Shown: piece by piece, positions 1 through 64,000 of the stretch
Layout of the letters: the number at the start of each line of letters is the position of its first letter
Position numbering within the stretch: position 1 is the stretch's first letter
Assembly (NCBI GenBank): GCA_035698525.1
Contig: DASSBR010000053.1
Span: 22,187 to 86,186 of the forward strand
Origin: Gammaproteobacteria bacterium
GTDB taxonomy: Bacteria; Pseudomonadota; Gammaproteobacteria; Natronospirales; DASSBR01
Reading direction: 5' to 3'
DNA length: 64,000 nucleotides
Position numbers and translations under genes: made by a program
Notes under the pieces: generated by a model
The model's database searches: none
What the model was told of the DNA's origin: nothing
The model's input: only the letters and a program-made list of their open reading frames with translations

Positions 1-370
1 GCGTCAGATAAATGCGGTCGGCGCGCGGCAGGAGCACCCGGTAAATCGTGGCGCCGCCAATCACCATTAACATTTTGTCCGGTGGCGCGTCGGCCATTGC
101 CAGGTCGAGTGAGGCGAAAACGCGGCAGCCTTCCGGCTGAAAACTGACGTCGCGGCTGACGACGAAGTTGTCGCGCCCCGGCAGCGGCCTGCCGATCGAC
201 TCGAACGTGCGCCGGCCCATCAGAATGGTGTGGCCCATCGTCACGGCCTTGAAGTGCTTGAGATCGGCCGGGAGATGCCAGGGCATCCTGCCGTCGTGGC
301 CGATCTCGCGTTCGTCGCCCATCGCGACGACGAAGCCGATCGGCGGAGTGTTTTTGTTGTCGTCGGCCAT
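1..370 (-). CDS. folA: dihydrofolate reductase (C-terminal end cut off by window start)
   Basis: Reverse translation from the ATG at 370 gives MADDNKNTPPIGFVVAMGDEREIGHDGRMPWHLPADLKHFKAVTMGHTILMGRRTFESIGRPLPGRDNFVVS... This carries the DHFR signature (PW-LP-DL-FK, MGRxTxESIGRPLPxR). It is open-ended, so it is absent from the ORF track. Confidence 0.8.
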   Translation of the reverse strand, partial: MADDNKNTPPIGFVVAMGDEREIGHDGRMPWHLPADLKHFKAVTMGHTILMGRRTFESIGRPLPGRDNFVVSRDVSFQPEGCRVFASLDLAMADAPPDKMLMVIGGATIYRVLLPRADRIYLT

Positions 371-454
371 GGACGTTATTGTACGGGCACGAGCCGTGGC
401 GGGTCACGCGGGGGCCCGTGATAAACTTCCAAAAAAACCGCCAGGAAGGCTCGT

Positions 455-1888
455 ATGGTTCCCATCAGCCCCAGCGTCGATCTGTCGCGCGGTCAATTCG
501 CGTTCACGCTGATATTTCACATCGTCTGGCCGGTGTTCACGATCGGCATGTCGTCGTTCCTCGTGGCGATCGAGGCGCTGTGGCTCAAAACCGGCGACGC
601 CGATTACTATCGCCACGCCCGCTTCTGGGCGAAGCTCCTGCTGCTCAACTTCGGCGTCGGCGTCGCGACCGGTCTGCCGCTCGAATTCGAGTTTGGCACC
701 AACTGGGCGCCGTTCTCGCAGCTCGCCGGCAACTTCTTCGGTAACATCCTCGGCTTCGAAGGCTCGATGGCCTTCATGCTGGAAGCCGGCTTCCTCGGCA
801 TCATGATGTTCGGCTGGAAGCGCGTCGCGCCGGCGATTCACATGTTCGCCACCTGCATGGTGGCGCTGGGCGCATCGATGTCGGCGCTGTGGATCATGTC
901 GGCGAACTCGTGGATGCAGACGCCGACCGGCGGTCACGTCGCCAACGGCCACTTCGTGGTCGACAATTACATCGAGGCGATCTTCAATCCATCGGCGCCG
1001 TGGGGCATCACGCACATGTGGGTCGCCTGCCTTGAAACGACACTGTTCGTCATCGGCGGCCTGAGCGCGTGGTACATCCATCGGAAGCAGCATCCCGACT
1101 TCTTTCTGCGCTCGTTCAAGGTGGTGGTCATTGCCGCCATCCTGATCACGCCGATCCAGATTTTCCTGGGCGATGGCTCGGGCGGTGTCGTATTCGAATA
1201 CCAGCCGGCGAAGGGCGCGGCGATTGAAGGCCACTGGAAGACGAACGCGCCCGGCGAGCCCGCCGCGTGGTCGTTGCTCGCCTGGCCGAACCAGGCGGAA
1301 CAGAAGAACGACTGGTCGCTCGACGTTCCCTACGGGCTGAGCCTGCTCGCGACCCACACGCTCGACGGGCAGGTCAAGGGTCTGAGCGATTTTCCGCGCG
1401 ACGAACAGCCGCCGATGATTCCGCTCCTGTATTACACGTTTCGCTTGATGGTCGCGATCGGCTTTTTCTTCTTCTTCCTGATGCTGTGGACGATGTGGCG
1501 CTGGTGGCGCTACGGCCTCAAGGCGGACAATGCCGATCGCCACAAATGGCTGTGGCGGCTATGGATGGGCGCCATTCCGCTCGGCTACATTGCGGTCGAG
1601 TGCGGCTGGACGGTGCGCGAAGTCGGCCGCCAGCCGTGGGTCATCTACGGCATCATGCGCACCGCGCACGGCGCCTCCGATCTGCCGGTGTCGACGGTTG
1701 CGACAACGCTGATTATCTATGGCGTCATTTACGCGATACTGCTTGCTGCCGTGTTGTACTTTGCACGCCGCATCCTGCTCAAGGGACCGGATGTCACGAT
1801 GCCCGCGCCGCCACGGCGTGGCGGCGGACTCATCGACACGCGCACCGCATGGGAGGCGGGCGAAGGTTCGCGCGAGGAAAGCGCATGA
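455..1888 (+). CDS. cydA: cytochrome bd-type quinol oxidase subunit I (CydA/CioA)
   Basis: 477-aa polytopic ORF. The segments RGQFAFTLIFHIVWPVFTIGM and GFEGSMAFMLEAGFLGIMMFGW are typical of CydA. There is an AGGAAGG RBS before the ATG, and cydB follows with an ATGA overlap. Confidence 0.9.
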   Translation: MVPISPSVDLSRGQFAFTLIFHIVWPVFTIGMSSFLVAIEALWLKTGDADYYRHARFWAKLLLLNFGVGVATGLPLEFEFGTNWAPFSQLAGNFFGNILGFEGSMAFMLEAGFLGIMMFGWKRVAPAIHMFATCMVALGASMSALWIMSANSWMQTPTGGHVANGHFVVDNYIEAIFNPSAPWGITHMWVACLETTLFVIGGLSAWYIHRKQHPDFFLRSFKVVVIAAILITPIQIFLGDGSGGVVFEYQPAKGAAIEGHWKTNAPGEPAAWSLLAWPNQAEQKNDWSLDVPYGLSLLATHTLDGQVKGLSDFPRDEQPPMIPLLYYTFRLMVAIGFFFFFLMLWTMWRWWRYGLKADNADRHKWLWRLWMGAIPLGYIAVECGWTVREVGRQPWVIYGIMRTAHGASDLPVSTVATTLIIYGVIYAILLAAVLYFARRILLKGPDVTMPAPPRRGGGLIDTRTAWEAGEGSREESA

Positions 1889-2901
1889 ACGGCGCCTATC
1901 ATTTTCTTGCCGATGTCTGGTTCGGCCTCATCGGGATCCTGCTGATCCTGTACGTCGTACTCGACGGCTTCGACCTGGGCGTCGGCATCCTGTCGCTGTT
2001 CGCGCACGACGAGCGCGAGCGCGGCATCATGATGGGCACGCTCGGCAGCGTCTGGGACGCCAACGAAACCTGGCTGGTGCTGCTCGGCGGCGCGCTGTTC
2101 GGCGCGTTCCCGCGCGCCTATGCAGTCGTGCTGCACGCCTTGTACGTGCCGATCATGGCTGCGCTGTTCGGGCTGATTTTCCGCGCCGTGGCATTCGAGT
2201 TTCGCGAAAACGCGCGCCGCAAACCCGTCTGGAACATTGCCTTCGGTTGCGGCAGCCTGCTCGCCGCGATCGCGCAGGGCTTTGCCCTCGGCGCCATCAT
2301 CGACGGCATCCCAGCCGGACCGGCCGGCTACCAGGGCGGCGTGATGGACTGGTTTTCGCCGTTCGCGCTGCTGGTCGCGATCGGCGTCGTGTTCGGCTAC
2401 ATGCTGCTCGGGGCGACCTACCTGATCGTCAAGACCGTCGACAAGACCCAGGCACGCAACTACCGCTTCGCGACGCTCGCGGCATGGTGCACGGTACTGG
2501 TCGGGGTCGGCGTCAGCTTATGGACGCCGCTTCGGTTCGACTACGTCGCCCACAAATGGTTTGGCGAGCACTTTTATGCGCTGGGCGTCCTGCCATTGTG
2601 CGCGGCGCTGGCTTTCGCCGCGCTGCTGTTCAGTCTCAGGCGACGCCGCGAATACGCGCCATTCGCCTGGAGCATTCTCATTTTTCTGTTCTCGTTTATC
2701 GGTCTCGCCGCAAGCCTGTATCCGAACGTTGTTCCGCCCGACATCACGGTTTACGGCGCAGCATCGTCCGCAAAGACGCTGGTGTTCATGCTCACCGGCA
2801 TCGGCATGCTGATCCCGATCATGCTGATCTACAACGCGTACCAGTACCTGGTGTTTCGTGGCAAGGTGACGGAGGCGGGCTACGGCGGCGGCGAAGACTG
2901 A
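1885..2901 (+). CDS. cydB: cytochrome bd-type quinol oxidase subunit II
   Basis: An in-frame ATG at 1885 overlaps the cydA stop (ATGA). The N-terminus MNGAYHFLADVWFGLIGILLILYVVLDGFDLGVGIL is CydB-like. The longer track ORF starting at 1267 overlaps cydA and is not used. Confidence 0.9.
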   Translation: MNGAYHFLADVWFGLIGILLILYVVLDGFDLGVGILSLFAHDERERGIMMGTLGSVWDANETWLVLLGGALFGAFPRAYAVVLHALYVPIMAALFGLIFRAVAFEFRENARRKPVWNIAFGCGSLLAAIAQGFALGAIIDGIPAGPAGYQGGVMDWFSPFALLVAIGVVFGYMLLGATYLIVKTVDKTQARNYRFATLAAWCTVLVGVGVSLWTPLRFDYVAHKWFGEHFYALGVLPLCAALAFAALLFSLRRRREYAPFAWSILIFLFSFIGLAASLYPNVVPPDITVYGAASSAKTLVFMLTGIGMLIPIMLIYNAYQYLVFRGKVTEAGYGGGED

Positions 2902-2908
2902 AGCCTGT

Positions 2909-5170
2909 TCAGTTCGCGCTCGCTATCACGCTGCTGGCGCGTGAATCCTTCTTTTTGTATTGCTCGACCAGTGCCTGAAAACCGGGCGCCGAACGGATGG
3001 CGGACCAGTTCGGATCGACCTGGATCAACGGGATCGAGATGATGTACCCGCTCGGCATGGCCAGCAGCTTGCGGAGATCCGCCATGGCTTGATCCGTCTG
3101 CCCCAGTTCGGCCTCAACCTGTGCCAGCATGGCCACGGCGTTCATGTTGGGGACCGGGTGCTTGTCGGCCGGGGCTATCTTGACGGCAAGCCGAACCTGC
3201 CGAAGCGCCTTTTCCTTATCGCCGAGCCGAGCGTATATCCAGCCCAGCCGTTCGTGGAGCCAGCTATTCGGATTATTCGCGATCCTCGTTTCCATCAGGC
3301 TGGCGGCGCGCTGGTAATGACTCCGCGCTCGCGCCTGGTTACCGGCGGTCCACTCCAGATCGCCCTGTTCCATTTCGAGGCTCCAGTCGGATGAAGGCTT
3401 GCCTCCCGTCAACCTTTTGAACAAGTCGCGTGCGGCATCGAAGTGGCCTTGCGCGACAAGCAGCACCGCGCGTTGATCGAGCACCACCGGGTTGTTGCGT
3501 ACGGACGGGGGAGCGGTTGTCAGCACGGCCAAGGCGCGGCCGATATCGCCGGTATGCAGAACGTACGCCGAAATCAAGAACAGTGCGGTGTTCACCGATG
3601 TCGGGTCGATGCTCAAGCCGCGTTCAAGCAGCGCTTCGGCTTTCTTGTAACGGTGAACGTACATGTCGGCCGTGGCCAATTGCCAGATCGTTCTGAGGTT
3701 GCGCGGATCGGTCACGAGCGCTTTGCGGAGATAACCGATGGCGTCTTCGACATGCCCCCGATTCTCATAGATGACGCCGATGCCGAACAGCGTTTCGGGA
3801 CTGGTCGGATCGAGCGCAAGCGCTGCCTGGAACGCCCGTAACTGGCCGTCGAGATCGTGGTGGACGTAGTCGCGATAGTAGCCTTCGGCCAAGTGTGCCT
3901 GAGCCAGGTTGGGGGCCAGCGCCAATGCCTTCCTGGTGCTGATTTCCGCGCCGCTTGCCAACGCTTTGTCGAAGTCGCCGCGGTGATGCATGATGTGCAG
4001 CTTGAACGATTGCGTCAGCGACAAGCGCGCCCAGGCAAGCGCGAAACGCGGATCGATTTTCACCGCCGCCTTATAGTTCTTGATTGCCGCGTCAAAGTCG
4101 GCGTCGAGCAAGCTGGAAAAGGCGCGATCGGCATAATACTCGCCGCGCAGGTACGAATCGTAGGCCCGCACGTCCGCGGTCGGTGCATCGTGCAACCGGG
4201 CCGCGTCCTTCGCCGTCAGCTTGGTCCCGAGTGCGACGGCGATCTTGTCGGCAACTTCGCCCTCGACGCCGAAAATATCGATGATCTTGCGATCGTAGCT
4301 GTGCGCCCACAGGCGCGCGTAGGTGCGGGCGTCAATCAACTGCACGTTGATATGCACCGCGTCCCCCGATCGCTGGACGCTGCCTTCAAGCACGGTGCCC
4401 ACATCGAGCTGATCGGCGATGGTCCTGATGTCCACCGGGTGGCTTTTGTAATGCGCGGTCGAGGTCCGTGCGATGACCTTGAGAGCCGGAATACCGGCCA
4501 GCCGCGTCATGATTTCGTTGCGGATACCGGCGGCGAAATAGGCGTTTGCCTTGTCGGCGCTCAGATTCTCGAACGGCAACACCGCGATCGCCGCCTCGTA
4601 CGATTGCGGCGTCACTGCCGGTTGCGATGCAATTGAAGTGCGCGCTTCCTGCGTCGGCGAAAGCACCCAACCCATCGCCCCCAGCGCGATCAGCGCGAGC
4701 ACGCCGAGCAGGCTGCGGCCGAAGGTGCGGTTCAGAATGCCGTGCGGCAACGAGGTGCCGTGGGTGGCTCGCAAAGGAACGATCGGCGCAGTCGGGGCAT
4801 TGCGCAGCGCCTGTTCCGCTTCCCACAGTTGGCCGGCCAACGCGTGTACGGCACTGGCCAGCCGCCGGCGATAGGTGCTCCAACTGAGGTGCAGCGATTC
4901 CGCGACCGCCTGTTGCGACCGCATCGGCTTGAACCAGGTGCGCTCGAGCACCCGTTTGAGTTCGGCAGGTTTGGGCGCATCGCCCAGTTGCGCGCACTGG
5001 CTCTCGAGAACGTCGCGCAGCGCCTGCACTTCGGTGATTGGTGGATCCGTCGCGGCCCGCGCGGCTGCGACCAGCGCGGACTGTGTCAGCGCGTTGTCGC
5101 GCAGCCGGTCGGACTCATGAAAATGGCGGAGCGCGCTATGCACCGCTTCCATGAATTCGGCTTCAGTCAC
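2909..5170 (-). CDS. membrane-anchored regulator: sigma-70 region-4-like HTH, one TM helix, TolB-N-like periplasmic domain and TPR repeats
   Basis: The N-terminus has ALRHFHESDRL...SQQAVAESLHLSWSTYRRRLASAVHALAGQLW (HTH-like). A hydrophobic segment LLGVLALIALGAMGWVL follows. Next comes AIAVLPFENLSADKANAYFAAGIRNEIMTRLAG...LEGSVQRSGDAVHINVQLIDAR and then repeated TPR-like units. The start is uncertain: GTG 5170 follows GGGGA, and ATG 5152 is the alternative. Confidence 0.6.
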   Translation of the reverse strand: MTEAEFMEAVHSALRHFHESDRLRDNALTQSALVAAARAATDPPITEVQALRDVLESQCAQLGDAPKPAELKRVLERTWFKPMRSQQAVAESLHLSWSTYRRRLASAVHALAGQLWEAEQALRNAPTAPIVPLRATHGTSLPHGILNRTFGRSLLGVLALIALGAMGWVLSPTQEARTSIASQPAVTPQSYEAAIAVLPFENLSADKANAYFAAGIRNEIMTRLAGIPALKVIARTSTAHYKSHPVDIRTIADQLDVGTVLEGSVQRSGDAVHINVQLIDARTYARLWAHSYDRKIIDIFGVEGEVADKIAVALGTKLTAKDAARLHDAPTADVRAYDSYLRGEYYADRAFSSLLDADFDAAIKNYKAAVKIDPRFALAWARLSLTQSFKLHIMHHRGDFDKALASGAEISTRKALALAPNLAQAHLAEGYYRDYVHHDLDGQLRAFQAALALDPTSPETLFGIGVIYENRGHVEDAIGYLRKALVTDPRNLRTIWQLATADMYVHRYKKAEALLERGLSIDPTSVNTALFLISAYVLHTGDIGRALAVLTTAPPSVRNNPVVLDQRAVLLVAQGHFDAARDLFKRLTGGKPSSDWSLEMEQGDLEWTAGNQARARSHYQRAASLMETRIANNPNSWLHERLGWIYARLGDKEKALRQVRLAVKIAPADKHPVPNMNAVAMLAQVEAELGQTDQAMADLRKLLAMPSGYIISIPLIQVDPNWSAIRSAPGFQALVEQYKKKDSRASSVIASAN

Positions 5171-5414
5171 TGCCGACGTTCCCCTTTGGCCACGCCTTCC
5201 ATTGCGGAAAACTCCAGCCGGCGCCGAGCGCGATGCCGCGCGGCGACGAATCCGGCACATCCAGTAGATGCTCGAAGTATAGCAGTTAAATCGGGCACGA
5301 AACGAGCAAAAAATGAGCATCGATTGGCGTAGAAAAATGCCGGTGCAGGCGCGCTTAATTCAACCATTCGGCGCCGGTCCGGATCCGGCAATGCACGACA
5401 CAGGAGAAAACGCA

Positions 5415-6035
5415 ATGAGTACTGTTGCTCTGACTCATATCCCGTTGGCCCAGCGGGCGAGGAACATTCTGTTCAGGCCGCGGCAGGAATGGGACATCAT
5501 CGCCGCCGAAGACACGCCGGCCAAGGCGCTGTACCTGCGCTACATTCTGCCGCTGGCGGCCATCGGGCCGGTTGCGGCATTCATCCGCGACAGCATCTTC
5601 GGCGTATCGATTCCGCTGGTGGGGCACTACCGCATCCCGATTGGCTCCGGCATCGCCGAAGCGGTGGTCGCTTACGCGTTGACGCTGATCGGCGTTTATG
5701 TGCTCGCGTTCGTCATCGCTGAACTGGCGATGGCTTTCGGCGGCGAGAAAAGCCTGCCGCAGGCGCTGAAGGTGGCGGCTTACTCCAGCACGCCGGTCTG
5801 GGTCGCGGGCGTTTTGCACCTGGTGCCGCTGCTCGGCATTCTGATCCTGTTCGCCGGCATTTACAGTCTGTACCTGCTCTATCTCGGCTTGCCGCCGCTC
5901 ATGCGCGCTCCGCGGGAGAAGTCGGTCGGCTATACTCTGGGTGTCATCGTGGCGGCGATCGTCATTTACATCGTGATTGGCGTGATCGCCGGAAGCCTCG
6001 TGACATTACCGACGGCCAGCTTCACTATCGGCTGA
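5415..6035 (+). CDS. Yip1-family integral membrane protein
   Basis: ATG at 5415 is preceded by AGGAGA. About 5 TM helices. RPRQEWDIIAAEDT...LYLRYILPLAAIGPVA matches Yip1/DUF1282-type proteins, from memory of the family. Confidence 0.65.
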   Translation: MSTVALTHIPLAQRARNILFRPRQEWDIIAAEDTPAKALYLRYILPLAAIGPVAAFIRDSIFGVSIPLVGHYRIPIGSGIAEAVVAYALTLIGVYVLAFVIAELAMAFGGEKSLPQALKVAAYSSTPVWVAGVLHLVPLLGILILFAGIYSLYLLYLGLPPLMRAPREKSVGYTLGVIVAAIVIYIVIGVIAGSLVTLPTASFTIG

Positions 6036-6061
6036 GCGGCTCGAAAAGGAGGGTCAATGCC

Positions 6062-7240
6062 ATGAGCAGGTTACGCACCGCGCTGCCGGTGGCGGCGATG
6101 GTCGCCACGGCGGTCACGCTGAGCGGATGCCCGTCATCGCAACTGATTCGCGTCGCCACGAGCCACGATCCGCGAGCCGCGGCGGAACACCTCGTCCAGG
6201 ACAAGGCGCAGTACTACGAATATCACCCGAAGGAATTTCTGGCGGATTTCAAGAACCTCGTCGCGAAGCTGCGCGGGCACGCGAAACGCGAATGGGGCAA
6301 GCGCGAGGCGGTCACGCCGTCGCGCAAGCGCTACGTCAAGTACACGCAGAACTACAAGAGCCGCGCGCTGGTCGATTTCGACCAGGGTACGGTCACGATC
6401 GAAACAGTGGATGCGTCGCATCCGCAAATCAGCTTGCGTACCGCGATCGTCAGCACGCTGCTGACGCCGGAAGATCCGCGTTCGGTCGATCTGTACTCGG
6501 ACAAGCCGGTGCGCCTGAGCGGTACGCCATATCTTTACGGCCTCGTCGTCGACCGGAATGGCAAGCCGATCGGTACGCCCGGCGCGGCGTCGGCCTACGC
6601 CGATTACCTCGTCAGGCATATCGAGACCCGCAAGGTTCAGACGGCGAGCGGCGCGCGAATCGATCATTACGTTCGCATCGCGATGGTGCCCGATCACGAG
6701 AATGTGCAGGCGGACAAGTATCGTCCGCTGGTCGATCGCTACGCCGCGCGTTATCACGTCAGCGAAAGCCTGGTGTTCGCGATCATCGAGGTCGAAAGCA
6801 ACTTCAATCCGTACGCCGTCAGCAGCGCCGGCGCGTTCGGCTTGATGCAACTGGTACCGTCGACTGCCGGGACCGATGCCTACCAGGCTGTATACGGCAA
6901 GCCGCAAGCGCCCAGCCAGGATTACCTGTTCGATCCGGCCAACAACATTGAACTCGGCACCGCGTATCTCAACGTCCTGACGACGCGTTATCTTGCCTCC
7001 ATCGTGAACCCGGTCAGCCTCGAGTATTGCACGATCGCTGCTTACAACGCCGGCGCCGGCACGGTGTTCAACCAGTTCTCGCCGCACCAGAACGATGCCA
7101 TTGCACGCATCAACGCCGACAAACCGCCGAGCGTTTACGATGCGCTCGCCAACGGCGACGGTCCGCTGGAGATGCGCCAATACCTCGTCAAGGTGCTCAA
7201 CGCCCGCCGCGGCTTCGTCACCGAGACTGCTCGCAACTGA
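6062..7240 (+). CDS. mltC: membrane-bound lytic murein transglycosylase C-like lipoprotein
   Basis: Lipobox LSGC near the N-terminus. SLT catalytic block SESLVFAIIEVESNFNPYAVSSAGAFGLMQLVPSTAG. AAAGGAGGG RBS. Confidence 0.8.
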   Translation: MSRLRTALPVAAMVATAVTLSGCPSSQLIRVATSHDPRAAAEHLVQDKAQYYEYHPKEFLADFKNLVAKLRGHAKREWGKREAVTPSRKRYVKYTQNYKSRALVDFDQGTVTIETVDASHPQISLRTAIVSTLLTPEDPRSVDLYSDKPVRLSGTPYLYGLVVDRNGKPIGTPGAASAYADYLVRHIETRKVQTASGARIDHYVRIAMVPDHENVQADKYRPLVDRYAARYHVSESLVFAIIEVESNFNPYAVSSAGAFGLMQLVPSTAGTDAYQAVYGKPQAPSQDYLFDPANNIELGTAYLNVLTTRYLASIVNPVSLEYCTIAAYNAGAGTVFNQFSPHQNDAIARINADKPPSVYDALANGDGPLEMRQYLVKVLNARRGFVTETARN

Positions 7241-7243
7241 GGA

Positions 7244-7837
7244 TTGAACATGAGTTGGTTGTTCACGCTCGCATTGCTGATTCATTTGCTGGCCGCGCTG
7301 CTGATGACCGGTGCCCTTGGCCTGCAGGCGACGATTACGCTGCTTGTGCGTCGCGCCGCCACCCCGGCGGAAGTGCGTCGCCTGGTGGATGCGGGGCGCT
7401 GGATTCCGCGCGCGTTCGCACCCGCGACGCTGCTGCTGCTGTTAAGCGGCTGCTACATGGGAGCCATGCTGATTCTCGCGGGCGTACGTTGGGGGTGGAT
7501 GGCCGTCGCGTTCGTCTCGCTGGTGGGGATCGCGTTGTGGAGCAAGTCGACCGGACGGCGGCGCAACATGGCGCTGGGCCGGCTTGCGGCGGACTGCGAC
7601 AGCAGCCTGTCGCCGGAGTTGTGCGCCGCGCAGCAGGATCCGGCACCGCTGGCGCACACGGCCGTTGGGGGCTGGGCCATCGCCGGCGTGGTCGTGCTGA
7701 TGGTTTACAGGCCCGACATCTGGATATCGATCGCCGTTATGGTCGTCGCGCTGCTTGCGGCCGCGGCGATGCGTGCGTTGATGTTTGCCGGTCCGGCGGC
7801 TGAACCAGCCGAGGCGAACGCCGCCAATGAGGTGTAA
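7244..7837 (+). CDS. hypothetical polytopic membrane protein
   Basis: 197-aa ORF starting 4 nt after mltC. It has several hydrophobic helices and I recognised no motif. Confidence 0.45.
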   Translation: MNMSWLFTLALLIHLLAALLMTGALGLQATITLLVRRAATPAEVRRLVDAGRWIPRAFAPATLLLLLSGCYMGAMLILAGVRWGWMAVAFVSLVGIALWSKSTGRRRNMALGRLAADCDSSLSPELCAAQQDPAPLAHTAVGGWAIAGVVVLMVYRPDIWISIAVMVVALLAAAAMRALMFAGPAAEPAEANAANEV

Positions 7838-7976
7838 TGAAAATGATGAAGGCGTTGGTGCAGAGCAAACAGACGCCGGTGTATCATCAGATTTGCTCGG
7901 TGCCTTTGTGCGTATTCCAAGCCGACCGCCGGCAAAGGACCCTAATTCGAAAACCTCGCCCGGGGAGGGCACGTTA

Positions 7977-8429
7977 ATGCGTTACGCGATTGTGGCATTC
8001 ATTACGTTCGTTTTCGCGGCGCCGGTGGCGTTCGCCGCGAATCACATCGATCTCACGGGCAAGATGCGCCCGGGCTTGTACGAAGCGACCACGCACATGA
8101 CCATCAAGGGGATGGGCGACATGCCGGCGAAGACCAGCAAATCGTGCGTGACGAAGGAGGATCTCACCGACTTTGGACACTGGTCGAAGGCTGATCCGTC
8201 GGCCAAAATCACCGACGTTTCGCTCAAGGGCAATCACCTCCATTTCAAGATGACGTCGAATAAAGGCGGCGGCCTGACGACGATGGTGGACGACATCATT
8301 TTCAAGGATCCGGAGCACTACCAGTTCCGTGGCAATATCAGCAAGGATGTCAATGGCCAGACGTACGAAATGACGATGAAGAGCGACGCCCATCGCATCG
8401 GCGATTGCACCGACGAGCAGAAGAAATAA
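7977..8429 (+). CDS. secreted DUF3617-like protein
   Basis: ATG at 7977 follows GGGGAGGG. Signal peptide MRYAIVAFITFVFAAPVAFA. RPGLYEATT...SKSCVTKEDL resembles the DUF3617 family. The longer track ORF from 7785 is rejected. Confidence 0.55.
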   Translation: MRYAIVAFITFVFAAPVAFAANHIDLTGKMRPGLYEATTHMTIKGMGDMPAKTSKSCVTKEDLTDFGHWSKADPSAKITDVSLKGNHLHFKMTSNKGGGLTTMVDDIIFKDPEHYQFRGNISKDVNGQTYEMTMKSDAHRIGDCTDEQKK

Positions 8430-8510
8430 CGGCGGGCCGCCGTGGACTTGCGCGCGGCGATTCGCTAAAATCCCAAGATTCTGTTTTCCGTACGTTTTTT
8501 CGGAGCATTT

Positions 8511-8804
8511 ATGGCCCGTGTCACCGTCGAGGACTGCCTCGACAACGTCGATAATCTGTTTCAGCTCGTGCTGGTCGCGACCAAGCGCGCACGCCAGTTG
8601 AGCCACGGCATGGAGCCGCAGGTGCCGCTGGAGCGCGACAAGCCGACTGTCGTCGCGCTGCGCGAGATCGCGGAAGGCTACGTCGGCCGCTCGATCCTGA
8701 GCGAGCCGGACCGGCCGCGCCCGGTGGAGGTCGAGGAGCAGATCGTCGAGCCGTCGCCGGAAGATTTCTCCGCTCCGCAAGACGAGGCGGAGATCGTTCA
8801 CTAA
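8511..8804 (+). CDS. rpoZ: RNA polymerase omega subunit
   Basis: [30 protein letters not shown] is the canonical RpoZ N-terminus, and spoT follows. Confidence 0.95.
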
Positions 8805-8847
8805 TCGCTGGAGCCCGGAGCCGGCCACGCTGTAAGATGGTCGGGTC

Positions 8848-11004
8848 ATGGCTCACGCGACTTCCATACTCACCCGTGCCGGACGCGAACGCCGTTCGGC
8901 CGGGATCGACCACCTTCTCGCCCGGCTCGAAACCTACCTGACGCCGGAGCAGGTGGATAGTATCCGCCGCGCGTATGACTTCGGTGCCCACGCGCACGAG
9001 GGCCAGCGGCGCGTCTCCGGCGAGCCCTATATTTCCCACCCCGTCGCCGTCGCCGGCATTCTCGCCGACATGCGCATGGATGCCGCGACGATCATCGCGG
9101 CGGTGTTGCATGACGTCATCGAAGACACCCCCACCGCGAAGGCCGAGATCGCCGCCGAATTCGGGGACGAGGTCGCGGAGCTGGTCGACGGCGTCAGCAA
9201 GCTGACGCAAATCCGCTTCCAGAGCCGCGCCGAGGCGCAGGCGGAAAACTTCCGCAAGATGCTGCTCGCGATGGTCGAGGACATCCGCGTCATCCTGATG
9301 AAGCTCGCGGACCGGCTGCACAATATGCGCACCGTGGGCGTGATGCCGCCGGACAAGCGTCGGCGGATCGCGCGCGAGACGCTCGAAATCTACGCGCCGA
9401 TCGCGCACCGGCTGGGCATGAACGCGATGCGCCTGGAGCTCGAGGATCTCGGCTTCCGCGCGCTGTATCCGAAGCGCTACCGCGTGCTGGCACGCCAGCT
9501 CAGGCGCAGCCATGGGCACCACAAGGAAATCGTCCGCAAGATTACCGGCGTGTTCCGCCACGCGCTCCGCCAGGAGGGCCTCGACGCACGCATCGCCGGC
9601 CGCGAAAAGCATTTCTTCAGTGTGTACATGAAAATGCGCACCAAGCGGGTGCCGCTGCGCGACATCATGGACATGTACGGCTTCCGCATCATTGTCGACA
9701 GCGTCGATGCCTGCTATCGCGCGCTCGGCATCGTTCACGCGTGCTACAAGCCGGTGCCGGGGCGGTTCAAGGATTACATCGCGATCCCGAAGGGTAACGG
9801 CTACCAGTCGCTCCATACGGTGCTGGTCGGCCCGCAGGGTGTGCCGGTCGAAGTGCAGATCCGCACCGAGGCGATGCACAAGATCGCCGAATCCGGCGTG
9901 GCCGCGCACTGGCTGTACAAATCCAACGAAACCACGGCGACGGCGCCGGAAGCGCGGGCCCGGGAATGGCTGCGCGGCATGCTGGAAATGCAAAAGGGTG
10001 TCGGCAGCTCTGTCGAATTTCTGGAAAACGTCAAGGTGGACCTGTTTCCGGACGAGGTCTACGTGTTCACGCCGCAAGGCGACATCCGCCGTCTGCCGCG
10101 CGGCGCGACGGCGGTCGATTTTGCCTACGCGGTTCACACCGACGTCGGCAACGCCTGCGTCGCGGCCAAGCTCGACCGGCGCATGGCGCCGCTGCGGACG
10201 CCGCTGACCAATGGCCAGACGGTCGAGATCATCACCGCCAAGGGTGCGATTCCAAATCCGGCATGGCTCGATTTCGTCGTCACCGCCAAGGCGCGCGCGA
10301 ACATCCGCCACTACCTCAAGGACATCAAGCACGACAAGGCCGTCACGCTCGGCCGGCGGCTGCTGGAGCGTGCGCTGGCAAGCTACAAGTCGAAGCTGAA
10401 GAAGCTGCCCACCGGGCAGATCGACGCCGTGCTCAAGGAATTCAAGCTCGCCACGCTCGACGACCTGATGGAGCAGATCGGCCTGGGCGAGCGCCTCGCG
10501 CCGCTGGTCGCGCGGCGCCTGCTGCCGGATGCGGCGCGGGAAGCGGAACCGGCCACGGCGGGGCCGCTGTCGATCAAGGGCACCGAAGGCATGGTCGTCA
10601 GCCTCGGGCGCTGCTGCCACCCGATTCCCGGCGACCGGATCATCGGTTATCTGAGCGCGGGGCGCGGCATCGTCATTCATCGCGACAACTGCCGCAATCT
10701 CGCCGACTATCGATCGCAGCCCGACAAGTGGCTCGACGTGCAATGGGAAAAGGACATCGGCCGCGAGTTCTCGGTCGAGATCCGCTGCGACGTGACCAAC
10801 CAGCGCGGCGTACTGGCCACGGTCGCCGCGACGATCGCGGAGCTCGGATCGAACATCGAGCATGTCGAACTCAAGGAACGCGACGGCCAGACGTCCACCC
10901 TGAGTTTCGTGTTCTCGGTGCAGGACCGCAAGCATCTGGCGCGCATCATCCGGCACCTGCGCAACATGCCGCAGGTGCTCCGGATTTCGCGCGGGTGGGC
11001 ATAA
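8848..11004 (+). CDS. spoT: bifunctional (p)ppGpp synthetase/hydrolase
   Basis: 718 aa with an HD hydrolase block (HPVAVAGILADMRMD...LHDVIEDT), a RelA/SpoT synthetase region, and TGS and ACT-like C-terminal parts. It sits in the conserved rpoZ-spoT context. Confidence 0.9.
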   Translation: MAHATSILTRAGRERRSAGIDHLLARLETYLTPEQVDSIRRAYDFGAHAHEGQRRVSGEPYISHPVAVAGILADMRMDAATIIAAVLHDVIEDTPTAKAEIAAEFGDEVAELVDGVSKLTQIRFQSRAEAQAENFRKMLLAMVEDIRVILMKLADRLHNMRTVGVMPPDKRRRIARETLEIYAPIAHRLGMNAMRLELEDLGFRALYPKRYRVLARQLRRSHGHHKEIVRKITGVFRHALRQEGLDARIAGREKHFFSVYMKMRTKRVPLRDIMDMYGFRIIVDSVDACYRALGIVHACYKPVPGRFKDYIAIPKGNGYQSLHTVLVGPQGVPVEVQIRTEAMHKIAESGVAAHWLYKSNETTATAPEARAREWLRGMLEMQKGVGSSVEFLENVKVDLFPDEVYVFTPQGDIRRLPRGATAVDFAYAVHTDVGNACVAAKLDRRMAPLRTPLTNGQTVEIITAKGAIPNPAWLDFVVTAKARANIRHYLKDIKHDKAVTLGRRLLERALASYKSKLKKLPTGQIDAVLKEFKLATLDDLMEQIGLGERLAPLVARRLLPDAAREAEPATAGPLSIKGTEGMVVSLGRCCHPIPGDRIIGYLSAGRGIVIHRDNCRNLADYRSQPDKWLDVQWEKDIGREFSVEIRCDVTNQRGVLATVAATIAELGSNIEHVELKERDGQTSTLSFVFSVQDRKHLARIIRHLRNMPQVLRISRGWA

Positions 11005-11031
11005 AGCTAATCGAATGCTTAAGGAGCAACA

Positions 11032-11412
11032 ATGAAATTCGCAGCCATTTCCACCGACAAGGCCCCGGCCGCGATTGGCCCCTATTCGCAAGCCATCCGC
11101 GCCGGCGATACGGTGTACCTGTCCGGCCAGATCGGGCTTGATCCGCAAACCGGCGAACTGGTCGCGGCGACGGTGGAAGCGCAGGCGCGCCAGGTATTCG
11201 ACAATCTGAACGCAGTCGCCGCGGCGTCTGGCGGCGCGCTCAACAAGGTCGCGAAGCTGACGGTCTATCTGGCCGATCTTGCCGATTACCCGGTGGTGAA
11301 CGCGGTCATGGCCGAATATTTCGAGGAACCGTATCCGGCGCGGGCCGCGATTGCCGTTGCGGGTTTGCCGAAGGGCGCGGCGGTCGAGGTGGACGCTATC
11401 CTGGTTTTGTGA
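11032..11412 (+). CDS. ridA: RidA/YjgF-family enamine/imine deaminase
   Basis: 126 aa. [28 protein letters not shown] and the C-terminal [19 protein letters not shown] are RidA hallmarks. Confidence 0.9.
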
Positions 11413-13514
11413 ACCGCGTTTTGAACGCAGTCACCGTTCCCGAAGCGTCGACGGTTGACGTGACCGCCTTGACCGGCGTTGGCGCGCGTCTCGCCGAACG
11501 CCTGGCGAAGCTCCGCATCGCGACGCTGCAGGATTTGCTGTTCCACCTGCCGCGGCAATATGAGGATCGGACGCGCATCAGGCCGATCGGCAGTCTTCGG
11601 CCCGGCGACACGGCCGTCGTCGAAGGTGAAATCGAGTTGACCGAAACCGTGTTCCGTGGCCGTCGCAGCCTGTTGAGCCGCATCGGCGACGGCAGCGGCG
11701 CGTTGACGCTCCGTTTCTTCCATTTTTCCGCCGCCCAGGCCGCCGGCCTCCGACGCGGCGCGCGCGTGCGCTGCTACGGCGAGCTTCGCCCGGGCAAGAC
11801 CACGCTGGAAATGATTCATCCCGAGTATCGGCTTGTATCGGACGCCGCCCCGCTCGAAGAGGCGCTGACGCCCATTTATCCCGCGACCGAGGGGTTGGGG
11901 CAGCCGCGCCTGCGTGCCCTCATCGGCCAGGCGCTCGACCGGCTGGACGCCGGCCGCGTCACGCTGCCTGACTGGATGCCGGCCGGTGCGCTGGAAGGTG
12001 CCGAGTACCCGGCGCTGGAAGACGCCATTCGCTATCTGCATCGGCCACCGCCCGACGCCGATCGCGAGCGCCTCGCCGCCGGCACGCATCCGGCGCAACG
12101 CCGTCTTGCCTTCGAGGAATTGCTCGCTCATCACCTGAGTCTCAGGCGGCTGCGCCTGGCGAGCGATCGCCGCCGCGCCTGGCCGTTGCCCGACGGCGGC
12201 GGACTGCGCCAACGCTTTCTGGATTCGCTGCCGTTCAAGCCAACCGGCGCACAGCAGCGTGTCGACGGGGAAATCCGCGGCGATCTTGCACTCGCGCGGC
12301 CGATGATGCGCCTCGTGCAGGGTGATGTCGGCTCCGGCAAAACGCTGGTCGCGGCGCTGGCGGTGCTGACGGCCGTCGCCAATGGACGCCAGGCCGCCGT
12401 GATGGCGCCGACGGAGCTGCTGGCGGAACAGCATTTCGCCAACTTCAACGGCTGGCTCGAGCCGCTTGGCCTTCGCGTCGTCTGGCTCAGCGGTACGCTC
12501 GGCGCCGCCGCGCGGCGCGAAGCGCAGGCGGCGATTGCCGCCGGCGGGGCGGCGGTCGCCGTCGGCACCCATGCGCTTTTTCAGGCCGGCGTCGACTTCG
12601 CCGATCTCGCGCTCATCGTCATCGACGAGCAGCACCGCTTCGGCGTGCATCAACGGCTCGCCCTGCGTGAAAAGGGCGAGCGCGACGGCCGCTATCCGCA
12701 TCAGCTCATCATGACCGCGACGCCGATTCCGCGCACGCTTGCGCAAACCGCCTACGCGGACCTCGATACCTCGATCATCGATGAGTTGCCGCCGGGGCGT
12801 CAGCCGGTCTCGACCGTAGTCATGCCGGAAAGCCGCCGCACCGGGCTCGTCGAAAGCCTGGTCGGGGCGCTGGCCGAAGGCCGCCAGGCGTACTGGGTCT
12901 GCCCGCTGATCGAGGAATCGGAGGTGCTTGAATGCCAGGCGGCCGAGGACACGGCGGCGCGGTTGACCGAAGCGCTGCCGGACTGGCGCGTCGGCCTCGT
13001 GCACGGGCGCATGAAGCCGACGGAGCGCAATGCCGTGATGGCCGCCTTCAAGCGCGGGGGGATTCACCTGCTGGTCGCGACGACGGTGATCGAAGTCGGT
13101 GTGGACGTCCCGAACGCGAGCCTGATGATCATCGAAAATGCCGAACGCCTCGGCCTGTCGCAACTGCATCAACTGCGCGGCCGTGTCGGCCGGGGAAGCG
13201 AGCAAAGCAGTTGCGTGCTGCTATACCGCGGGCCGCTGTCCGCCGCCGCGCGAGCGCGGCTCAACGCGATGCGCGACACCGGCGACGGCTTCGAGATCGC
13301 GCGCCGCGACCTGGCGCTGCGGGGGCCGGGCGAAATGCTGGGCACACGCCAGACGGGCGCGCTGCAGTTGAAGATCGCCGACATTCAGCGCGACGAATCG
13401 CTGCTGCCGTGGGTGCAGCGTATTGCCGGCGACTTGCTTGGGCGTCATCCGGATCGGGTTGCGGCGTTGATCCGCCGCTGGGTGGGCGATGGCGGTCGAT
13501 ACGGACGGGTTTGA
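11409..13514 (+). CDS. recG: ATP-dependent DNA helicase RecG
   Basis: The GTG start overlaps the ridA stop (GTGA). 701 aa with Walker [17 protein letters not shown], and the [12 protein letters not shown] motif VI. Confidence 0.9.
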
Positions 13515-13604
13515 ATTCCGGGGGAGCAACCTTTGGTCTCGTGCCAGCCTACATTTATCCGGCGACGGCGCCGCGTGCGCGGGGCATCCTGTTAAAATCG
13601 TTGC

Positions 13605-14150
13605 ATGACTAACCAGTATGCCGAAACCACGGCGGCGCCCGTACTGGAGTGGCGCGCGCCCGAAACTTTCCCCGACAATGTCCGTCCGTGCTCGCTCTGG
13701 CCGTGGCTCGTCGAAACCGAATCCCTGACGGCGCGCCTGCGCGCGCGCTGCCCCACGGGGTTTCGGGTGCGCGTATTGAGCAGCGGCGATGCCGACCTGA
13801 CGGCCGACGAGGCCGAATGGACCGGCCGCTCGCACGGGTTCCTTCGCGAAGTTCATCTCTGCTGCGGCGAGACCCCCTGGGTTTACGCACGTACGCTCGT
13901 GATGAATGGCGGCGACTCCGAGGCGCGTCTTCGGGGATTGGGGGAAAAACCGCTCGGCGACTGGGCGTTCGAGCAGGACGCGACCTGGCGGGATGCGCTT
14001 GAAGTTGCGCGCCTTGATCATGCCGCGCTCCCCGCAGCCCTCGCCGAGGCGGTCGCCCTCTGGGGCCGGCGGTCAGTGCTGCGCACCGGCGACGACGCGC
14101 TCTACATCTCCGAATACTTCCTGGACGGCGTCACCACGCCCTGGCGATGA
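13605..14150 (+). CDS. ubiC: chorismate pyruvate-lyase
   Basis: 181 aa directly upstream of ubiA and overlapping it. LREVHLCCGETPWVYARTL resembles the UbiC core. Confidence 0.75.
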   Translation: MTNQYAETTAAPVLEWRAPETFPDNVRPCSLWPWLVETESLTARLRARCPTGFRVRVLSSGDADLTADEAEWTGRSHGFLREVHLCCGETPWVYARTLVMNGGDSEARLRGLGEKPLGDWAFEQDATWRDALEVARLDHAALPAALAEAVALWGRRSVLRTGDDALYISEYFLDGVTTPWR

Positions 14151-15217
14151 GCCGATCTTTCAAAAGCCGGCCGATGAAGTGGGACAAGTCGCGCAAGTCG
14201 CCGCGGCTCAAAGCGAAGCGGCCGCCGCGGGTCACCCCGCCGTTGTGGCGCCGCGTGCTCGATCGCCTGCCGCGCATCGAGCAAGGGCCGCCTGACTACG
14301 CGAAACGTTTCCGGCGCGCGCGGCAAAGCGCGTTTGCGACGAAAACGCTGCCGGCCGCCGGCAATCGCCTCGACGTTTACATGCGTCTCACCCGGCTCAA
14401 CAAGCCGATCGGCGCGTTCCTGCTGTTGTGGCCGACGTTGTGGGCGGTCTGGATCGCCGGCGGCGGCCATCCCGATCCCAAAGTATTCGTGGTGTTCGTG
14501 GTCGGCGTATTCGTCATGCGCTCCGCCGGCTGCGTGATGAACGATTTCGCCGACCGGCGCTTCGACCCGTTCGTGCGGCGCACGAAGGACCGGCCTCTGG
14601 CAACCGGCGAAATCGGCGTACCGGAGGCCATGGCGGTCTTCGTGCTGCTGGTGCTGGTCGCCGCCGGACTGGTGTTGACGATGAATCGCCTGACGCAATA
14701 TCTCGCCATCGCGGGCCTGGCGCTGGCGGTCAGTTACCCGTTCATGAAGCGCTACACGTGGCTGCCGCAGCCGTATCTCGGCATGGCGTTCGGCTGGGCG
14801 ATTCCAATGGCGTTCGCCGCCCAGCTCAACACGTTGCCGTTTGTGGTCTGGCTGCTGTTTATCGCCAACATTTTCTGGGCGACCGCCTACGACACGGCTT
14901 ACGCAATGGCCGATCGCGAAGACGATCTCAAGATCGGCGTGAAGTCATCCGCCATTCTGTTCGGCGACAACGATCGGATGATGATTGCGGTGCTGCACGC
15001 CGCCGTGTTGATCGACCTCGCGCTGATCGGGCGCAAGATTCAGCTTGGGCAGGCGTTTTACTGGGGGCTGCTCGCGGCGGCGATATTCGCGCTGTATCAG
15101 CAGTGGCTGATTCGCAAGCGCAAGCCGCAAGCCTGTTTCCAGGCGTTTATGAATAACAACTGGTTTGGCGGGGCGATCTTTGTCGGGCTGGCCTTGAGTT
15201 ACATTTTCAATCCGTAG
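14147..15217 (+). CDS. ubiA: 4-hydroxybenzoate polyprenyltransferase, possibly with an N-terminal basic extension
   Basis: The core RLTRLNKPIGAFLLLWPTLWAVWIA...NDFADRRFD is UbiA. The ORF opens at ATG 14147, overlapping the ubiC stop (ATGA). The true start may lie further downstream, but it must be upstream of 14381. Confidence 0.85.
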   Translation: MSRSFKSRPMKWDKSRKSPRLKAKRPPRVTPPLWRRVLDRLPRIEQGPPDYAKRFRRARQSAFATKTLPAAGNRLDVYMRLTRLNKPIGAFLLLWPTLWAVWIAGGGHPDPKVFVVFVVGVFVMRSAGCVMNDFADRRFDPFVRRTKDRPLATGEIGVPEAMAVFVLLVLVAAGLVLTMNRLTQYLAIAGLALAVSYPFMKRYTWLPQPYLGMAFGWAIPMAFAAQLNTLPFVVWLLFIANIFWATAYDTAYAMADREDDLKIGVKSSAILFGDNDRMMIAVLHAAVLIDLALIGRKIQLGQAFYWGLLAAAIFALYQQWLIRKRKPQACFQAFMNNNWFGGAIFVGLALSYIFNP

Positions 15218-15221
15218 AATT

Positions 15222-15410
15222 TCACTCGTCCGCTCGGCGTAACTCAACGGTTGCTCCGTCCATCGCCACCTGAACATCGAACTCAATCGGCTGGCAACAA
15301 ACGGCGCAATCTTCGATGTAGCTTTGATCGCCCGCGCTCAAGTCGAGCAACACGCTGAACGTTTCTCCGCAGTAGGGGCAAGTGACATCCCTTTCCTCAA
15401 GTGCATTCAT
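15222..15410 (-). CDS. CPXCG-motif cysteine-rich small protein
   Basis: MNALEERDVTCPYCGETFSVLLDLSAGDQSYIEDCAVCCQPIEF. The ATG at 15410 overlaps the hemW stop (ATGA). Confidence 0.6.
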   Translation of the reverse strand: MNALEERDVTCPYCGETFSVLLDLSAGDQSYIEDCAVCCQPIEFDVQVAMDGATVELRRADE

Positions 15411-16555
15411 GCGGCCTCCGGCAGGAACAGTGCCTGCAAGTCGTTGAGCCACGCGCGTCCGCGGTCGGTCGGGTAGTAGCGCTCGCCGTCGCGCGCGAGC
15501 AGTCCTTTGTCCATCGCCAGCGCCAGCGGAGCCTCCGCGCGCGCCAGATCGCAGCCCGTCCGGCTCTCGAACAACGTGCGATCGAAGCCGGCATTCAGGC
15601 GCAACGCGTTCAGCATAAACTCAAACACGCGATCGTCGCCGTCAACCGCGTTCTCTGTAAATGCCTTGGCGTGGCCGGCTGCACCGCGGTACCGCGTCGG
15701 ATGACGCAGCTTCGCGCGCCGCAACACTTCTGGCCCGTGCGTCAGTTTGCCGTGCGCGCCGGCGCCAATGCCAAGGTAGTCGCCGTACTGCCAGTAGTTG
15801 AGATTGTGCCGGCATTGGCGGCCGCTGCGTGCATAGGCCGACGTTTCGTACTGCCTGAAACCCGCATTTGCGAGCGCAGCCTGGCACGTCCTTTGCATCT
15901 CCCAGATCGCATCGTCGTCCGGCAGCGGCGGCGGGCGCCTGGCGAAGGCCGTTTGCGGCTCAAGCGTCAATTGGTAATGCGAAATATGAGCAGGCTTAAG
16001 CGCAACGGCGCGTTCGATGTCGTCCAGCGCGCCGGCGAGCGTCTGGTCGGGCAGGCCGTACATGAGATCGAGATTGAAGTTGTCGAAACCGGCCGCGTCG
16101 ATTTCGCCGACCGCAAGGGCGATTTCGTCCGGACCGTGAATGCGGCCCAGACGTGTTAGAGCGGCCGCGTCGAAGCTTTGTGCGCCGAGCGACAGCCGAT
16201 TGACGCCGGCGGCGCGGTAGGCGGCGAACGCGCCATGCTCTACGGTGCCGGGATTGGCCTCAAGGGTGATTTCGGCGTCGCCGGCCAGATGGCCGCCAGT
16301 TGCATCGAGTACGCGGCCGATGGCGTCCGCGCTGAAAAGGCTCGGCGTGCCGCCGCCGAAGAAGACGGTTTCGATGGCGCGGCCGGGGATGCGCGCTAGT
16401 TCTTCGTCAAGATCGCGCAGCAGCGCGGCGAGGTATTCGGGTTCGGGCAGACCGCCACGCAGCGGGTGCGAGTTGAAGTCGCAGTAGGGGCACTTTTTGA
16501 CGCACCAGGGGAGGTGGACATAGAGGCTGAGGGGCGGGTTCCGGAGGCTGGCCAT
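15407..16555 (-). CDS. hemW: radical SAM heme chaperone HemW (HemN-like)
   Basis: LSLYVHLPWCVKKCPYCDFNSH contains the CxxxCxxC radical SAM motif. 382 aa, in the rph-rdgB-hemW context. Confidence 0.9.
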   Translation of the reverse strand: MASLRNPPLSLYVHLPWCVKKCPYCDFNSHPLRGGLPEPEYLAALLRDLDEELARIPGRAIETVFFGGGTPSLFSADAIGRVLDATGGHLAGDAEITLEANPGTVEHGAFAAYRAAGVNRLSLGAQSFDAAALTRLGRIHGPDEIALAVGEIDAAGFDNFNLDLMYGLPDQTLAGALDDIERAVALKPAHISHYQLTLEPQTAFARRPPPLPDDDAIWEMQRTCQAALANAGFRQYETSAYARSGRQCRHNLNYWQYGDYLGIGAGAHGKLTHGPEVLRRAKLRHPTRYRGAAGHAKAFTENAVDGDDRVFEFMLNALRLNAGFDRTLFESRTGCDLARAEAPLALAMDKGLLARDGERYYPTDRGRAWLNDLQALFLPEAA

Positions 16556-16595
16556 GCGGCCATTTTAACGCTGGGTTAGGGAGAGGGGGTGTCGA

Positions 16596-17183
16596 TCAAA
16601 CAAGCGCATGCCGCAATGCCGCCAACGCCTGCCCCCGGTGCGACAGCCGGTTCTTCTCTTCCGGCAAAAGCTGCGCCGCCGTCTTCCCGAGCTCCGGCAC
16701 AAAAAATACCGGGTCGTAACCGAAGCCGTTATCGCCCACCGGCTGTGTTGCAATGCGGCCGTTCCAGCTACCCTCAAAAATGAGCGGCGACGGGTCGTTC
16801 CCGTGGCGCATCAGCGCGAGCACGCAGCGAAAGCGGGCGCCGCGTTCGTCGTCAGGCCGGCCGTGCAGCGCATCGAGGAGTCTTTTGATGTTCGCCTGAT
16901 CGTTGGCCGCCGGCCCGGCGTAGCGCGCGGAATAAATGCCGGGCGCGCCGTCCAGCGCCTCGACTTCGAGGCCCGAGTCGTCGGCAAGTGCCGGCAGGCC
17001 TGTCGATTTCGCCGCATGGCGCGCCTTTAATATCGCATTTTCGACGAACGTCAGTCCGGTCTCGTCCACCGACCCGATATTGAAGTCGCTCTGCGGCAGC
17101 ACGTCCACCCCGGTCAGCAGCCCGCGAATTTCGGCGAGCTTTCCACGGTTGCCGGTGGCTATGACGAGGCGCTCGAACTTCAC
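16596..17183 (-). CDS. rdgB: XTP/dITP diphosphatase
   Basis: [18 protein letters not shown]...[24 protein letters not shown]...[11 protein letters not shown] are RdgB/HAM1 motifs. The GTG start overlaps the rph stop. Confidence 0.9.
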
Positions 17184-17899
17184 GAGGCCGCCAATGCTTC
17201 GGCCTGAATCGCGTGCAGCCGGCGAATGCCATCGCCGGCCAGATCGAGCAGTCGGTCCAGTTCGTCGCGGCGGAAGGCATGGCCCTCGGCCGTGCCCTGA
17301 ATTTCAATGAACGCACCGGCGTCGTTCATCACCACGTTCATGTCGGTTTCGGCTTGTGAATCCTCGGCGTAATCGAGATCGAGCACCGGCTCGCCGCCGA
17401 CAATGCCGACCGAGATGGCGGCGACGGCCCCATAAACCGGGTTGCGCTTGATGAACTTCTGCTTGAGCAGGCCGTTAACGGCATCGACGAGCGCGACGTA
17501 GGCGCCGGTAATGGCCGCGGTGCGGGTGCCGCCGTCCGCCTGGATCACATCGCAATCCAGAATGATCGTGCGTTCGCCAAGCGCTTCAAGATCGGCGACC
17601 GCGCGCAGCGACCGGCCGATCAACCGCTGGATTTCCTGGGTGCGTCCGCTTTGCTTGCCGCGCGCGGCTTCGCGGTTGCCGCGCGTGTGCGTTGCGCGCG
17701 GCAGCATGCCGTATTCGGCGGTGATCCAACCTTGCTTCTTGCCCTTCAGAAACGGCGGCACGCGTTCTTCGACGCTGGCGGTGCAGAGTACGCGCGTGGC
17801 GCCGAATTCGCATAGCACCGAGCCTTCGGCGTGATGCGTGTAATGGCGTGTGAGGCGGGTTTCGCGCAATTCGTTGTGCGCGCGCTGGCTGGGTCGCAT
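17180..17899 (-). CDS. rph: ribonuclease PH
   Basis: [43 protein letters not shown]...[16 protein letters not shown] is canonical RNase PH. Confidence 0.95.
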
Positions 17900-17973
17900 G
17901 GGTAGTCCGTGCTTTGGTGGAGTCGGGCGGGGATTATACCGAAGTGGTTAAATCGAAGGCCCGACCTGCACGA

Positions 17974-19272
17974 TCAAGGTTCTTTCCACCCGTTGCGATG
18001 ATCTTCGAGAAACTGCAGAAAATCGTCGTGCGACATTGGCTCCGCGACGTAATACCCTTGCACCCCGTCGCAGTCGAGTTCGCGCAGTGCATCCAGCGTC
18101 GCTTGATCGGTGACGCCTTCCGCGATGACGCGCAGATCGCACTTGTGCGCGAGATCAATCAGCGATTCGACGATATCCCGATCTTTGTGGTGATCGAGAA
18201 TCTTGATGATGAAGCACTTGTCGATCTTGATTTCGCGCGCCGGCAGGTTGCGGAAATAGGAGAACGACGAATAACCGGTGCCGAAATCGTCGATCGAAAT
18301 GTTGAGGCCCATGTCGTGCAGCCGTTTGACGGTGGCGTAGCTCTCGTCAAGTTCGTGCATCAGCGCCGTTTCGGTTATTTCCAGCGTGAGCCGTTCCGGG
18401 GCGATGTCCCAGATGGCGACGGCGCTGGACACCATGCCGGAAAATTCCGGGTCGCTCAGCAAACCGGCCGAGATATTCACGCCGACGTTCAGCGCCGGCT
18501 CGCGCACCGGCCATTGCGATGCGCGCTGCAACGCCATGTTGAGCGCGCTCCAGGTCAGCGGGCGAATTTGGCTGCTGCGCTCGGCGGCATCGATGAAGAA
18601 GTTGGGCGTCAGAAACCCGCGCAACGGGTGGCGCCAGCGCATCAAGCCTTCGGCGCCGGTGATTTTGTTTGTCTTCAGATCGAGTTGCGGTTGGTAGTAC
18701 AGCTCCAGCTCGCCGTTTTCGACCGCCTCGACCAGCTCCGCCTCGACATCCCAGGACGCCGTCGTCGCAAGGGCGGTCGCGTCCTCGTACGTGGCGTAGC
18801 GTTTCCCGGTGTCTTCAGCACTCGCCAGCGCCAGTTCGGCGCGCTGCAGCAGTTGCGCGGCTTCGGCCCCCTGGCCGGCGAACGTCCCGATGCCGATGGT
18901 GACACTGATTGTGTGCAACGTGGCGCCGACACGAAACGGTTCGGCGACGGTGCTCAGGATCTTGGTCGCGGCCAGCTCCGCGTGCCCGCGGTTGGACAGG
19001 TTGGGCAGAATCAGCCCGTATTCGTCGTCTGCGATCAGGTGGATCTGATCCTGCCCGTGCAGAATGCCGCGCAGGCGTTCGCCGAGACTGGCAACGACCC
19101 GGCGGTTGACGATGTGGCCGAAAGTCGCGTTGAGCCGGTGCAGGCCATGAACGCGCACGACCAGCAGCGCCAGTGTGCGCTGCGGCGGGTTCATCAGCAC
19201 AGCTTCGTCGAGGGCGGCGGTGAAATCGTCGCGGCTGACTCGGCCGACCGTTTCTTCGGGTCGGAAGACCAC
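17974..19272 (-). CDS. degenerate GGDEF - EAL domain protein (c-di-GMP phosphodiesterase)
   Basis: The N-terminal half is GGDEF-like, but the signature reads ADDEY. The EAL half has YYQPQ, AEGLMRW, DDFGTGYSSFSYFRNLPAREIKIDKCFI. The GTG start overlaps the upstream TAG by 1 nt. Confidence 0.8.
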   Translation of the reverse strand: MVFRPEETVGRVSRDDFTAALDEAVLMNPPQRTLALLVVRVHGLHRLNATFGHIVNRRVVASLGERLRGILHGQDQIHLIADDEYGLILPNLSNRGHAELAATKILSTVAEPFRVGATLHTISVTIGIGTFAGQGAEAAQLLQRAELALASAEDTGKRYATYEDATALATTASWDVEAELVEAVENGELELYYQPQLDLKTNKITGAEGLMRWRHPLRGFLTPNFFIDAAERSSQIRPLTWSALNMALQRASQWPVREPALNVGVNISAGLLSDPEFSGMVSSAVAIWDIAPERLTLEITETALMHELDESYATVKRLHDMGLNISIDDFGTGYSSFSYFRNLPAREIKIDKCFIIKILDHHKDRDIVESLIDLAHKCDLRVIAEGVTDQATLDALRELDCDGVQGYYVAEPMSHDDFLQFLEDHRNGWKEP

Positions 19273-20540
19273 TACAGATACAATTCCGCGGGATCGATGC
19301 CGTAAGCCCCGGATTCGAGGCTGCTGACGATGCGCAGTTCCTCGCCGGAGCGATGCTCGCTTTGCATCAGCAAGTCGATGGATTCAAAAGATTCGAGTCG
19401 CTCCTTGGCCTTGTTCATGATGATCATGATCTTGGGCTGCAACCGGCGCGTACGGTTTTGCGCGATGACGACGCCCACCTCCCCGCTGTTCAGTTCCACC
19501 AGCGTGCCGGTGGGGTAGACGCCCACTGCCTGCACGAACTGGTCGACAATTTCCGCCTGGAATTGACGCCCGCGCATCTGGTGCAGTTTTTCAATCGCCT
19601 GAATCGACGACATCGCGGGCGCCGCCGAATAAGGCTTGATCGTGGCCTGGTACCAATCGACGATGCCGGCCATGCGCGCGAACACCGGAATGTCGGAGCC
19701 ACGCAGGCCGTTCGGATAGCCGCTGCCGTCGAAATGCTCGTGGTGCGCCCACACGCCGGCAATGACCTGCTGGTTGATGTTCGGCGTGTTCTGCAGAATT
19801 TCGACGCTGTAATCGACATGCCGGCGGATCAGCGATTCGTCTTCCGGCGAGAGCGGCGGCGTGCGCGTGATCAGCCCCGGAGGCAACCGGCTCTTGCCGA
19901 TGTCGAACAGCATGCCGATCATCGACAGGTCTTCCAGCACCGAACGTTCGAGGCCCAGCGAGCGGCCGAAGATGATCATCCAGACGGCGCAGTTGATCGC
20001 GTGCTGGTAGACCAGCGACTGGCGCTCGCGCAACTGCGTCAGCCAGGCCATCGCATCCGGGTTGCGCAGGATGCTGTCGATCATCGAGTTGAGTGCCTCG
20101 CGCAACGACGCACTGTCGATGGGATTGCCGGCGCGCGCTGCCTTCATCACGTCGTCGACGACGCTGGCGATGTGCTTGCGCACTTCCTTCGCCACCGGCA
20201 ACTCTTCCTCCATCGGCAGCGCATCCTGGTAGCGTCCATGACGCGGCTTGATGCTGTCGACGGCTGGTGGCGCGCGGAAAGGCGGTGGACTCGACGTCAC
20301 ACGCGACGTGGTTCCCGCCTCGGCTTGCTTCGCCGGGGCCTTTTCCACCGGGGGCGCGCCGAGTTCGATGTCGATGAAGACGTATTGGCAGTGCCGCGAG
20401 AGTTCCTCGATTTCGTCCTCGGAGCGGATGGTGAAACCCTGGAACAGAAACGGCGTATCAAGCCACGGCCGATCCAGCTCCGCGACATACATGCCCGGCT
20501 TGAGATCCTGAACCTTTAGCTTGATCAATGACAGCGGCAT
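19272..20540 (-). CDS. HD-GYP domain c-di-GMP phosphodiesterase with a DUF3391-like N-terminus
   Basis: HHEHFDGSGYPNGL is the HD-GYP signature. The N-terminus LKVQDLKPGMYVAELDRPWLDTPFLFQGF is typical of DUF3391-HD-GYP proteins. Confidence 0.85.
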   Translation of the reverse strand: MPLSLIKLKVQDLKPGMYVAELDRPWLDTPFLFQGFTIRSEDEIEELSRHCQYVFIDIELGAPPVEKAPAKQAEAGTTSRVTSSPPPFRAPPAVDSIKPRHGRYQDALPMEEELPVAKEVRKHIASVVDDVMKAARAGNPIDSASLREALNSMIDSILRNPDAMAWLTQLRERQSLVYQHAINCAVWMIIFGRSLGLERSVLEDLSMIGMLFDIGKSRLPPGLITRTPPLSPEDESLIRRHVDYSVEILQNTPNINQQVIAGVWAHHEHFDGSGYPNGLRGSDIPVFARMAGIVDWYQATIKPYSAAPAMSSIQAIEKLHQMRGRQFQAEIVDQFVQAVGVYPTGTLVELNSGEVGVVIAQNRTRRLQPKIMIIMNKAKERLESFESIDLLMQSEHRSGEELRIVSSLESGAYGIDPAELYL

Positions 20541-20692
20541 AAAACCAGCCTTTTCCCTAATGCTTAAAAGGGCTTATGAAGCATTCTTTTACCAAAATCC
20601 AACCTTTATGGAAAGGTAGTCTTGGAAATATATGCCATAACAGCTTATCGACGCGGGTTTGTTACCTCTTTATATGGCTGAATGGACGGATT

Positions 20693-21385
20693 TCAGGCTC
20701 TGGCGGCACTCCACAGCAGAACGCTCTCGGCACCGGTTGCGCGCAGTGCGCGCGCAACGGCCTCCGCGGTCGCGCCCGTGGTGACGACATCGTCGACGAT
20801 CGCCCAGCGGCGTACCGGTAACGGACCGCGGGCGACAAACGCATCGCGAATGTTGCGCCGGCGCGCATCCGCCGTCAGCGACGATTGCGCCGACGTGTCC
20901 CGGCGGCGTTCGCAGACATGGGTGACCACCGGGACGCCGAGCGCGGCGCCAACGGCGCGCGCAATCTCCGTGGCCTGATTGAAGCCGCGATGGCGCGCCC
21001 GTTTCGGATGCAACGGCACCGGCAGAATGGCTTCCGGCAGCGCGACGTCACGGCGCGCGATCTCTTCCGCAAGCAGTCGTCCCAGTTCGCGCGCGTAGCC
21101 GAGCTTCGCCTGGAACTTCAATCGGACCAGCAGGCGATTGATCGGAAACCGGTAGTGGAACGCGCACAAGGCGGCGTCGAACGGCGGCGGCGTCTGCAGG
21201 CAGCGGCCGCACATCTCCTGGTCATCCTCAAGCGGGATTGCGCAGCGCCGGCACGCATCGGTGTTCCACGGCAGGTCCGCATGGCAGTCGTCGCAGCAGG
21301 ACACCGCGCCGCGCCCGTCGCACGTTCCGCCGCAGAACAGGCAGCGCCGCGGGAATTGTATAAATTTATTCCAGATGTCGACCAT
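20693..21385 (-). CDS. comF: ComF-family phosphoribosyltransferase-like protein
   Basis: N-terminal Cys clusters (CLFCGG...CCDDCHADLPW...CRRC...CGRC) plus a PRTase motif IVDDVVTTGATA at the C-terminus. Confidence 0.75.
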   Translation of the reverse strand: MVDIWNKFIQFPRRCLFCGGTCDGRGAVSCCDDCHADLPWNTDACRRCAIPLEDDQEMCGRCLQTPPPFDAALCAFHYRFPINRLLVRLKFQAKLGYARELGRLLAEEIARRDVALPEAILPVPLHPKRARHRGFNQATEIARAVGAALGVPVVTHVCERRRDTSAQSSLTADARRRNIRDAFVARGPLPVRRWAIVDDVVTTGATAEAVARALRATGAESVLLWSAARA

Positions 21386-21400
21386 CGTCAGGTCTTCAGG

Positions 21401-21428
21401 TTGACAGTCTGCCGCAGCCCGCTACACT
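21401..21428 (+). promoter_or_regulatory. candidate sigma-70 promoter for bioB
   Basis: TTGACA (21401-21406), a 16-nt spacer, then TACACT (21423-21428), 30 nt upstream of the bioB ATG. Confidence 0.4.
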
Positions 21429-21458
21429 TGCCGCTTTCGTCCCGCCCCAGGATCTCCG

Positions 21459-22445
21459 ATGAACGCATTGCCGCAGACTGACAACGATGTCCGCCACGAC
21501 TGGACGATCGTCGAAATCGAGGCGCTGTTCGCGCTGCCGTTCAACGATCTGCTGTTTCGCGCGCAAAGCGTGCACCGCCGCTATTTCGATCCGAACGCGG
21601 TGCAGGTCAGCACGCTGCTGAGCGTCAAGACCGGCGCCTGCCCGGAAGACTGCAAGTATTGCCCCCAGAGCATACGCTACCACACCGGCGTCGAAGCGGA
21701 AGCCCTGATGGATGTCGAGGCGGTTCGGGAGCGCGCGGAGGCTGCAAAGGCCGCGGGCGCAACCCGCTTCTGCATGGGCGCGGCCTACCGTCATCCGAAG
21801 GATCGCGACATCGACAAGATCATCGGCATGGTGAAGGCGGTGAACGATCTCGGCATGGAAAGCTGCGCGACGCTGGGCATGCTGACGTCCGCGCAGGCGA
21901 AGCGCCTCGCCGACGCCGGCCTCGACTACTACAACCACAACCTCGACACATCCGAAGCGCACTACGCCGACATCATCACGACGCGCACCTACCAGGACCG
22001 TCTCGATACCCTCGCCAACGTGCGCGAAGCGGGTATGAGCGTTTGTTGCGGCGGCATCGTCGGCATTGGCGATACGGTCACCGACCGCGCCGCGATGCTG
22101 CACACGCTCGCGACCATGCCGGTGCACCCGGAAAGCGTGCCGATCAACCGGCTGGTCAAGGTCGAAGGCACGCCGATGGCCGACGCGGCCGATGTCGACT
22201 CGTTCGACTTCGTGCGCATGATTGCCGTCGCGCGCATCCTGATGCCCGAATCGCACGTGCGCCTGTCGGCGGGCCGCACCGACATGAACGACGAGCTGCA
22301 GGCGCTGTGTTTCTTTGCCGGCGCGAACTCGATCTTCTACGGCGAAAAGCTGCTGACCACGCCGAACCCGGAATCGAGCGACGACATGCGGTTGTTCGAC
22401 CGTCTGGGGCTGACGCCGGAGTCGCGCTGCGAAGCCGGTGCCTGA
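21459..22445 (+). CDS. bioB: biotin synthase
   Basis: Radical SAM motif [13 protein letters not shown] and YNHNLDTS. 328 aa. First gene of the bio operon. Confidence 0.95.
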
Positions 22446-23616
22446 TTACAGCGCGACCCGCGCGACACTCGAAGCGCCGCTCAATGCAGCGCTGGCGGGT
22501 CGCCGGGAAGAAAATCTCTACCGCATGCGGCGCATCGCCGACGGCGCGCAAACCATTCGCCGCCGCATCGACGGTCGCGAATACCTGAGCTTCTGCAGCA
22601 ACGACTATTTAGGTCTCGCCGCCGAACCGGCGCTGGCCGAGGCCTTCAAGGCCGGGGTGGAACGCTACGGCGTCGGCAGCGGCGCGGCGCACCTGGTCAA
22701 CGGCCACACGCGCGCGCACCACGAACTTGAGGAAGCATTGGCCGATTTCGTCGGCCGCCCGCGCGCGCTCACATTCTCGACCGGCTACATGGCCAACCTC
22801 GCCGTGACCGGCGCACTGGCCGGACGCGGCGACGCCGTCTTCGCCGACCGGCTCAATCACGCATCGCTGCTCGACGCCGCGCTGCTCAGCGGCGCGCGCC
22901 TCACGCGCTACGCGCATTGCGACCCGGCTGCGCTTGAGGCGAGGTTGAAGGCGTCGGAAGCGCCGACGCGGCTGGTGGCGACCGACGCCGTCTTCAGCAT
23001 GGACGGTGACAGCGCGCCGCTCGCTGATCTTGCGGGAGTCGCCGCCGCGCATCAGGCCTGGCTGATCGCCGACGACGCACACGGCATCGGCGTGCTCGGC
23101 CCGCGGGGACGCGGCAGCATCGCCGCCGCCGGCCTGGGTCTCGACGAAGTGCCGGTGGTTATGGGCACACTTGGCAAAGCCTTCGGCACATTCGGCGCCT
23201 TCGTCGCCGGCAGCGAGACGCTGATCGAAACCTTGATTCAACAGGCGCGGCCCTACATCTATACGACAGCGCCACCGGCCGCATTGGCCGTCGCGACGCT
23301 GAAGGCGCTCGACATCGTGCGCACGGCGGACGACCGCCGTGACAAACTGGCGAACTTGATCGCGCGTTTTCGCGCCGGCGCAGCGGAACTGGATTTGAAG
23401 CTGATGCCATCGGCAACGCCGATTCAGCCGATTGTGCTGGGAGAGGCCGAGCGAGCGCTTGCGGCGAGCGCCGCCCTCGAAGCGGCGGGACTTTTGGTGA
23501 CGGCAATCCGCCCGCCGACAGTTCCGAAGGGAAGCGCACGGCTGCGAATAACTTTGTCGGCGGCACACACTGAGGAAGATGTCGATCGCTTACTTGATGC
23601 GCTAACGACGCTTTGA
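22438..23616 (+). CDS. bioF: 8-amino-7-oxononanoate synthase
   Basis: 392-aa PLP enzyme with [20 protein letters not shown], and TLGKAFG (Lys). The GTG start overlaps the end of bioB. Confidence 0.9.
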
Positions 23617-23644
23617 ATGGAGCGGAGTTCTTCTTCCAGCTCTT

Positions 23645-23828
23645 AGCCGGCCACGAAGGCCGGCTTCTTGTCCCGCGACATGGAGCGCAGCCCGATCTTC
23701 GGGAAGTCCAAAGTGCAGGATGCACTTTGGACCAAGCGGTAGGAGCAATGGCTTTGGTTACTTTCCCCGAAAGGAAAGTGACTCGGCCGCCGGCCGAAAT
23801 CCGGCCCCAATTAACCCGCCGAAGGCGG
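23645..23828 (+). repeat. cluster of five stem-loops in the bioF-bioH spacer (REP/BIME-like element or structured RNA)
   Basis: Stems read directly from the sequence. 23645-23665 is 8 bp. 23706-23732 is a perfect 12 bp with a GGA loop. 23757-23782 is 10 bp with 1 mismatch. 23792-23806 and 23816-23828 are 5 bp each. Confidence 0.5.
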
Positions 23829-23853
23829 AACAAAATCGTCTTAAGCAACAGCA

Positions 23854-24603
23854 ATGAAATTGCATACCACGACAACTGGATCGGGCTCACCACTAGTCCT
23901 CCTTCACGGCTGGGGCCTCCACGCCGGCGTCTGGAACGAAACCATCCCGACGCTTGCTCAGCACCACCGCTGCATCGCGATCGATCTGCCAGGTCACGGC
24001 GAAAGCCCGGTCATAGAAGACGACGTCCATGCATGGGCCGAAGCCTGCCGCGCAGTAGCCCCCAAAGGCGCCGTTTGGCTCGGCTGGTCGCTCGGCGGCA
24101 TGGTTGCTCTGGCTGCTGCTTTGCAGTTTCGTGGGGAGATCGCCGCGCTGCGGCTCGTCTCGACAACGCCACGCTTCGTCACCGCTCCCGACTGGCCACA
24201 CGCGATGGCGCCGGAGACTCTCGCAAAGTTCGCGGCCGAACTGAAGTCGGACTGGCGCGGCACCGTCGAGGATTTCCTGGTACTGCAAACGCTCGGCGCC
24301 GCGACAGGCAGGGCTGCCCTGCGAACCTTGCGCCATGAAGTCTTCGCGCGCGGCACGCCCGATCCCGCCGGACTCGCGGCGGGGTTGCGTATCCTCGAAA
24401 ATATAGACTTGCGGTCGCGGCTCTCCGAGATCGACATCCCTGTAAAGGTGATGAGCGGCGAACGCGATCGTCTCACGCCGCCGGCCGCGGGCCGGGCCTT
24501 GGCCGACACCTTGAACGGCGAGTTCAAATCGGTACCGCGCGCCGCGCACGCGCCGTTTCTTTCCGAGCCGGCCCTGTTTGCCGATTGGGTCTTGAACAGC
24601 TAA
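23854..24603 (+). CDS. bioH: pimeloyl-ACP methyl ester carboxylesterase
   Basis: Alpha/beta hydrolase with LVLLHGWG and GWSLGG, located between bioF and bioC. Confidence 0.8.
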   Translation: MKLHTTTTGSGSPLVLLHGWGLHAGVWNETIPTLAQHHRCIAIDLPGHGESPVIEDDVHAWAEACRAVAPKGAVWLGWSLGGMVALAAALQFRGEIAALRLVSTTPRFVTAPDWPHAMAPETLAKFAAELKSDWRGTVEDFLVLQTLGAATGRAALRTLRHEVFARGTPDPAGLAAGLRILENIDLRSRLSEIDIPVKVMSGERDRLTPPAAGRALADTLNGEFKSVPRAAHAPFLSEPALFADWVLNS

Positions 24604-25478
24604 TGAACATCGACGACGAATTCCAACTCGACCGCCGCGCGATGCGCCAATCGTTCGACCGCGCCGCGACAAGCTACGACGCTGTAGCCGTGTTGCAGCG
24701 CGAAGTGCAATCGCGCCTGATCGAAAGGCTCGACTTCACCACGCTCAAGCCGACGGCGATTCTCGATGCCGGCGCGGGCACCGGAACGGGCGCGCGCGAG
24801 CTTGCCTCACGTTATCCCGATGCGCGTCTCGTGAAAGTGGACATTGCCGAACGCATGCTGAGAGCAGACGCCACGGGCGCCGTTTGCGGCGATATCGAAA
24901 CGCTGCCGTTCGCCGACTCCCAATTCGATCTCGTCTGGTCCAATCTCGCGGTGCAGTGGCTCGCCGATCCGGATCGCGGCTTCGGCGAGTTGCGGCGCGT
25001 GTTGAACGACCGCGGCTTGCTGCTGTTCAGCACGTTTGGCCCCGACACACTGAAGGAATTACGCGCGGCCTGGTCGGACGTGGACGGCTTCAATCACGTC
25101 AACCGGTTCCTCGACATGCACGACCTCGGCGACGCACTGGTGCGCGCCGGCTTTGCCGAGCCGGTGATGGATACCGAACAGTTGACGCTGACTTACGAAG
25201 ATCTCGGCGGCCTGTTGCGGGACCTGAAGGGTCTCGGCGCGCACAACGTCACCGCCGGCCGCCCGCGCGGGCTGACGGGCAGGGCGCGGCTCAAAAAGCT
25301 GGAAAGCACCTATGAGCAATGGCGTCGCGATGAGCGTCTGCCGGCGACGTGGGAAGTCGTCTATGGCACCGCGTGGGCGCCGATGACATTCGAACGCGCG
25401 GTGCTCGCCCATCAGGGATCCATCGCGCCGGGAGACTTGCGCGAGTTGTTGCAGAGAGAGCGGCATGGCAAACGGTAA
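24603..25478 (+). CDS. bioC: malonyl-ACP O-methyltransferase
   Basis: ATG at 24603 overlaps the bioH stop (TAATG). SAM-binding motif ILDAGAGTG, and FDLVWSNLAVQW. Confidence 0.85.
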   Translation: MNIDDEFQLDRRAMRQSFDRAATSYDAVAVLQREVQSRLIERLDFTTLKPTAILDAGAGTGTGARELASRYPDARLVKVDIAERMLRADATGAVCGDIETLPFADSQFDLVWSNLAVQWLADPDRGFGELRRVLNDRGLLLFSTFGPDTLKELRAAWSDVDGFNHVNRFLDMHDLGDALVRAGFAEPVMDTEQLTLTYEDLGGLLRDLKGLGAHNVTAGRPRGLTGRARLKKLESTYEQWRRDERLPATWEVVYGTAWAPMTFERAVLAHQGSIAPGDLRELLQRERHGKR

Positions 25479-26148
25479 AGGTTTCTTCATCACCGGCACC
25501 GATACCGAAATCGGCAAGACGGTTGCCTCGGCAGCGCTGATCCGCGCGCACAATCGTCGCGGCATCAAAACGGTGGGCATGAAACCCGTCGCCAGCGGCT
25601 GCGAGACGACTGACGCCGGCTTGCGCAACGACGACGCGATGCGCCTGATAGAAGCATCGGCGACGGACTGTCCTTACGAGGACGTCAATCCTTACGCGTT
25701 CTCACCGCCGATCGCGCCGCACATCGCCGCGGCGGAGGCGGGCATCGATATTCGTTTCGATCGGATTCTCGAATGCTTTGGGCGCCTGTCGGCGCGCGCC
25801 GATTGCGTTGTTGTTGAAGGCGTCGGGGGCTGGACCGTGCCGCTGAATGCGAAACAGTCCGTCGCCGATCTGGCCGTTGCCCTCGGTCTGCCGGTCGTGC
25901 TGGTGGTCGGCATGCGGCTGGGTTGCCTGAATCACGCCCTGTTGACGGCCGAGTCGATGCAACGCGCCGGCGTTCAATGTGCCGGCTGGGTGGCGAATGA
26001 CCTGGACAGCTCGATGGCGCGGCTGGAACAAAATGTCGCCACGCTCAAGCGGATGATGCCGTTCCCGATGATCGCGCGGCTGCCGGTCATGAGCGATCCG
26101 GCAGCCGCGCCGATCGAGTTCGATTTGCGCTTTACCGAATCGTCGTAA
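25465..26148 (+). CDS. bioD: dethiobiotin synthetase
   Basis: GFFITGTDTEIGKTVASAAL P-loop and VVEGVGGW. Last gene of bioBFHCD. Confidence 0.9.
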   Translation: MANGKGFFITGTDTEIGKTVASAALIRAHNRRGIKTVGMKPVASGCETTDAGLRNDDAMRLIEASATDCPYEDVNPYAFSPPIAPHIAAAEAGIDIRFDRILECFGRLSARADCVVVEGVGGWTVPLNAKQSVADLAVALGLPVVLVVGMRLGCLNHALLTAESMQRAGVQCAGWVANDLDSSMARLEQNVATLKRMMPFPMIARLPVMSDPAAAPIEFDLRFTESS

Positions 26149-27526
26149 AGAACACGATCTGGCCACGGCGCACCGTGAGCAGCAGCGTGCCCTGGTACTG
26201 CGACAAGGCGTTGCGGAACTGCGCCAGGTTCTTGATCGGGTGGCGGTTGACCGCGACGATCACGTCACCGGGACGCAGTCCGGCTTCGGCGGCCTCGCCA
26301 TCCGGCTTGACGGACACGACCAGCGCACCATGCACCTCGCCGAACAACGGCGAGTCCTTGGTGATGTCACTGAAACCCGCGCCCAGCTCTTCGTTCTTCG
26401 TTCCGCCGGTCGCGCTGTTGGCGCTGTTCTGATTGCCTAGCGTTGCCTTGACTTCCATCGTCTTGCCGTTGCGCACAAGCTTGATATTGACGGACGTGCC
26501 GGGTCGCTTCAGGCCGATGACATTGCTCAACTCGTCGGGCCCGCTCACTTCATCGCCATTCACGGCGACAATCGCATCACCCTGCTTGATGCCCGCCTTG
26601 TCGGCAGCCGAGCCCTGCACGACGTGCGTGACCAGTGCGCCCTGGTCGCTCGGCAGCCCCAGCGCCTTCGCGATCTCCGGCGTCAACTTCTGGATATTCA
26701 CCCCAAGCATGCCGTGCTCCACCTTGCCGTACTTGATGAGCTGGTGCATGACGTTCTTGGCCATATTGATCGGAATCGCGAAGCCGATGCCGATATTGCC
26801 GCCGGTGCGTGAAAAAATCGCCGAGTTGATGCCGACGAGTTCGCCGCGCAGGTTCACCAGCGCGCCGCCCGAGTTGCCGTGGTTGATCGCGGCGTCGGTC
26901 TGAATGTAATTCTGATAGGGTGAGCTTTGGGCGGTGTGTTCTTCGATCTGCCGGCCCAGGCCGCTGACGATGCCGTACGTCGCCGTGTGCGACAGCCCGA
27001 ACGGGTTGCCGATCGCGACCACGTAATCGCCGACGCGAAGTTGCGCGGAATCGCCGAGGGTAATGGCATGAAGACCGTCAGCCTTGATCTGCACCACCGC
27101 GAGGTCGGTCTGTTTATCCTTGCCGACAACCTTCGCCTCGAACTTGCGGCCGTCGTTCAGGATCACCGTAATCTTGTCAGCGTTTTCGATGACGTGGTTG
27201 TTGGTCAGGATGTAGCCCTTGTCGGCATCAACGATGACACCCGACCCGAGCGCCTCAAAATGACGGATGCGCGGCGGCATCTGTCCGCCAAAGAAGTGGC
27301 GGAAGAAGGGATCGTTCATGAGCGGCCCCATCGGTTGCTGCCGCACCTTCACATGCCCTCGCGTCGAAATATTGACGACGCTCTGGGTGACCTGGCTGAT
27401 CATCGGCGCCAGGCTCGGCATCGCTTTCGTGCCAAGCATCGGAGGCGCCTCGGCTTGCGCCGACAGGGGGATCAGGAGGGCGAAGGCGGCGGCCGCGAAT
27501 ACGGCCGTGAACGCTGGTTTCTTCAT
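26132..27526 (-). CDS. degP: periplasmic serine endoprotease, DegP/DegQ (HtrA) family, two PDZ domains
   Basis: Signal peptide MKKPAFTAVFAAAAFALLIPLSAQA. Catalytic blocks TNNHV, DLAVV, GNSGGALV. Two PDZ-like segments. ATG 27526 is chosen over the track start at 27574. Confidence 0.9.
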   Translation of the reverse strand: MKKPAFTAVFAAAAFALLIPLSAQAEAPPMLGTKAMPSLAPMISQVTQSVVNISTRGHVKVRQQPMGPLMNDPFFRHFFGGQMPPRIRHFEALGSGVIVDADKGYILTNNHVIENADKITVILNDGRKFEAKVVGKDKQTDLAVVQIKADGLHAITLGDSAQLRVGDYVVAIGNPFGLSHTATYGIVSGLGRQIEEHTAQSSPYQNYIQTDAAINHGNSGGALVNLRGELVGINSAIFSRTGGNIGIGFAIPINMAKNVMHQLIKYGKVEHGMLGVNIQKLTPEIAKALGLPSDQGALVTHVVQGSAADKAGIKQGDAIVAVNGDEVSGPDELSNVIGLKRPGTSVNIKLVRNGKTMEVKATLGNQNSANSATGGTKNEELGAGFSDITKDSPLFGEVHGALVVSVKPDGEAAEAGLRPGDVIVAVNRHPIKNLAQFRNALSQYQGTLLLTVRRGQIVFFTTIR

Positions 27527-27553
27527 GTTGTGGCCTCGTTTGGCAGAGGTGGG

Positions 27554-27611
27554 AAAAGAAAAACCGCCACGCATCGCCCTCGGGCTTCAGCCCGAAGGGA
27601 TGACGTGGCGG
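27554..27611 (-). terminator. rho-independent terminator downstream of hsp20
   Basis: On the minus strand: CCGCCACG...(inner 9-bp stem CCCTTCGGGC/GCCCGAGGG)...CGTGGCGG followed by TTTTTCTTTT. Confidence 0.7.
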
Positions 27612-27657
27612 TCATGTTCAGGGACAGCCGCCGAAAGCGGAAGTTCCCGATTGCGGA

Positions 27658-28107
27658 CTAATGCTCAACATTGATCTTCCGCGGCTGCGTCTTCGCATGC
27701 TTCGGAATCGTGATCTCCAGTACGCCATTGTTGCCGCGAGCCGAAATGCCTTCCGAGTCGGCCGTATCCGGCAGCGTGAAGCGGCGATAGAACTGGCCGC
27801 TGATGCGCTCGACACGGTGATAACCGTCCGACTCGCGCGTCTCTTCCGAGCGCCGTTCGCCGCGGATCGTCAGCATCCCGTTCTCCATCGTCACTTCGAT
27901 GTCCTTGGGATCGACCCCGGGCAAGTCCGCCTTCAGGATGAAGCTGTCCTGCTGCTCCCTGATGTCCACCGCCGGAACCCAGTCGGTCGTGACGACGCTG
28001 TCGTCGTCGCTGTAGTTGTAGCGGCCGAGCCGATGATCGAACATCCGGTTGATTTCGGAATGGAGCTGATTCATCAGGCTCCACGGTTCGTAAGTCGTGA
28101 GTGCCAT
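27658..28107 (-). CDS. ibpA: small heat-shock protein (Hsp20/IbpA family)
   Basis: ATG 28107 follows AGGAGG. Alpha-crystallin core WVPAVDIREQQDSFILKADLPGVDPKDIEVTMENGMLTIRGER...GVLEITIPK. Confidence 0.9.
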   Translation of the reverse strand: MALTTYEPWSLMNQLHSEINRMFDHRLGRYNYSDDDSVVTTDWVPAVDIREQQDSFILKADLPGVDPKDIEVTMENGMLTIRGERRSEETRESDGYHRVERISGQFYRRFTLPDTADSEGISARGNNGVLEITIPKHAKTQPRKINVEH

Positions 28108-28146
28108 GGTAAAACCTCCTTTCGAGTGAATGGGACTATGGCCGGT

Positions 28147-28174
28147 ATCTATGGGCGCCGGCATGGGTTTCAAG
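28147..28174 (-). promoter_or_regulatory. candidate sigma-32 (heat-shock) promoter for hsp20
   Basis: The minus strand reads CTTGAAA-cccatgccggcg-CCCATAGAT, compared with the consensus CTTGAAA-N(11-16)-CCCCATnT. It lies about 40 nt upstream of the hsp20 ATG. Confidence 0.5.
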
Positions 28175-28206
28175 TCCTTTTTGCGGTTTTGCAGGGCTTG
28201 TCGGGG

Positions 28207-28222
28207 CCACTAGATATAGTGT
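28207..28222. promoter_or_regulatory. NrdR-box-like 16-bp palindrome
   Basis: CCACTAGATATAGTGT against the remembered NrdR-box consensus acaCwAtATaTwGtgt. It sits about 90 nt upstream of the nrdJ -35, and no convincing tandem partner was found. Confidence 0.35.
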
Positions 28223-28311
28223 TTATTTATGTGCGGCGAATTTGCGGCCGCGAGGGAGCATTATTAAATAAGTATTTGAAATACAAGTAAAAAATAGTGT
28301 GGCTAAAGCGC

Positions 28312-28340
28312 TTGACAGCATCTCCCGTCAGGCCTATGCT
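28312..28340 (+). promoter_or_regulatory. candidate sigma-70 promoter for nrdJa
   Basis: TTGACA (28312-28317), a 17-nt spacer, then TATGCT (28335-28340). This predicts a 5' UTR of about 100 nt before ATG 28450. Confidence 0.5.
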
Positions 28341-28449
28341 TTGGGCTCAGCCTACAAGATGTTGTGTCTTTATATCCACAACTTCTCCACAGCTTGTACA
28401 CGATATTTACGACCGAAAGAAGTCAAAAATCCGGAGGGCGGGTCATAGT

Positions 28450-31400
28450 ATGAAGACAGCAATGAAGCGCGAACCCACAACAGTCATGGAAATCCCGGTG
28501 CAGGAAGCATCCGCAGACATCTGGGACAAGAAATACCGCCTGAAGACCAAGGATGGCACGATTCTGGACGAGACGGTTGACGATACGTACAAGCGCGTCG
28601 CCCGCGCGCTGGCCGAAGTCGAAGAACCGGCCAATCAAGAGGAGTGGTACGAGAAATTCCTGTGGGCGCTGCGCCATGGCGCCATTCCGGCCGGTCGCAT
28701 CACGTCCAACGCCGGCGCGTGGGAGCACAAGCCGGCGACCTCGACGATCAACTGCACCGTTTCCGGCACGATCCGCGACTCGATGAACGACATCCTCGGC
28801 AAGGTGCACGAGGCGGGGCTCACGCTCAAGGCCGGCTGCGGCATCGGCTACTGCTTCTCGACGCTGCGCCCGCGTGGCGCCTACGTCGCCGGCGCCGGCG
28901 CCTACACCTCCGGCCCGCTGTCGTTCATGGATATCTACGACAAGATGTGCTTCACCGTCTCGTCGGCCGGCGGCCGCCGCGGCGCGCAGATGGGCACCTT
29001 CGACGTCGGCCACCCGGACGTGCTCGACTTCATCCGCGCCAAGCGGGAGTCCGGTCGCCTGCGCCAGTTCAACCTGTCGCTGCTGGTCACCGACGAATTC
29101 ATTCAGGCGGTCAAGAACGACGCCACCTGGCCGCTGGCATTCCCGCTCAACCAGATAGAAGTGGACGCCGAGGAAATCGACATCAACGACCCGGCCAAGG
29201 TCGTCTGGCGCGAGTGGGAAACCACCGAAGGCTATGTCACCAACGAAGCGGGCCTGGTCGCCTGCAAGATATACAAGACCCTCCCGGCGCGCCGCGTCTG
29301 GGACATGATCATGACCTCGACTTATGACTTTGCCGAGCCCGGCTTCGTGCTGATCGACAAAGTCAACGAGATGAACAACAACTGGTTCTGCGAAACCATC
29401 CGTGCGACGAACCCGTGCGTGACGGCCGATACCCGGCTGCACACACAGTACGGGCTGGTCCCGATCGGCGAGCTGTATCAGTCGGGTGTGCCGCTGTCCG
29501 TGACGGTGGACCGTCGCGCGTTGGGTGATGATGATCGCGGCGTCGAAATTCGCGACGCCAAACCTGCTTTTATGACGGCACGCGAAGCCGACGTATACAA
29601 GGTCGTCACCGAAGCCGGTTATGAAATAAAGGCCACCGAATGGCACGATTTCTACACTCAGCGCGGGAAGATCAAGCTGTCAGAGTTGCAGGCCGGCGAC
29701 GAATTGCTGGTGCAGTCCGGCAAAGGGCAGTTCGGCAAGGAGGGCAGTAATCAGTTGGGCACGCTGCTCGGGCTCATTACGGGCGATGGTCACTTCACCA
29801 ACCGTGGCAAGGATCAGGAAGCGGTCATCGTTAACTTCTGGAACGAAGAACGTACGCTCGCAAACGGAATAGCAGGCTATATCAACAGCTTGATCGCCAG
29901 CGTGGCACAAAGCGCCAGAAGCTACGAGGTCGCACCCGTAGCAGTACCGGAGCGGAACCATCTCTTTATCCGCTCGGTGTTGTTGGCCCGCGTACTTGAG
30001 CATTACGGCTTCACCCGGCAGAGCAAGTTAAGGGTGCCGGAAGTGGTCTGGCGCGGCTCCGAAGCATGCGTAAAGGGCTACCTGCGCGGCCTGTTCCAGG
30101 CCGACGGTACGGTCAATGTCTCGTCCAACGGCCAGAGTTGCTCCGTTCGTTTGGCTTCAAGCTATCCGAGTCTGCTCAAGGACGTTCAGATGTTGCTCGC
30201 CAACTTCGGCGTGTACTGCCGCATCCACCAGCGGCGCCGCGCCGGCAAGCGCATACTTCCTGATGGTCGTGGTGGCCAGCGCGAATATGCCTGCCGGGCG
30301 GATCATGAACTGATCATTGATGGACAGTCGCGCGGCGTATTTATGCGCGAGATCGGCTTCCTGATGGATTATAAGAACGAGAAATACGCGCAATGGGTGG
30401 CCGACAAGGCGCTGCGCAAGACGCAACGGTTCGCGACGAAGATCAAGGAAATAGTGTTTGTTGGTCGCGAGGCGGTTTTCGACACCACGCAGCCCGATAA
30501 CAACACGGTTATCTTCAACGGCCTGGTGACGGGGCAATGCGGCGAACAGCCGCTCCCGCCGTACGGCTCCTGCCTGCTAGGCTCCGTTAACCTCACCAAG
30601 TTCGTGCTCGACCCGTTCACCGATCAGGCGCGTTTCGACTGGGAAGAATTCCGCGACGTCGTCAAGACGTTCACGCGGATGCTCGACAACGTCGTCGAGA
30701 TCAACGGCCTGCCGCTGGAGCAGCAGCGCAACGAAATCTTCAGCAAGCGCCGCCACGGCATGGGCTTCCTGGGGCTAGGCTCAACGCTGACGATGCTGCG
30801 TATGAAATACGGCGCGCCGGAGTCGGTCGACTTTACCGACCAGGTCTCGCGCGAACTGGCCGTCGCCGGCTGGGAAGAAGCGCTGGAACTGGCGAAGGAA
30901 AAAGGCCCCGCGCCGATCCTCGTCGAGAACTTCACCGTCACCGAGGAAATGCTGCGCAAGCGCCCGGAAATGGCGGCGGACGGCTACAAGGTCGGCGACA
31001 AGGTTCCGGGGCGCATCCTGCACTCGAAATACAGCCGCTACATGCAACAGGTCGCGACTGTCGCGCCCGAACTGGTGGCGGAACTGGCCGAAGTGGGCGC
31101 GCGCTTCACGCACCACAGCTCGATCGCCCCGACCGGCACGATCTCGCTGTCGCTCGCGAACAACGCCGCCAATGGCATCGAGCCGAGCTTCGCGCACCAC
31201 TACTTCCGCAACGTGATCCGCGAAGGCAAGAAGTCGAAGGAAAAGATCGACGTCTTCTCGTTCGAGCTGCTGGCCTACCGCGCGCTCATCAACCCGAACG
31301 CGCTGCCCGAGTCCGAGAACGAGCACGAAAAGCTGCCCGACTACTTCGTCACGGCGGAACACATCACGCCGAAGGAACACGTCGACATTCAGGCCGCGGC

Positions 31401-31719
31401 ACAGAAGTGGATCGACTCGTCGATCTCCAAGACCGCCAACGTCCCGACCGACTACCCGTACGAGGACTTCAAGGACATCTACCTGTATGCCTACGACAGC
31501 GGCCTGAAAGGCTGCACCACGTTCCGCTTCAACCCGGAAGCGTTCCAGGGCGTGCTCGTCAAGGGCTCCGACCTCCAGAACACCACATACAAGTTCACGC
31601 TGGAGGACGGCACCGTAGTTGAAGCCAAGGGTGACGAAGAAATCGAATACGACGGCGAAATGCACACCGCCGCCAACTTATTCGACGCTCTTAAAGAGGG
31701 CTACTACGGCAAATGGTGA
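28450..31719 (+). CDS. nrdJ: class II (adenosylcobalamin-dependent) ribonucleotide reductase, NrdJa part, interrupted by an in-frame intein
   Basis: ATG 28450 lies downstream of the promoter and of GGAGGG. RNR blocks include NCTVSG and the finger-loop motif ATNP/CGEQPLPPYGSC, which is split by 374 inserted codons. Without the insert the product is about 715 aa. Confidence 0.9.
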   Translation: MKTAMKREPTTVMEIPVQEASADIWDKKYRLKTKDGTILDETVDDTYKRVARALAEVEEPANQEEWYEKFLWALRHGAIPAGRITSNAGAWEHKPATSTINCTVSGTIRDSMNDILGKVHEAGLTLKAGCGIGYCFSTLRPRGAYVAGAGAYTSGPLSFMDIYDKMCFTVSSAGGRRGAQMGTFDVGHPDVLDFIRAKRESGRLRQFNLSLLVTDEFIQAVKNDATWPLAFPLNQIEVDAEEIDINDPAKVVWREWETTEGYVTNEAGLVACKIYKTLPARRVWDMIMTSTYDFAEPGFVLIDKVNEMNNNWFCETIRATNPCVTADTRLHTQYGLVPIGELYQSGVPLSVTVDRRALGDDDRGVEIRDAKPAFMTAREADVYKVVTEAGYEIKATEWHDFYTQRGKIKLSELQAGDELLVQSGKGQFGKEGSNQLGTLLGLITGDGHFTNRGKDQEAVIVNFWNEERTLANGIAGYINSLIASVAQSARSYEVAPVAVPERNHLFIRSVLLARVLEHYGFTRQSKLRVPEVVWRGSEACVKGYLRGLFQADGTVNVSSNGQSCSVRLASSYPSLLKDVQMLLANFGVYCRIHQRRRAGKRILPDGRGGQREYACRADHELIIDGQSRGVFMREIGFLMDYKNEKYAQWVADKALRKTQRFATKIKEIVFVGREAVFDTTQPDNNTVIFNGLVTGQCGEQPLPPYGSCLLGSVNLTKFVLDPFTDQARFDWEEFRDVVKTFTRMLDNVVEINGLPLEQQRNEIFSKRRHGMGFLGLGSTLTMLRMKYGAPESVDFTDQVSRELAVAGWEEALELAKEKGPAPILVENFTVTEEMLRKRPEMAADGYKVGDKVPGRILHSKYSRYMQQVATVAPELVAELAEVGARFTHHSSIAPTGTISLSLANNAANGIEPSFAHHYFRNVIREGKKSKEKIDVFSFELLAYRALINPNALPESENEHEKLPDYFVTAEHITPKEHVDIQAAAQKWIDSSISKTANVPTDYPYEDFKDIYLYAYDSGLKGCTTFRFNPEAFQGVLVKGSDLQNTTYKFTLEDGTVVEAKGDEEIEYDGEMHTAANLFDALKEGYYGKW
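29416..30537 (+). mobile_element. intein with LAGLIDADG homing-endonuclease domain inside nrdJa
   Basis: Block A CVTADTRLHT at the N-junction. Block B KATEWHDFYT. LAGLIDADG motifs LLGLITGDGHF (29764-29796) and YLRGLFQADGTV (30079-30114). Block F/G reads EAVFDTTQPDNNTVIFNGLVTGQ followed by the +1 Cys of CGEQPL. Confidence 0.85.
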
Positions 31720-31729
31720 ATTCTCATCC

Positions 31730-31748
31730 CCTCTCCCTCAGGGAGAGG
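31730..31748. repeat. REP-like GC-rich hairpin in the nrdJa-nrdJb spacer
   Basis: CCTCTCCC-tca-GGGAGAGG (8-bp stem), followed by ACTAGGGTGAGG. It resembles a repetitive extragenic palindrome motif common in proteobacteria. Confidence 0.4.
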
Positions 31749-31784
31749 ACTAGGGTGAGGAGATAAATTTCCAAGGACTCAGTT

Positions 31785-32519
31785 ATGACCATAAAGATCG
31801 ACAAAAAAATCGTAAGCTACAACGTAGCCAAACCCGCCGAAGGCGAAGCCGAGAAATCAACAATAGAATCGGCAGTAAACAAAAAAGCCGCCGCCCAAGC
31901 GGCGGAGAAAAAGCCAAAGGCCGAAGTCATCCGCATGCACGAAAAGCTCGAGCGGCCGGAAAGGCTGCTCGGCTCAACGTACAAGGTCAAAACGCCGATC
32001 TCCGAACACGCGATGTACGTCACCATCAACGACATCCTGCTGAACGAAGGCACGGAATACGAAGTTCGCCGCCCGTTCGAGATCTTCATCAACTCGAAAA
32101 ACCTCGACCACTACCAGTGGATCGTCGCCCTGACGCGAATCATCTCCGCAGTTTTCCGCAAGGGCGGCGACGTCACCTTCCTGGTAGAAGAGCTGAAAGC
32201 GGTATTCGACCCGCGCGGCGGCTACTGGAAGCCGGGCGGCAAGTTCATGCCGTCACTGATCGCCGAACTCGGCGAAGTGATCGAAAAGCACCTCGTCACC
32301 ATCGGCATGATGCACAAGGAAGAACTCGACGAGCACCAGAAAAAGCTGATCGAAGAAAAGCGCGCCGAATTTGAAGCGCAGACAAAGCAGCAGGACGCGT
32401 TTGCGGAGAATGCGTTTCCGGCTGGGGCGCAGCTTTGCGCCAAATGCAACACGGCGGCTGTTGTGATGATGGATGGGTGTATGACTTGTCTTAGTTGCGG
32501 CGATAGCAAGTGCGGGTAG
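31785..32519 (+). CDS. nrdJ: class II ribonucleotide reductase C-terminal subunit (NrdJb, TSCPD-type domain)
   Basis: AAGGA RBS. The core is YVTINDILLNEG...RPFEIFINSKN...WIVALTRIISAVFRKGG. The C-terminal Cys tail is CAKCNTAAVVMMDGCMTCLSCGDSKCG, as at the end of unsplit NrdJ. Confidence 0.8.
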   Translation: MTIKIDKKIVSYNVAKPAEGEAEKSTIESAVNKKAAAQAAEKKPKAEVIRMHEKLERPERLLGSTYKVKTPISEHAMYVTINDILLNEGTEYEVRRPFEIFINSKNLDHYQWIVALTRIISAVFRKGGDVTFLVEELKAVFDPRGGYWKPGGKFMPSLIAELGEVIEKHLVTIGMMHKEELDEHQKKLIEEKRAEFEAQTKQQDAFAENAFPAGAQLCAKCNTAAVVMMDGCMTCLSCGDSKCG

Positions 32520-32592
32520 GCAAATTCGGCGCCATCTCCGCTAGAGTTATATTTATAATTGACCGCTGAACAGCATCAGGGGAAAGCACGTA

Positions 32593-33369
32593 ATGCAAGC
32601 ACTGGGTGACCGATGGAGGCAATTTGGTGCGATTGTTTTGGATCCGTGGACGGCATGCCTTATGTTGGCTGTAGCTGCGCTCTTTTACATGTCACTGCAC
32701 CAAGCAAACGCAGTTGGTTCAACGCTTCTGTTTGTCCTAATTACGCTAACATCTGCGGTACTCGGTGGGCGCATTACAAAGCAATGGGTAGAAGCAACAG
32801 AGGGTGGAGTGGTAGTAGCTCGGGGGCGATCTGCCGTACGCAGCCTGAAACTTCTGCTCAGAACAATATCTTCGTTGGAGTCACGCATACGTGCGTTTAG
32901 GGATGCGGAAGGTGAAATAGAGCAACATCCGCTAATGGTTCGACGGAATTACGAGGAAGCCATTCAAGCATGCAACCTACTCCAAGAGGAAACCGTGAGT
33001 TCGATAGAGAACTGGACGGACATAGTTCCGGAGGCAGACATCAAGACTCAGATTGGCTTAATCAGTGAACTCAAGAAGAGCATCGCGGACAAGGAGATCG
33101 AGCTTAGCAATTTAGATGATCAACTAAGGGAGACGAAAGGTCAGTCTGAAGCCGAGCGGACTCAGCTTAAACAGCAGATAAGGGATAAGGCGGCGCAGAT
33201 TGATAAACTGCAACATGAAGTAATGGAACGGAAAGTTAATGTAGGGGGCTTCGGTCTCGCAGATGTTGGAAGGCTTGAAGGTCCTACGGGCGATGTGCCG
33301 TTGGCTGCGTCGGATGTGAAGTCGCGAATCGCAAAGCTTATAGAGGCGATGAACTCAAAGACGGAGTAG
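32593..33369 (+). CDS. hypothetical membrane-anchored coiled-coil protein (island gene 1)
   Basis: 258 aa. Two N-terminal hydrophobic helices (ACLMLAVAALFYMSL and STLLFVLITLTSAVLGG). A long heptad-like, charged segment follows (KKSIADKEIELSNLDDQLRETKGQSEAERTQLKQQIRDKAAQIDKLQHEV). Low GC. GGGGAAAG precedes the ATG. Confidence 0.55.
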   Translation: MQALGDRWRQFGAIVLDPWTACLMLAVAALFYMSLHQANAVGSTLLFVLITLTSAVLGGRITKQWVEATEGGVVVARGRSAVRSLKLLLRTISSLESRIRAFRDAEGEIEQHPLMVRRNYEEAIQACNLLQEETVSSIENWTDIVPEADIKTQIGLISELKKSIADKEIELSNLDDQLRETKGQSEAERTQLKQQIRDKAAQIDKLQHEVMERKVNVGGFGLADVGRLEGPTGDVPLAASDVKSRIAKLIEAMNSKTE

Positions 33370-33407
33370 AAGGTGTTCGAGCTTGGGGCAGATCTTCTGA
33401 ACCGGGA

Positions 33408-33647
33408 GTGTTAAGAATCAGAGAGCAGGTAAATGAAAATTGTAATGCGGCGCGACGTATGCAAATCGAATACGTACACCTTGATGCGGATGAAGCTTGG
33501 AACGCGGATGCTCAAAGGTGGGAGCTTGCCACTGTGTGCGACAATGCCACCTGCGAAATGTGCGGCGGAGAGACGTCAATCGAGGAGTTCAAGATTGGCG
33601 GTGACAGATCAAAAGCGATGCCAAGACAACGACTGGAGAACCGATGA
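33408..33647 (+). CDS. small hypothetical acidic protein with C-x4-C-x2-C motif (island gene 2; start uncertain)
   Basis: The stop overlaps the ATG of the next gene (ATGA at 33644-33647). Starts are possible at GTG 33408 or ATG 33459. A competing frame exists at 33433-33666. Confidence 0.35.
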   Translation: MLRIREQVNENCNAARRMQIEYVHLDADEAWNADAQRWELATVCDNATCEMCGGETSIEEFKIGGDRSKAMPRQRLENR

Positions 33648-34297
33648 AAAGGCGATTGACGCTTGAAGTCTTGCAAACAGAAGCTGCCAAATTTGCCGAG
33701 AGAGAGACTAAGTATGACGAACCGAAACTATATGGCGTCACTGACGGCAAGGCCGTTGGAACCTATCTTGAACACAAGTTCACAGTCTATCTGCTGGAAC
33801 GCTACAAGTTCGACAAGGGCAACTCGGCCGTGGGAATCGACCTACCGGGGCTAGACGTAGACATCAAGGTGACGAGCATCAAACAGCCACAGTCGTCGTG
33901 TCCTTTTAAATCAGCCAAGCAAAAAATTTATGGTCTGGAATACAGCTTGTTAATATTCGTTTATCAGAAATACGACGACCATAAGCGTCAGACCGGGCGT
34001 CTCAACATGAAGCACGCCATCTTCGTGGCGAAGGAGCGGACCGCGGACTATCAGACCACGAGAGGCATTAGGGAGATACTCGACCGAGATGGAAATGAGG
34101 ATGACATCGCAGCCTTCATTATGGAGCGTAATCTCCCGGTAGACGAAGTGGGCGCGCGTTCCTTGGCAGAAGCGATCCTGAAAAAGCCGCCGGAACTAGG
34201 GTACGTGACGATGTCTAATGCGCTGCAATGGAGGTTACAGTATAAACGGGTAATTGAGCGGGCCGGGGAAGTTGACGGGCTAGTGAGGATCAGATAG
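33644..34297 (+). CDS. putative PD-(D/E)XK type II restriction endonuclease (island gene 3)
   Basis: 217 aa. The motif GIDLPGLDVDIKVTS (D66...D72-I-K74; 33839-33868) is preceded by GKAVGTYLEHKF. A DNA methyltransferase gene follows immediately. Confidence 0.55.
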   Translation: MKRRLTLEVLQTEAAKFAERETKYDEPKLYGVTDGKAVGTYLEHKFTVYLLERYKFDKGNSAVGIDLPGLDVDIKVTSIKQPQSSCPFKSAKQKIYGLEYSLLIFVYQKYDDHKRQTGRLNMKHAIFVAKERTADYQTTRGIREILDRDGNEDDIAAFIMERNLPVDEVGARSLAEAILKKPPELGYVTMSNALQWRLQYKRVIERAGEVDGLVRIR

Positions 34298-34299
34298 AC

Positions 34300-35865
34300 G
34301 TGGCGACCAAACACCCTGAAAAGTGGGAGTATGGCGACTTTCAGACACCCGATGCCTTAGCAAGAGCAGTTGTCGGGCGGCTTGCTAAGAATCACGGTAT
34401 AGCCCCGAGGACAATCATAGAGCCAACTTGCGGTGAAGGCGCATTCGTGCGCGCCGCGTTGGAGGAATTCCCCGATGCTGATGTCGTGGCGTTTGATATT
34501 AATGGCCAATACGTCAAAGCAGCCCGAGAACAATGCCATTCCACCGGAGCAGGCGGCTCCATTTACATAAAGCAGGCGGACTTCTTTTCGTTGGACTGGG
34601 ACGAAATTTTGAGCAATATCGCGCCTCCCATACTAGTGCTCGGAAACCCGCCTTGGGTGACTAGTAGTGAGTTAAGTGCACTTAATAGCAAAAACCTGCC
34701 GGCTAAATCCAATTTCCAAGGTCGAAGAGGCATTGAGGCAATAACAGGGGCCGCGAACTTTGACATATCGGAATGGATGTTGCTGCGGCATGTGCGGTGG
34801 CTAAGTCGCGTCGAGGGAACTATCGCTCTGCTATGCAAATATTCAGTTGCCCGCAAGGTAATGCGGCAAATCCAGCAGAATCAGGAGCAGCGGCTATTCG
34901 GCCACATCTACTTCATAGACGCGAAGCGTCACTTCGGAGCTTCGGTAGCGGCTTGTCTGTTCGTGCTGACAACCGACCGCGGTAATGCGGATTGCGAGGT
35001 CTACGACGATATGGAAGCCGCTAGCCCGGCGCACGTCATAGGAGGACGTGACGGGCTTTTAGTCAAGGATGTCGACAGTTATGCCAAATGGCGCCATCTA
35101 CGCGGCCAAGACAGCCGACATATATGGCGTTCGGGAATGAAGCATGACTGCTCAAAGGTCATGGAGCTAGAGCCCCTCGGAAACGGCATGTATCGAAATG
35201 GCTTACATGAAGATGTAAGGATAGAGCTGCACTACCTGTTTCCGCTGCTAAAGAGTTCTGACATCGGAAATTCAAGAATAAAAACTTACCGGAAGGTAGT
35301 GTTGGTGCCTCAGCGTAAGGCCGGCGAAGATACTTCGTCCATACAGTCCGCGGCTCCAAAAACATGGGATTATCTTCAGGCACATGACGAATTATTGGCC
35401 GGCCGGAAAAGCAGCATATACAAGAATAAACCAGCCTATTCTGTGTTCGGTATCGGCGACTATAGCTTTAAGCCATGGAAGGTCGCAATATCCGGGTTCT
35501 ACAAGCACCTAAAATTCCACCTCGTTGGGCCGATGGAAAACAAGCCCGTTATCTTCGACGATACAATAAGTTTTCTCGGATTCGACACAAAGGCCGAAGC
35601 GCAATTTATCCACGATCTACTGGCTTCCGAACCGGCCCATCAATTTTTAGCCTCGATGATTTTCTGGGACGAAAAGAGACCCATTACGACCACCATCCTC
35701 CGGCGCTTGTGCTTAAAGTCGCTTTCTATTGAGGTGGGCCGCTCGGCCGAATATCTTCGCTGGTGCAAGGGATCTAGCATTGGCGAGAATGGTCAGCAAC
35801 TTCTGGCTATAGGGGAACAACGAGCGCCTTTCTCGACTCACGGAAGTCTGACCGATCACGCCTAA
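34300..35865 (+). CDS. N6-adenine DNA methyltransferase, gamma-class (island gene 4)
   Basis: GTG start 2 nt after the previous stop. Motif I IIEPTCGEGAF, motif IV LGNPPWV (NPPW at 34645-34656), and a C-terminal region of about 300 aa (likely the target-recognition domain). Confidence 0.8.
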   Translation: MATKHPEKWEYGDFQTPDALARAVVGRLAKNHGIAPRTIIEPTCGEGAFVRAALEEFPDADVVAFDINGQYVKAAREQCHSTGAGGSIYIKQADFFSLDWDEILSNIAPPILVLGNPPWVTSSELSALNSKNLPAKSNFQGRRGIEAITGAANFDISEWMLLRHVRWLSRVEGTIALLCKYSVARKVMRQIQQNQEQRLFGHIYFIDAKRHFGASVAACLFVLTTDRGNADCEVYDDMEAASPAHVIGGRDGLLVKDVDSYAKWRHLRGQDSRHIWRSGMKHDCSKVMELEPLGNGMYRNGLHEDVRIELHYLFPLLKSSDIGNSRIKTYRKVVLVPQRKAGEDTSSIQSAAPKTWDYLQAHDELLAGRKSSIYKNKPAYSVFGIGDYSFKPWKVAISGFYKHLKFHLVGPMENKPVIFDDTISFLGFDTKAEAQFIHDLLASEPAHQFLASMIFWDEKRPITTTILRRLCLKSLSIEVGRSAEYLRWCKGSSIGENGQQLLAIGEQRAPFSTHGSLTDHA

Positions 35866-35949
35866 CGTACTGCTTTTCGCAATCGGGTTCCGCTTCTTCC
35901 TACTGCTATCAGCAGCTTTTGAGGAGGATTGCCAATGCTCCCGTGACCC

Positions 35950-36699
35950 CTACGGCGATGTCCTCTCCACTCGAAGGAATGTAGCAAGATCATCTTCGTC
36001 TCCCGCCCCCTCATGCAGCATAACCTGCCAGCCGTAGGTTGATAATACGTCGTGTACAAATAGTTGCGCACGCATCCGTTCGGCAGAATAATCACGTCGT
36101 AACGCTTCGCGCGTTCCGTGGCTTATCTGAGATCGCCCTCTCTCATATATCTCCTTCACGACTTGCTTCACCGATTTGGCAGGTACCTTATCAAAGTAAG
36201 GGTCATCAGCTTCACGATTTAGCACAGAAGTTGCCATATCAATGATTCCACTGGCTTTGCCGCCATTCGCGAGTGTATCTAAGCAAATGCCGGAATAGAC
36301 AAGAGATTCAAAGTCGAATGTCGTGGTCATAGCCCGGTGAAACCAATGAACGGCCGACAACCATCTGTCGCCAAGTTTCGGGCACCGCCAACGCCCGTTG
36401 GGAGCTTCACTATCACCTACGTAAGATTCCAGCATGCGCCCTAGCGCCACACAATATGCTGCAAAGTTGCCCGCCCCATCGTGAGCAATAGCATCACCTT
36501 CCTTCAGACGTGTTGCGTCGAAAGACCATCCGGGAAACGTTATAGCGTCCGTTCGGAAGGCCATGCCTTTCTTCATCATCGGACGCCAGGGTTCATCCAA
36601 GAGATGGGCATGGGCAATGGCCGGAAGGCCAAGGGGGAGTAAGACTGAAACCAATGCAAGCCGCGCAGCAGCATGCGCTAACTGATCCGCGCGCACCAT
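35950..36699 (-). CDS. hypothetical protein with C-terminal Rx4H (HEPN-like) motif
   Basis: 249-aa ORF in low-GC DNA. ERGRSQISHG (R189-x4-H194; 36118-36135) lies between predicted helices. The start is uncertain because the RBS is poor. Confidence 0.45.
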   Translation of the reverse strand: MVRADQLAHAAARLALVSVLLPLGLPAIAHAHLLDEPWRPMMKKGMAFRTDAITFPGWSFDATRLKEGDAIAHDGAGNFAAYCVALGRMLESYVGDSEAPNGRWRCPKLGDRWLSAVHWFHRAMTTTFDFESLVYSGICLDTLANGGKASGIIDMATSVLNREADDPYFDKVPAKSVKQVVKEIYERGRSQISHGTREALRRDYSAERMRAQLFVHDVLSTYGWQVMLHEGAGDEDDLATFLRVERTSP

Positions 36700-36802
36700 T
36701 CCTAAGCTCGGTGTACGGACGCAAATAAAGGTCGTAGCTCGATCGGCCCATTCATTTACATTCTTGACGGCTTGCTCACACGCGTCCCGCGCAAACTGCG
36801 AG

Positions 36803-37072
36803 TCAGTGCTGCCGAATCCAACGCATCAGCGCCTCGTAGCCGGCCAGGGTAATAGGTGTGCTGCCGCGTCCATCTGCTGCGGGAAGCATCGGCGGAAACG
36901 GCATGTCCGGTTTTTTGTCACGCCACTGTTTAAAAACGTCGCGGCCAAGCGATTTCGCTTCAACTATCCCCTCTATCGCGGCTGCTAGATCCTCGTTTAA
37001 CTCCAGTCCGTGTTCGTCAGCAAGATCATTCTCCGCCAAACCTTCGCCTCCGGTAGCACCAACGGGTAGCAA
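36803..37072 (-). CDS. small hypothetical acidic protein upstream of the HEPN-like gene
   Basis: 89-codon ORF with a TTG start, on the same strand and 103 nt upstream of 36699. No motif recognised. It could be a gene fragment. Confidence 0.3.
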   Translation of the reverse strand: MLPVGATGGEGLAENDLADEHGLELNEDLAAAIEGIVEAKSLGRDVFKQWRDKKPDMPFPPMLPAADGRGSTPITLAGYEALMRWIRQH

Positions 37073-37222
37073 TTAAATGTATGATACTAACGACCCGTAT
37101 AAGTATACAGGTTACCATTCGCACAAAGGATGCGGGCTTGGGGGAATGACGGCTGAAGTCGCGTTTTGGCGGGTACAGTAGTAAATATCTACTTTGTGTG
37201 TGACTAAGAAGTGTGGATCAGT

Positions 37223-37428
37223 GGGATCAGACTGAGGCACCCCCGTTTTCACGGACAGATAATTAAGATACAGCAACTCGTTCTTCATAATGCAGAGGGT
37301 TGATATAGCCCAACGTCTGATGCGACCTCTGTCGATTGTAAAACATTCAATGTAATCAAAAATTTCCGCCCGTGGCATAGCGTCCAGTGGAAGCTAACCG
37401 ATTAAACGGACACTGAAGTTTGGGGTCA
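37223..37428 (-). mobile_element. IS3-family insertion sequence relic (transposase C-terminal remnant with frameshift plus terminal TG...CA ends)
   Basis: The minus strand encodes PRAEIFDYIECF, and after a 1-nt frame slip FYNRQRSHQTLGYINPLHYEE-stop, which is the conserved end of IS3 OrfB. The stop lies about 40 nt (37263-37265) before a terminal ...GGGGGTGCCTCA. The opposite end reads TGACCCCAAACTTCAGTGTCCG. Confidence 0.6.
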
Positions 37429-37448
37429 GGTCTCGAATCGTAGCATTC
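37422..37448 (+). repeat. 27-bp direct repeat, copy 1
   Basis: GGGGTCAGGTCTCGAATCGTAGCATTC, identical to 37580-37606. It overlaps the proposed IS end (GGGGTCA). Confidence 0.9.
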
Positions 37449-37579
37449 AGCGGGCGTAGCTGGGGCTCGGGGCCGTCGGCGGGCGCCAAGAATTGCTTGC
37501 GCATGGCATCCAGCCGAGTAGCTTGATCCGGGGATCAGTTTTCGCTCTGTAGGGAGCAAAAACCCGGGGTCAAAAATCC

Positions 37580-37606
37580 GGGGTCAGGTCTCGAATCGTA
37601 GCATTC
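37580..37606 (+). repeat. 27-bp direct repeat, copy 2
   Basis: Perfect copy of 37422-37448. An extra GGGGTCA lies at 37566-37572. Confidence 0.9.
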
Positions 37607-37645
37607 GCCAAGCATACTCGGGCATCTCTTTGCCTCAGTGGCCTT

Positions 37646-39646
37646 TTAAAGGGCCGGAACGCCAATATCCGTGAGTAGAGCGTGGGCCGGATCGTAGTAT
37701 TCTGCCTTTCGAGTGGGGTCGTCGACGCTACCTTCTGGGACAACGATTACCATACCTTGCCTGGCGCGGGTGAGGAGTACGCGGTAGGCATTCAGTAGGT
37801 AGTGCTGTCGAATACCTTTCCGTACGCGCTGCCACCGCTTGCCTTTGAAGCTGAAATAGTCCCAGTTCGTCTGGTTCATGCGCAGGTCACCGTCCCATAC
37901 GACGCAAGTCCAATCGAGCTCCAGTCCCTGTACTTGAAACTCGGTGGCGACGTCCTCCAGATAGTAGGAAGACCGGACGTCATTCTTGCCCTCAAGGAAC
38001 CACCGTACCGGATCGACTTTAACTCGCACATCGATGGCGTGCGGCTTCAACCGCTGTGCCTGGGACGACACCACAATGCCGTAACGTTCACTGCCACGGG
38101 CTTGTTCACGCAGCCAAACTTTCGCCTTATTTAAACTGCGAGTCACACGAATCGGAAAGTTTGGCAAAACGTGCGATAGCGTGTCCCGAGCCTGTTCCAA
38201 CTCAAGGTTGAGCAGTTGGTTGACGAAGTCAGATACGTTTTCGGATCGAAAAGATCGGATCGAAGTGGCGAGATGAAGAGCCTCGTCCCAATGGCCCCGC
38301 GAGTTGCTCGCCAGAGCGCGTAGTTCGTCTTCAGCGCGATATTCAATTTCCAATAGGCGGGGGGACAGATAGACAGACCACGAGTCGAAACGCTCTCGTA
38401 TCGCCCGCAGCCATTCGCCGATACCGGCCTCGCCAGTGTTGATTTCCTGGCCGCTACCCACCAGACAGATGACGGCGGCCCAGTCGTCGTGCCGGTCGAG
38501 ACACGAGATCAGAAATCCGGGTTCGGATTGATCGAAGTCGGGAATGCCTTTCTTTTGCCGCATGAAGTTGGTCGTTTGTTCAAGGCTCCACGCTCGCTGA
38601 GCCTCGTCAAACAGTGCGATGTGTTCAATCGGGGCGGCAGTGTTCGCGAGGCAGTCGTCGCGGAAGTGGTGAACGTTTTGGATGAACTGCTTCACTGAGC
38701 TGCGTGCTTCACCAATTCGAAGTTTATTGCCGCGCACTTTGGCCCGGCTAACCTGATCGCGAGCCAGCGCTTCGTGCAATACCTTAACGAGTGGCCCGTT
38801 GCCGGAAAGATAGACGCTGTAGAGATCGTCTTCCTTTCTTGTATGCCGGTTGGCGATGTCGAGCCCGACAAGCGTTTTTCCCGCACCGGGTACGCCGGTG
38901 ACGAAGAAGATTGCCTTTTCACCGTGTTGCTGCGTCTGCGCGATCAGCCTGGCGAGCTGTTCAGAGGTGATAACGAGGTTTTCCGCTCCGGCGTAACTTC
39001 GGGAGATGTCTTCTACATTGTGTCCGGCATAGAGCGCGCGGGCCGCTTCCACAATGGTAGGAGTTGGATGATAACGGCCTTGCTGCCAGGCCTGAGGGTC
39101 GATTTGTGCTCCGGCGAAGTGTTGAGCTCCGAGCTGTAGTGCACGCGGCAGTCCCCGCTCTCCGCAACATAGCGGGACGGTGAGGCTGTCCTGGCGTGGC
39201 GTATCTTCAATCGATGTCGGAATATCTGGCGCATCTGTTGCTACCAGCACCGGTACAATCGGAATGTGGTGACTCGGTTCGTGAAAGTTCTTGAGATCGA
39301 GAGCGTAATCCCAGACTTGGTCAATGGCGTCGCGTGAAAAGGTGTCGCTGCCAACCTTGAATTCCAACACGAAGACAATTTGGTCAAGAAGAAGAACGGT
39401 GTCGATTCGTCTGCCAAGCCGCGGTATATCGTATTCGAGCAAGACGCCACCATCGATCGACTGAAAGTCGGCCAATAGCGTCTTAAGGATGTCTATCTGC
39501 CGCTTCCATGCGGCCTTCTGTGAGGGGTCGTCGGAAAAACTCGACCAGCTCGTCAACGCGCCAATAATGACATTAGTATTGTCATTGAGGAATTCTGCAA
39601 TGGGCGCCCCGTACCCCCATCGTTTCCGCATTTGTGCTTGATCCAT
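37646..39646 (-). CDS. PD-(D/E)XK nuclease - DUF2075/Schlafen-group-3-like SF1 helicase fusion protein
   Basis: 666 aa. N-terminal GRRIDTVLLLDQIVFVLEFKVG (D82...E95-x-K97; 39356-39403). Walker A FFVTGVPGAGKT (38873-38896). Walker B ALFDEAQRAW. C-terminal AYRVLLTRARQGMVIVVP. Confidence 0.8.
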   Translation of the reverse strand: MDQAQMRKRWGYGAPIAEFLNDNTNVIIGALTSWSSFSDDPSQKAAWKRQIDILKTLLADFQSIDGGVLLEYDIPRLGRRIDTVLLLDQIVFVLEFKVGSDTFSRDAIDQVWDYALDLKNFHEPSHHIPIVPVLVATDAPDIPTSIEDTPRQDSLTVPLCCGERGLPRALQLGAQHFAGAQIDPQAWQQGRYHPTPTIVEAARALYAGHNVEDISRSYAGAENLVITSEQLARLIAQTQQHGEKAIFFVTGVPGAGKTLVGLDIANRHTRKEDDLYSVYLSGNGPLVKVLHEALARDQVSRAKVRGNKLRIGEARSSVKQFIQNVHHFRDDCLANTAAPIEHIALFDEAQRAWSLEQTTNFMRQKKGIPDFDQSEPGFLISCLDRHDDWAAVICLVGSGQEINTGEAGIGEWLRAIRERFDSWSVYLSPRLLEIEYRAEDELRALASNSRGHWDEALHLATSIRSFRSENVSDFVNQLLNLELEQARDTLSHVLPNFPIRVTRSLNKAKVWLREQARGSERYGIVVSSQAQRLKPHAIDVRVKVDPVRWFLEGKNDVRSSYYLEDVATEFQVQGLELDWTCVVWDGDLRMNQTNWDYFSFKGKRWQRVRKGIRQHYLLNAYRVLLTRARQGMVIVVPEGSVDDPTRKAEYYDPAHALLTDIGVPAL

Positions 39647-39871
39647 GCCGGATCATCCCCCGCCCGTGACCGCACCAGGTTAGCGGATGCCACGTGCGGT
39701 GTCACGCTCTGGCTGCTGTCCCTGATCGTGCCCTGGCCGAGGGCGAGAATGAAATCGATTCGGTGGTCTGACAGGTTGCAAAATCATGAGCGCTTTTGCT
39801 TACAGGCGCTACTTGTATCTCGACCGAACGCTATAATGACGGCTCCAGCCTTTGCATAGCCGTCAGCGCCT

Positions 39872-40972
39872 ATGGAATTTCACGGACGCCTGCGCCACGT
39901 CGTCGCGATATTGCTTCTGCCGATCGTGTTCGTTGGGTGCGCGACCCAACCCGCCAGGCGTTCGCCGTCGGCGGCGGTGCAGGCCAAGATCGTCCAGCTG
40001 ATGCAGTCCGGCGTCAGCGACGCAAGCGGGTGGGCGACCGACATTGATACGGCACTCGCGGTCCAGGACATCCCGGCAACGACGCAAAACATTTGTGCCA
40101 TATTGGCGGTGACGGAGCAGGAATCGGGATTCAAGGTGAACCCCGTCGTACCGGACCTGCCGGAGATTGCGCGCCATACCCTGGAGAGGCGGGCCGCAGC
40201 CCGCCATATACCGGGATTCGTGGTCGATGCAGCGTTGGCCTTGAAGTCGCCGGACGGCCGGAGCTACGGCGAACGGCTGAAGAGCGTGCATACCGAGAAA
40301 GAGCTGAGTGCGCTGTTCGAAGACTTTATCGGCCGGGTTCCGCTCGGCAAGCGGCTGTTCAGTTCATTCAACCCAATCCACACGGGCGGGCCGATGCAGG
40401 TGAGCATTGCCTTTGCGGAAGCGCACGATCAGGACTACCTGTATCCGGTGGATGGCTCGATCCGCAACGAAGTCTTCAGCCGGCGCGGCGGCATGTATTT
40501 CGGCATCGCGCACCTCTTGGGCTACCCCACGCACTATCACCGTATCATCTACCGCTTCGCCGATTACAACGCGGGCTGGTACGCCAGCCGCAACGCCGCG
40601 CTACAGCACGCGATCAGCGTTGCCTCCGGCATTCCACTGGCGCTCGACGGAGATCTGGTCCGCTACGGTTCCGACGAGCCGGGCGCGACGGAACGGGCGG
40701 TACGATCGTTGCGTGACAAGCTGGACATGACGAACGAGGAGATTCACGACACGCTGGAACAGGGAGAAACCTACGAGTTCCAGGCGAGTCACTTGTACGA
40801 AGGCATCTTTGCGCTGGCGGACCGGATCGCGGGTAAGCGCCTGCCGCGTGCAGTGCTGCCGGGCATCAAGCTCGAAAGCCCGAAGATTACGCGCGACCTC
40901 ACTACGGCTTGGTTCGCCAAGAGGGTCAGCGCACGATTCTGGCATTGCATGCCGTCGAGCTCGGGCGACTGA
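39872..40972 (+). CDS. lipoprotein, DUF1615-like
   Basis: Lipobox LLLPIVFVGC. ICAILAVTEQESGFKVNP and GGPMQVS blocks. The family name is recalled from memory and not verified. Confidence 0.5.
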   Translation: MEFHGRLRHVVAILLLPIVFVGCATQPARRSPSAAVQAKIVQLMQSGVSDASGWATDIDTALAVQDIPATTQNICAILAVTEQESGFKVNPVVPDLPEIARHTLERRAAARHIPGFVVDAALALKSPDGRSYGERLKSVHTEKELSALFEDFIGRVPLGKRLFSSFNPIHTGGPMQVSIAFAEAHDQDYLYPVDGSIRNEVFSRRGGMYFGIAHLLGYPTHYHRIIYRFADYNAGWYASRNAALQHAISVASGIPLALDGDLVRYGSDEPGATERAVRSLRDKLDMTNEEIHDTLEQGETYEFQASHLYEGIFALADRIAGKRLPRAVLPGIKLESPKITRDLTTAWFAKRVSARFWHCMPSSSGD

Positions 40973-41019
40973 GACGCCGTTTCCGGCGCGCGCGCCCGGC
41001 GACCCGACAATTCCTGCAA

Positions 41020-41604
41020 TCAAAATTGGAATTCCAAACCAACCGAAAATGTCGTGATCGATGTCGAATCGCCGGCTATTTTGGCCGTGTGATAATCACC
41101 ATTCAGGCCGACCGCGACATCCGGGGTGATCCAATACCCGGCGCCGATGCCCAAATACGCGCCGGTCCAGTTCCCATCGTAGTCGGTAATTGGATTGAGG
41201 GGCCCGTTTCTGTTGCTACCGGTGGCTGACAATCTCATTAGACCGACACGAGGTTCCAGATAGAGTCGACCAATCTCGAAATTGATGTTCGCGCCTACTT
41301 TGACCGCACTCGCATCAATATACTCTCCATAGTAGGCGTTCGTGATCGAGGGTTCCCCGGAACTGGATGCAGCAAAATCCACATAGCCCAATGCAACACC
41401 TGCCGCAACGCCATCGCTAATTTTCCACCGATAACCGGCCAGGATGCTGGGCGTAAGCGTGTCATGCGTCTCATCGTAAATGTAGGTATGGCCGATCTTC
41501 ACCTCGGCAAAAAAATTGCCGTCATCGCCGGGCGCCGCGACGGCCGTCGGAACGGCAAGTGCGGTACCCACACTCAATACCAGCGCAAGTTGCACTATTT
41601 TCAT
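41020..41604 (-). CDS. outer-membrane beta-barrel protein
   Basis: Signal peptide MKIVQLALVLSVGTALAVPTAVAA. Alternating hydrophobic beta-strand pattern. C-terminal ...FSVGLEFQF. Confidence 0.7.
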   Translation of the reverse strand: MKIVQLALVLSVGTALAVPTAVAAPGDDGNFFAEVKIGHTYIYDETHDTLTPSILAGYRWKISDGVAAGVALGYVDFAASSSGEPSITNAYYGEYIDASAVKVGANINFEIGRLYLEPRVGLMRLSATGSNRNGPLNPITDYDGNWTGAYLGIGAGYWITPDVAVGLNGDYHTAKIAGDSTSITTFSVGLEFQF

Positions 41605-41664
41605 ATTGGCAACCTTGAGGGTGTGAAAAGAACTGTGAATTGGCATGCGCCCCGAACCTTTGGA

Positions 41665-42936
41665 CTACTTTGTCGTGGAAGGGTCGGCGGGCTGCGTCAC
41701 TATGGTGCCCAGATTCTCGGCCGAAGTTTTTTTTGGTGGCAGATGAAAAATGTACGTAAAAGTAGCTCTCGTCGCTTTGGGCCCAGACTCACCCGACGCG
41801 GGTTTGAACACGGAGTTTGACAGCGCTTTGATCGCGGCCTTGTCAAACACGCCCGCCGGGCTGCTCCTTAGAACTTCAATATCCTCTGCCTTGCCATTAC
41901 TGGCTATAGTGAATTCCAAAGTCACTCGACCCTCAACTCCGTTTTTTAGCGCGCTTTTAGGGTAATACGGCGTTATCGCTGTTATGGGTATCGCTCCCTT
42001 TGGCGCGGTGGAGTTGCCGTCAGCCATGACATTCGTCGACAGCGACAGTGTCCCGATTACCAGAACGGGAGCCAGCAAAGCGCCGGCGACCAGGTTACGC
42101 AATGGTTTTTTGTGGTGTGTGTTCAAGGTCATGATTCTCTCCTTGATGGTGCTCCTGGATTGCCAGGGTGAAACAACGGCTACCGCAGGTCGGCGTACCG
42201 CGGACTTTACGAGCGCGTGCCCATAAACTTGTCGCTCATGGCTGTGGCACTGACGCAATACCAGCGCATCGCAGGCTATTTCCTGATCGAAGCGGTAGCA
42301 GCGCTGCGCCACGATGAAGAGCGGGTGAAACCAGAACACGCAGCCGATGAGGCGCGCCAGCAGGTTGCAGAGATTGTCCCGGCGTTGCATGTGTGTTTTT
42401 TCGTGCGACACGATCAGGGTTTGCTCTTCGCTTGAGTATCGGCGCGTGAAGTCCTCGGGCAGCAATAACAGGGGCTTCAGCCAGCCTGCCGCGACCGGGG
42501 TGGAGATGGCCGTACTGAATCCGACTGGAATGTCGCTGGGACCCGTCGGGGAGAGCGCGTCCGAAGTCGCCGGGCGTGACTGGCGTACCAGTCGCCTCAG
42601 GGCGATCAGTTCCAGCAGCAGCCGCGCGAGACAATACGCGGCACCGACGATCCACATTCCACTCAACAGCCATACGGCCGTCGGTGACCCGGCAGACTGC
42701 GCCACCGCTGTGCCGGGTGTCGCGATCAGGGTCAGCGGTAGATCAATAGGCGCGACGCCGATGGTCTTCGGCAGAAGCAAGTTGCCGAGAACATGAAGTG
42801 GTACCAGAAGCCACAGATAGTAGGCATATTCGGCGCCAAGCCAGCGGGCCAGAGGCTTGCGCAAACAGAATATCAGCAGCAGCACGAGTCCCGCCGACAA
42901 GGACATGCCTGCGAGCCAGTTCAACAACGGCGTCAT
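41665..42936 (-). CDS. BlaR1/MecR1-like M56 peptidase fused to a TonB C-terminal domain
   Basis: ATG 42936 overlaps the blaI stop (ATGA). The HEKTH zinc motif sits in a TM context. C-terminal GVEGRVTLEFTIASNGKAEDIEVLRSSPAGVFDKAAIKAL is TonB_C-like. Confidence 0.8.
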   Translation of the reverse strand: MTPLLNWLAGMSLSAGLVLLLIFCLRKPLARWLGAEYAYYLWLLVPLHVLGNLLLPKTIGVAPIDLPLTLIATPGTAVAQSAGSPTAVWLLSGMWIVGAAYCLARLLLELIALRRLVRQSRPATSDALSPTGPSDIPVGFSTAISTPVAAGWLKPLLLLPEDFTRRYSSEEQTLIVSHEKTHMQRRDNLCNLLARLIGCVFWFHPLFIVAQRCYRFDQEIACDALVLRQCHSHERQVYGHALVKSAVRRPAVAVVSPWQSRSTIKERIMTLNTHHKKPLRNLVAGALLAPVLVIGTLSLSTNVMADGNSTAPKGAIPITAITPYYPKSALKNGVEGRVTLEFTIASNGKAEDIEVLRSSPAGVFDKAAIKALSNSVFKPASGESGPKATRATFTYIFHLPPKKTSAENLGTIVTQPADPSTTK

Positions 42937-43322
42937 GGCTTGTCCCCCGAAGTGTCCAGCGAAGCGATTAATTCCCGTAATTGCTCCACGTCCTCGCGGC
43001 TCAGCGATTCGTGCTCTGCGAACGCCGCCACCAAGGGCGCCACTTTGCCTTTGAAAAACGTCTGTACGAAGTTGCGGCTCTTGCGCTGTAAAAACTCTTC
43101 CCGAGCGATGGCAGGGGCATAGTAGTAGCGTCGCCCCTGCTTGCGGTAATGGACCATGCCTTTGGCGGCGAGCCGGCTGATCAGGGTCCGGATGGTTTTG
43201 GCTTGCCAGTCGGTGTGGGCCTGCACGGCCTCGACAATATCGCCCGATGTGCGGGGGCTTCGTTCCCAAAGCGCCTCCATCACCTCGCGTTCGGCATCGG
43301 TAATCGGCAGGTTGTCGGTCAT
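42933..43322 (-). CDS. BlaI/MecI/CopY-family transcriptional repressor
   Basis: ITDAEREVMEALWERSPRTSGDIVEAV...KTIRTLISRLAAKGMV is the winged-helix BlaI pattern. Confidence 0.85.
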   Translation of the reverse strand: MTDNLPITDAEREVMEALWERSPRTSGDIVEAVQAHTDWQAKTIRTLISRLAAKGMVHYRKQGRRYYYAPAIAREEFLQRKSRNFVQTFFKGKVAPLVAAFAEHESLSREDVEQLRELIASLDTSGDKP

Positions 43323-43461
43323 GCGGATCTCGATGGATTACAGTTGTAGGTAAACATAGACTACAATTGTAATCCTGTCAAGCTATCGCCGATCAGGCCT
43401 GTCGCCACGCGTGGGCTCTGCACGTACAATTACCAACGTTTCTAAGAGCAGGGAATCGAAT

Positions 43462-44598
43462 ATGCGCTTGCCCGAGTTCATATCAGGCAACATGGAGGCC
43501 ATTTTGGCAGAGTGGGATGGGTTTGCCGCCACGCTGCTGCCGGCCGCCGCCGACATGACGTCGCGGGCCCTCCGCGATCACGCACAGGCTATTCTGGAGG
43601 CTGTCGCCAGGGACATCTCCACTCCCCAGACCCGGCGCGAGCAGTCGGAGAAATCGAAGGGCCACGCGCATCAGGCCGATGGTGCCCCGGAAACCGCTGC
43701 ACAGACTCACGCCCTCCTGCGAGGGGAGAGCGGCTTCGACATCGTTCAACTCGTGGCCGAATACCGGGCGCTGCGCGCCAGCGTTCTCCGGCTCTGGATG
43801 GACGCCTATCCGCTCGATGAGTCGGGCATCGACGATATGCTCCGGTTCAACGAGGCGATCGACCAGGCCGTCGCGGAGTCGGTGGGCCATTTCCACGCTC
43901 AATCGGAGCGCGCCCGCAACCTTTTTCTCGGCGTGCTCGGCCACGACATGCGCACACCTCTCCACGCGATTGTGGCTACTGGATCGTACCTGGCGGCGCT
44001 CAACGCCGGAGAGCAGGTAACAGCAGCCGCGAAACGCCTGATCAGCAGCGGCGAGGCGATGCGGACTCTGCTGGATGATCTGGTGGACTTCAATCGAACG
44101 CAGCTCGGCCTGGGCATGAATGTCGTGCCGTCTGAAATAGACCTTGCGGCGACGCTGGCGGACGAAGTGGAGCAGTTGCGCGCCGCGCAGCCGGATCGCG
44201 AAATTGAGTTGACCGTCACCGGCGACAACCGCGGCCAGTGGGACGGCGCGCGCTTGCAGCAGCTGGTCCGCAACCTGGTGTCGAACGCGATCAAATATGG
44301 GCGCCCCGCCGTGCCGATCCGTGTGGCGCTTCGCGGCGAAGAGGCCGCCGTTCGCCTCGAGGTCACAAACCAGGGGCCGACCATCGACCCCGCGATCAGG
44401 AAGCAGATATTCGAGCCGCTTAAGCGAGTCTCCACGCACGGCGACACCAATCATGCCCCGGACGGCCTGGGGCTGGGACTGTTCATAGTGCGCCAAATCG
44501 CAGACTCGCATGGCGGTGAGGTCGAGGTGCGCTCCGAGGGGGAAGAGACCACGTTCGCCGTGCGCTTGCCCCGCCGCGCCGAAGTTGCGCCAGCGTGA
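43462..44598 (+). CDS. sensor histidine kinase (cytoplasmic, RsbRD-N-like sensor)
   Basis: H-box LGVLGHDMRTPL, N-box LVSNAIKYG, G-boxes DGLGLGLFIV. There is no adjacent response regulator. Confidence 0.85.
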   Translation: MRLPEFISGNMEAILAEWDGFAATLLPAAADMTSRALRDHAQAILEAVARDISTPQTRREQSEKSKGHAHQADGAPETAAQTHALLRGESGFDIVQLVAEYRALRASVLRLWMDAYPLDESGIDDMLRFNEAIDQAVAESVGHFHAQSERARNLFLGVLGHDMRTPLHAIVATGSYLAALNAGEQVTAAAKRLISSGEAMRTLLDDLVDFNRTQLGLGMNVVPSEIDLAATLADEVEQLRAAQPDREIELTVTGDNRGQWDGARLQQLVRNLVSNAIKYGRPAVPIRVALRGEEAAVRLEVTNQGPTIDPAIRKQIFEPLKRVSTHGDTNHAPDGLGLGLFIVRQIADSHGGEVEVRSEGEETTFAVRLPRRAEVAPA

Positions 44599-44630
44599 GC
44601 GGCACCTGTCACTGAATTGCCAGGCGCTCC

Positions 44631-45986
44631 ATGAGAAAACTGCTTGAAGACGCGACGCGGCGCGCCATCGCCTATCTCGACGGCCTCGACTCGCGTGCTG
44701 TCGCGCCGCCGCCCGACGCGGTTGAAAAGCTGACTGCGCTCGACGCCCCGCTGCCGGAGGGATCGAGCGATGCCGAGACGACATTGGCGTTGCTGGACGA
44801 TGTCTGCTCCCCGGCCACGCTGGCAACGGCGGGGCCGCGCTTTTTCGGTTTCGTCATCGGCGGCGTGCTGCCCGTCACGCTGGCCGCCAACTGGCTGGCC
44901 GGCGCGTGGGACCAGAATTCGGCGCTCTACAACGTCACGCCGGCGACGGCGCGCCTCGAACAGGTCGCATTAGGCTGGCTGCTCGAACTTTTCGGACTGC
45001 CCCGCGACTGCGGCGGAGCCTTCGTGACCGGCGCGACGGTCGCAAACCTGAGCGCACTCGCCGCAGCGCGACATGCGGTGCTCGAGCGCGTCGGATGGCA
45101 CGTCGAGGCGGATGGCTTGTTCGGTGCGCCGCCGATCACCGTCGTTGTCGGCGGCGAAGTCCATCCGACACTCGCCAAATCGCTGGGCTTGTTGGGGTTG
45201 GGACGGAGTCGCGTCGTTAGTGTGCCGGTGGATTCACAAGGCCGGATGCGGGTCGACGCGTTGCCGCCGTTTTCCGGCCCGACGATCGTCTGCGTGCAGG
45301 CCGGCAACGTCAACACCGGCGCCTTCGATCCGATCCCGGCCATTTGCGAAGCGGCGCACGCGGCTGGCGCCTGGGTGCATGTTGACGGTGCGTTCGGCTT
45401 ATGGGCTGCCGCCGTTCCTTCGATGGCGCCGCTTGCCGCCGGGATAGCCGAGGCCGATTCCTGGGCGACCGACTTCCATAAATGGCTCAACGTCCCGTAC
45501 GACAGCGGACTGGCGCTGGTGCGCGATGCCGAAGCGCTGCGCGCCGCGATGGCCATTACGGCGGAGTATCTTCCGACCGCCAGTGCGCTGCGCAACCCGT
45601 CGGACTTCACGCCCGAGTTGTCGCGGCGTGGCCGGGGCGTCGAGGTATGGGCCGCGCTGCACACGCTTGGCCGCAGTGGCGTCATCGAGCTGGTCGAGCG
45701 CACGTGCCGCCATGCGAGACGCTTTGCGGCCGGTTTCGAGGCCGCCGGTTATCGAGTTCTCAATGACGTGGTGCTTAACCAGGTGCTGGTCGAATTCGGC
45801 GACACGGACACAACGCTGCGCGTGATTGCGGAAATCCAGAAGGACGGAACCTGCTGGTGCGGTAGTACCGAGTGGCAGGGCCACACAGCCATGCGCATCA
45901 GCGTTTCGTCGTGGGCAACCACGGACGAAGATGTCGAGCGGAGTCTGAAGGCGATGATCCGTGTCGCCCGGCGCCCGTTTACCTGA
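44631..45986 (+). CDS. PLP-dependent (group II-like) decarboxylase family protein
   Basis: 451 aa. GATVANLSALAAAR, HVDGAFG, and the FHKWLNVPYDSG lysine motif. Confidence 0.75.
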   Translation: MRKLLEDATRRAIAYLDGLDSRAVAPPPDAVEKLTALDAPLPEGSSDAETTLALLDDVCSPATLATAGPRFFGFVIGGVLPVTLAANWLAGAWDQNSALYNVTPATARLEQVALGWLLELFGLPRDCGGAFVTGATVANLSALAAARHAVLERVGWHVEADGLFGAPPITVVVGGEVHPTLAKSLGLLGLGRSRVVSVPVDSQGRMRVDALPPFSGPTIVCVQAGNVNTGAFDPIPAICEAAHAAGAWVHVDGAFGLWAAAVPSMAPLAAGIAEADSWATDFHKWLNVPYDSGLALVRDAEALRAAMAITAEYLPTASALRNPSDFTPELSRRGRGVEVWAALHTLGRSGVIELVERTCRHARRFAAGFEAAGYRVLNDVVLNQVLVEFGDTDTTLRVIAEIQKDGTCWCGSTEWQGHTAMRISVSSWATTDEDVERSLKAMIRVARRPFT

Positions 45987-46422
45987 TACCGCCCGCAGCG
46001 CGACCTATGACGACGGCGTCGCTCGGGATGATCTGCACACCGATCGGCCACAGCGAAATCAAGGCCAGTTTCAGGTGCTGAATCCCGAAAGGGATGCCGA
46101 TAATCGTGACGAAATCGGCGATGGCGCTGCCCAAATGGCCGAGCGCGAGCCACCAGCCAAAGACAATGAGCCAGATGATGTTACCCACCATGCCCAAGGG
46201 GCCAGTGCCGATATCTTCCCGGCCGGAGAGTTGGCGCCGGCTCACGGCCTCGCGCCCGAACGGCCAGAAGGTAAAGCTGCCGATCACGAAGCAGGCGCGG
46301 CCCCAGGGGATGCCGACGATGGAGATGAAGGCGATAACGCCCACCAGCCACCACGCGATTCCCATGAAGAAGCCGCCGAGGACGAACCACAAAATATTTC
46401 CGATCAGTCGTAACAAGCCCAT
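45979..46422 (-). CDS. yccF: YccF-family inner-membrane protein
   Basis: ATG 46422 follows GGAGAAAG. The duplicated motif NILWFVLGGFFMGIAWWLVG / NIIWLIVFGWWLALGHLGSA is typical of YccF. Confidence 0.8.
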   Translation of the reverse strand: MGLLRLIGNILWFVLGGFFMGIAWWLVGVIAFISIVGIPWGRACFVIGSFTFWPFGREAVSRRQLSGREDIGTGPLGMVGNIIWLIVFGWWLALGHLGSAIADFVTIIGIPFGIQHLKLALISLWPIGVQIIPSDAVVIGRAAGGIR

Positions 46423-46541
46423 GTCTTTCTCCGGTTGACGGCGGATACGGTACGCGAATGATAGCGCATATGGACGGGTGTCCCTGCGCGGCGTATAAGA
46501 ACCGGGCGGGCAGCGGACCGATCCGTTTATCGAGGTGCAGC

Positions 46542-47474
46542 ATGAACAGGGTGATGAAAATCGTGCGGTTTGGTGTGTTCTTCTTTGCCGCGAGTGCAAT
46601 CTTTGTCGGCGTGTCCATGACGGCGCGAGCCGATGAGGCGCCGCCGACGATCAACATCTGGCCGGGTGTCGCGCCCGGCTCCGAGCACTGGACGTGGAAG
46701 GAGAGGGTGTTCCGCAACGTCGAGGTCGGGGGCAAACACCTTGGCACCATCATCGAAGACGTGGTGACGCCGACGCTCACGATCTACCTGCCGGAACGCG
46801 GCAAGGCCACCGGTGCCGGTGTTGTCGTCGCCCCCGGAGGTGCGTGCATCGGCCTGGCGATGGACATTGAAGGCGCCGATGTCGCGCGCGAATTGCAGAA
46901 GCGGGGCATCGCGGCATTTGTGCTGAAGTACCGGCTCAAGCACAAACTGGTGGAAGGGATGCCGAAGAATCTAAATGAAGATGAAGCGTGTCGCTGGGGC
47001 ATCGCCGACGCGGTGCAGGCGCTCAAGGTCGTGCGCCGGCATTCAAGACAATGGAATGTGTCGCCAAACCGGGTCGGCATCGTCGGCTTTTCCGCGGGCG
47101 GCATGCTCGCCAGCGAAACCCTGGCGCAGAAGGACGCGGCCCTGCGTCCGGATTTTGCGGGGCTGATTTACGGTGCGCCGTTCGCGTCGATGCCGGCCAT
47201 TCCGGCCACACTGCCGGAAGGCTACAAGCTGGTCAGTCCGGCGCTGCCTCCGGTCTTCATGGCATGGGCGCAGGATGACACTGATGCGGACTATGCGATG
47301 GTACGGTTCTACAAGTTGCTGAAGGCGGAAGGCTACGCGCCCGAGGCACACATTTATCACGCGGGTGGCCACGGCTTCGGTCTCGGCAAGCGAGGGGCCA
47401 CAAACAGCCACTGGCTTCAGGAATTCTATTGGTGGCTGCAGGCCGAAGGCTTCACAAAACCGATCGCGAAATAA
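46542..47474 (+). CDS. secreted alpha/beta hydrolase (esterase)
   Basis: Signal peptide, then VVVAPGGA...FVLKYRL and the nucleophile elbow GFSAGG. GAGGTG RBS. Confidence 0.7.
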   Translation: MNRVMKIVRFGVFFFAASAIFVGVSMTARADEAPPTINIWPGVAPGSEHWTWKERVFRNVEVGGKHLGTIIEDVVTPTLTIYLPERGKATGAGVVVAPGGACIGLAMDIEGADVARELQKRGIAAFVLKYRLKHKLVEGMPKNLNEDEACRWGIADAVQALKVVRRHSRQWNVSPNRVGIVGFSAGGMLASETLAQKDAALRPDFAGLIYGAPFASMPAIPATLPEGYKLVSPALPPVFMAWAQDDTDADYAMVRFYKLLKAEGYAPEAHIYHAGGHGFGLGKRGATNSHWLQEFYWWLQAEGFTKPIAK

Positions 47475-47485
47475 GGAATCGAGAC

Positions 47486-47803
47486 TTATCCGCTTCCCAT
47501 GCTCAAGCCCATCGCGACGCTCGCGCCGACGATCGTCATGGCCGAAAGCGCAATGCCCAGTATCGAGAAGGACTTGCGGCGCGGCTGCGCAATGCCATGT
47601 ATGCCAAGCCGCAGGGCGATCAGCGCGCCGATCAGGCATACGAACAGGATCACCGGGAATCTGATGTCGATGGTTTCGCCGGGGCCGAGCGCCGACGCGG
47701 ACCCGGAACCGAAGTAAAGTGCGGAAGCCGCCGTCAGCGCGGCGCTGGCGATACCGACTGCCACCGATGCGATTCCGGTTCCGGGATGTCTAGTCGATTT
47801 CAC
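47486..47803 (-). CDS. small hypothetical membrane protein
   Basis: The GTG at 47803 overlaps the upstream GNAT stop (GTGA). Three hydrophobic helices. The track ORF extends further into the GNAT gene and was trimmed. Confidence 0.4.
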   Translation of the reverse strand: MKSTRHPGTGIASVAVGIASAALTAASALYFGSGSASALGPGETIDIRFPVILFVCLIGALIALRLGIHGIAQPRRKSFSILGIALSAMTIVGASVAMGLSMGSG

Positions 47804-48279
47804 TGCGTCCCACTCATGCAATCCTGCCACTCCAGAAATACGTCCGCGCGCGCATACGGGGAGGGCTCGCTCGGGGTGAAATCGGTGAAGCCGAAGCGGC
47901 GATAGAGCGCAATGGCATTCGTCAGCCGGCTGTTGGTCTGCAACCACAGGCGCGTGCCGCCGCGTTCGCGAAAACGGCGGATCAGCATTTCGAGGATCTT
48001 CCCGCCGATGCCTTGGCCGCGCATGTCCGGCCGCACCGCCATCTTGGCGATTTCGTAGCGGCCTTCGCCCTCGTGAAATAGGGCGCCCGTGCCCACGATT
48101 TCGCCATTCAGTCGCGCCAGCCAGATTTCGCCGCCATCGTCGACGATGCGCTCGGGCTGCGATAGTTGCGCCTCGTCATGCGCTTCGACGCGGAACAGCG
48201 TACTGACCCACTCGAGGTTGAGGTCGCGGAAAACCGCGCTGTGCTCGATGGTGAACGGAATGATCTCAATCGTCGGCAC
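47800..48279 (-). CDS. GNAT-family N-acetyltransferase
   Basis: Acetyl-CoA motif VRPDMRGQGIGGKILEML...AIALYRRFGF. Start is either GTG 48279, or ATG 48354 if it overlaps the upstream gene. Confidence 0.75.
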   Translation of the reverse strand: MPTIEIIPFTIEHSAVFRDLNLEWVSTLFRVEAHDEAQLSQPERIVDDGGEIWLARLNGEIVGTGALFHEGEGRYEIAKMAVRPDMRGQGIGGKILEMLIRRFRERGGTRLWLQTNSRLTNAIALYRRFGFTDFTPSEPSPYARADVFLEWQDCMSGTQ

Positions 48280-48301
48280 GTCTAGCCATCTTGTCCATAC
48301 G

Positions 48302-50071
48302 CTATGGCCATTGAGTGAGGTCTCCAAAACACAGGGTCTGCGCTGCCGTGTCATCGCCTGTCACGGTGGAAATGACGGTCTTCGATCCATCCGCGGCCTT
48401 GGAGTAGGTCGTGCATTTCGGTGTGAGGCTGACATAAGTGGCCAAAAAATTGTCGCCCTCGACCGTCACGGAGAACCACTCGTTCGGTTGCAGGCCCGCT
48501 TTCATGTCGGTTATCTGCGATGGCGACCAGGGCAGATCTTCAATTTCCTTCGCGCCGGCTTCCGCGTCGAAGGTGTCCCGTTGCGAATACAGCGACGTGG
48601 TCGCCAGGTACTTGATGCGGCTCGTGTCCAGGGCATTGACGTCAAAGCTGTACTGTACGGTCGACTTCCAGTACCCGTTGGCGGTGACGCGCGGGAAAAT
48701 CTCCGAACGGAAGACATAGACCAGTGGCGCATCCTCATACTGACAGTCGATCGGCGGATCCTGATTCTGGCCACCGTAATACTCACCTTCGAGGAACTGC
48801 GGTTCGGTGATGCCGTCGGCGCTCTGGTCGCCATCTTTGTACGGCATGGCATCAGGATTTTCAACGATGAATCGGTCGGCAAGGTAACAGCGATAATCGG
48901 CCAGGTCGTCCTTCCAATCCAGCCAGAACGTGTTGCCCAGGTGCAGGTCGTAACCGGTCGATTCGTCCGTGCGGACCCAGTCCACGACGTCCTTGTAGGA
49001 TTTCGCTGTCTTCAGCAAGCTGTCCAGTTCGACCGGCTGGTACGTGCAGGCGCCGGTCGGGCCCTCGCCGCATTGCCAGTCGACCAGATATTGACCGCCG
49101 AGCAGGTAAACCCCGTTTGCGGTGAGGAGTTCGGTTGCGGTCCATCCAGCACCGTCGGTAGTTTGCGCGTCGCCGTAAATCGATACGGTTAACGGAATCG
49201 CTTCAGGTGTGTTCCCCGCCAGGATGTCCGCGATGACCGACGTGTCGGGAAATATATTGATATTCGCGGGCGAGTCGTACGAGGCGAGAAATTTCTTCTG
49301 AAACTCGCTCGCCAACTGGTATGTCGCCTTGAAGTAGTCGCTGAGTACAGCCGCGGCTTGCGCCCTTTGACCATTGCCGTTCTTCACGAAATCGTCGTAA
49401 AAGGTCACCAACGAAATGCCTGCGGGCTGAAGAATGTTCTTTTGTATGGAATCGAGTTGGCTGGATACCTCGGCTGCGACCTCGCCGGCCGGGGATCCGC
49501 AACCGTCGCTCACAGCGATACTTTGTACGTCGGCCGAATCTTTGGCGTCCGCCACGACCGCAGCGAGCAGCGTTGTAAAAGGCGTGATGTTTACGTCCGC
49601 TTGCGTGTCTGTGTCGCCGGCGAGGCCAGGCGGCAGATAAACAAGTTTGAAGGGCGCGTTGACCAGGCCCCGATCGGTATCCTCGGCACCCTGTGGCACC
49701 TCGGCGACTATCGGCCGCTCACTGTAGCAGGGAAAGTCTGACAAGTCGGCGTCGCTGAATTCGAAATTGCCGTTCTCGGCAGAGGTGGCGACCGGTTCGC
49801 CTTCGTCATAACTGAGCGACCAGTTGACGTCGATAAATACCTTTGCGCCCTTTACGTAGCCATCAATGACATGCCCATCGATCGCCGGCGCCGGCGGCTG
49901 GGGAGAGGTGGTATCGCCGGCGCCAGACGACGCTCCGGAATCGGGAGGAGGAGATGCGGTGCCTCCGTCGCTGCCACCGCCGCCGCCGCAACCGCCAAGC
50001 AGTAACACAGCAAAACCGAGTACCAAAATCAGGCCGCGATGAACCGGCCTTGTCATGCCGAAGCTCGTCAT
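48302..50071 (-). CDS. large hypothetical lipoprotein
   Basis: Lipobox LLLGGC followed by a Gly/Ser/Pro-rich linker (GGGGGSDGGTASPPPDSGASSGAGDTTSPQPPAP). 589 aa, acidic, with no recognised catalytic motif. Confidence 0.6.
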   Translation of the reverse strand: MTSFGMTRPVHRGLILVLGFAVLLLGGCGGGGGSDGGTASPPPDSGASSGAGDTTSPQPPAPAIDGHVIDGYVKGAKVFIDVNWSLSYDEGEPVATSAENGNFEFSDADLSDFPCYSERPIVAEVPQGAEDTDRGLVNAPFKLVYLPPGLAGDTDTQADVNITPFTTLLAAVVADAKDSADVQSIAVSDGCGSPAGEVAAEVSSQLDSIQKNILQPAGISLVTFYDDFVKNGNGQRAQAAAVLSDYFKATYQLASEFQKKFLASYDSPANINIFPDTSVIADILAGNTPEAIPLTVSIYGDAQTTDGAGWTATELLTANGVYLLGGQYLVDWQCGEGPTGACTYQPVELDSLLKTAKSYKDVVDWVRTDESTGYDLHLGNTFWLDWKDDLADYRCYLADRFIVENPDAMPYKDGDQSADGITEPQFLEGEYYGGQNQDPPIDCQYEDAPLVYVFRSEIFPRVTANGYWKSTVQYSFDVNALDTSRIKYLATTSLYSQRDTFDAEAGAKEIEDLPWSPSQITDMKAGLQPNEWFSVTVEGDNFLATYVSLTPKCTTYSKAADGSKTVISTVTGDDTAAQTLCFGDLTQWP

Positions 50072-50333
50072 AAATCCCCCTTTCGTTGCTCACATTTACT
50101 TATACCGCAACTCGATAACTCGTTCAAAGCGGTAAAAGCTTGACTAAGCCTGTGCAAGAGAGTGATAAAACAGAAATAGCAGCACGCGCCATAAATAGCC
50201 TGCTCAACGAGATCGAGGAGAACTCGGCGCAATGACGTTTTATGATGTGGTCGCTTGCTCTGTGCCTGACTCGGCTACGTCGGCATCAATGGGCGATTGG
50301 CAAGGCGAAGTTGCGACTTCCCGCTTCTCTTCC

Positions 50334-50891
50334 TCAGGGCCACAGCCACCCGAACAACGCGCCGGTCACGAGTCCGTAGATGAGCCCATCGATCACTTCC
50401 TTGCAGACGACTTTCCACGGCTGGCCGACCCAAATTCCAGTCGGAATCGAGGCAAAGGCGTAGGCCATGAAGCCGATGGTGCCGACGACGCGGAAGACCT
50501 GAATGAGAGGCGCACCCACCGTTAGCGTGCTCGCGGCGATGTAGGCGCAGAAGACCGAGACAATCAGCGAGTAAACGAACCATTGGATGAGGCTTCGGCC
50601 CATCCTCATCGGGCCGGGCCGGCGGAGAAGCAGGACGCCAACCGGGCCATCCTTGAACTTCACCTTCGTTTCCAGCTTTTTCATGTCTTCCATGTGGCAG
50701 TACGGCATCATGTACATGCCGGCTTTCGCGCGGCCGTTGCGGATCGCCGCGGCAACTTCATTTTCGTTCGGCAGCTCCTGATAGTCCGAACCGTGCCAGA
50801 ATTTCAGGAGCATGTGCAGTATTGAGCTGGCAATGAACACGCCGACAGCAGAAAGCAGGGTGGGCAGCCAGAGTTGCGCTATTGAGGCCAT
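50334..50891 (-). CDS. hypothetical membrane protein
   Basis: 185 aa with hydrophobic helices at both ends and a soluble middle segment. No motif recognised. Confidence 0.5.
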   Translation of the reverse strand: MASIAQLWLPTLLSAVGVFIASSILHMLLKFWHGSDYQELPNENEVAAAIRNGRAKAGMYMMPYCHMEDMKKLETKVKFKDGPVGVLLLRRPGPMRMGRSLIQWFVYSLIVSVFCAYIAASTLTVGAPLIQVFRVVGTIGFMAYAFASIPTGIWVGQPWKVVCKEVIDGLIYGLVTGALFGWLWP

Positions 50892-50998
50892 GAGAGCCTT
50901 CCTTGTAGTTGTGCAGGACTAACGAAACTATAGCTGGATTTTACTAAATTTCCACCTGGCGGCGACGGCCTCGTGGTTTTCGTGTGTGTTTCCGACGT

Positions 50999-51676
50999 TC
51001 AATATCCGGGCAGGATGTTTTCCAACCGTTGCAGGTCGTTGATAACGCGCCATTGGCCGCCGGTCTTTTCGACGCGCTTCTTCCAGGATGCGACGCGGTC
51101 AAGGTACTCGCGCGGATCGACGTTGTCGCTGCGCAATTTTGTCACGTTCAACGCAAGGACCTGCACGCCGTTCAGTTTCAGGGCGACATCGCGCACGTAT
51201 CCTTTGGGCAGATCTTCTTTCAAGTCGGAGAAGATCAATATGATCTTCTGGTCGGGGTTTATTTCATTTAACCAGCCGATACCCTGCAGAACGCCACCGG
51301 TGATATCCGTATAGGCGGAAGGGTGAACAGAACCGACAAAATGTCTTATCTGTTTCACAAACTGGCGTTTTTGTTTGTTGGCCACGCTGGGGCGGTCGGC
51401 AAACGTGGTCTGGGCGATGATGTCCTTCTCGCTGAAACTGGCGGTATCGATTCTGGCCACGGCCATCGAATCACCGGGTTTCAAGCGCGTCAGGAGATAG
51501 CTGATGATTTGCTGGGCCTTGTCGATCTCCTTGGTGTACGTGCCCGACGTATCAAGCAGCATGTAAACACCGCGTGTAGGCGTGTGGCCCATGCCTCCAC
51601 ATGCTGTCAGCGCGACCATGCTGACGCCAAGCACCAGCGTCAATTTCAGCGACTTTCGATTGAATAGCTTGCGCAT
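50999..51676 (-). CDS. von Willebrand factor A (VWA) domain lipoprotein
   Basis: Lipobox ALTAC. MIDAS-like LLDTSGT, YTDITGG, ILIFSDLKED. It starts 2 nt after the upstream gene's stop. Confidence 0.7.
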   Translation of the reverse strand: MRKLFNRKSLKLTLVLGVSMVALTACGGMGHTPTRGVYMLLDTSGTYTKEIDKAQQIISYLLTRLKPGDSMAVARIDTASFSEKDIIAQTTFADRPSVANKQKRQFVKQIRHFVGSVHPSAYTDITGGVLQGIGWLNEINPDQKIILIFSDLKEDLPKGYVRDVALKLNGVQVLALNVTKLRSDNVDPREYLDRVASWKKRVEKTGGQWRVINDLQRLENILPGY

Positions 51677-51678
51677 GT

Positions 51679-53106
51679 TTATAACCCTTCTACTGCAGGC
51701 TTTCTGTCGCCGTTCTGCGCCCTGTAATTTTTTATCAGACTTTCAATCCACAAGGGCAGAAAGATGACCAGATCGTAAACATTGATCAGCAGGTTGGCTG
51801 TGCCGTGGAGTACGTTGCCGGTAACGCGCAAGGTAACGGCCAGGAAACGCAATACCGCGGCAGCGGCAATGCCCAGCACCGAACGCAGCGAATGGATAAA
51901 CGTTTCCAGGGGAATCGCCACGAAGGTCAATGCAAAGGGCAGGATGAAGCTCATGCCCATTTGTGCTGCAGTGGTGATCCATGAGTGCGTCGGCTGAGCA
52001 AGAGCTGCTTCGTTACCGCGCAGGAAAGCAGAGGTTTCCAGCGAGTTCTGCATCAGAATCTCACGCATGAACGCCAACCCGGCCTCCACACAGGCAAGAC
52101 ACAACAAAATGCTGAACACGATCCACATCATGCGGGTGCGAATGCGGTCGTTCAATGCGCCGATGACTGGAAACAGGCGGGTGATCCGCAGCGATTCCAT
52201 CAGGAAAAGTCCCATGGAGACCTCAACCAGAATAATCACCAATGCGGCGATGTCCGCGACCTGCCAACCCCCGAGCGTGTTGGTGCCGCCGACCATTTCA
52301 GCCATCGGGCGGGCGATAAGATTGAAATTGATGAACGAACCGCCCACCGCGATCAACAATACAAACGCGGAGATGAAAAATTGCGTCAACGATGACGCGG
52401 ACAATGTCCGTACGGCCCGGTCGGTACCGCGCACGCTCTGCTCGTAATTGTCCATGTGCCGGTCTATGGTCTTGGTGCGATCCAGCAGGCCGGTAACGTT
52501 CTTGTCCATGTGGTTCAGCATGGCCGTCGCCTGACGCCAATAGGGCAGGGCGCGCTTGAGCAGTTGGTGGCGTTCGCGGCTGGAGTCGCGATAGGCCGCG
52601 AGCGCCTGGCTTTCGGCCTTGACCAGCGAGCTGTGGATATTATCCAGCACGTCGCGCACCATGGGTTCGCTGCGAGCCGGAATATTGGCCACCGCTTCAA
52701 CCGCCTTTGCCCAGCCGGCTGGAGAGGGCGGCACCTCGGCACTCTTGACGTAGTCTTCCTCGATAGAGGTAATGGCTTCGCTGAGTTTGCGCTGCAACGA
52801 TAGGTATTCAGCCAGTTCGTGTTGAACGGCAGTGTCCACCCGGTCGAACTCGCGCTCGACGATGCGTTCGCTCGCCTCTCGGCCCGCCGCGAGCAGGACC
52901 TCGCGATTGCGCAATACCAGGCGTTGTTCGGCCTGTTGCAGACTGGAGGCGGCCACGCGAAGACCATGATGCAGCGCGCGGGCCAGCGCTTTAATGGCTT
53001 GGTGGAATGGCTTCCGGGCGCCGTAAAGAACCAGAATTGCCAACACTATCCAGAGAATCAGCGATAACGCCAGGCTGGATGTGATCATGTACCAATCGTT
53101 TTGCAT
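51679..53106 (-). CDS. hypothetical multi-pass membrane protein with long helical cytoplasmic segment
   Basis: ATG 53106 follows GGAGGGG. One N-terminal TM helix, about 220 aa of helical or coiled segment, then about 6 TM helices. Forms an operon with the VWA gene. Confidence 0.6.
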   Translation of the reverse strand: MQNDWYMITSSLALSLILWIVLAILVLYGARKPFHQAIKALARALHHGLRVAASSLQQAEQRLVLRNREVLLAAGREASERIVEREFDRVDTAVQHELAEYLSLQRKLSEAITSIEEDYVKSAEVPPSPAGWAKAVEAVANIPARSEPMVRDVLDNIHSSLVKAESQALAAYRDSSRERHQLLKRALPYWRQATAMLNHMDKNVTGLLDRTKTIDRHMDNYEQSVRGTDRAVRTLSASSLTQFFISAFVLLIAVGGSFINFNLIARPMAEMVGGTNTLGGWQVADIAALVIILVEVSMGLFLMESLRITRLFPVIGALNDRIRTRMMWIVFSILLCLACVEAGLAFMREILMQNSLETSAFLRGNEAALAQPTHSWITTAAQMGMSFILPFALTFVAIPLETFIHSLRSVLGIAAAAVLRFLAVTLRVTGNVLHGTANLLINVYDLVIFLPLWIESLIKNYRAQNGDRKPAVEGL

Positions 53107-53264
53107 TGTTCCCCTCCACACGCGCTTGCGGCGCTTGATTCAGGCCAGAGGCTGGTCACGAGTCGACCTGAGCATAGGACGGCAGGGAAGACGGGCGGCT
53201 GAAATATTTGCCGGACGGCGATATCGCGGGGACGAGTGGTAAATCGGCGGAGGGGACTGGACGT

Positions 53265-53301
53265 AAAAAAAAGCCGCGCACGCCGGTTGGACGTGCGCGG
53301 C
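53265..53301 (-). terminator. rho-independent terminator after the M13 peptidase gene
   Basis: The minus strand reads GCCGCGCACG-tccaaccgg-CGTGCGCGGC (perfect 10-bp stem) followed by TTTTTTTT. Confidence 0.85.
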
Positions 53302-53315
53302 GTTAAAGGGTCGTA

Positions 53316-55397
53316 TTACCAGATCTTTACGGGGTGCTTGCGGTCCATCGTCGAGCCGACCTTGCAGGTGAAGGCTTCCGCAAATTCCGGCATGTTGCTT
53401 GACGAAGCAAACGCGCGAATCTTCGCGGGTGCGTGCGGGTCGACGTTCAGCAGCAGTTCCGCCGTCTTCACGCGGGCAGTGCCTTCCCAGACGCGCGCAG
53501 AGCTGAGGAAGAAGCGCTGGTTCTGAGTCAGGCCGTCGATCTTCTTGCGCGCTTCCGCGGGATGCTTGTCGAGGGCAGTCTGCAGTGCGGTATAGGCAAT
53601 ATTGAGACCGCCCAGGTCACCGATGTCCTCGCCCAGCGTCAGTTTGCCCTTGACGTGCAGGTCCGGCTTGCCGGGAATCGGCGTGTACTGGTTGTACTGC
53701 CTGGCGAGCGCGCCAGTGCGCTCGTCAAAACGCTTCTTGTCCTGCTTGGTCCACCAGTTGACGCGATTGCCGTGGCCATCGAACTGGCTGCCCTGGTCGT
53801 CGAAGCCGTGGCTCGACTCGTGGCCGATCACGAATCCGATGCCGCCGTAGTTCACCGCGTCATCGCCGTGGGCATAGAAGAACGGCGGTTGCAGGATGGC
53901 AGCCGGGAAGTTGATCGTATTGGTGCTCGGATCGTAGTACGCGTTGATCGTCTGCGGCGTCATGTACCACTCTTTGCGGTCGGTCTTTTTGCCGATCTTG
54001 CTGATGTCGTAGTGGTAGTTGTACTTGCTCGCCGCTTCGAGATTGTCGAACCAATGGCCGGGCTGGATGGTCAGGCCGCTCCAGTCGCGCCACTCGCCCT
54101 TGTCCGGATAGCCGATTTTCGGCAGGAACAGGCTCCATTTCCTGAGCGCCTTCTTCTTGGTCGCCGCGCTCATCCAGTCCAGGTGCTCGATGTGTTCCTT
54201 GAGCGCGTTGCGCACGTTGGTCACCAGCTTCTCGGCGCGGGCCTTCGTTTCCGGCGGGAAGTATTTGGCCACGTACAGCTGGCCCAGGCCCATGCCCATG
54301 GCACCGTTGACGGCGCGCAGCACGCGCTTCCAGCGATCTTTCTGCTGCGGCTGACCGCGCAGGGTCTTGCCGTAGAAGCTGAAATGATTGTCCTGGAAGG
54401 CCTTGCTCAGCGCCGGCGAGGCGGAGCTGACCAGGTGGAACTTGAGGTAGGCCTGCCACTGCGACACAGGCGCCTTGACCAGCAGCTTGTCAAATTCCGC
54501 GATGAACTTCGGCTGGGACAGCGAGAAGCCTTTGCCAATGTTCACGCCCTGGGCCTTGAAAAACTTCTCCCAGCTGAAGTGCGGGCTGACCTTGTCAGCC
54601 TCGGCCACCGTGACGAAATGGTACTGGTTGTCGAGGTTGCGCATCTGGGTCGGCGACAGCGAGGCCTTGGCCATTTCGGTCTCGAAAGCCAGTACCGACT
54701 GTGCCTGCTTCTTCGCCTGGCTGGCCGAGGCGCCGATCAGTTCAAGCGACTTGGCGACGTACTTGACGTAGGCATCGCGGATGGGCTTGTACTTCTTTTC
54801 CAGGTAGTAGGCGCGCGTGGGCAGGCCCAGTCCCGACTCATATACATAGCCGATTTGCCTGGTGGCATCGTTGAAGTCGGCGCCCGAGCCGAAGCTGAAC
54901 ACGTAGCCGTCGCCCTCGTTATAGCTGGTGTCGATAAAGTTGACGATATCAGCCGTGTTTTTGAGGTTGTCGATCTGCGCCAGCTTGGACTTGATCGGCG
55001 TGTAGCCCAGCTTGTTGATAGCAGCAGTATCCAGGCCAGCGGCGTACAGGTTGCCGAGCTTCCGTTCGAGCGGGCTGCCCTTGTGATCCTGGGCGTCGCG
55101 CGCGGCGTTGACCAGAATCAGCTTCTGCTGCTGCAGACTCTTTTTGTGCAGAATGCCGAACGCGCCCCAGCGGGTTTCGTCGGCTGGAATCGGGTTCGCC
55201 TTGTTCCACTTCGCGTTGACGTAGCTGGCGAAGTCCTCGCAAGGATCGTACTGATCGTCGAGAGTGAACGCGATCGGCTGGTCGGGAATGACGTTGGCGC
55301 CGGATGCTGACGCCATATGGTCCGCCGCGGAGGCGCCGGAGGCGGCAAGCGCCAGGCCGACACCAATGACGAGCGGCGTGATCAGGTGTTTCTTCAT
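53316..55397 (-). CDS. pepO: M13-family zinc metallopeptidase (PepO/endothelin-converting-enzyme-like)
   Basis: Signal peptide. NAYY, the zinc site VIGHESSHGFD, and GEDIGDLGG. 693 aa. Confidence 0.9.
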   Translation of the reverse strand: MKKHLITPLVIGVGLALAASGASAADHMASASGANVIPDQPIAFTLDDQYDPCEDFASYVNAKWNKANPIPADETRWGAFGILHKKSLQQQKLILVNAARDAQDHKGSPLERKLGNLYAAGLDTAAINKLGYTPIKSKLAQIDNLKNTADIVNFIDTSYNEGDGYVFSFGSGADFNDATRQIGYVYESGLGLPTRAYYLEKKYKPIRDAYVKYVAKSLELIGASASQAKKQAQSVLAFETEMAKASLSPTQMRNLDNQYHFVTVAEADKVSPHFSWEKFFKAQGVNIGKGFSLSQPKFIAEFDKLLVKAPVSQWQAYLKFHLVSSASPALSKAFQDNHFSFYGKTLRGQPQQKDRWKRVLRAVNGAMGMGLGQLYVAKYFPPETKARAEKLVTNVRNALKEHIEHLDWMSAATKKKALRKWSLFLPKIGYPDKGEWRDWSGLTIQPGHWFDNLEAASKYNYHYDISKIGKKTDRKEWYMTPQTINAYYDPSTNTINFPAAILQPPFFYAHGDDAVNYGGIGFVIGHESSHGFDDQGSQFDGHGNRVNWWTKQDKKRFDERTGALARQYNQYTPIPGKPDLHVKGKLTLGEDIGDLGGLNIAYTALQTALDKHPAEARKKIDGLTQNQRFFLSSARVWEGTARVKTAELLLNVDPHAPAKIRAFASSSNMPEFAEAFTCKVGSTMDRKHPVKIW

Positions 55398-55520
55398 GAT
55401 TTGCCCTCAGAAATCGTTGCAATACCGGGTGGACCGGAGCCGGCAGTATAGGGCAATCACCGGCCCGCCGCACGCGAATCCTGTACACTGCGGCGAGGGT
55501 CGTGCTGAGGGAGGGACTAC

Positions 55521-57500
55521 ATGCTCCGCCAATCAATTCTGCTTGCGATACTGACGCTTGGGCCTGGCGTGATGCCGGCGCTATCCGCTGCCACACTGGA
55601 TCCGTCGTTGTTGCCGCAGGTCGAGGCAGCCACGTTCGAGGTCGTGGCTGCCAAGCCGGCTCATGATCCCCTGACCTACGAAAGGCCGTTGCCGCTGAAT
55701 CTGATCCCGTATCAGCAGCGCACCGACAAGTACTATTCGATCGGCACCGCCTTCGCCATCGGCCCCAACCGCTATGTCACCGCCGGGCACGTGCTGTTGA
55801 CGGGGCTGAACAGCCTGTGGGGCCCGCTTGCCCTGCGCGACGACAGCGGCCACGTTTATGCGATCGCCAACGTCGAGAAATTTTCGCTGCGCAAGGACTT
55901 CGCCGTGTTTTCGCTGGTGAAGCCGCCGGCCACGTCCGCCACCTTGCCCATCGATACGCACCCGGCTTTGAACCAGGCCATTTACGCGGTTGGCAACGCA
56001 CTGGGCACGGGCGTGGTGATCCGTGACGGGCTATATACATCGAACACGCCGGAACAGCAGGACGGCGAATGGAAATGGATGCGCTTTTCGGCGGCGGCGT
56101 CGCCAGGCAATAGTGGTGGCCCCCTGCTGAACAAGGACGGCAAGGTCATCGGCGTCGTGCTGATGAAATCGCCCAACGAGAACCTCAACTACGCGCTGCC
56201 GATCAGCCAGGTGCTGCACGCGCCCCCGCATCTGGCCGCAATCAACCGACGCCTGACTTATCAGTTCGATCTGATTGACGATACTCGTACAGGCACCTTC
56301 AAGGCGCAGTTCGCGCTGCCCAGGAGCCTGTCCGACTTCTACGCCACGTTCCTGAGACTCAGACATGCGTATGAGGGCAGCGAGCTCAAGGCGCTATTGG
56401 CGCAACAACCGGATGCGATGTTTCCGAATGGCTCCGGCTCCAACCGGGAGCTGCACAGCGCGGCTTCGCTGGACTCCCTACCCGTGCTGCTGGTGCGCAA
56501 CAGCACCGGTGTCTGGAGGCGGACAGTAAAAAAGGGTGCCAAGATACCGTTGGGAGATAACGGTTATCTGTCGGTAGGGAGCGTCGGCTCCAACACGTTG
56601 TTCCATCTGCGCAGGCCGGACGGCGTGTCTGCCGACGAACTCTACGGCAGCCGCAAGGCATTGGCGCACCTGCTGCTCAAGGCCGGGTTTTTGTACCGTA
56701 ATTTTGGTTCCAATCACATCAAGGTCACGTCGATGGGCAAGCCCACGATGATGAAGACCTTTACCGACCGTTGGCAACGGCCCTGGCAGGTAACGATCTG
56801 GCCGATTCCTTTTGGCAACTCCGAACTGATGGTGCTCGCGCTGCCGGTACCGGACGGATACGTTGGCATCGCCTATATGCCTGTTCCTGTCTCTCGCCAG
56901 TACGACTTCCTGATCAACCTGGAAGCGATGACCAACTTCTTTAACGTCGCCTACGACGGCACGCTGGCGCAATGGAAGGATTATCTTGAACAGACAACAT
57001 TGTTGCCCGCGGCTTTAAAAGGCATCCGCATTGATGCGGATTACAACCGCAACTTCCGCTACGCCTCGCAGCGGGTCGAATTTTCCTTCACTCCGGCCGT
57101 GCAGACGATCGCTCCGGACAGTGACTTGACGCTGGGGTTCGGTTTCTTTCGCAGCCACGGCAAAGTGGTGTGGGGCGTGAGCGATATCTACGTGAGCACG
57201 AGCAATTACGACGACGACTGGATCAATATTGAACGCCGTGTCAAACCGTCCTCCGACCTGGGGGATTCGTTCAAAAGCCGTTGGCGCGACCTTACCGAGC
57301 GCCGGCACCCGTTCGATCGCGTGGCGTATATCGACGATGACATCATGAAAATCATCGGCGTCGTGACGTCAACCGGAAAGGATCCGTCGATACTGTATAC
57401 CGCGTTCTATGCTCGCAATGGCAAACACCCGCAGGCGATGATGAAGTCCAGGCTGGACCTGCTGATGAAACATCTCACTGTGACGGAATCGGGAAACTGA
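55521..57500 (+). CDS. secreted trypsin-like (S1) serine protease with a large uncharacterised C-terminal region
   Basis: Signal peptide. GTAFAIGPNRYVTAGHVL (His), DFAVFSL (Asp), SPGNSGGPLL (Ser). About 400 further residues carry no recognisable motif. Confidence 0.75.
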   Translation: MLRQSILLAILTLGPGVMPALSAATLDPSLLPQVEAATFEVVAAKPAHDPLTYERPLPLNLIPYQQRTDKYYSIGTAFAIGPNRYVTAGHVLLTGLNSLWGPLALRDDSGHVYAIANVEKFSLRKDFAVFSLVKPPATSATLPIDTHPALNQAIYAVGNALGTGVVIRDGLYTSNTPEQQDGEWKWMRFSAAASPGNSGGPLLNKDGKVIGVVLMKSPNENLNYALPISQVLHAPPHLAAINRRLTYQFDLIDDTRTGTFKAQFALPRSLSDFYATFLRLRHAYEGSELKALLAQQPDAMFPNGSGSNRELHSAASLDSLPVLLVRNSTGVWRRTVKKGAKIPLGDNGYLSVGSVGSNTLFHLRRPDGVSADELYGSRKALAHLLLKAGFLYRNFGSNHIKVTSMGKPTMMKTFTDRWQRPWQVTIWPIPFGNSELMVLALPVPDGYVGIAYMPVPVSRQYDFLINLEAMTNFFNVAYDGTLAQWKDYLEQTTLLPAALKGIRIDADYNRNFRYASQRVEFSFTPAVQTIAPDSDLTLGFGFFRSHGKVVWGVSDIYVSTSNYDDDWINIERRVKPSSDLGDSFKSRWRDLTERRHPFDRVAYIDDDIMKIIGVVTSTGKDPSILYTAFYARNGKHPQAMMKSRLDLLMKHLTVTESGN

Positions 57501-57536
57501 CAGATATCGCAACGATCGCCGGAATTCAAGCCAGAC

Positions 57537-58220
57537 ATGGAATCAACATTACTGGACCGGCCGGTCTGGTCGAGCCTCAGCGCCACTCATGTCAGCCTGT
57601 CCCTGGGTGACGAACTGGCACGGCGCTACGCGCCCGCCATCAACGTGTTTGCATCGGCGCGCGATGACAGCGATGCCGCGCTGGATCGGTTGGCAAGGCT
57701 GGTTGAGCCGGGCGAGCGGATAGTCACCCTTCAGGCGCCGGAGATTCGGGTTCCGCCGGGGCTGGTCATACTCAAACAGGCCAAAGGTGTGCAGATGGTC
57801 GCCGCCGAACCGGCGGCAGCTGATGCCGATGGGCAGGACGTCGGGCTGCTCGGCGAAGCGGATGCTGACGAAATGCTGGCGCTGGCGACGCTGACCGAAC
57901 CCGGCCCATTTCTGCGGCAAACCTATCGCATGGGCCGCTTTGTCGGCATCCGAATCGATGGTCGGCTCGCGGCGATGGCCGGGGAGCGCTTCCGGTTTCC
58001 CGGCTACACCGAAGTAAGCGGCGTCTGCACACATCCGGATTTCCGCGGTCGCGGTCTTGCCCGGCGGTTGTCCCGATTTGTCGCCTCCGGCATCGCCGCA
58101 CGCGGCGATATTGCGTTTCTGCATGCGTGGAAGTCGAATGTCGCAGCGATATCGCTATACGAGTCGCTGGGTTTCAAGCTGCGCTGCGAGGTGAACTTCG
58201 CGATCCTGGCAAAAAAATAG
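57537..58220 (+). CDS. GNAT-family N-acetyltransferase
   Basis: C-terminal VCTHPDFRGRGLARRL...AISLYESLGF acetyl-CoA binding motif. Confidence 0.75.
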   Translation: MESTLLDRPVWSSLSATHVSLSLGDELARRYAPAINVFASARDDSDAALDRLARLVEPGERIVTLQAPEIRVPPGLVILKQAKGVQMVAAEPAAADADGQDVGLLGEADADEMLALATLTEPGPFLRQTYRMGRFVGIRIDGRLAAMAGERFRFPGYTEVSGVCTHPDFRGRGLARRLSRFVASGIAARGDIAFLHAWKSNVAAISLYESLGFKLRCEVNFAILAKK

Positions 58221-58277
58221 AGTGGCACGAACGCCGCCGGCGCCGCAGGAGCATCCCCAGTAGCGTCAGGCGGCAGT

Positions 58278-59294
58278 CTAAAACTGGACCTTTGCCGCGA
58301 CGCCAATTTCGTCCGTTTTCAGCTCGCCGCTGTTATCGCTTCGGTTATCGTGTTTATAAACCAGCGCGATATCGATGTGCTCGCGCATCTGCCAGGCGAC
58401 TCCAAAATTGTAATAGCGGTCGGTGAGGGACGGGTCGAGATCGTTGCTCAAATTGGCATGATCGTAGCGACCGAAGACGCTTGTTTTGCGGCCAATCGAA
58501 AAGCTCGCAAAAACGGAATAGCCGTTGGCGGAGTCGGGCCGCGCCGTTACCACGTTATTCCAATTATTCGCGCGAAAATACTCCGTGCCGATCCGGAAAT
58601 TTTCCTGCACATAGGCTGCCAGAGCATCGAATCGCGTCGCGGTATGATTGGCCGGTGCATTGGCAAGATCCATGCCAAGGTGCCCGGTATAGCTGCCGAG
58701 CGCGAAGATCAGTCCCGCGACCGGCTGCACGCTGACCCGCGCGGAGAAATCCATGCTGTCGCTGCGCGCCGGATTCTTGTAACCGCCGCCGTTGACCAAC
58801 GCCGTCTGATAACTGACGATTCCCGCAGTTGTGCCGCCGAGGTGCACACCCCAGTCGTAGGAATTGCCGAAATTCAGACGATCGACGATCACTTCGTCTA
58901 CGAATCGGTAACCGTAGATGTCTTCGACAAAAGGAATCCACGGCATCGCCGCCGATCCGGCGCGAAAAATCGCGGCCGGGTTCAGGTCGGCCTGAACGTA
59001 GGCCTTTTTGATGTAGACCTGTGTTTCGCCATCCTGCCGCTTGTAGTTGAAGTCGGTCGTAATATTGGCCGACCACGTGTCGTCAAAGATGTGCTCGGCA
59101 CCGAAGTAGAACCGTTTGACGTCAAGACCGTACCCAGCCAGGTCCGTGTCCTGCCCATCCTGCTGCTGATCCAGCCAACTGAAGTCGGTGAACATTTCAC
59201 CGTGAATCGCGGTTGAATCGGCGAGCGCAGGGAAGCTGAAGCTGACGGCCATCGTCAAAGCTGCCGTTATTGCGGCAATTCTCTTGTTAATCAT
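58278..59294 (-). CDS. outer-membrane porin
   Basis: Signal peptide ending FPALA. Amphipathic beta-strand pattern. C-terminal IGVAAKVQF. Confidence 0.7.
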   Translation of the reverse strand: MINKRIAAITAALTMAVSFSFPALADSTAIHGEMFTDFSWLDQQQDGQDTDLAGYGLDVKRFYFGAEHIFDDTWSANITTDFNYKRQDGETQVYIKKAYVQADLNPAAIFRAGSAAMPWIPFVEDIYGYRFVDEVIVDRLNFGNSYDWGVHLGGTTAGIVSYQTALVNGGGYKNPARSDSMDFSARVSVQPVAGLIFALGSYTGHLGMDLANAPANHTATRFDALAAYVQENFRIGTEYFRANNWNNVVTARPDSANGYSVFASFSIGRKTSVFGRYDHANLSNDLDPSLTDRYYNFGVAWQMREHIDIALVYKHDNRSDNSGELKTDEIGVAAKVQF

Positions 59295-59519
59295 TTATCT
59301 CCAATAATTCGTTCAGGTGGACATCGGTAACTGAAAACCGCGCCGGCACCCGGCTGGATGTTTGGCAGTGGCAAGGCCGGAACCGGGGCGCCAGCCGGCG
59401 CGCCGTCAGTATGCCGGTTAAATGGACCGAACGCTTGAATTGCCGGGATAAACGGGCAATTTTCTTCGAGTCGGCGTAAATTGCGCGGTCGCGCAGAGGT
59501 ATAATTTTATGTAAGGAGA

Positions 59520-61355
59520 ATGGCCCCACGGCCGTACATGAAAAAGCAAGCACCCGTACCCGTCAAGGAAATTGTGTATGCCGCCGCCATGGCGACAGGC
59601 GGCTTTGCGGGCGTCGTCTGCGTGGCGATGCTGGATTCAGCATCCCTGCCATCGGTCGGTGTCATCATCGGCTTCGCGCTGTTTACCGTGTTGACGCTTT
59701 TGATGGAGTTTCCGGTCGGGACGGGCTTCATCGGGCTGGATCGCGTCAGCCAGATTGCGCTCATACTGATTTTCGATCCCGTTACGGCGGCTATCGTCAG
59801 CGTTGTTACTTATACCCTCTGGCCGTTTTTGCGCTGGCGCGAGCCAGGCTACAGCTTTTTATCCGCGATAGTCCGGGCAGTGCATGCCATGGGCATGATG
59901 GCCTTCGTTGTGCTGGCCGGCGGCGGCGTTTACTACGCATTGGGCGGGACGGCGCCGCTGACGCAGCTCGACGGCCCAACCATTGGCGCGCTGATCGCCA
60001 TGGCGGCCGTCATGCAGATCATCAACGTCGGGCTCATGGGGGTCTTCGCGTGGGTGCGCGGCCAGACGTTCCGGCGCGCGTTGTCGATTTTCGGCAATCT
60101 CATGGAACTCGGCATGCTGCCGCTCGCGGTGCTGACTGCCATTGTCTACAACGTGTTGCCGTTAAGCAGTTTTCTGCTGTTGATTCTGGTGCTGTTGCTG
60201 CTTGCCACGCTGATGCGGAGCTTTGCGCTTAACCGGAATCATCTCGAAAAGCGCGTTGGCCAGATGAAGGCGGTCGGCCGCATGTCGCAGGCTGTCAACG
60301 CGTCGATCCGTCTTGAGGCCCTCGCCGAACTGACCTACAACCAGTGCCGCGAGTTGCTGAAGTTTTCGGCGTTCCACTTCGTACTGTACGACACGGTGGC
60401 CGGCGAACTGGATTTTGTATTGCATCACAGCCGCGGACAACGCATGCCGCGCCGGCGCGCACCGGCGGGCGAAGGGCTGCTCGGGTGGGTGATCGAAAAA
60501 AACGAGGCAGTGCTGATCGAGAACTGGGAAAAGGACAGCCGGCCTTTCAGACAGCGCATGGTGATTATCGGCGACACGCCGGCATCGTGGCTCGGCGTAC
60601 CCGTCACGTATCGCGATCAGGTGCTGGGCTCGATCAGCGTCCAGAGCTTTGTTGCCAACACGCTTCACAAATCCGATCTCGATCTGATGATGGCGCTGGC
60701 CGGCCAGGTCGGCGCCGCGATCGCCAACGCGCGTCTCTATGGCGAACTGGAAGAATACAAGCGTGACCTCGAGCGCAAGGTCGATGAGCGGACCGAATCG
60801 CTGCGCAAGGCCACGGAGGCCAAGGAACAACTGCTGGTCGAATTGCAGCGCAAGACGGATGCGCTTGACCGCCTCAGCAAGGAAGACAGCCTGACCGGGC
60901 TTTTCAACCGCCGGTTCATGGATGAGTGCCTCGCGTCGGAGATGCGCCGCGCCGAACGCTTCAAACACGACGTTGCGATCGCGATGGCGGACATCGATCA
61001 CTTCAAGCAGATCAACGACAGCTTCTCGCACAGCATCGGCGACGATGTGTTGCGCATTACCGGCCGTATCCTGCGCGACGCCTGCCGCTCGATCGATATC
61101 GTGTCGCGCTATGGGGGCGAGGAGTTCGTTATCTGTTTTCCTGAAACGAACCTCGCGGGCGCCATGGAGGTGTGCGAGAGAGTCCGCAGGATGATGAGCG
61201 ACTACAACTGGGAATTTGTGGCGGCGGGCCTGAAAGTGACGCTGAGCATCGGCGTGGCCGGCGGTTTTTGTTACGATCAAGAGGTATTGCAGAAGGAAGC
61301 CGACAGGAAGTTGTATGCTGCAAAAGAGGCGGGACGCGATCGGGTTTGTGCCTGA
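59520..61355 (+). CDS. membrane-bound GAF-GGDEF diguanylate cyclase
   Basis: About 7 N-terminal TM helices, a GAF-like middle, a coiled linker, then LTGLFNRR...RYGGEEFVICFP (intact GGEEF). AAGGAGA RBS. Confidence 0.85.
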   Translation: MAPRPYMKKQAPVPVKEIVYAAAMATGGFAGVVCVAMLDSASLPSVGVIIGFALFTVLTLLMEFPVGTGFIGLDRVSQIALILIFDPVTAAIVSVVTYTLWPFLRWREPGYSFLSAIVRAVHAMGMMAFVVLAGGGVYYALGGTAPLTQLDGPTIGALIAMAAVMQIINVGLMGVFAWVRGQTFRRALSIFGNLMELGMLPLAVLTAIVYNVLPLSSFLLLILVLLLLATLMRSFALNRNHLEKRVGQMKAVGRMSQAVNASIRLEALAELTYNQCRELLKFSAFHFVLYDTVAGELDFVLHHSRGQRMPRRRAPAGEGLLGWVIEKNEAVLIENWEKDSRPFRQRMVIIGDTPASWLGVPVTYRDQVLGSISVQSFVANTLHKSDLDLMMALAGQVGAAIANARLYGELEEYKRDLERKVDERTESLRKATEAKEQLLVELQRKTDALDRLSKEDSLTGLFNRRFMDECLASEMRRAERFKHDVAIAMADIDHFKQINDSFSHSIGDDVLRITGRILRDACRSIDIVSRYGGEEFVICFPETNLAGAMEVCERVRRMMSDYNWEFVAAGLKVTLSIGVAGGFCYDQEVLQKEADRKLYAAKEAGRDRVCA

Positions 61356-62609
61356 ATGAGAAGCACGCTGTGGTCACTGAGCGCGCTTTTCCTGGCCGTA
61401 CTGGCGCTAATGCTTGGCAACGGACTGCTGGGTTCGCTGATCAGCCTGCGCCTCACGCTCATCGGTTACGGCGGCGGCATCACGGGTATCGTCATGTCCG
61501 GCTACTACGCGGGCCTGGTGTTTGGCTCGTTTGTCGCGCCGAGCGTCGTCAGGCGCGTGGGCCATATTCGTGCGTTTGCCGCGTTCGCGGCGGTCAACAC
61601 CATCTTCGTCCTGCTGCACTCGCTGTACCTGTCCGCGCTGGCTTGGGGGTTGCTGCGCCTCGGTACCGGTATCGCGATGATGGGTCTCTACATGGTTGTC
61701 GAGAGCTGGTTGAATGAGCGGGCCGAAACCCGGATTCGCGGCCGCGTGTTCTCGGTTTACATGGCGACGACCTTCCTCGGCCTCGGCGGCGGCCAGTTTC
61801 TGCTCGGCGCCGGGCAGCACATGGGCAGCACGCTGTTCCTGATCGTCGCAATCCTGTTCGCGTTCAGTTTGATCCCGGTGACGCTGACCCGCGCCGTGCA
61901 TCCGCAGCCGGTCGAGAATGTCCGCGTGCGCGTCGGCAAGTTGATGAAGCGCGCGCCGTTCGGTGTCTGGGGCTGTCTCGGCGCCGGGCTCGCCAACGGC
62001 GCCTTCTACGCGTTGGGGCCGGCGTTTGCCGTGCGCGAAGGTTTGAGCGTGACGCAGGTCGCCGAGTTCATGGGCGTCACCATTCTTGCAGGTCTCGCGC
62101 TGCAGTGGCCGGTTGGCGCGATTTCGGACCGGTTCGATCGGCAGTGGGTGATTGGCGTGCTGAGCCTCGCCGTCGGCGGCGCAAGTTGCATGTTGATGAT
62201 CATCGGCGGCGGCGCGCTGGCCATACTGCTGGCGGTTGCCGGCATTTTCGGCGGCCTGACGTTCACGACCTATCCGGTATCGGTGGCGCACGCCAACGAC
62301 CATATCGACGCCAGCGATGTGGTGCCGGCGAGCGCGGCGCTGATTTTGTCCTACGGGATCGGCGCGGCCCTCGGGCCAATGGGTGCCGCAGCGGTGACCG
62401 AAGCGGTAGGGCCACGCGGCCTGTTTCTGTTCATTGCCTTGGTTTCGGCGGGGCTTGGCGCAGCCGCGTTGATCGTTCCGAGACGCAAACCGGTGGCGCC
62501 CGAGGAGCAGGCGCCGTTCGTCGCGATGCCGCGCACGTCGGCGATTATCGCCCAGCTTGATCCGCGCGCCGAAGAGGAAGCGCCGGCGGAGCCGATGCAG
62601 CCGCAATAG
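61356..62609 (+). CDS. MFS transporter
   Basis: 417 aa with about 12 TM helices. The ATG immediately follows the cyclase stop. Confidence 0.8.
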   Translation: MRSTLWSLSALFLAVLALMLGNGLLGSLISLRLTLIGYGGGITGIVMSGYYAGLVFGSFVAPSVVRRVGHIRAFAAFAAVNTIFVLLHSLYLSALAWGLLRLGTGIAMMGLYMVVESWLNERAETRIRGRVFSVYMATTFLGLGGGQFLLGAGQHMGSTLFLIVAILFAFSLIPVTLTRAVHPQPVENVRVRVGKLMKRAPFGVWGCLGAGLANGAFYALGPAFAVREGLSVTQVAEFMGVTILAGLALQWPVGAISDRFDRQWVIGVLSLAVGGASCMLMIIGGGALAILLAVAGIFGGLTFTTYPVSVAHANDHIDASDVVPASAALILSYGIGAALGPMGAAAVTEAVGPRGLFLFIALVSAGLGAAALIVPRRKPVAPEEQAPFVAMPRTSAIIAQLDPRAEEEAPAEPMQPQ

Positions 62610-62617
62610 TCGTCAGT

Positions 62618-63823
62618 TCAACCGATGGCCGCCCAGACCACCGCCGCCGCCAATGCGATGCTGAGTGCGATGCCATACGACACCGCGAGCATGAACCATT
62701 TGATGAACGTCTTGATCCAGCCCTGCGCATAGACCTTGCGCATCGCGATGATCAGGTAGAGCGTCAGATACAACCATAGCACCAGCAGAATGTTGCTCGT
62801 CACGACGAGAATGTTGAATCGTTCCGCGATGGCGTAGGCGATCAGAAAAATAAACGCGGCGAGAAATACGACGGCGTGGTAGTGGAAGCTGAATATCAGG
62901 TGTTCGACGTAGTACCGCTTGCGGCGAATGTAGAGTGCCTTCAGGAAAAACGCGAATAGCGGCAGCAGCAGGAACATCATCGTCGGCAACTTGCCGATCA
63001 TCGTCGAAAAAAGCTTGCGCGGATCGTTTTTAACCGACACGGCTTTCTGAGTCAGCGCTTGAACCCACCGCGGTTCCTTCGCCAGTTGCGCCTTGTCCTT
63101 GACCGATAACTGCACGTTCGGGCCGTTGTCCTCTCCAATGTGCAGATTGATCAACTCCGGGCGTAGCGCCGCGAGCGACAGGAGAAAGAAAAACACAACG
63201 CTGATGAACAGGTACAGGCGCAATGGCGGAATATAGCGCGCGCGCCGGCCGGCGAGATATTCGGTCGTCATGAAACCGGGACGGCCGATCAGCGGCAAAA
63301 TGCTCCGGGCAAGACGCGAGTCGAAGTTGAGATAGTCGCCGAAAAAGTCGTGCAGCAGTTCCCGAAGCGAGGTGACGCGGCTGTAGGAATCCTGCCCGCA
63401 AACGGGGCAGTAGCGCCCGCGCAACGGGGTTTCGCAGTTGCCGCAGAGGGCGATCGAGGTGCCGGGAGACGGATCGTCGTCCGCCGGTTCAAGAATGCGC
63501 CGCGTGGCGCTGAAGCGCTCGCCGAAGTGGTTGACGCTGTCGGCGCGCATATCGCTGGCGTACTCGTTGAAATACCGTTCCAGCGCCGCACGACTCTCGA
63601 CGCGGTACCGCGCGACGCGCATGATGTGGCCGTCATCCGGCGGGTCCGCGCGTTCGATGTCGGCGTCGAGGAATCCCGGCAGATGCACCATGTCCTCGAC
63701 GTGTCCGGCGAGCCACGTGTCGAACTCGCCGGCAATCGCGGCTTCGACCGTCAGCGTAACCTCGTAGGTGATGGGCTGAATGGTGGCCAGCGCTGCCAGT
63801 GCGGGTGTCACCGCGGTGGACAC
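62618..63823 (-). CDS. DUF4286-like N-terminal domain fused to a zinc-ribbon/membrane (DUF3667-like) domain
   Basis: N-terminus YEVTLTVEAAIAGEFDTWLAGHVEDM. Then CGNCETPLRGRYCPVCGQ, followed by about 5 TM helices. GTG start. Confidence 0.55.
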   Translation of the reverse strand: MSTAVTPALAALATIQPITYEVTLTVEAAIAGEFDTWLAGHVEDMVHLPGFLDADIERADPPDDGHIMRVARYRVESRAALERYFNEYASDMRADSVNHFGERFSATRRILEPADDDPSPGTSIALCGNCETPLRGRYCPVCGQDSYSRVTSLRELLHDFFGDYLNFDSRLARSILPLIGRPGFMTTEYLAGRRARYIPPLRLYLFISVVFFFLLSLAALRPELINLHIGEDNGPNVQLSVKDKAQLAKEPRWVQALTQKAVSVKNDPRKLFSTMIGKLPTMMFLLLPLFAFFLKALYIRRKRYYVEHLIFSFHYHAVVFLAAFIFLIAYAIAERFNILVVTSNILLVLWLYLTLYLIIAMRKVYAQGWIKTFIKWFMLAVSYGIALSIALAAAVVWAAIG

Positions 63824-63825
63824 CG

Positions 63826-64000
63826 TCAGTCGTCCGCCTGGACCGTTTCGGTTTTCTTGCGTGACGTCGAGCGGCGGCGTGCCTTGCTTTCCGGCTTCGT
63901 GCCGATCTCGTCGGACGCGAAATCGTCCACCGCGATAATTTCGTCCGTCAGTTCCTTGAGTCGCCGCAGCAGCGTTGCCTCGCCGGCATTGATGACGCCG
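63826..64000 (-). CDS. partial CDS (C-terminal 57 codons only), unknown function
   Basis: The open frame runs into the window end: ...NAGEATLLRRLKELTDEIIAVDDFASDEIGTKPESKARRRSTSRKKTETVQADD-stop. The stop lies 2 nt before the next gene's start. Confidence 0.3.
   Translation of the reverse strand, partial: GVINAGEATLLRRLKELTDEIIAVDDFASDEIGTKPESKARRRSTSRKKTETVQADD

What the first reader, a model, noticed from the sequence alone, without database searches (positions are those of the whole stretch)
29416..30537. Full-size LAGLIDADG intein inserted immediately before the catalytic-loop cysteine of class II RNR
The conserved NrdJ finger-loop motif (T/S)NPCGEQPL is split. The sequence reads ...IRATNP, then a 374-aa insert starting CVTADTRL, then CGEQPLPPYGSC... 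The insert has intein blocks A and B (TEWH), two LAGLIDADG motifs and an F/G-like end. Precise excision restores ATNPCGEQPL. By homology the +1 Cys used for splicing is the cysteine that carries the thiyl radical in RNRs. Enzyme activity should therefore depend strictly on splicing. Spot counts suggest slightly lower GC in the intein than in the extein (32/60 and 35/60 on the lines at 29581 and 29761).
Basis: partly seen in the sequence, partly recalled or inferred. Interest (0 to 1): 0.65.

Follow-up and report, generated by a model that had tools for sequence, protein, structure and literature searches.

The report
Homing intein at NrdJ radical cysteine
The B12-dependent ribonucleotide reductase gene of this uncultured gammaproteobacterium is interrupted, directly before its catalytic radical cysteine, by an intact-looking self-splicing mobile element (an intein with a homing endonuclease); this is the commonest and long-known intein site in these enzymes, so it is an ordinary new example.

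Summary
Bases 29416-30537 encode a 374-aa in-frame insert (CVTADTRL...NGLVTGQ) between ...IRATNP and CGEQPLPP... of nrdJa.

- **Clean excision.** Removing it in silico gives a 711-aa protein that matches the NrdJ model in one stretch. It aligns without gaps to a 95%-identical, syntenic, intein-free orthologue.
- **Catalytic site.** The +1 Cys aligns with Cys322 of Thermotoga maritima NrdJ, which is the thiyl-radical cysteine.
- **Intein features.** The insert has Cys1, block B T74/H77, two LAGLIDADG motifs (D124, D230) and block F D356. A confident AlphaFold model best matches PI-PfuI, the VMA inteins and I-DmoI.
- **Selection and spread.** It is under strong purifying selection, is scattered on the extein tree and is absent from five same-genus genomes.
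- **Competing intein.** One close relative carries a different, His-Asn-ended intein at the same site.

More than 2000 protein clusters hold allelic copies, and the literature calls this the most frequent RNR intein site.

The one atypical feature is the Gly-Gln C-terminus. It is conserved in this clade (111 of 121 copies) and has a published functional precedent in the Chilo iridescent virus RNR intein.

Splicing and endonuclease activity are inferred, not shown.

Verdict: real, a new member of a known kind, low interest.

The parts
28450..31719 (+). nrdJa precursor CDS, the class II RNR catalytic chain including the intein. The start is ATG 28450 (MKTAMK..., as in orthologue P0121, with GGAGG at 28433-28437) or ATG 28462 (the 1085-aa gene call P0001).
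   Evidence: TIGR02504 NrdJ_Z scores 555 bits in two stretches for the precursor. It scores 575 bits in one stretch (2-604 of 606) after in-silico excision.
28450..29415 (+). N-extein, ending ...NNWFCETIRATNP.
29416..30537 (+). Intein, 374 aa, from Cys1 to Gly373-Gln374.
29416..29439 (+). Intein block A (CVTADTRL). Cys1 is the N-terminal nucleophile.
   Evidence: C1, V2, T3, D5, T6, R7 and L8 are invariant in the 15-sequence alignment. TIGR01445 covers residues 1-81.
29617..29658 (+). Intein block B (GYEIKATEWHDFYT). T74 is at 29635-29637 and H77 at 29644-29646.
   Evidence: T74 and H77 are invariant.
29731..30429 (+). LAGLIDADG homing-endonuclease domain, about aa 106-338. Motif 1 is at 29755-29796 (D124) and motif 2 at 30073-30114 (D230).
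   Evidence: PF14528 scores 85.7 bits. G123-D124-G125 and D230-G231 are invariant. The fold matches I-DmoI and PI-PfuI. For this domain pN is 0.141 against pS 0.706 versus L003.
30475..30537 (+). Intein blocks F and G (VFDTTQPDNNTVIFNGLVTGQ). It holds the F:4-type Asp356, Asn362 where most relatives have His, and the atypical Gly373-Gln374 terminus.
30538..30540 (+). The +1 Cys codon. It is the C-extein nucleophile for splicing and aligns with the thiyl-radical Cys322 of T. maritima NrdJ.
   Evidence: HMMER alignment to 1xje_A...INSTNPCGEIGLSDYEAC.... PMC2677866.
30538..31719 (+). C-extein (CGEQPLPPYGSC...YYGKW) plus the stop codon.
31785..32519 (+). nrdJb, the separate C-terminal chain of the split class II RNR. 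It has a TSCPD domain and a Cys-rich tail.
   Evidence: PF12637 TSCPD and NF006417 positions 574-759. The same gene order is seen in L002 and L004.
28207..28340 (+). Likely control region of nrdJab. It holds an NrdR-box-like palindrome (28207-28222) and a sigma-70-like promoter (28312-28340).
   Evidence: a single match in the window; 0.02 expected by chance. nrdR is present in the genome. These are consensus matches only.

Best explanation
Bases 29416-30537 encode a bifunctional class-1-type intein inside nrdJa.

**Shown**
- The element is a HINT splicing domain (aa 1 to about 105, plus about 339-374) with a two-motif LAGLIDADG homing endonuclease nested in it.
- It is inserted between Pro and the Cys of the NPCGE finger-loop motif.
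- That Cys aligns with the thiyl-radical cysteine of a solved class II RNR.
- Excision restores a collinear NrdJa.

**Inferred mechanism**
1. After translation of the 1085-1089-aa precursor, Cys1 performs an N-S acyl shift.
2. The +1 Cys, the future radical cysteine, attacks the thioester to form the branched intermediate.
3. The C-terminal Gln374 cyclises, to a glutarimide instead of the usual Asn-derived succinimide, and releases the 374-aa intein.
4. An S-N shift yields the 711-aa NrdJa with an intact ...ATNPCGEQPL... loop.

**Consequences, inferred**
- The 374 residues sit at the tip of the finger loop, so the unspliced precursor should be catalytically dead. This is the only RNR found in the 72%-complete assembly, so splicing is probably needed for dNTP supply.
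- The free intein is probably an active, or recently active, site-specific endonuclease. It would cut intein-less nrdJ alleles at the ...ACNAAYCCN|TGCGGNGAR... site and spread by homing.
For: **Position and excision**
- Exact in-frame insert.
- The spliced CDS aligns to the syntenic intein-free orthologue L002 over 2148 of 2148 nt with no gap, at 91.4% nt and 95% aa identity.
- 110 of 111 intein-free homologues read RATNPCGEQPL.
- NrdJ_Z becomes one stretch of 575 bits after excision.

**Catalytic Cys**
- The alignment to T. maritima NrdJ (1xje) puts the +1 Cys on Cys322 and the +11 Cys on Cys333.
- Dassa et al. [quoted passage not shown]

**Intein identity**
- TIGR01445 and PF14528 hit above cut-off.
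- C1, T74, H77, D124, D230 and D356 are invariant.
- The AF2 model has pLDDT 84 and pTM 0.86.
- Foldseek top hits are PI-PfuI (2e-15), the Tli and Pho VMA inteins, PI-SceI, I-DmoI and mini-inteins. The top viral hit is Brochothrix phage A9 Gp128, TMq 0.82.

**Function retained**
- For the intein against L003, pN is 0.124 and pS is 0.736. The endonuclease part shows pN 0.141 and pS 0.706.
- The ORF is open and has no frameshift.

**Mobility**
- 0 of 5 same-genus genomes carry it. 11 of 55 same-order genomes carry a 65-73% identical allele.
- On the extein tree the 7 carriers need at least 5 changes.
- The window, an empty allele and an allele with a different intein form one trio with 100% support.
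- GC3 is 0.72 in the intein against 0.87 in the exteins.

**Gln terminus is workable**
- 111 of 121 close alleles end in Gly-Gln.
- The CIV RNR intein splices more efficiently with its native Gln than with Asn (PMC4031507).

**Sole RNR**
- There is one PF02867 hit and no NrdD hit in the assembly.
Against: - No experiment shows splicing or DNA cleavage for this or any close allele.
- The two residues that usually assist C-terminal cleavage are missing. G:6 is Gly. The block F His is Asn362 here and is variable in the clade.
- The last four residues of the model have pLDDT below 50.
- PF14890 falls just below its gathering score (33.9 against 35.8), and no intein C-terminal model hits.
- The nearest intein relative in the databases is only 81% identical, so no recent donor is seen.
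- The patchy distribution could partly reflect precise losses rather than gains.
- The genome is a 72%-complete MAG, so a second RNR cannot be excluded.
Confidence: 0.87

Rival explanations
1. The intein is splicing-competent but its endonuclease no longer works. The element would be vertically inherited or domesticated, for example as a conditional, redox- or stress-sensitive switch on RNR maturation, and would no longer be mobile.
For: - No close donor is known; the best intein match is 81% identical.
- Gln termini are slow in some inteins, such as Pab and Mma Pol II (PMC4031507). That would suit a regulatory delay.
- Cysteines flank the junction at -8, 1, +1 and +11.
- Purifying selection on the endonuclease part could reflect structural rather than catalytic constraint.
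Against: - Both LAGLIDADG acidic residues (D124, D230) and the surrounding motifs are invariant.
- The distribution on the extein tree is as scattered as random labels, and three states occur within one tight clade.
- The intein is absent from five same-genus genomes.
- GC3 drops sharply at the intein borders.
Confidence: 0.1
2. The intein is decayed and does not splice. The lack of terminal Asn, penultimate His and block F His would make nrdJa a dead gene, with dNTP synthesis resting on an RNR in the unassembled 28% of the genome.
For: - Gly-Gln replaces His-Asn, and Asn362 replaces the usual block F His.
- No C-terminal intein HMM hits.
- The MAG is only 72% complete.
Against: - The same Gly-Gln end is conserved in 111 of 121 alleles across many genera. 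It also occurs in 30 of 134 clusters at 50% identity.
- The 1085-codon frame is intact.
- The exteins show dN/dS of 0.05-0.11 against L002, and the intein has pN far below pS.
- The exteins have the highest GC3 of all long ORFs in the window, a sign of a well-expressed gene.
- A Gln-ended RNR intein is experimentally active.
Confidence: 0.03
3. The insert is a permanent, non-excised accessory domain of this NrdJ lineage, or an assembly chimera of the MAG.
For: None beyond the absence of direct protein data.
Against: - The insert splits the finger loop that carries the radical Cys.
- Empty-site orthologues are the rule.
- The splicing residues are invariant.
- The same precise junctions recur in more than 100 independent assemblies, so this is not an artefact of one assembly.
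Confidence: 0.01

Closest known systems
Contiguous 'RIR1' inteins inserted directly N-terminal to the thiyl-radical cysteine of class I and II RNR catalytic subunits (InBase and Pietrokovski catalogues; Dassa et al. 2009, PMC2677866), including the Pyrococcus RNR inteins (PI-PfuI structure 1dq3)
   Same: - Same host family and same insertion point.
- Same architecture: a HINT domain plus a LAGLIDADG endonuclease, with Cys1 and Cys+1.
- PI-PfuI is the best PDB match by both sequence and fold.
- The intein aligns to positions 946-1239 of the intein-containing Pyrococcus-type NrdJ profile NF006207, and the C-extein starts at profile position 1240.
- 104 of 134 homologous intein clusters sit at NP|C and 10 at the class I NL|C site.
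   Different: - The host is a bacterial, split NrdJa/NrdJb enzyme.
- Identity to PI-PfuI is only about 17%.
- The C-terminus is Gly-Gln, not His-Asn.
Chilo iridescent virus RNR (CIV RIR1) intein and other Gln-ended inteins (Pyrococcus abyssi and Methanoculleus marisnigri Pol II); Amitai, Dassa and Pietrokovski 2004; Mills et al. 2004; reviewed in PMC4031507
   Same: - A C-terminal Gln takes the place of Asn.
- The CIV case is also an RNR intein and splices well with its native Gln.
- The presumed mechanism is class 1 chemistry with Gln cyclisation.
   Different: - The host is a class II bacterial enzyme rather than a viral class I RNR or an archaeal polymerase.
- Here the Gln is coupled to a penultimate Gly and is conserved across a large clade: 111 of 121 close alleles, and 48 of 134 clusters at 50% identity end in Gln.
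- I did not compare sequences with the CIV intein.
Close allelic copies already in public databases, mostly named 'LAGLIDADG family homing endonuclease' (for example NrdJ of Ectothiorhodospira shaposhnikovii, Nitrococcus mobilis, Thiohalophilus thiocyanatoxydans, Halomonas maura and Methylotuvimicrobium sp.)
   Same: They share the same site and the same 372-379-aa intein, at 67-81% identity. Nearly all have the same ...FNGLVTGQ|CGEQPLP junction.
   Different: This copy is a new sequence; its nearest relative is 81% identical. It sits in a genus whose five other sampled species lack the intein.

Membership tests
Intein (class 1 type, HINT splicing domain) | N-terminal nucleophile (Cys or Ser at position 1, block A) | tested here: met
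   Cys1 is present and CVTADTRL is invariant in relatives. TIGR01445 intein_Nterm scores 41.6 bits against a cut-off of 24.5.
Intein (class 1 type, HINT splicing domain) | Block B Thr-x-x-His | tested here: met
   T74-E-W-H77 is present, and both T74 and H77 are invariant.
Intein (class 1 type, HINT splicing domain) | +1 nucleophile (Cys, Ser or Thr) as the first C-extein residue | tested here: met
   Cys is encoded at 30538-30540.
Intein (class 1 type, HINT splicing domain) | Block F acidic residue (F:4 Asp) | tested here: met
   D356 in VFDTT is invariant.
Intein (class 1 type, HINT splicing domain) | Canonical block G His-Asn terminus. This is typical but not obligatory, because functional inteins with other G:6 residues and with Gln or Asp at G:7 are accepted members (PMC4031507). 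| tested here: not met
   The intein ends in Gly373-Gln374. No C-terminal intein HMM hits.
Intein (class 1 type, HINT splicing domain) | HINT fold with adjacent N- and C-terminal strands | tested here: met
   The AF2 model has pLDDT 84. Foldseek hits full inteins at E down to 2e-15 and mini-inteins (Mtu RecA, Ssp DnaE, Npu DnaE) at probability 1.00. The last 4 residues are of low confidence.
Intein (class 1 type, HINT splicing domain) | Host homologues without the insert are collinear across the site | tested here: met
   111 of 116 nearest extein homologues are empty. The alignment to L002 is ungapped over 2148 nt.
Intein (class 1 type, HINT splicing domain) | Demonstrated protein splicing | not testable with these tools
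   This needs expression followed by SDS-PAGE or mass spectrometry.
Gln-ended inteins (CIV RNR / Pab Pol II type) | C-terminal Gln in place of Asn, followed by a +1 nucleophile | tested here: met
   Gln374 is followed by Cys. The feature is conserved in 111 GQ plus 2 AQ of 121 close alleles.
LAGLIDADG (dodecapeptide) homing endonuclease, two-motif monomer | Two LAGLIDADG motifs, each ending in an acidic residue | tested here: met
   The motifs are LLGLITGD124G and LRGLFQAD230G, and both Asp residues are invariant. PF14528 scores 85.7 bits against a cut-off of 22.5.
LAGLIDADG (dodecapeptide) homing endonuclease, two-motif monomer | Alpha-beta-beta-alpha-beta-beta-alpha fold pair | tested here: met
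   I-DmoI chains match with TMt 0.64-0.72. PI-PfuI, PI-SceI, I-SceI and I-OnuI variants also hit.
LAGLIDADG (dodecapeptide) homing endonuclease, two-motif monomer | Site-specific cleavage of the intein-less allele and homing | not testable with these tools
   Support is indirect only: a patchy distribution and purifying selection on the domain.
Class II (adenosylcobalamin) RNR, split NrdJa/NrdJb | Match to the curated NrdJ equivalog model above cut-off | tested here: met
   TIGR02504 scores 575 bits against a cut-off of 399.95, in a single stretch, for the spliced protein.
Class II (adenosylcobalamin) RNR, split NrdJa/NrdJb | Finger-loop N-P-C-G-E with the radical Cys, plus the nearby redox Cys | tested here: met
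   The motif is present only after excision. It aligns to T. maritima N320-P-C322-G-E324 and C333. The residue roles come from established knowledge of the T. maritima and L. leichmannii enzymes.
Class II (adenosylcobalamin) RNR, split NrdJa/NrdJb | Separate NrdJb chain with a TSCPD domain and a C-terminal Cys cluster | tested here: met
   ORF 31785-32519 hits PF12637 and ends ...CAKCNTAAVVMMDGCMTCLSCGDSKCG.
RIR1 inteins at the thiyl-radical Cys site | Insertion point directly N-terminal to the radical Cys, with homology to other inteins at that point | tested here: met
   See and 57/58: 104 NP|C and 10 NL|C of 134 clusters. The NF006207 profile junction falls at 1239/1240. PMC2677866.

The most novel reading that the evidence does not exclude
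The Gly-Gln-ended NrdJ inteins would be a mechanistically distinct subclass rather than sporadic variants.

- They lack the penultimate His. In this copy the block F His is missing too.
- They would resolve the branched intermediate by Gln cyclisation, assisted by other residues.
- Their splicing would be slow or condition-dependent, for example gated by the redox state of Cys1, Cys+1 and Cys+11.
- The intein would then act as a post-translational gate on the cell's only ribonucleotide reductase.
Probability: 0.1. Interest if true: 0.55.

Novelty: new member of a known kind. Interest (0 to 1): 0.2.

Why it matters
The finding mainly matters for annotation.

- **Naming.** The gene is a functional nrdJa whose product must be spliced. 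Public pipelines often name whole precursors of this type 'LAGLIDADG family homing endonuclease', which hides an essential enzyme.
- **Homing cycle.** The locus is a tidy natural illustration of the cycle. Three close, syntenic orthologues show the empty site, this Gly-Gln intein and an unrelated-looking His-Asn intein at the same codon.
- **Gln termini.** The allelic family offers many natural Gln-ended inteins: 48 of 134 clusters at 50% identity. This could be useful to people who study C-terminal cleavage chemistry or who look for new splicing tools.

None of this changes what is known about how inteins or RNRs work.

Tried and rejected
- **Rfam.** A scan of 27000-33500 at E <= 0.1 found no RNA family, for example no cobalamin riboswitch.
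- **PDB by sequence.** The intein gave only a marginal hit, PI-PfuI at E = 0.006. A fold comparison was needed.
- **Literature.** A search for 'Cys322' of T. maritima NrdJ found no open paper. The role of that residue rests on established knowledge plus PMC2677866.
- **Co-conversion.** I tested for co-conversion of the extein flanks during homing. Window-specific substitutions are mildly enriched near the junction: 5 within ±21 nt against 1.8 expected (P about 0.04), and 16 within ±90 nt against 7.9 expected. The window reads QPL where both nearest relatives read QAL. The test is post hoc and only suggestive.
- **Alternative splice register.** Ending the intein at Asn368 (FN|G) was rejected. 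Gly is not a nucleophile, and six extra residues would remain in the finger loop.
- **Other inteins.** None were found in the assembly.
Full report
**1. The observation**

The long ORF 28297..31719 (+) reads ...NNWFCETIRATNP, then CVTADTRL...VIFNGLVTGQ, then CGEQPLPPYGSC.... The insert runs from TGC 29416-29418 to CAA 30535-30537. The real start is probably ATG 28450 (MKTAMK..., as in the nearest orthologue, with GGAGG 12 nt upstream) or ATG 28462, the public gene call of 1085 aa.

Overall GC is 58.4% in the insert and 62.2% in the flanks. At third codon positions the step is sharp: 72.2% against 86.6%, Fisher p = 1.4e-8. It coincides with the insert borders.

**2. The host gene**

The flanks are a class II (adenosylcobalamin) ribonucleotide reductase.
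- TIGR02504 NrdJ_Z scores 555 bits in two stretches on the precursor.
- After in-silico excision it scores 575 bits in one stretch that covers profile positions 2-604 of 606.

The downstream ORF 31785..32519 has a TSCPD domain and a Cys-rich tail. It is NrdJb, so the enzyme is of the split NrdJa/NrdJb type.

HMMER aligns the spliced protein to T. maritima NrdJ (1xje). IRATNPCGEQPLPPYGSC lies on INSTNPCGEIGLSDYEAC. Counting along that alignment puts the +1 Cys on Cys322 and the next Cys on Cys333. By established knowledge of that enzyme these are the thiyl-radical cysteine and one of the redox pair. Dassa et al. [quoted passage not shown]

**3. The insert is an intein with a homing endonuclease**

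Curated models hit above their cut-offs: TIGR01445 intein_Nterm at 41.6 against 24.5 bits, and PF14528 LAGLIDADG_3 at 85.7 against 22.5 bits. PF14890 falls just below (33.9 against 35.8), and no C-terminal intein model hits.

An alignment of this copy with 14 relatives at 65-81% identity shows these residues invariant:
- Cys1 and block A;
- T74 and H77 (block B);
- G123-D124-G125 and D230-G231 (the two LAGLIDADG motifs);
- D356 (the block F Asp).

AlphaFold2 on that alignment gives pLDDT 84 and pTM 0.86, with beta-rich ends and a helical, mixed centre. Foldseek against the PDB returns these hits:
- PI-PfuI, a Pyrococcus RNR intein, at 2e-15;
- the Tli and Pho VMA inteins, PI-SceI and the PolI intein endonuclease;
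- I-DmoI, with target TM about 0.7, for the middle domain;
- the Mtu RecA, Ssp DnaE and Npu DnaE mini-inteins for the ends.

Against viral models the best hit is Brochothrix phage A9 Gp128 (TMq 0.82), followed by several viral RNRs.

**4. Empty sites and excision**

Of the 116 nearest extein homologues, 111 have no insert here. Of these, 110 read RATNPCGEQPL.

The nearest, P0121, is 95% identical. It lies in a syntenic locus (bioD, degP-like protease, hsp20, nrdJa, nrdJb) of a related MAG (L002). The window's CDS with bases 29416-30537 removed aligns to it over 2148 of 2148 nt without a gap, at 91.4% identity.

**5. Is it alive?**

The 1085-codon frame is open. Against the closest intein-bearing locus (L003, 81% aa identity) the intein shows pN 0.124 with pS 0.736, which is saturated. 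The endonuclease part alone shows pN 0.141 and pS 0.706. Both the splicing and nuclease parts are therefore under purifying selection. The exteins show dN/dS of 0.05-0.11 against L002.

The assembly (2.16 Mb, 72% complete) holds no other PF02867 gene, no NrdD and no other intein. On present evidence the cell depends on this gene. The dependence of activity on splicing is an inference from the position of the insert in the finger loop.

**6. Mobility**

None of five other species of the same genus has the intein. 11 of 55 genomes of the same order have a 65-73% identical allele, and four more have a roughly 31-36% identical intein.

On a tree of the exteins, the seven carriers among the 120 nearest sequences need at least five changes on well-supported branches. 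That is no fewer than shuffled labels need.

The window forms a trio with 100% support. Its partners are the empty allele P0121 and P0122. P0122 carries a different 377-aa LAGLIDADG intein at the very same codon. That intein is 31% identical and ends His-Asn. All three states of the homing cycle, including competition between two intein lineages, are thus seen among close syntenic orthologues.

Window-specific substitutions are mildly enriched around the junction, and the window reads QPL where both partners read QAL. This would fit co-conversion of the flanks, but the test is post hoc.

**7. How common it is**

The word-indexed search found at least 2093 clusters at 90% identity. The best 120 are all NrdJ proteins with the same junctions, from Ectothiorhodospira, Nitrococcus, Halomonas, Thiohalophilus, Methylotuvimicrobium and many MAGs. 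Many are named only 'LAGLIDADG family homing endonuclease'.

The exhaustive search of clusters at 50% identity gave 3530 hits at E <= 0.001 and 337 at E <= 1e-30. Of the 134 best with a resolvable C-junction, 104 sit at NP|C (class II) and 10 at NL|C (class I).

The intein also aligns to positions 946-1239 of the Pyrococcus-type intein-containing NrdJ profile NF006207. The C-extein begins at profile position 1240. The element is therefore one allele of the classic RIR1 intein at this site.

Earlier notes of this scan on other genomes reached the same verdict.

**8. The one atypical feature**

The intein ends Gly-Gln instead of His-Asn. Asn362 stands where most relatives have the block F His; that position varies among H, N, R and K.

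The ending is not an accident of this copy.
- Among 121 close alleles, 111 end GQ, 6 GN, 2 AQ and 2 AN.
- Among 134 clusters at 50% identity, 48 end in Gln and only 43 have a penultimate His.

Published work shows that Gln can replace Asn. The Pab and Mma Pol II inteins splice slowly with it, whereas the Chilo iridescent virus RNR intein splices better with its native Gln than with Asn. Inteins without the penultimate His can also be fully active (PMC4031507). The most likely mechanism is therefore ordinary class 1 chemistry with Gln cyclisation in step 3. This is inferred, not shown.

**9. Verdict**

The element is a new sequence, at most 81% identical to anything public, of a well-known kind at its best-known site. 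Interest is low. The only mildly notable points are the three-state polymorphism among close relatives and the breadth of Gln-ended alleles.

Noticed in passing
L004:3967-5097 (JGI metagenome contig; nrdJa at L004:3001-6279): A syntenic orthologue with about 90% extein identity carries a different 377-aa LAGLIDADG intein at exactly the same codon. It reads CVTADTWV...ANGLHAHN|CGEQAL and is 31% identical to the window's intein. With the empty allele in L002, three states occur within one clade that has 100% support.
   Followed up: partly
window 30520-30537: The intein ends Gly-Gln, and this is conserved in 111 of 121 close alleles. Among homologous intein clusters at 50% identity, 48 of 134 end in Gln and only 43 of 134 keep the penultimate His. 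Switching between Gln (CAR) and Asn (AAY) needs two base changes, through Lys or His.
   Followed up: partly
window 30499-30501 (Asn362 of the intein): The block F position that is His in most relatives (PDHNT) is Asn here (PDNNT). It varies among H, N, R and K in the clade. Neither of the usual His helpers of C-terminal cleavage is therefore conserved.
   Followed up: no
window 29325-29505 and 30538-30630 (extein flanks of the intein): Substitutions specific to the window, relative to its two nearest orthologues, are mildly enriched near the junction: 16 within ±90 nt against 7.9 expected. The window reads CGEQPL where both relatives read CGEQAL. This may be a co-conversion tract from homing, but the test is post hoc.
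   Followed up: partly
proteins P0006, P0013, P0058, P0093 and other 1320-1600-aa homologues: Many NrdJa homologues carry two or three inteins. A second recurrent site is AGLTLKAG|C(VAPDT...). In the window that site is uninterrupted (AGLTLKAGCGIGYCF).
   Followed up: no
public names of P0005, P0007, P0010, P0018, P0028 and others: Whole intein-containing NrdJ precursors are named only 'LAGLIDADG family homing endonuclease' in NCBI and UniRef records. This hides an essential RNR gene.
   Followed up: no
window 28207-28222 and 28312-28340: An NrdR-box-like palindrome, CCACTAGATATAGTGT, is the only match in the 64 kb (0.02 expected by chance). A sigma-70-like promoter (TTGACA-17-TATGCT) also lies upstream of nrdJa. 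An nrdR gene is present elsewhere in the genome (C14).
   Followed up: partly
L003:6298-7442: In the locus with the closest intein allele, two extra genes lie between nrdJa and nrdJb: a 284-aa protein with faint HTH hits and a 71-aa ORF. In the window and in L002 and L004, nrdJa and nrdJb are adjacent.
   Followed up: no
window 28462-31716: The NrdJa exteins have the highest third-position GC (0.87) of all ORFs of at least 250 codons in the window. The intein (0.72) and nrdJb (0.73) are average.
   Followed up: partly

What the first reader, a model, noticed from the sequence alone, without database searches (positions are those of the whole stretch)
32520..39871. Low-GC accessory island of about 7.3 kb between nrdJb and a lipoprotein gene, packed with nuclease, methylase and helicase genes
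Core DNA on both sides is very GC-rich. A spot count of the 60-nt line at 22621 gives 45/60 G+C. Lines inside this segment are much lower: the line at 33661 gives 27/60. The segment holds a membrane coiled-coil protein, a small Cys-motif protein, a PD-(D/E)XK nuclease, an N6A methyltransferase, an Rx4H protein with a small partner, an IS3 relic and a nuclease-helicase fusion. That content is typical of a phage-defence island. I found no integrase, tRNA gene or flanking direct repeats, so the way it was acquired is unclear. Several of the modules do not match a named system that I recognise.
Basis: partly seen in the sequence, partly recalled or inferred. Interest (0 to 1): 0.75.

Follow-up and report, generated by a model that had tools for sequence, protein, structure and literature searches.

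The report
Partly decayed phage-defence island beside nrdJ
A 7.2-kb stretch of foreign-looking DNA downstream of the ribonucleotide reductase genes is an ordinary bacterial phage-defence island: an intact NspV-type restriction-modification pair and an intact nuclease-helicase, plus one broken gene, one unannotated membrane protein and a non-coding scar.

Summary
The compositional observation holds. Window 32520-39725 has 52.8% G+C against 61.8% for the rest. No equal-sized window elsewhere falls below 58.1%. GC3 is 0.50-0.61 against 0.70-0.86 in core genes, and tetranucleotide distance peaks here. The background is about 62% G+C, not the ~75% the spot count implied.

Three genes are intact members of catalogued defence families:
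- A type II restriction enzyme of the NspV family (33644-34297).
- Its gamma-class N6-adenine methyltransferase (34300-35865).
- A PD-(D/E)XK + DUF2075 nuclease-helicase that matches PADLOC candidate PDC-S41 over its full length (37646-39646).

The "Rx4H protein with a small partner" is one broken gene. The two ORFs are the N- and C-terminal pieces of an unannotated ~460-aa family; about 115 codons are deleted and the frame shifts.

The "IS3 relic" has no significant support. The small Cys protein has no homologue. The membrane coiled-coil protein belongs to an unannotated family of at least 123 proteins that often lies beside other defence or restriction genes.

I found no tRNA, integrase or flanking repeat, and no syntenic relative, so how the island arrived is unresolved. 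Verdict: a real but ordinary, partly decayed defence island. The modest novelty lies in the two unannotated families.

The parts
32520..32592 (.). Left junction: an AT-rich 73-nt spacer between the nrdJb stop codon and the first island gene.
   Evidence: Read directly from the sequence. GC3 falls from 0.73 in nrdJb to 0.50 in the next gene. Logan contigs from 7 sequencing runs all begin at 32456 or 32459, inside the last 64 nt of nrdJb.
32593..33369 (+). memCC: a 258-aa inner-membrane-anchored all-helical protein (two N-terminal TM helices, then long cytoplasmic helical hairpins). It belongs to an unannotated family.
   Evidence: At least 123 homologues of 260-330 aa occur across several phyla, all unnamed. 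The conserved core is ...RNYEE..C..LQEE..SSIENWTDIVPEADIKTQIG. The AF2 model has pLDDT 85 and is all-helical. It has no significant PDB match. Only sub-threshold coiled-coil hits appear in Pfam and PADLOC; EAD9 scores 16.8 bits against a cutoff of 25.
33408..33647 (+). cys79: a small Cys-containing ORF (C-x4-C-x2-CGG) that overlaps the REase start by 4 nt. Its start codon is uncertain and its status as a gene is unproven.
   Evidence: No homologue other than itself. Only sub-threshold zinc-finger hints, E = 0.02-0.03. An alternative 77-aa frame (33433-33666) has the better ribosome-binding site (sequence).
33644..34297 (+). Type II restriction endonuclease of the NspV family, apparently intact.
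   Evidence: NCBIfam NF052465 equivalog: E = 1.8e-103, 344 bits against a cutoff of 290, covering profile positions 1-208 of 209. PADLOC PDLC03454: E = 2.8e-100. Precomputed Pfam PF27258 NspV. It is 47-61% identical to REases on Nostoc, Aeromonas, Klebsiella and lactic-acid-bacterium plasmids.
34300..35865 (+). Cognate gamma-class N6-adenine DNA methyltransferase, apparently intact.
   Evidence: PADLOC MTase_II PDLC03310: E = 1.3e-165, covering profile positions 4-470 of 475. The motif order is GDFQTP (residue 12), EPTCGEGAF (41), NPPW (116). The nearest solved relative is M.BseCI, a weak match. The same R-then-M order is seen on the Nostoc, Aeromonas and Lactococcus plasmids, and the two genes overlap in the first two.
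35950..36801 (-). C-terminal fragment of a broken ~460-aa HEPN-like gene. The ORF from the first ATG is 35950-36699; homology continues upstream to 36801, with no start codon in that stretch.
   Evidence: A full phmmer search gives 280 cluster representatives, nearly all 430-500 aa, which match through their C-terminal halves. P0122 residues 187-462 align to 36801-35974 in frame -3. Invariant positions are W119, R189, S190, H194 and G195, giving the motif GRSxxxHG, an Rx4H. The AF2 model has pLDDT 90.5.
36803..37072 (-). N-terminal fragment of the same broken gene, in a different frame.
   Evidence: P0122 residues 5-72 align to 37015-36812 in frame -2 (48% identity, E = 8e-16). Residues 73-186 have no counterpart, so about 115 codons are deleted at about 36801-36812. 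The junction is identical in independent Logan contigs.
37073..37645 (.). Non-coding scar zone between the two modules. It holds a perfect 27-nt direct repeat (37422-37448 and 37580-37606) and a doubtful transposase-like fragment (about 37325-37372, minus strand).
   Evidence: The repeat was found and is unique to these two sites in the window at up to 3 mismatches. rve_2 scores only E = 0.13, 12.8 bits. There is no tblastn or blastn support in plasmids and no Rfam hit.
37646..39646 (-). A 666-aa single-gene nuclease-helicase: an N-terminal PD-(D/E)XK-like domain plus a DUF2075 / Schlafen-group-3 SF1 helicase. It matches PADLOC candidate system PDC-S41 and appears intact.
   Evidence: PADLOC PDLC05014: E = 2.4e-277, covering profile positions 3-652 of 657. 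Pfam PF09848: E = 1.3e-81 over residues 244-637. Motifs are RID81...VLE95-F-K97, Walker A GVPGAGKT (residue 251) and DEAQ (residue 347).
39647..39725 (.). Right junction. Core-like sequence, shared with the closest available genome, resumes at 39726.
   Evidence: blastn of the window against L001 gives 93.7% identity over 39726-40980 only. G+C rises from 0.559 to 0.617.

Best explanation
This is a composite, partly decayed phage-defence island that sits downstream of nrdJb. It was probably assembled from at least two separately acquired pieces.

Piece A (32520 to about 37072, 51% G+C) carries a co-directional memCC-cys79-R-M cluster. R and M form an NspV-family type II restriction-modification pair. 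The gamma-class methyltransferase marks adenine in the recognition site, probably TTCGAA, on host DNA. The endonuclease cuts unmodified incoming DNA. Convergent to this cluster lies a ~460-aa HEPN-like gene that an internal ~0.35-kb deletion and a frameshift have inactivated.

Piece B (37646-39725, 56% G+C) is a single-gene PD-(D/E)XK + DUF2075 nuclease-helicase (PDC-S41). By analogy with Nhi and Nhi-like proteins, it would recognise and degrade phage DNA or replication intermediates.

A 570-nt non-coding scar separates the two pieces.

Shown here: the atypical composition, the family memberships, the intactness of R, M and S41, and the broken state of the HEPN-like gene.
Inferred: the recognition sequence, the anti-phage activity of S41, two-step acquisition, and any role for memCC. 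For memCC my best guess is a stand-alone, defence-associated, membrane-anchored protein rather than a part of the R-M system.
For: Composition.

R-M pair:
- NCBIfam equivalog above its curated cutoff, and PADLOC REase_II and MTase_II, all full length.
- Pfam NspV.
- The same R-then-M gene pair is carried on plasmids of cyanobacteria, gammaproteobacteria and lactic-acid bacteria, so the module is mobile.
- NspV recognises TTCGAA (PMC2779907).

S41:
- Full-length PDC-S41 match and DUF2075.
- Nuclease and helicase motifs.
- The architecture equals that of the experimentally active Nhi and Nhi-like proteins.

Broken gene. The deletion junction is reproduced at 100% identity in independent metagenome runs.

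Two pieces: the G+C step from 0.514 to 0.559, and the scar zone between them.

Not at this locus in the closest relative: L001 (DUF1615 95% aa identity) carries core-like genes, apparently glpK, with GC3 0.76-0.85 directly upstream of DUF1615. None of the island genes lies within 10 kb.
Against: - No empty-site comparison was possible. None of 80 DUF1615 loci or 80 nrdJb loci has nrdJ and DUF1615 together, and the closest nrdJb relatives are only 70-78% identical. Acquisition is therefore inferred from composition alone.
- There is no integrase, tRNA, flanking repeat or convincing IS.
- PDC-S41 is a candidate system. I found no paper that names it, so its defence activity is unproven.
- TTCGAA is depleted (7 observed against 20.4 expected), but it ranks only 12th of 64 hexamer palindromes, so the depletion is not diagnostic.
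- The N-terminal nuclease fold of S41 rests on a motif. I had no structure model for it.
Confidence: 0.8

Rival explanations
1. memCC, cys79, R and M form one four-gene system. The membrane protein, and perhaps the small Cys protein acting as a non-HTH controller, would be functional parts of a new R-M variant, for example a membrane-tethered or abortive back-up arm.
For: - The four ORFs are co-directional and tightly spaced. The cys79 stop overlaps the R start by 4 nt, and R and M are 2 nt apart.
- The block 32456-36905 is recovered as one identical contig in several runs.
- memCC homologues lie next to other, unrelated methyltransferase or R-M genes in 2 further contexts out of about 10 examined. 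These are a HinP1I-type R-M in L179 and an NPPY methyltransferase in L165.
- Some family members carry a fused C-terminal CxxC...CPxC zinc ribbon.
- A Lactococcus homologue of the R-M pair has an HTH regulator where cys79 sits.
Against: - The same R-M pair occurs without memCC or cys79 on the Nostoc, Aeromonas and Lactococcus plasmids.
- memCC homologues also lie beside unrelated partners: a P-loop ATPase with toxin-antitoxin pairs, AlbA_2, a transposase, and genes on viral contigs.
- cys79 has no homologue at all.
- The Cys pattern of cys79 differs from that of the fused zinc ribbons.
Confidence: 0.15
2. The segment is the eroded remnant of a larger mobile element, such as an integrative element, a transposon or a prophage. 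Its integrase or transposase and its ends would have been lost.
For: - Gene decay and a scar zone with a perfect 27-nt direct repeat.
- A faint rve_2-like stretch.
- Three memCC relatives sit on IMG/VR viral contigs.
- A second atypical block lies on the other side of DUF1615.
Against: There is no integrase, recombinase, transposase, tRNA, att-like repeat or terminal inverted repeat. No inverted copy of the 27-mer exists at up to 3 mismatches. There are no phage structural or replication genes. The IS signal is not significant.
Confidence: 0.15
3. The island arrived by homologous recombination through flanking core genes from a related donor that already carried it downstream of nrdJb. That would explain the absence of any integration machinery.
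For: - Logan contigs from seven runs all begin at 32456 or 32459, 64 nt inside nrdJb. All contigs that reach the right side end at 36905. The assembly graph therefore branches at fixed points.
- The last 21 nrdJb codons have GC3 0.57 against 0.74 for the rest of the gene.
- No site-specific signatures are present.
Against: - The GC3 shift inside nrdJb is not significant (Fisher p = 0.12).
- The contig breaks could equally reflect SNP-level strain variation in core genes.
- No donor or recipient genomes are available. This rival concerns only the route of acquisition and is compatible with the main explanation.
Confidence: 0.25
4. The region is native, long-resident DNA. Its low G+C would reflect the function or expression of its genes rather than horizontal transfer.
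For: Gene decay suggests the island is not brand new. No mobility genes are present.
Against: - GC3 of 0.50-0.61 against 0.70-0.86 is a synonymous-site signal, not an amino-acid effect.
- The tetranucleotide signature is the window's strongest outlier.
- The R-M module is plasmid-borne across phyla.
- The closest relative lacks all of these genes beside DUF1615.
Confidence: 0.05

Closest known systems
NspV-family type II restriction-modification systems (Pfam PF27258 / NCBIfam NF052465 endonuclease with a gamma-class N6A methyltransferase; NspV site TTCGAA)
   Same: Both genes match full-length profiles, and the endonuclease scores above the curated cutoff. The R-then-M arrangement is the same as in the plasmid-borne homologues, and the genes are similarly close-packed. 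The methyltransferase has the gamma motif order and NPPW.
   Different: The endonuclease is only 47-61% identical to the plasmid homologues, so the specificity is not established. Two extra upstream ORFs (memCC and cys79) are absent from the homologous systems I inspected. The methyltransferase has a ~50-aa C-terminal extension beyond the profile.
Nhi (Staphylococcus epidermidis SERP2475) and Nhi-like single-protein defence; PADLOC candidate PDC-S41
   Same: It is a single polypeptide with an N-terminal PD-(D/E)XK-type nuclease motif and a DUF2075 SF1 helicase (Walker A, DEAQ). It lies in a defence island and matches PDC-S41 over its full length.
   Different: The PADLOC Nhi model matches only about 40 residues around the P-loop (E = 8.7e-6), so the protein is not a sequence-level member of Nhi. 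PDC-S41 is a predicted candidate; I found no published test of it.
HEPN-domain toxins and defence effectors (Rx4-6H RNases such as Csm6/Csx1 and Abi/HEPN-MNT toxins)
   Same: An Rx4H motif (R189...H194) is invariant within an all-helical C-terminal domain. A homologue (P0122) lies in a defence island beside an Mrr/AspBHI-type R-M and an MZB helicase.
   Different: No Pfam, NCBIfam or PADLOC model matches. Foldseek finds no significant PDB match; Csm6 and AF_0298 HEPN appear only at E > 1. The family has a distinctive ~220-aa N-terminal half. The copy in this window is broken.
Defence islands in general (clusters of R-M, Abi and other systems in variable, compositionally atypical regions)
   Same: It holds a known system and a catalogued candidate system plus unannotated neighbours within 7 kb. 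Its composition is atypical. Pseudogenisation is present. It is absent from the corresponding position in the nearest relative.
   Different: No associated mobile-element genes are recognisable. No strain-level comparison was available to show presence/absence polymorphism.

Membership tests
Type II R-M, NspV family | The endonuclease matches the family model above the curated threshold and over its full length. | tested here: met
   NF052465 at 344.2 bits against a cutoff of 290, profile positions 1-208 of 209. PDLC03454 at E = 2.8e-100. PF27258 NspV, precomputed.
Type II R-M, NspV family | An adjacent cognate DNA methyltransferase with an AdoMet-binding motif and a catalytic (D/N)PP(Y/F/W) motif. 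| tested here: met
   PDLC03310 at E = 1.3e-165. Motifs EPTCGEGAF and NPPW are in gamma order. The gene starts 2 nt after the endonuclease gene ends.
Type II R-M, NspV family | Recognition and cleavage of TTCGAA, with protective methylation of that site. | not testable with these tools
   TTCGAA is depleted: 7 observed against 20.4 +/- 4.4 expected. It ranks only 12th of 64 hexamer palindromes, so the result is not diagnostic.
PADLOC PDC-S41 | A full-length match to the PDC-S41 profile. | tested here: met
   PDLC05014 at E = 2.4e-277. Protein residues 9-665 align to profile positions 3-652 of 657.
PADLOC PDC-S41 | Demonstrated anti-phage activity. | not testable with these tools
   No paper in the library mentions PDC-S41.
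Nhi / Nhi-like | Domain architecture: an N-terminal PD-(D/E)XK nuclease plus a DUF2075 helicase. | tested here: met
   PF09848 at E = 1.3e-81 over residues 244-637. The D81...E95-x-K97 motif, Walker A and DEAQ are present. The architecture is as described. The nuclease fold itself was not modelled.
Nhi / Nhi-like | Sequence membership in the Nhi profile. | tested here: not met
   PDLC02372 Nhi matches residues 235-275 only, at E = 8.7e-6.
HEPN superfamily (the broken ~460-aa gene) | A conserved Rx4-6H motif. | tested here: met
   R189 and H194 are invariant across 60 family members.
HEPN superfamily (the broken ~460-aa gene) | A HEPN four-helix fold that is recognisably similar to solved HEPN domains. 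| tested here: inconclusive
   The AF2 model has pLDDT 90.5. The best Foldseek PDB hit is at E = 0.76. Csm6 (rank 4) and the AF_0298 HEPN domain (rank 29) appear only at E > 1.
IS3 family insertion sequence | A DDE (rve) transposase domain and terminal inverted repeats. | tested here: not met
   rve_2 scores only E = 0.13 over 16 residues. There are no tblastn or blastn hits in 72,556 plasmids. No inverted repeats bound the stretch.
EAD9 adaptor domain (Pfam PF19962) | A score at or above the Pfam gathering threshold. | tested here: not met
   The window protein scores 16.8 bits against a cutoff of 25. Two homologues score 24.8 and 25.5 bits. The match lies in a coiled-coil segment, so it may be compositional.
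Integrase-mediated genomic island | An integrase, a tRNA/tmRNA target and flanking direct repeats. | tested here: not met
   There is no tRNA in the window, no flanking repeat pair and no integrase hit.
Defence island | Two or more defence systems clustered in a compositionally atypical region that varies between relatives. | tested here: met
   An R-M system and PDC-S41 lie within 6 kb. Composition is atypical. The genes are absent beside DUF1615 in the closest genome, L001. No same-species comparison was available.

The most novel reading that the evidence does not exclude
The 258-aa membrane-anchored helical protein (memCC) may represent a new, widespread defence-associated family. It could act as a membrane-tethered sensor or abortive-infection effector that recurrently partners with restriction-modification and other immune genes. 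Separately, the ~460-aa Rx4H family, broken in this window, may be a new HEPN-type defence nuclease with a fold variant not yet in the PDB.
Probability: 0.25. Interest if true: 0.55.

Novelty: new member of a known kind. Interest (0 to 1): 0.3.

Why it matters
As an island it adds little. It is a standard mix of a plasmid-type restriction-modification pair and a catalogued candidate nuclease-helicase in an uncultured gammaproteobacterium.

It has three practical uses:
- It corrects the annotation: one pseudogene rather than a two-gene Rx4H pair, and no demonstrable IS.
- It gives an intact PDC-S41 representative that could be tested for anti-phage activity.
- It flags two unannotated families for follow-up as candidate defence genes. 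memCC has at least 123 members. The ~460-aa Rx4H family has about 280 cluster representatives and a confident model with no PDB match. Both recur in defence neighbourhoods.

Tried and rejected
I scanned genome contigs with DUF1615 and metagenome contigs with nrdJb. No locus holds both genes or any island gene, and the closest relative shares only the DUF1615 gene. The empty-site test could not be done.
- **Exact-protein look-ups.** nrdJb, S41 and DUF1615 found nothing.
- **IS3 relic.** Pfam at E <= 10, tblastn and blastn against plasmids gave nothing significant. I rejected it as a finding.
- **Tn3-like reading of the GGGGTCA... 27-mer.** No inverted copy exists at up to 3 mismatches. Rejected.
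- **Non-coding RNA in the scar zone.** Rfam found nothing.
- **Promoter and terminator scan.** Counts were no higher than in shuffles.
- **TTCGAA avoidance as proof of specificity.** The depletion is not specific among palindromes.
- **Fold searches.** The HEPN-like fragment and memCC gave no significant PDB match.
- **PDB sequence searches.** REase and S41 gave nothing useful.
- **Codon-usage shift in the nrdJb 3' end as a recombination junction.** Not significant, p = 0.12.
- **cys79 homologues.** None found.

Full report
**Observation.** A sliding G+C profile drops from about 0.62 to 0.49-0.56 between about 32.0 and 39.5 kb. Over 32520-39725 the G+C is 0.528, against 0.618 for the rest of the window. 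Among 424 equally long windows elsewhere the minimum is 0.581. The signal lies at synonymous sites. GC3 is 0.50 (memCC), 0.61 (REase), 0.56 (MTase), 0.50 (orf249) and 0.61 (S41). Core genes run 0.70-0.86, including nrdJa at 0.80, nrdJb at 0.73 and DUF1615 at 0.79. Tetranucleotide distance to the rest of the window peaks at 0.415 here and stays at or below 0.23 elsewhere. The island is also not uniform: 32520-36800 is 0.514 and 37646-39725 is 0.559.

**Boundaries and surroundings.**
- On the left, the island begins after the nrdJb stop at 32519. nrdJb is identified by its TSCPD domain and its match to the C-terminal part of the B12-dependent RNR model.
- On the right, nucleotide homology to the closest available genome covers window 39726-40980 only, at 93.7% identity. 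That genome is L001, a soil gammaproteobacterial MAG whose DUF1615 protein is 95% identical. I therefore place the right edge at about 39725.
- In L001 the DNA upstream of DUF1615 is core-like. G+C is 0.62-0.67 and GC3 is 0.76-0.85. The neighbouring gene starts MSNHQIDFILAIDQGTTGTT, which from memory I read as a glycerol-kinase signature.
- None of 80 DUF1615 loci from reference genomes, and none of 80 nrdJb loci from metagenomes, has both genes or any island gene. Upstream synteny (degP-like protease, nrdJa, nrdJb) is conserved in 27 loci, but nothing downstream of nrdJb is conserved.
- The window has no tRNA or tmRNA, the island has no flanking repeat pair, and no Rfam family is present.

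**Restriction-modification pair.**
- ORF 33644-34297 matches the NCBIfam equivalog NF052465, a type II R-M system restriction endonuclease. The score is 344 bits against a cutoff of 290, over the full length. It also matches PADLOC REase_II PDLC03454 at E = 2.8e-100. The collection's precomputed Pfam label is PF27258, NspV. NspV recognises TTCGAA (PMC2779907).
- ORF 34300-35865 matches PADLOC MTase_II PDLC03310 at E = 1.3e-165. Its motifs run GDFQTP, EPTCGEGAF, NPPW. By the established classification of amino-methyltransferases (my own knowledge) this is the gamma arrangement of an N6-adenine enzyme. Its nearest solved relative is M.BseCI, a weak match.
- The same endonuclease-then-methyltransferase pair sits on plasmids of Nostoc, Aeromonas, Klebsiella, Lactococcus and lactobacilli, at 47-61% identity. 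It is a mobile module.
- TTCGAA occurs 7 times in the window, against 20.4 +/- 4.4 in shuffles. It ranks only 12th of 64 hexamer palindromes for depletion. This is compatible with the predicted specificity but proves nothing.

**Nuclease-helicase.** ORF 37646-39646 (minus strand, 666 aa) matches PADLOC PDC-S41 end to end (E = 2.4e-277) and Pfam DUF2075 / Schlafen group 3 helicase (E = 1.3e-81). The N-terminal part carries a PD-(D/E)XK-type signature, RID81...VLE95-F-K97. The helicase carries GVPGAGKT and DEAQ. This is the domain organisation described for Nhi of Staphylococcus epidermidis and for the 'Nhi-like' protein of Millman et al.. The PADLOC Nhi profile matches only the P-loop. The protein therefore works like Nhi by architecture but is not a sequence member of that family. 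No paper in the library mentions PDC-S41.

**The 'Rx4H protein with a small partner' is one broken gene.**
- A word-indexed search found no relatives of orf249. A full phmmer scan of 1.84 billion representatives found 280. Almost all are 430-500 aa long, and they align to orf249 through their C-terminal halves.
- tblastn of the best full-length relative, P0122 (467 aa), against the window gives two pieces. Residues 5-72 match 37015-36812 in frame -2; this is the 'small partner', orf89. Residues 187-462 match 36801-35974 in frame -3.
- About 115 codons are missing at a junction only about 10 nt wide, and the frame changes. Homology in frame -3 continues about 100 nt upstream of the first possible start codon of orf249.
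- Four Logan contigs span this junction, three at 100% identity and one with a single mismatch, so it is not an assembly artefact.
- The family has no Pfam, NCBIfam or PADLOC model. W119, R189, S190, H194 and G195 are invariant, giving GRSxxxHG.
- An AF2 model of the fragment is confident (pLDDT 90.5). It has no significant PDB match; Csm6 and a HEPN protein appear only at E > 1. I call it 'HEPN-like' on the motif alone.
- P0122 itself lies in a defence neighbourhood, with an Mrr/AspBHI endonuclease, a C5 methyltransferase and an MZB helicase.

**Scar zone.** The stretch 37073-37645 has no convincing ORF. The supposed IS3 transposase tail gives only rve_2 at E = 0.13 over 16 residues. It has no tblastn or blastn support in 72,556 plasmids. 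A perfect 27-nt direct repeat, GGGGTCAGGTCTCGAATCGTAGCATTC, lies at 37422 and 37580. It occurs nowhere else in the window, and no inverted copy exists. Its origin is unexplained.

**memCC and cys79.**
- memCC (32593-33369) has at least 123 homologues of 260-330 aa in Proteobacteria, Planctomycetes, Chloroflexi and others, all unnamed. The alignment shows two N-terminal hydrophobic helices, a conserved ARGxSAVRSLKLLL helix, a highly conserved RNYEE...SSIENWTDIVPEADIKTQIG core, a coiled coil and a variable tail. In some members the tail ends in a CxxC...CPxC zinc ribbon.
- The AF2 model (pLDDT 85) is all-helical and has only generic coiled-coil/BAR matches. By the positive-inside rule (inference) the helical part faces the cytoplasm.
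- The EAD9 hits are at or below threshold and lie in the coiled coil. I treat them as a lead only.
- The contexts of homologues are varied but defence-flavoured:

| Locus | Neighbours of the memCC homologue |
|---|---|
| L179 | HinP1I-type R-M |
| L165 | NPPY methyltransferase |
| L168 | Sll1717-type P-loop ATPase (weak resemblance to an anti-phage protein) between HipBA and VapBC |
| L169 | AlbA_2 protein |
| L176 | Transposase |
| L181-L183 | Three IMG/VR viral contigs |

- The plasmid copies of the NspV-type R-M lack memCC. I therefore favour an independent, defence-associated gene over an R-M subunit.
- cys79 (33408-33647) has no homologue at all. Its GTG start overlaps its own Shine-Dalgarno-like sequence, and an alternative frame has a better ribosome-binding site. 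Its reality is open.

**Population data.** Logan contigs from seven runs are 100% identical to the window. All begin at 32456 or 32459. Five contigs (four of them) end at exactly 36905; the rest stop earlier, inside the block. The graph therefore branches at fixed points, inside the nrdJb 3' end and inside the N-terminal fragment of the broken gene. This may mark recombination junctions or simply strain SNPs. The GC3 drop in the last 21 nrdJb codons (0.57 against 0.74) is not significant (p = 0.12).

**Conclusion.** This is a compositionally foreign phage-defence island with no visible integration machinery. It is an ordinary example of its kind: a catalogued R-M pair and a catalogued candidate nuclease-helicase, both intact, plus a pseudogene and a scar that point to decay. 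The remaining novelty lies in two unannotated protein families that recur in defence neighbourhoods. One of them is broken in this window.

Noticed in passing
window 29416-30537 (within nrdJa, 28297-31719 +): nrdJa carries a ~374-aa intein inserted in the conserved ...TNP|CGEQPL... active-site motif. It has two LAGLIDADG-type motifs (LITGDGHF, LFQADGTV). Its G+C is 0.584 against 0.62 for the exteins. The T. maritima NrdJ structure aligns in two stretches on either side of it.
   Followed up: partly
window 41020-43269: A second, weaker compositionally atypical block lies just beyond DUF1615, with GC3 0.58-0.63. It encodes an outer-membrane beta-barrel protein (41020-41646 -) and a BlaR1-type M56 peptidase with a TonB_C domain (41665-43269 -). 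These are not defence genes. DUF1615 is thus a core-like gene between two atypical stretches.
   Followed up: partly
window 39726-40980 vs L001 9854-11113: The DUF1615 gene and its promoter region are 93.7% identical to a soil MAG. Nothing within 10 kb on either side of the gene in L001 has a counterpart anywhere in the 64-kb window. In L002 (84% aa identity), homologues of window 51239-53114 lie upstream of DUF1615. Gene order around this gene is unusually fluid in the lineage.
   Followed up: partly
P0122-P0270 (relatives of window 35950-37072): An unannotated ~460-aa protein family has about 280 cluster representatives. It carries an invariant GRSxxxHG (Rx4H) motif, and a confident AF2 model has no significant PDB match. 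One intact member is followed by an 864-aa unknown gene inside a defence island (L175).
   Followed up: partly
L165, L168, L169, L176, L179, L181-L183 (relatives of window 32593-33369): The memCC family recurs beside unrelated methyltransferase or R-M genes, toxin-antitoxin pairs, an Sll1717-type P-loop ATPase and an AlbA_2 protein, and on three viral contigs. Some members have a fused C-terminal zinc ribbon.
   Followed up: partly
window 37422-37448 and 37580-37606: A perfect 27-nt direct repeat, GGGGTCAGGTCTCGAATCGTAGCATTC, occurs 158 nt apart. The second copy is preceded by tandem CCGGGGTCA units. It occurs nowhere else in the window and has no inverted copy. Its origin is unknown.
   Followed up: partly
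window 32456 and 36905: Logan contigs identical to the window all start at 32456 or 32459. Those that reach the right side all stop at 36905. The starts come from seven independent runs, so the assembly graph branches at fixed points. The cause was not determined.
   Followed up: partly
whole window: Several hexamer palindromes are strongly depleted. CCTAGG, TCTAGA and TAGCTA have 0 occurrences. GCTAGC has 1 against 12 expected, ATGCAT 2 against 18, and CAGCTG 5 against 20 under a maximal-order model. This suggests CTAG avoidance and perhaps other restriction systems in the lineage.
   Followed up: no
window 27661-28290: The low-GC stretch (0.55-0.57) upstream of nrdJa holds a 209-aa ORF with no Pfam or PADLOC hit and a GC3 of only 0.56. 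It is probably the non-coding leader of nrdJ. No cobalamin riboswitch or other Rfam family was detected.
   Followed up: no

What the first reader, a model, noticed from the sequence alone, without database searches (positions are those of the whole stretch)
37646..39646. Stand-alone PD-(D/E)XK nuclease fused to a DUF2075/Schlafen-type helicase: candidate single-gene defence
The N-terminal region has a restriction-endonuclease-like D...E-x-K signature (IDTVLLL...VLEFK). A P-loop helicase core follows (GVPGAGKT, DEAQ, LLTRARQGMVIV), of the type I associate with the DUF2075 / Schlafen group-3 helicase family. The nuclease-plus-SF1-helicase architecture resembles what has been reported for the staphylococcal Nhi defence enzyme. 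Homology to Nhi cannot be judged here. The gene sits alone at the island edge next to an IS relic.
Basis: partly seen in the sequence, partly recalled or inferred. Interest (0 to 1): 0.65.

Follow-up and report, generated by a model that had tools for sequence, protein, structure and literature searches.

The report
Nhi-like nuclease-helicase anti-phage gene

Summary

**Domains**
- Residues ~10-190 fold confidently (pLDDT 90) into an alpha-beta-beta-beta-alpha-beta PD-(D/E)xK core. E71, D82, E95-x-K97 and Q110-x3-Y114 are invariant across the family. The nearest solved folds are all PD-(D/E)xK nucleases.
- Residues 244-637 are a complete DUF2075 / SLFN-g3 helicase (Pfam E 1e-81).

**Family**
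- The whole protein matches PADLOC candidate PDC-S41 end to end (E 2e-277).
- PDC-S41 is the same family as the verified "Nhi-like" defence protein of Millman et al. 2022. The published fragment of that protein hits PDC-S41 at E 9e-76 and aligns to the window protein at E 4e-39. Its 89%-identical full-length relative aligns end to end at E 3e-64.
- The protein is not a sequence relative of staphylococcal Nhi. PADLOC's Nhi model, taken here to represent that enzyme, matches only the P-loop.

**Accessory status**
- The gene occurs in 2 of 41 related genomes, at different loci.
- It has lower GC than its surroundings and is under strong purifying selection (dN/dS 0.07).
- It lies in a small island beside a type II R-M system and a short IS3 transposase remnant.

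**Verdict:** the reading is supported, and this is a new member of a known kind. The family's mechanism is still unresolved.

The parts
37646..39646 (-). Complete Nhi-like / PDC-S41 gene, 666 aa, intact
   Evidence: ORF. PADLOC PDC-S41 E 2.4e-277, residues 9-665 on HMM positions 3-652 of 657. Full-length homologues at 59-76% identity. 84% identical copy in G001.
39077..39619 (-). N-terminal PD-(D/E)xK nuclease domain (residues ~10-190)
   Evidence: AlphaFold model of residues 1-235, mean pLDDT 90, with order H41-61, E66-74, E79-87, E90-97, H105-121, E130-136. Top Foldseek PDB hits are all PD-(D/E)xK nucleases, best E 4.9e-3, probability 0.98.
39305..39436 (-). Catalytic motif block E71 ... D82 ... 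E95-F-K97 ... Q110-V-W-D-Y114
   Evidence: All six residues are invariant in 39 full-length homologues and in 41 diverse N-terminal domains at 38-48% identity. They align to E69, D81, E94-C-K96 and Q108/Y112 of the Bacillus Nhi-like protein.
38918..39076 (-). Conserved linker (residues 191-243) with invariant Y192-x-P194-T-P196-x-I198-x-E-A-A motif; function unknown
   Evidence: Invariant columns. Conserved as YEPSPSMLEAAR in the Bacillus Nhi-like protein. Low model confidence here. dN/dS 0.045.
37736..38917 (-). DUF2075 / Schlafen group-3 type SF1 helicase domain (residues 244-637)
   Evidence: Pfam PF09848, E 1.3e-81, profile positions 1-353 of 354.
38873..38896 (-). Walker A GVPGAGKT (251-258, K257)
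   Evidence: G251-L259 are invariant apart from A255, which is at least 90% conserved.
38597..38608 (-). Walker B DEAQ (347-350)
   Evidence: D347 E348 A349 Q350 invariant.
37742..37777 (-). Helicase motif VI-like LLTRARQGMVIV (624-635)
   Evidence: L624, T626-G631, V633 and V635 invariant.
37277..37378 (-). Context: ~34-codon C-terminal remnant of an IS3-family (rve) transposase
   Evidence: Matches G002:C16 at 67% identity, E 1.5e-5. The G002 frame is rve_2 at E 1.3e-16 and rve_3 at E 3.5e-13. No Pfam hit on the window fragment itself.
37422..37606 (+). Context: perfect 27-nt direct repeat (37422-37448 and 37580-37606) between the IS remnant and the 3' end of the gene
   Evidence: These are the only two copies in the genome. 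Meaning unknown.

Best explanation
The gene encodes a member of the 'Nhi-like' single-gene anti-phage family (system SG141 of Millman et al. 2022, which is PADLOC candidate PDC-S41). One polypeptide carries an N-terminal metal-dependent PD-(D/E)xK nuclease, a conserved linker and a C-terminal DUF2075/Schlafen-group-3 type SF1 helicase. The most likely mode of action is as follows. The ATP-driven helicase loads on and moves along invading phage DNA, and the attached nuclease cuts it, so that phage DNA does not accumulate. Host DNA is spared through some feature of the target. That feature may be a DNA modification or a structure such as free ends or replication intermediates. Shown here: domain identity, intact catalytic residues, family membership, accessory and horizontally acquired status, and purifying selection. 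Taken from published work on relatives: anti-phage activity, DNA cleavage in vitro, and escape by loss of a phage DNA methylase. Inferred: that this copy is active, what its target is, and how it tells self from non-self.
For: 1. Family membership.
- PDC-S41, E 2.4e-277, full length.
- The verified B. cereus FSL H8-0482 Nhi-like protein (first 399 aa, from Millman supplementary file 11) hits PDC-S41 at E 8.8e-76.
- That fragment aligns to the window protein at E 4e-39, 29% identity.
- Its 89%-identical, 611-aa relative on B. thuringiensis plasmid pBMB400 aligns end to end with the window protein, 10-645 against 3-596, E 3e-64.
- Millman's own family table lists a Dokdonella immobilis gene on contig Ga0079869_133. 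The D. immobilis protein on FOVF01000033.1 is 65% identical to the window protein and hits PDC-S41 at E 4.4e-275.

2. Catalytic integrity.
- E71, D82, E95, K97, Q110, Y114 and the Walker A/B and motif VI residues are invariant across the family.
- The nuclease fold is confident and PD-(D/E)xK-like.
- The Bacillus relative shows a weak HSDR_N match, E 0.0048.

3. Accessory and selected.
- Present in 2 of 41 related genomes.
- In G001 it lies between ergothioneine-synthesis genes and an M28 peptidase, as a ~2 kb low-GC patch.
- In D. immobilis the neighbours are different again.
- Gene GC is 0.55, against ~0.62 in the flanks.
- dN/dS is 0.07 overall: nuclease 0.11, linker 0.045, helicase 0.058.

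4. Defence context.
- A type II REase and MTase lie 1.8-4 kb away.

5. Published function of relatives.
- Nhi-like was verified as defensive (Millman 2022, bioRxiv 10.1101/2022.05.11.491447).
- Phages escape it by loss of a phage DNA methylase (10.1101/2022.08.27.505566).
- 'PsNhi-like' protected E. coli against 7 of 11 phages. It degraded T7, SECphi17 and SPO1 DNA in vitro but not E. coli genomic or plasmid DNA (10.1101/2025.07.10.664194).
Against: - Identity to the verified protein is only 28-29%, so the phage range and trigger may differ.
- No experiment exists for this copy or its close (>60% identical) relatives.
- I could not check that 'PsNhi-like' belongs to the same sequence family, because its sequence is not held.
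- The genome is a 72%-complete MAG, so expression is unknown. No promoter was detected on the minus strand.
- Foldseek E-values for the nuclease domain are weak, 5e-3 at best. The fold call rests on the consistency of the hits together with the motifs.
- The full-length model is mediocre in the helicase part (pLDDT 71 overall).
Confidence: 0.85

Rival explanations
1. Same family, with a specific mechanism: an ATP-dependent, modification-dependent (type IV-like) restriction enzyme. It attacks phage DNA carrying methylation that the phage uses to evade R-M systems. On this reading it complements the neighbouring type II R-M, which cuts unmodified DNA.
For: [quoted passage not shown] The window gene sits 1.8 kb from an R-M methyltransferase and 3.3 kb from its endonuclease. 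DUF2075 proteins were noted beside modification-dependent endonucleases (PMC6765204).
Against: No modification-reading domain (SRA, EVE/PUA, DUF3427, YTH) was found in the protein. PsNhi-like degraded T7 DNA, which I take to be unmodified (own knowledge), as well as ssDNA phage DNA in vitro. The methylase result is genetic and could be indirect.
Confidence: 0.25
2. Same family, acting by abortive infection. Once triggered, the nuclease-helicase degrades host as well as phage DNA, and the infected cell dies or stops growing.
For: Bari et al. discuss possible collateral host DNA damage for staphylococcal Nhi. Several PD-(D/E)xK nuclease-NTPase systems cut all DNAs in vitro.
Against: [quoted passage not shown] Nothing in the sequence bears on this question.
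Confidence: 0.15
3. A housekeeping DNA repair or recombination helicase-nuclease (Dna2-, AddAB- or RecB-like), not immunity.
For: Domain logic is shared with Dna2 and RecB-type enzymes. The QhxxY motif after the ExK is, to my recollection, typical of RecB/Cas4-like nucleases. This rests on my own knowledge and was not tested.
Against: Absent from 39 of 41 related genomes, including all 27 high-quality ones. It lies at different loci in each carrier. It has low GC and sits in an island with an R-M system and an IS remnant. It belongs to the family of a verified defence gene.
Confidence: 0.04
4. A gene that serves a mobile element itself, for example in replication, exclusion of competing elements or island maintenance, rather than protecting the host from phages.
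For: Homologues occur on plasmids (Persicobacter 46% identity, Bacillus megaplasmids 29%). One occurs on a 12.7 kb contig labelled 'Bacteriophage sp.' (45%).
Against: No integrase, relaxase or replication gene accompanies it in the window, in G001 or in D. immobilis. Defence genes are commonly carried by such elements, so plasmid carriage does not contradict a defence role.
Confidence: 0.06

Closest known systems
Nhi-like (Millman et al. 2022, system SG141; verified protein of Bacillus cereus FSL H8-0482, IMG gene 2729017301, 611 aa)
   Same: The homology is end to end, at E 3e-64 through an 89%-identical relative and E 4e-39 directly against the published 399 aa. The order is the same: PD-(D/E)xK nuclease, conserved Y-x-P-[TS]-P linker, DUF2075 helicase. 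The catalytic E, D, ExK, QxxxY, Walker A/B and motif VI are all aligned. It is a single gene without a partner.
   Different: Identity is only 28-29%. The window protein is 55 aa longer, with a 22-residue insertion at about residues 296-317 and other indels in the alignment. The host is a proteobacterium, not Bacillus. This copy is untested.
PADLOC PDC-S41 (single-gene 'phage defence candidate', Payne et al. bioRxiv 10.1101/2024.01.29.577857)
   Same: Full-length match, E 2.4e-277, 919.6 bits.
   Different: There is no sequence difference. PADLOC lists PDC-S41 among its 145 untested candidates, yet the verified Nhi-like protein scores E 8.8e-76 on this model and only 26.5 bits on PADLOC's 'Nhi' model. 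The two names therefore cover one family.
Nhi (Bari et al. 2022; Staphylococcus epidermidis SERP2475)
   Same: The architecture and presumed logic are shared: an N-terminal PD-(D/E)xK nuclease plus an SF1 helicase overlapping DUF2075, as single-gene immunity.
   Different: There is no detectable homology outside the P-loop. PADLOC's Nhi model gives 22.6 bits over residues 235-275 only. I assume, without having checked, that this model represents SERP2475. Millman et al. also state that Nhi-like shares no sequence identity with Nhi.
Eukaryotic Schlafen group III proteins (SLFN5/11/13/14)
   Same: The C-terminal helicase domain belongs to the same Pfam family, PF09848.
   Different: The N-terminal effector is a PD-(D/E)xK DNase-type fold, not the Schlafen core RNase. 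No Schlafen-core/AlbA_2 match was found.

Membership tests
Nhi-like (Millman 2022 SG141) = PADLOC PDC-S41 | Full-length sequence homology to the experimentally verified protein | tested here: met
   Direct BLASTP against the published 399 aa gives E 4e-39, 29% identity. Against the 611-aa, 89%-identical relative P0272 it gives E 3e-64, covering 10-645 against 3-596.
Nhi-like (Millman 2022 SG141) = PADLOC PDC-S41 | Match to the family profile over its whole length | tested here: met
   PDLC05014, E 2.4e-277, HMM positions 3-652 of 657. The verified fragment scores E 8.8e-76 and the D. immobilis member from Millman's table scores E 4.4e-275 on the same model.
Nhi-like (Millman 2022 SG141) = PADLOC PDC-S41 | N-terminal nuclease with intact PD-(D/E)xK catalytic residues | tested here: met
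   E71, D82, E95 and K97 are invariant. Fold.
Nhi-like (Millman 2022 SG141) = PADLOC PDC-S41 | C-terminal DUF2075 (PF09848) helicase with Walker A and B | tested here: met
   PF09848, E 1.3e-81. GVPGAGKT and DEAQ are conserved: every residue is invariant except A255, which is at least 90% conserved.
Nhi-like (Millman 2022 SG141) = PADLOC PDC-S41 | Stand-alone gene with no conserved partner | tested here: met
   The neighbours differ in the window, G001 and D. immobilis.
Nhi-like (Millman 2022 SG141) = PADLOC PDC-S41 | Protects cells from phage | not testable with these tools
   Known only for the Bacillus protein and for a 'PsNhi-like' protein whose sequence I could not compare.
Nhi sensu stricto (S. 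epidermidis SERP2475) | Sequence homology to the Nhi family profile | tested here: not met
   PDLC02372 gives 22.6 bits, covering only residues 235-275 of the protein on positions 194-229 of a 470-position model. I assume, without having checked, that this PADLOC model represents SERP2475.
Nhi sensu stricto (S. epidermidis SERP2475) | Nuclease plus SF1 helicase in one polypeptide | tested here: met
Schlafen group III | SLFN-g3 helicase domain | tested here: met
   PF09848, E 1.3e-81.
Schlafen group III | N-terminal Schlafen core (AlbA_2-type) RNase domain | tested here: not met
   No such Pfam match at E up to 0.1. The N-terminal domain has a PD-(D/E)xK fold.

The most novel reading that the evidence does not exclude
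The Nhi-like/PDC-S41 family could be an ATP-driven, type IV-like restriction enzyme that recognises methyl-protected phage DNA without any known modification-reading domain. Recognition might go through the invariant, unmodelled Y-x-P-T-P-x-I-x-E-A-A linker or through the helicase itself. Placement beside a classical R-M system, as here, would then give a two-layer trap: unmodified DNA is cut by the R-M enzyme, and phages that methylate themselves to evade it are cut by the Nhi-like enzyme.
Probability: 0.2. Interest if true: 0.5.

Novelty: new member of a known kind. Interest (0 to 1): 0.25.

Why it matters
The gene adds one more intact, selected copy of a widespread defence gene in an uncultured proteobacterial lineage. 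The family has more than 8000 clusters at 90% identity.

The more useful by-product concerns databases. PADLOC's "untested candidate" PDC-S41 and the verified "Nhi-like" system are one family, so PDC-S41 hits can be read as Nhi-like.

The family's way of telling phage DNA from host DNA is still open. The invariant residues listed here (E71, D82, E95, K97, Q110, Y114, K257 and the Y192-P-T-P linker) give clear targets for mutagenesis.

Tried and rejected
- **Sequence search of the PDB.** Neither the whole protein nor a profile of the N-terminal domain gave anything meaningful.
- **Foldseek with the full-length model.** It gave only weak, mixed helicase/AAA hits because the helicase half was poorly modelled. 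I re-folded the N-terminal domain alone, which worked.
- **NCBIfam.** No family beyond chance P-loop hits.
- **Search for bona fide Nhi (PDLC02372) across 301 genomes of the phylum, to obtain a comparator.** Only two partial hits, not useful.
- **Attempt to show an empty site for the island in same-genus genomes.** It failed. In G002 the DUF1615 gene is flanked by glycerol kinase, a DEAD-box helicase and FtsH, and nrdJb is on another contig. The island therefore sits at a synteny break, and its exact insertion borders cannot be shown this way.
- **Tests of the IS remnant itself.** Pfam gave nothing, even at E up to 10. tblastn of its 34 residues against plasmids also gave nothing. Support came only from a better-preserved copy in G002.
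- **Literature search for 'PDC-S41'.** No paper.
- **Promoter and terminator scan.** Nothing above the shuffled expectation, and nothing on the gene's strand.
- **Housekeeping repair helicase reading.** Rejected because of the patchy distribution and the differing loci.
Full report
**Observation.** The window has one long open frame at 37646-39646 on the minus strand, of 666 codons. A GGGGGA stretch lies about 8 nt upstream of the ATG.

**Domains.** Pfam places a complete Schlafen group-3/DUF2075 helicase domain (PF09848) on residues 244-637, covering profile positions 1-353 of 354, with E 1.3e-81. No Pfam family covers residues 1-243.

An alignment of 39 full-length homologues at 59-74% identity shows E71, D82, E95, K97, Q110 and Y114 as invariant. 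G251-L259 of the Walker A region is invariant apart from A255, which is at least 90% conserved. D347-Q350 and the motif VI residues (L624, T626-G631) are also invariant. The same six N-terminal residues stay invariant in 41 much more diverse N-terminal domains at 38-48% identity. These were drawn from 2434 representative proteins that match residues 1-235.

AlphaFold2 on the N-terminal 235 residues gives mean pLDDT 90 and pTM 0.81. The order is long helix 41-61, strands 66-74, 79-87 and 90-97, helix 105-121, strand 130-136. This is the classical PD-(D/E)xK core, with E71 on the first strand, D82 on the second, E95-x-K97 on the third, and Q110/Y114 on the following helix. Foldseek against the PDB returns PD-(D/E)xK nucleases as its best matches: Cdn1, McrC, the small subunit of R.BspD6I, SfsA, VC1899, Can2, Card1, Can1, MspJI, a Cas4-family protein, Mus81 and Bax1. 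The E-values are weak (best 4.9e-3, probability 0.98), so the call rests on the consistency of the hits together with the invariant motif. Searches of the PDB by sequence alone found nothing. The full-length model was mediocre in the helicase half, at pLDDT 71 overall.

**Family.** PADLOC-DB gives a full-length match to PDC-S41, with E 2.4e-277 and residues 9-665 on HMM positions 3-652 of 657. PADLOC's Nhi and AbiO models touch only about 40 residues around the P-loop, at 22.6 and 19.2 bits. PDC-S41 is one of 145 untested 'phage defence candidates' that Payne et al. derived by guilt-by-embedding (bioRxiv 10.1101/2024.01.29.577857). No paper in the held library mentions it by name.

A tblastn search of plasmids found full-length homologues at 29% identity on Bacillus cereus-group megaplasmids. 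Supplementary file 11 of Millman et al. 2022 (bioRxiv 10.1101/2022.05.11.491447) prints the first 399 residues of the experimentally verified 'Nhi-like' protein: system SG141, B. cereus FSL H8-0482, gene 2729017301, 611 aa. Four comparisons tie this protein to the window gene:
- The B. thuringiensis pBMB400 protein WP_016090536.1, also 611 aa, is 89% identical to the verified protein.
- The pBMB400 protein has the same Pfam architecture and hits PDC-S41 at E 9.8e-114.
- The verified fragment itself hits PDC-S41 at E 8.8e-76, against 26.5 bits on the 'Nhi' model.
- The window protein aligns with the pBMB400 protein from end to end (10-645 against 3-596, 28% identity, E 3e-64). It aligns directly with the verified fragment at E 4e-39. 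The nuclease residues (E71/E69, D82/D81, E95-K97/E94-K96, Q110/Q108, Y114/Y112), the linker motif and the helicase motifs are all in register.

Millman's own family table (Table S17) lists a Dokdonella immobilis gene on contig Ga0079869_133. The D. immobilis protein found here lies on FOVF01000033.1, is 65% identical to the window protein, and hits PDC-S41 at E 4.4e-275. I infer that the two contig names refer to the same contig; the gene identifiers could not be matched.

I conclude that the window protein is a member of the Nhi-like family, and that PDC-S41 and Nhi-like are two names for one family. It is not a sequence relative of staphylococcal Nhi, as Millman et al. also say of their protein. 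This assumes that PADLOC's Nhi model represents that enzyme, which I did not check. Earlier notes of this scan on other genomes reached the same equivalence. I saw them only after my own test.

**Accessory status and context.** GC drops from about 0.62 to 0.49-0.57 between roughly 32 and 40 kb. Gene GC is 0.554. The island lies between the split class II ribonucleotide reductase genes (28297-32519) and a DUF1615 gene (39872-40972). It holds:
- a coiled-coil protein;
- a type II restriction enzyme (33644-34297, PADLOC REase_II, E 2.8e-100);
- its methyltransferase (34300-35865, MTase_II, E 1.3e-165);
- a 249-aa and an 89-aa ORF without any family match;
- the IS remnant;
- the Nhi-like gene.

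The protein is found in only 2 of 41 related genomes, and in none of the 27 high-quality ones. In the other carrier, G001, the gene is 84% identical in protein and forms a ~2 kb low-GC patch between EgtD/EgtB-type genes and an M28 peptidase. That is an unrelated locus. In D. immobilis the neighbours are again different. The two same-genus copies align without a gap at 78% nucleotide identity, with dN 0.098, dS 1.36 and dN/dS 0.07. The ratio is low in the nuclease (0.11), linker (0.045) and helicase (0.058) parts alike. The gene is therefore mobile as a single unit and kept under purifying selection.

A clean empty site could not be shown, because gene order around both island flanks differs in the closest genomes.

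**The 'IS relic'.** Translation of 37277-37378 (minus) reads like the extreme C-terminus of an IS3-family transposase. Pfam does not score it, and a plasmid tblastn search gave nothing. It does match, at 67% identity and E 1.5e-5, an 81-aa frame in sister genome G002 that scores rve_2 at E 1.3e-16 and rve_3 at E 3.5e-13. The relic is therefore real but only about 34 codons long. Between it and the gene's stop codon lies a perfect 27-nt direct repeat, at 37422-37448 and 37580-37606, which occurs nowhere else in the genome. Its meaning is unknown.

**Mechanism.** Shown here: an intact nuclease and an intact SF1-type motor in one chain, with both parts and the linker under selection.

From published work on relatives:
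- The Bacillus protein protects B. subtilis.
- Phages escape it by losing a phage DNA methylase, which suggests that methylated phage DNA sensitises the phage to it (10.1101/2022.08.27.505566).
- A 'PsNhi-like' protein protected E. coli against 7 of 11 phages.
- At 1 uM that protein degraded T7, SECphi17 and SPO1 DNA but not E. coli genomic or plasmid DNA (10.1101/2025.07.10.664194). I could not verify that it belongs to the same sequence family.

My best reading is direct, ATP-coupled degradation of phage DNA, with target discrimination by a feature still to be found. A modification-dependent variant has odds of about 0.25, and an abortive variant about 0.15. A housekeeping repair role is very unlikely, given the gene's distribution.

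**Novelty and score.** This is a new member of a known, catalogued and partly characterised family. Interest is low to moderate (0.25). It comes mainly from the unresolved self/non-self mechanism of the family and from the naming overlap between PADLOC and Millman/DefenseFinder.

Noticed in passing
window 37422-37448 and 37580-37606: Perfect 27-nt direct repeat GGGGTCAGGTCTCGAATCGTAGCATTC, 158 bp start to start, between the IS3 remnant and the stop codon of the Nhi-like gene. These are the only two copies in the whole genome. It may be a scar of recombination or insertion.
   Followed up: partly
window 38918-39076 (residues 191-243): The linker between the nuclease and the helicase carries an invariant Y192-x-P-T-P-x-I-x-E-A-A..L-Y-x-G-H motif. 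It is conserved even in the 28%-identical Bacillus Nhi-like protein (YEPSPSMLEAAR). It is modelled with low confidence and has the lowest dN/dS of the protein, 0.045. No function is known.
   Followed up: partly
PADLOC-DB model PDLC05014 (PDC-S41) versus the Millman 2022 SG141 protein: PADLOC v2 lists PDC-S41 as an untested candidate. The experimentally verified Nhi-like protein nevertheless scores E 8.8e-76 on that model and only 26.5 bits on PADLOC's 'Nhi' model. This is a naming redundancy worth flagging to annotators.
   Followed up: yes
L014 (G002:C16), ORFs 110-1459 (+), 1487-1732 (-), 2081-2698 (+): In the sister genome, a better-preserved copy of the same IS3 remnant lies between a KAP-family P-loop NTPase and a RiboL-PSP HEPN protein. 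This is probably another small defence islet.
   Followed up: no
L004 (B. thuringiensis pBMB400) 1-797 (-), 1078-2130 (-), 2152-2475 (-): A second 'DNA/RNA helicase domain-containing protein' lies about 5 kb from the Nhi-like gene on the megaplasmid, next to an HNH endonuclease and an NTP pyrophosphohydrolase. The part of it inside the fetched stretch hits PDC-S41 only weakly, E 1e-4. It may be a diverged paralogue or a related system.
   Followed up: no
P0119 and P0120 (Pseudoxanthomonas putridarboris, same 934 kb contig): Two full-length paralogues of the family, each 59% identical to the window protein, occur on one contig. This may reflect diversification of specificity.
   Followed up: no
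H26, MT836127.1 10060-12021 (-): A 12.7 kb unannotated 'Bacteriophage sp.' contig from human faeces encodes a full-length homologue at 45% identity. Either a phage carries the defence gene, or the contig is mislabelled.
   Followed up: no
L015 10034-10552 (+): In Dokdonella immobilis the Nhi-like gene is followed 38 bp downstream, on the same strand, by a 172-aa gene with no Pfam family. No counterpart exists in the window or in G001.
   Followed up: no
window 35950-36699 (-) and 36803-37072 (-): The 249-aa and 89-aa ORFs between the R-M pair and the Nhi-like gene have no Pfam match even at E up to 10, and the 249-aa ORF has no PADLOC match. They remain unexplained island cargo.
   Followed up: partly
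window 28297-31719 (+): The class II ribonucleotide reductase gene at the island's left border carries a LAGLIDADG intein (Pfam LAGLIDADG_3, E 3e-23, and Intein_splicing).
   Followed up: no
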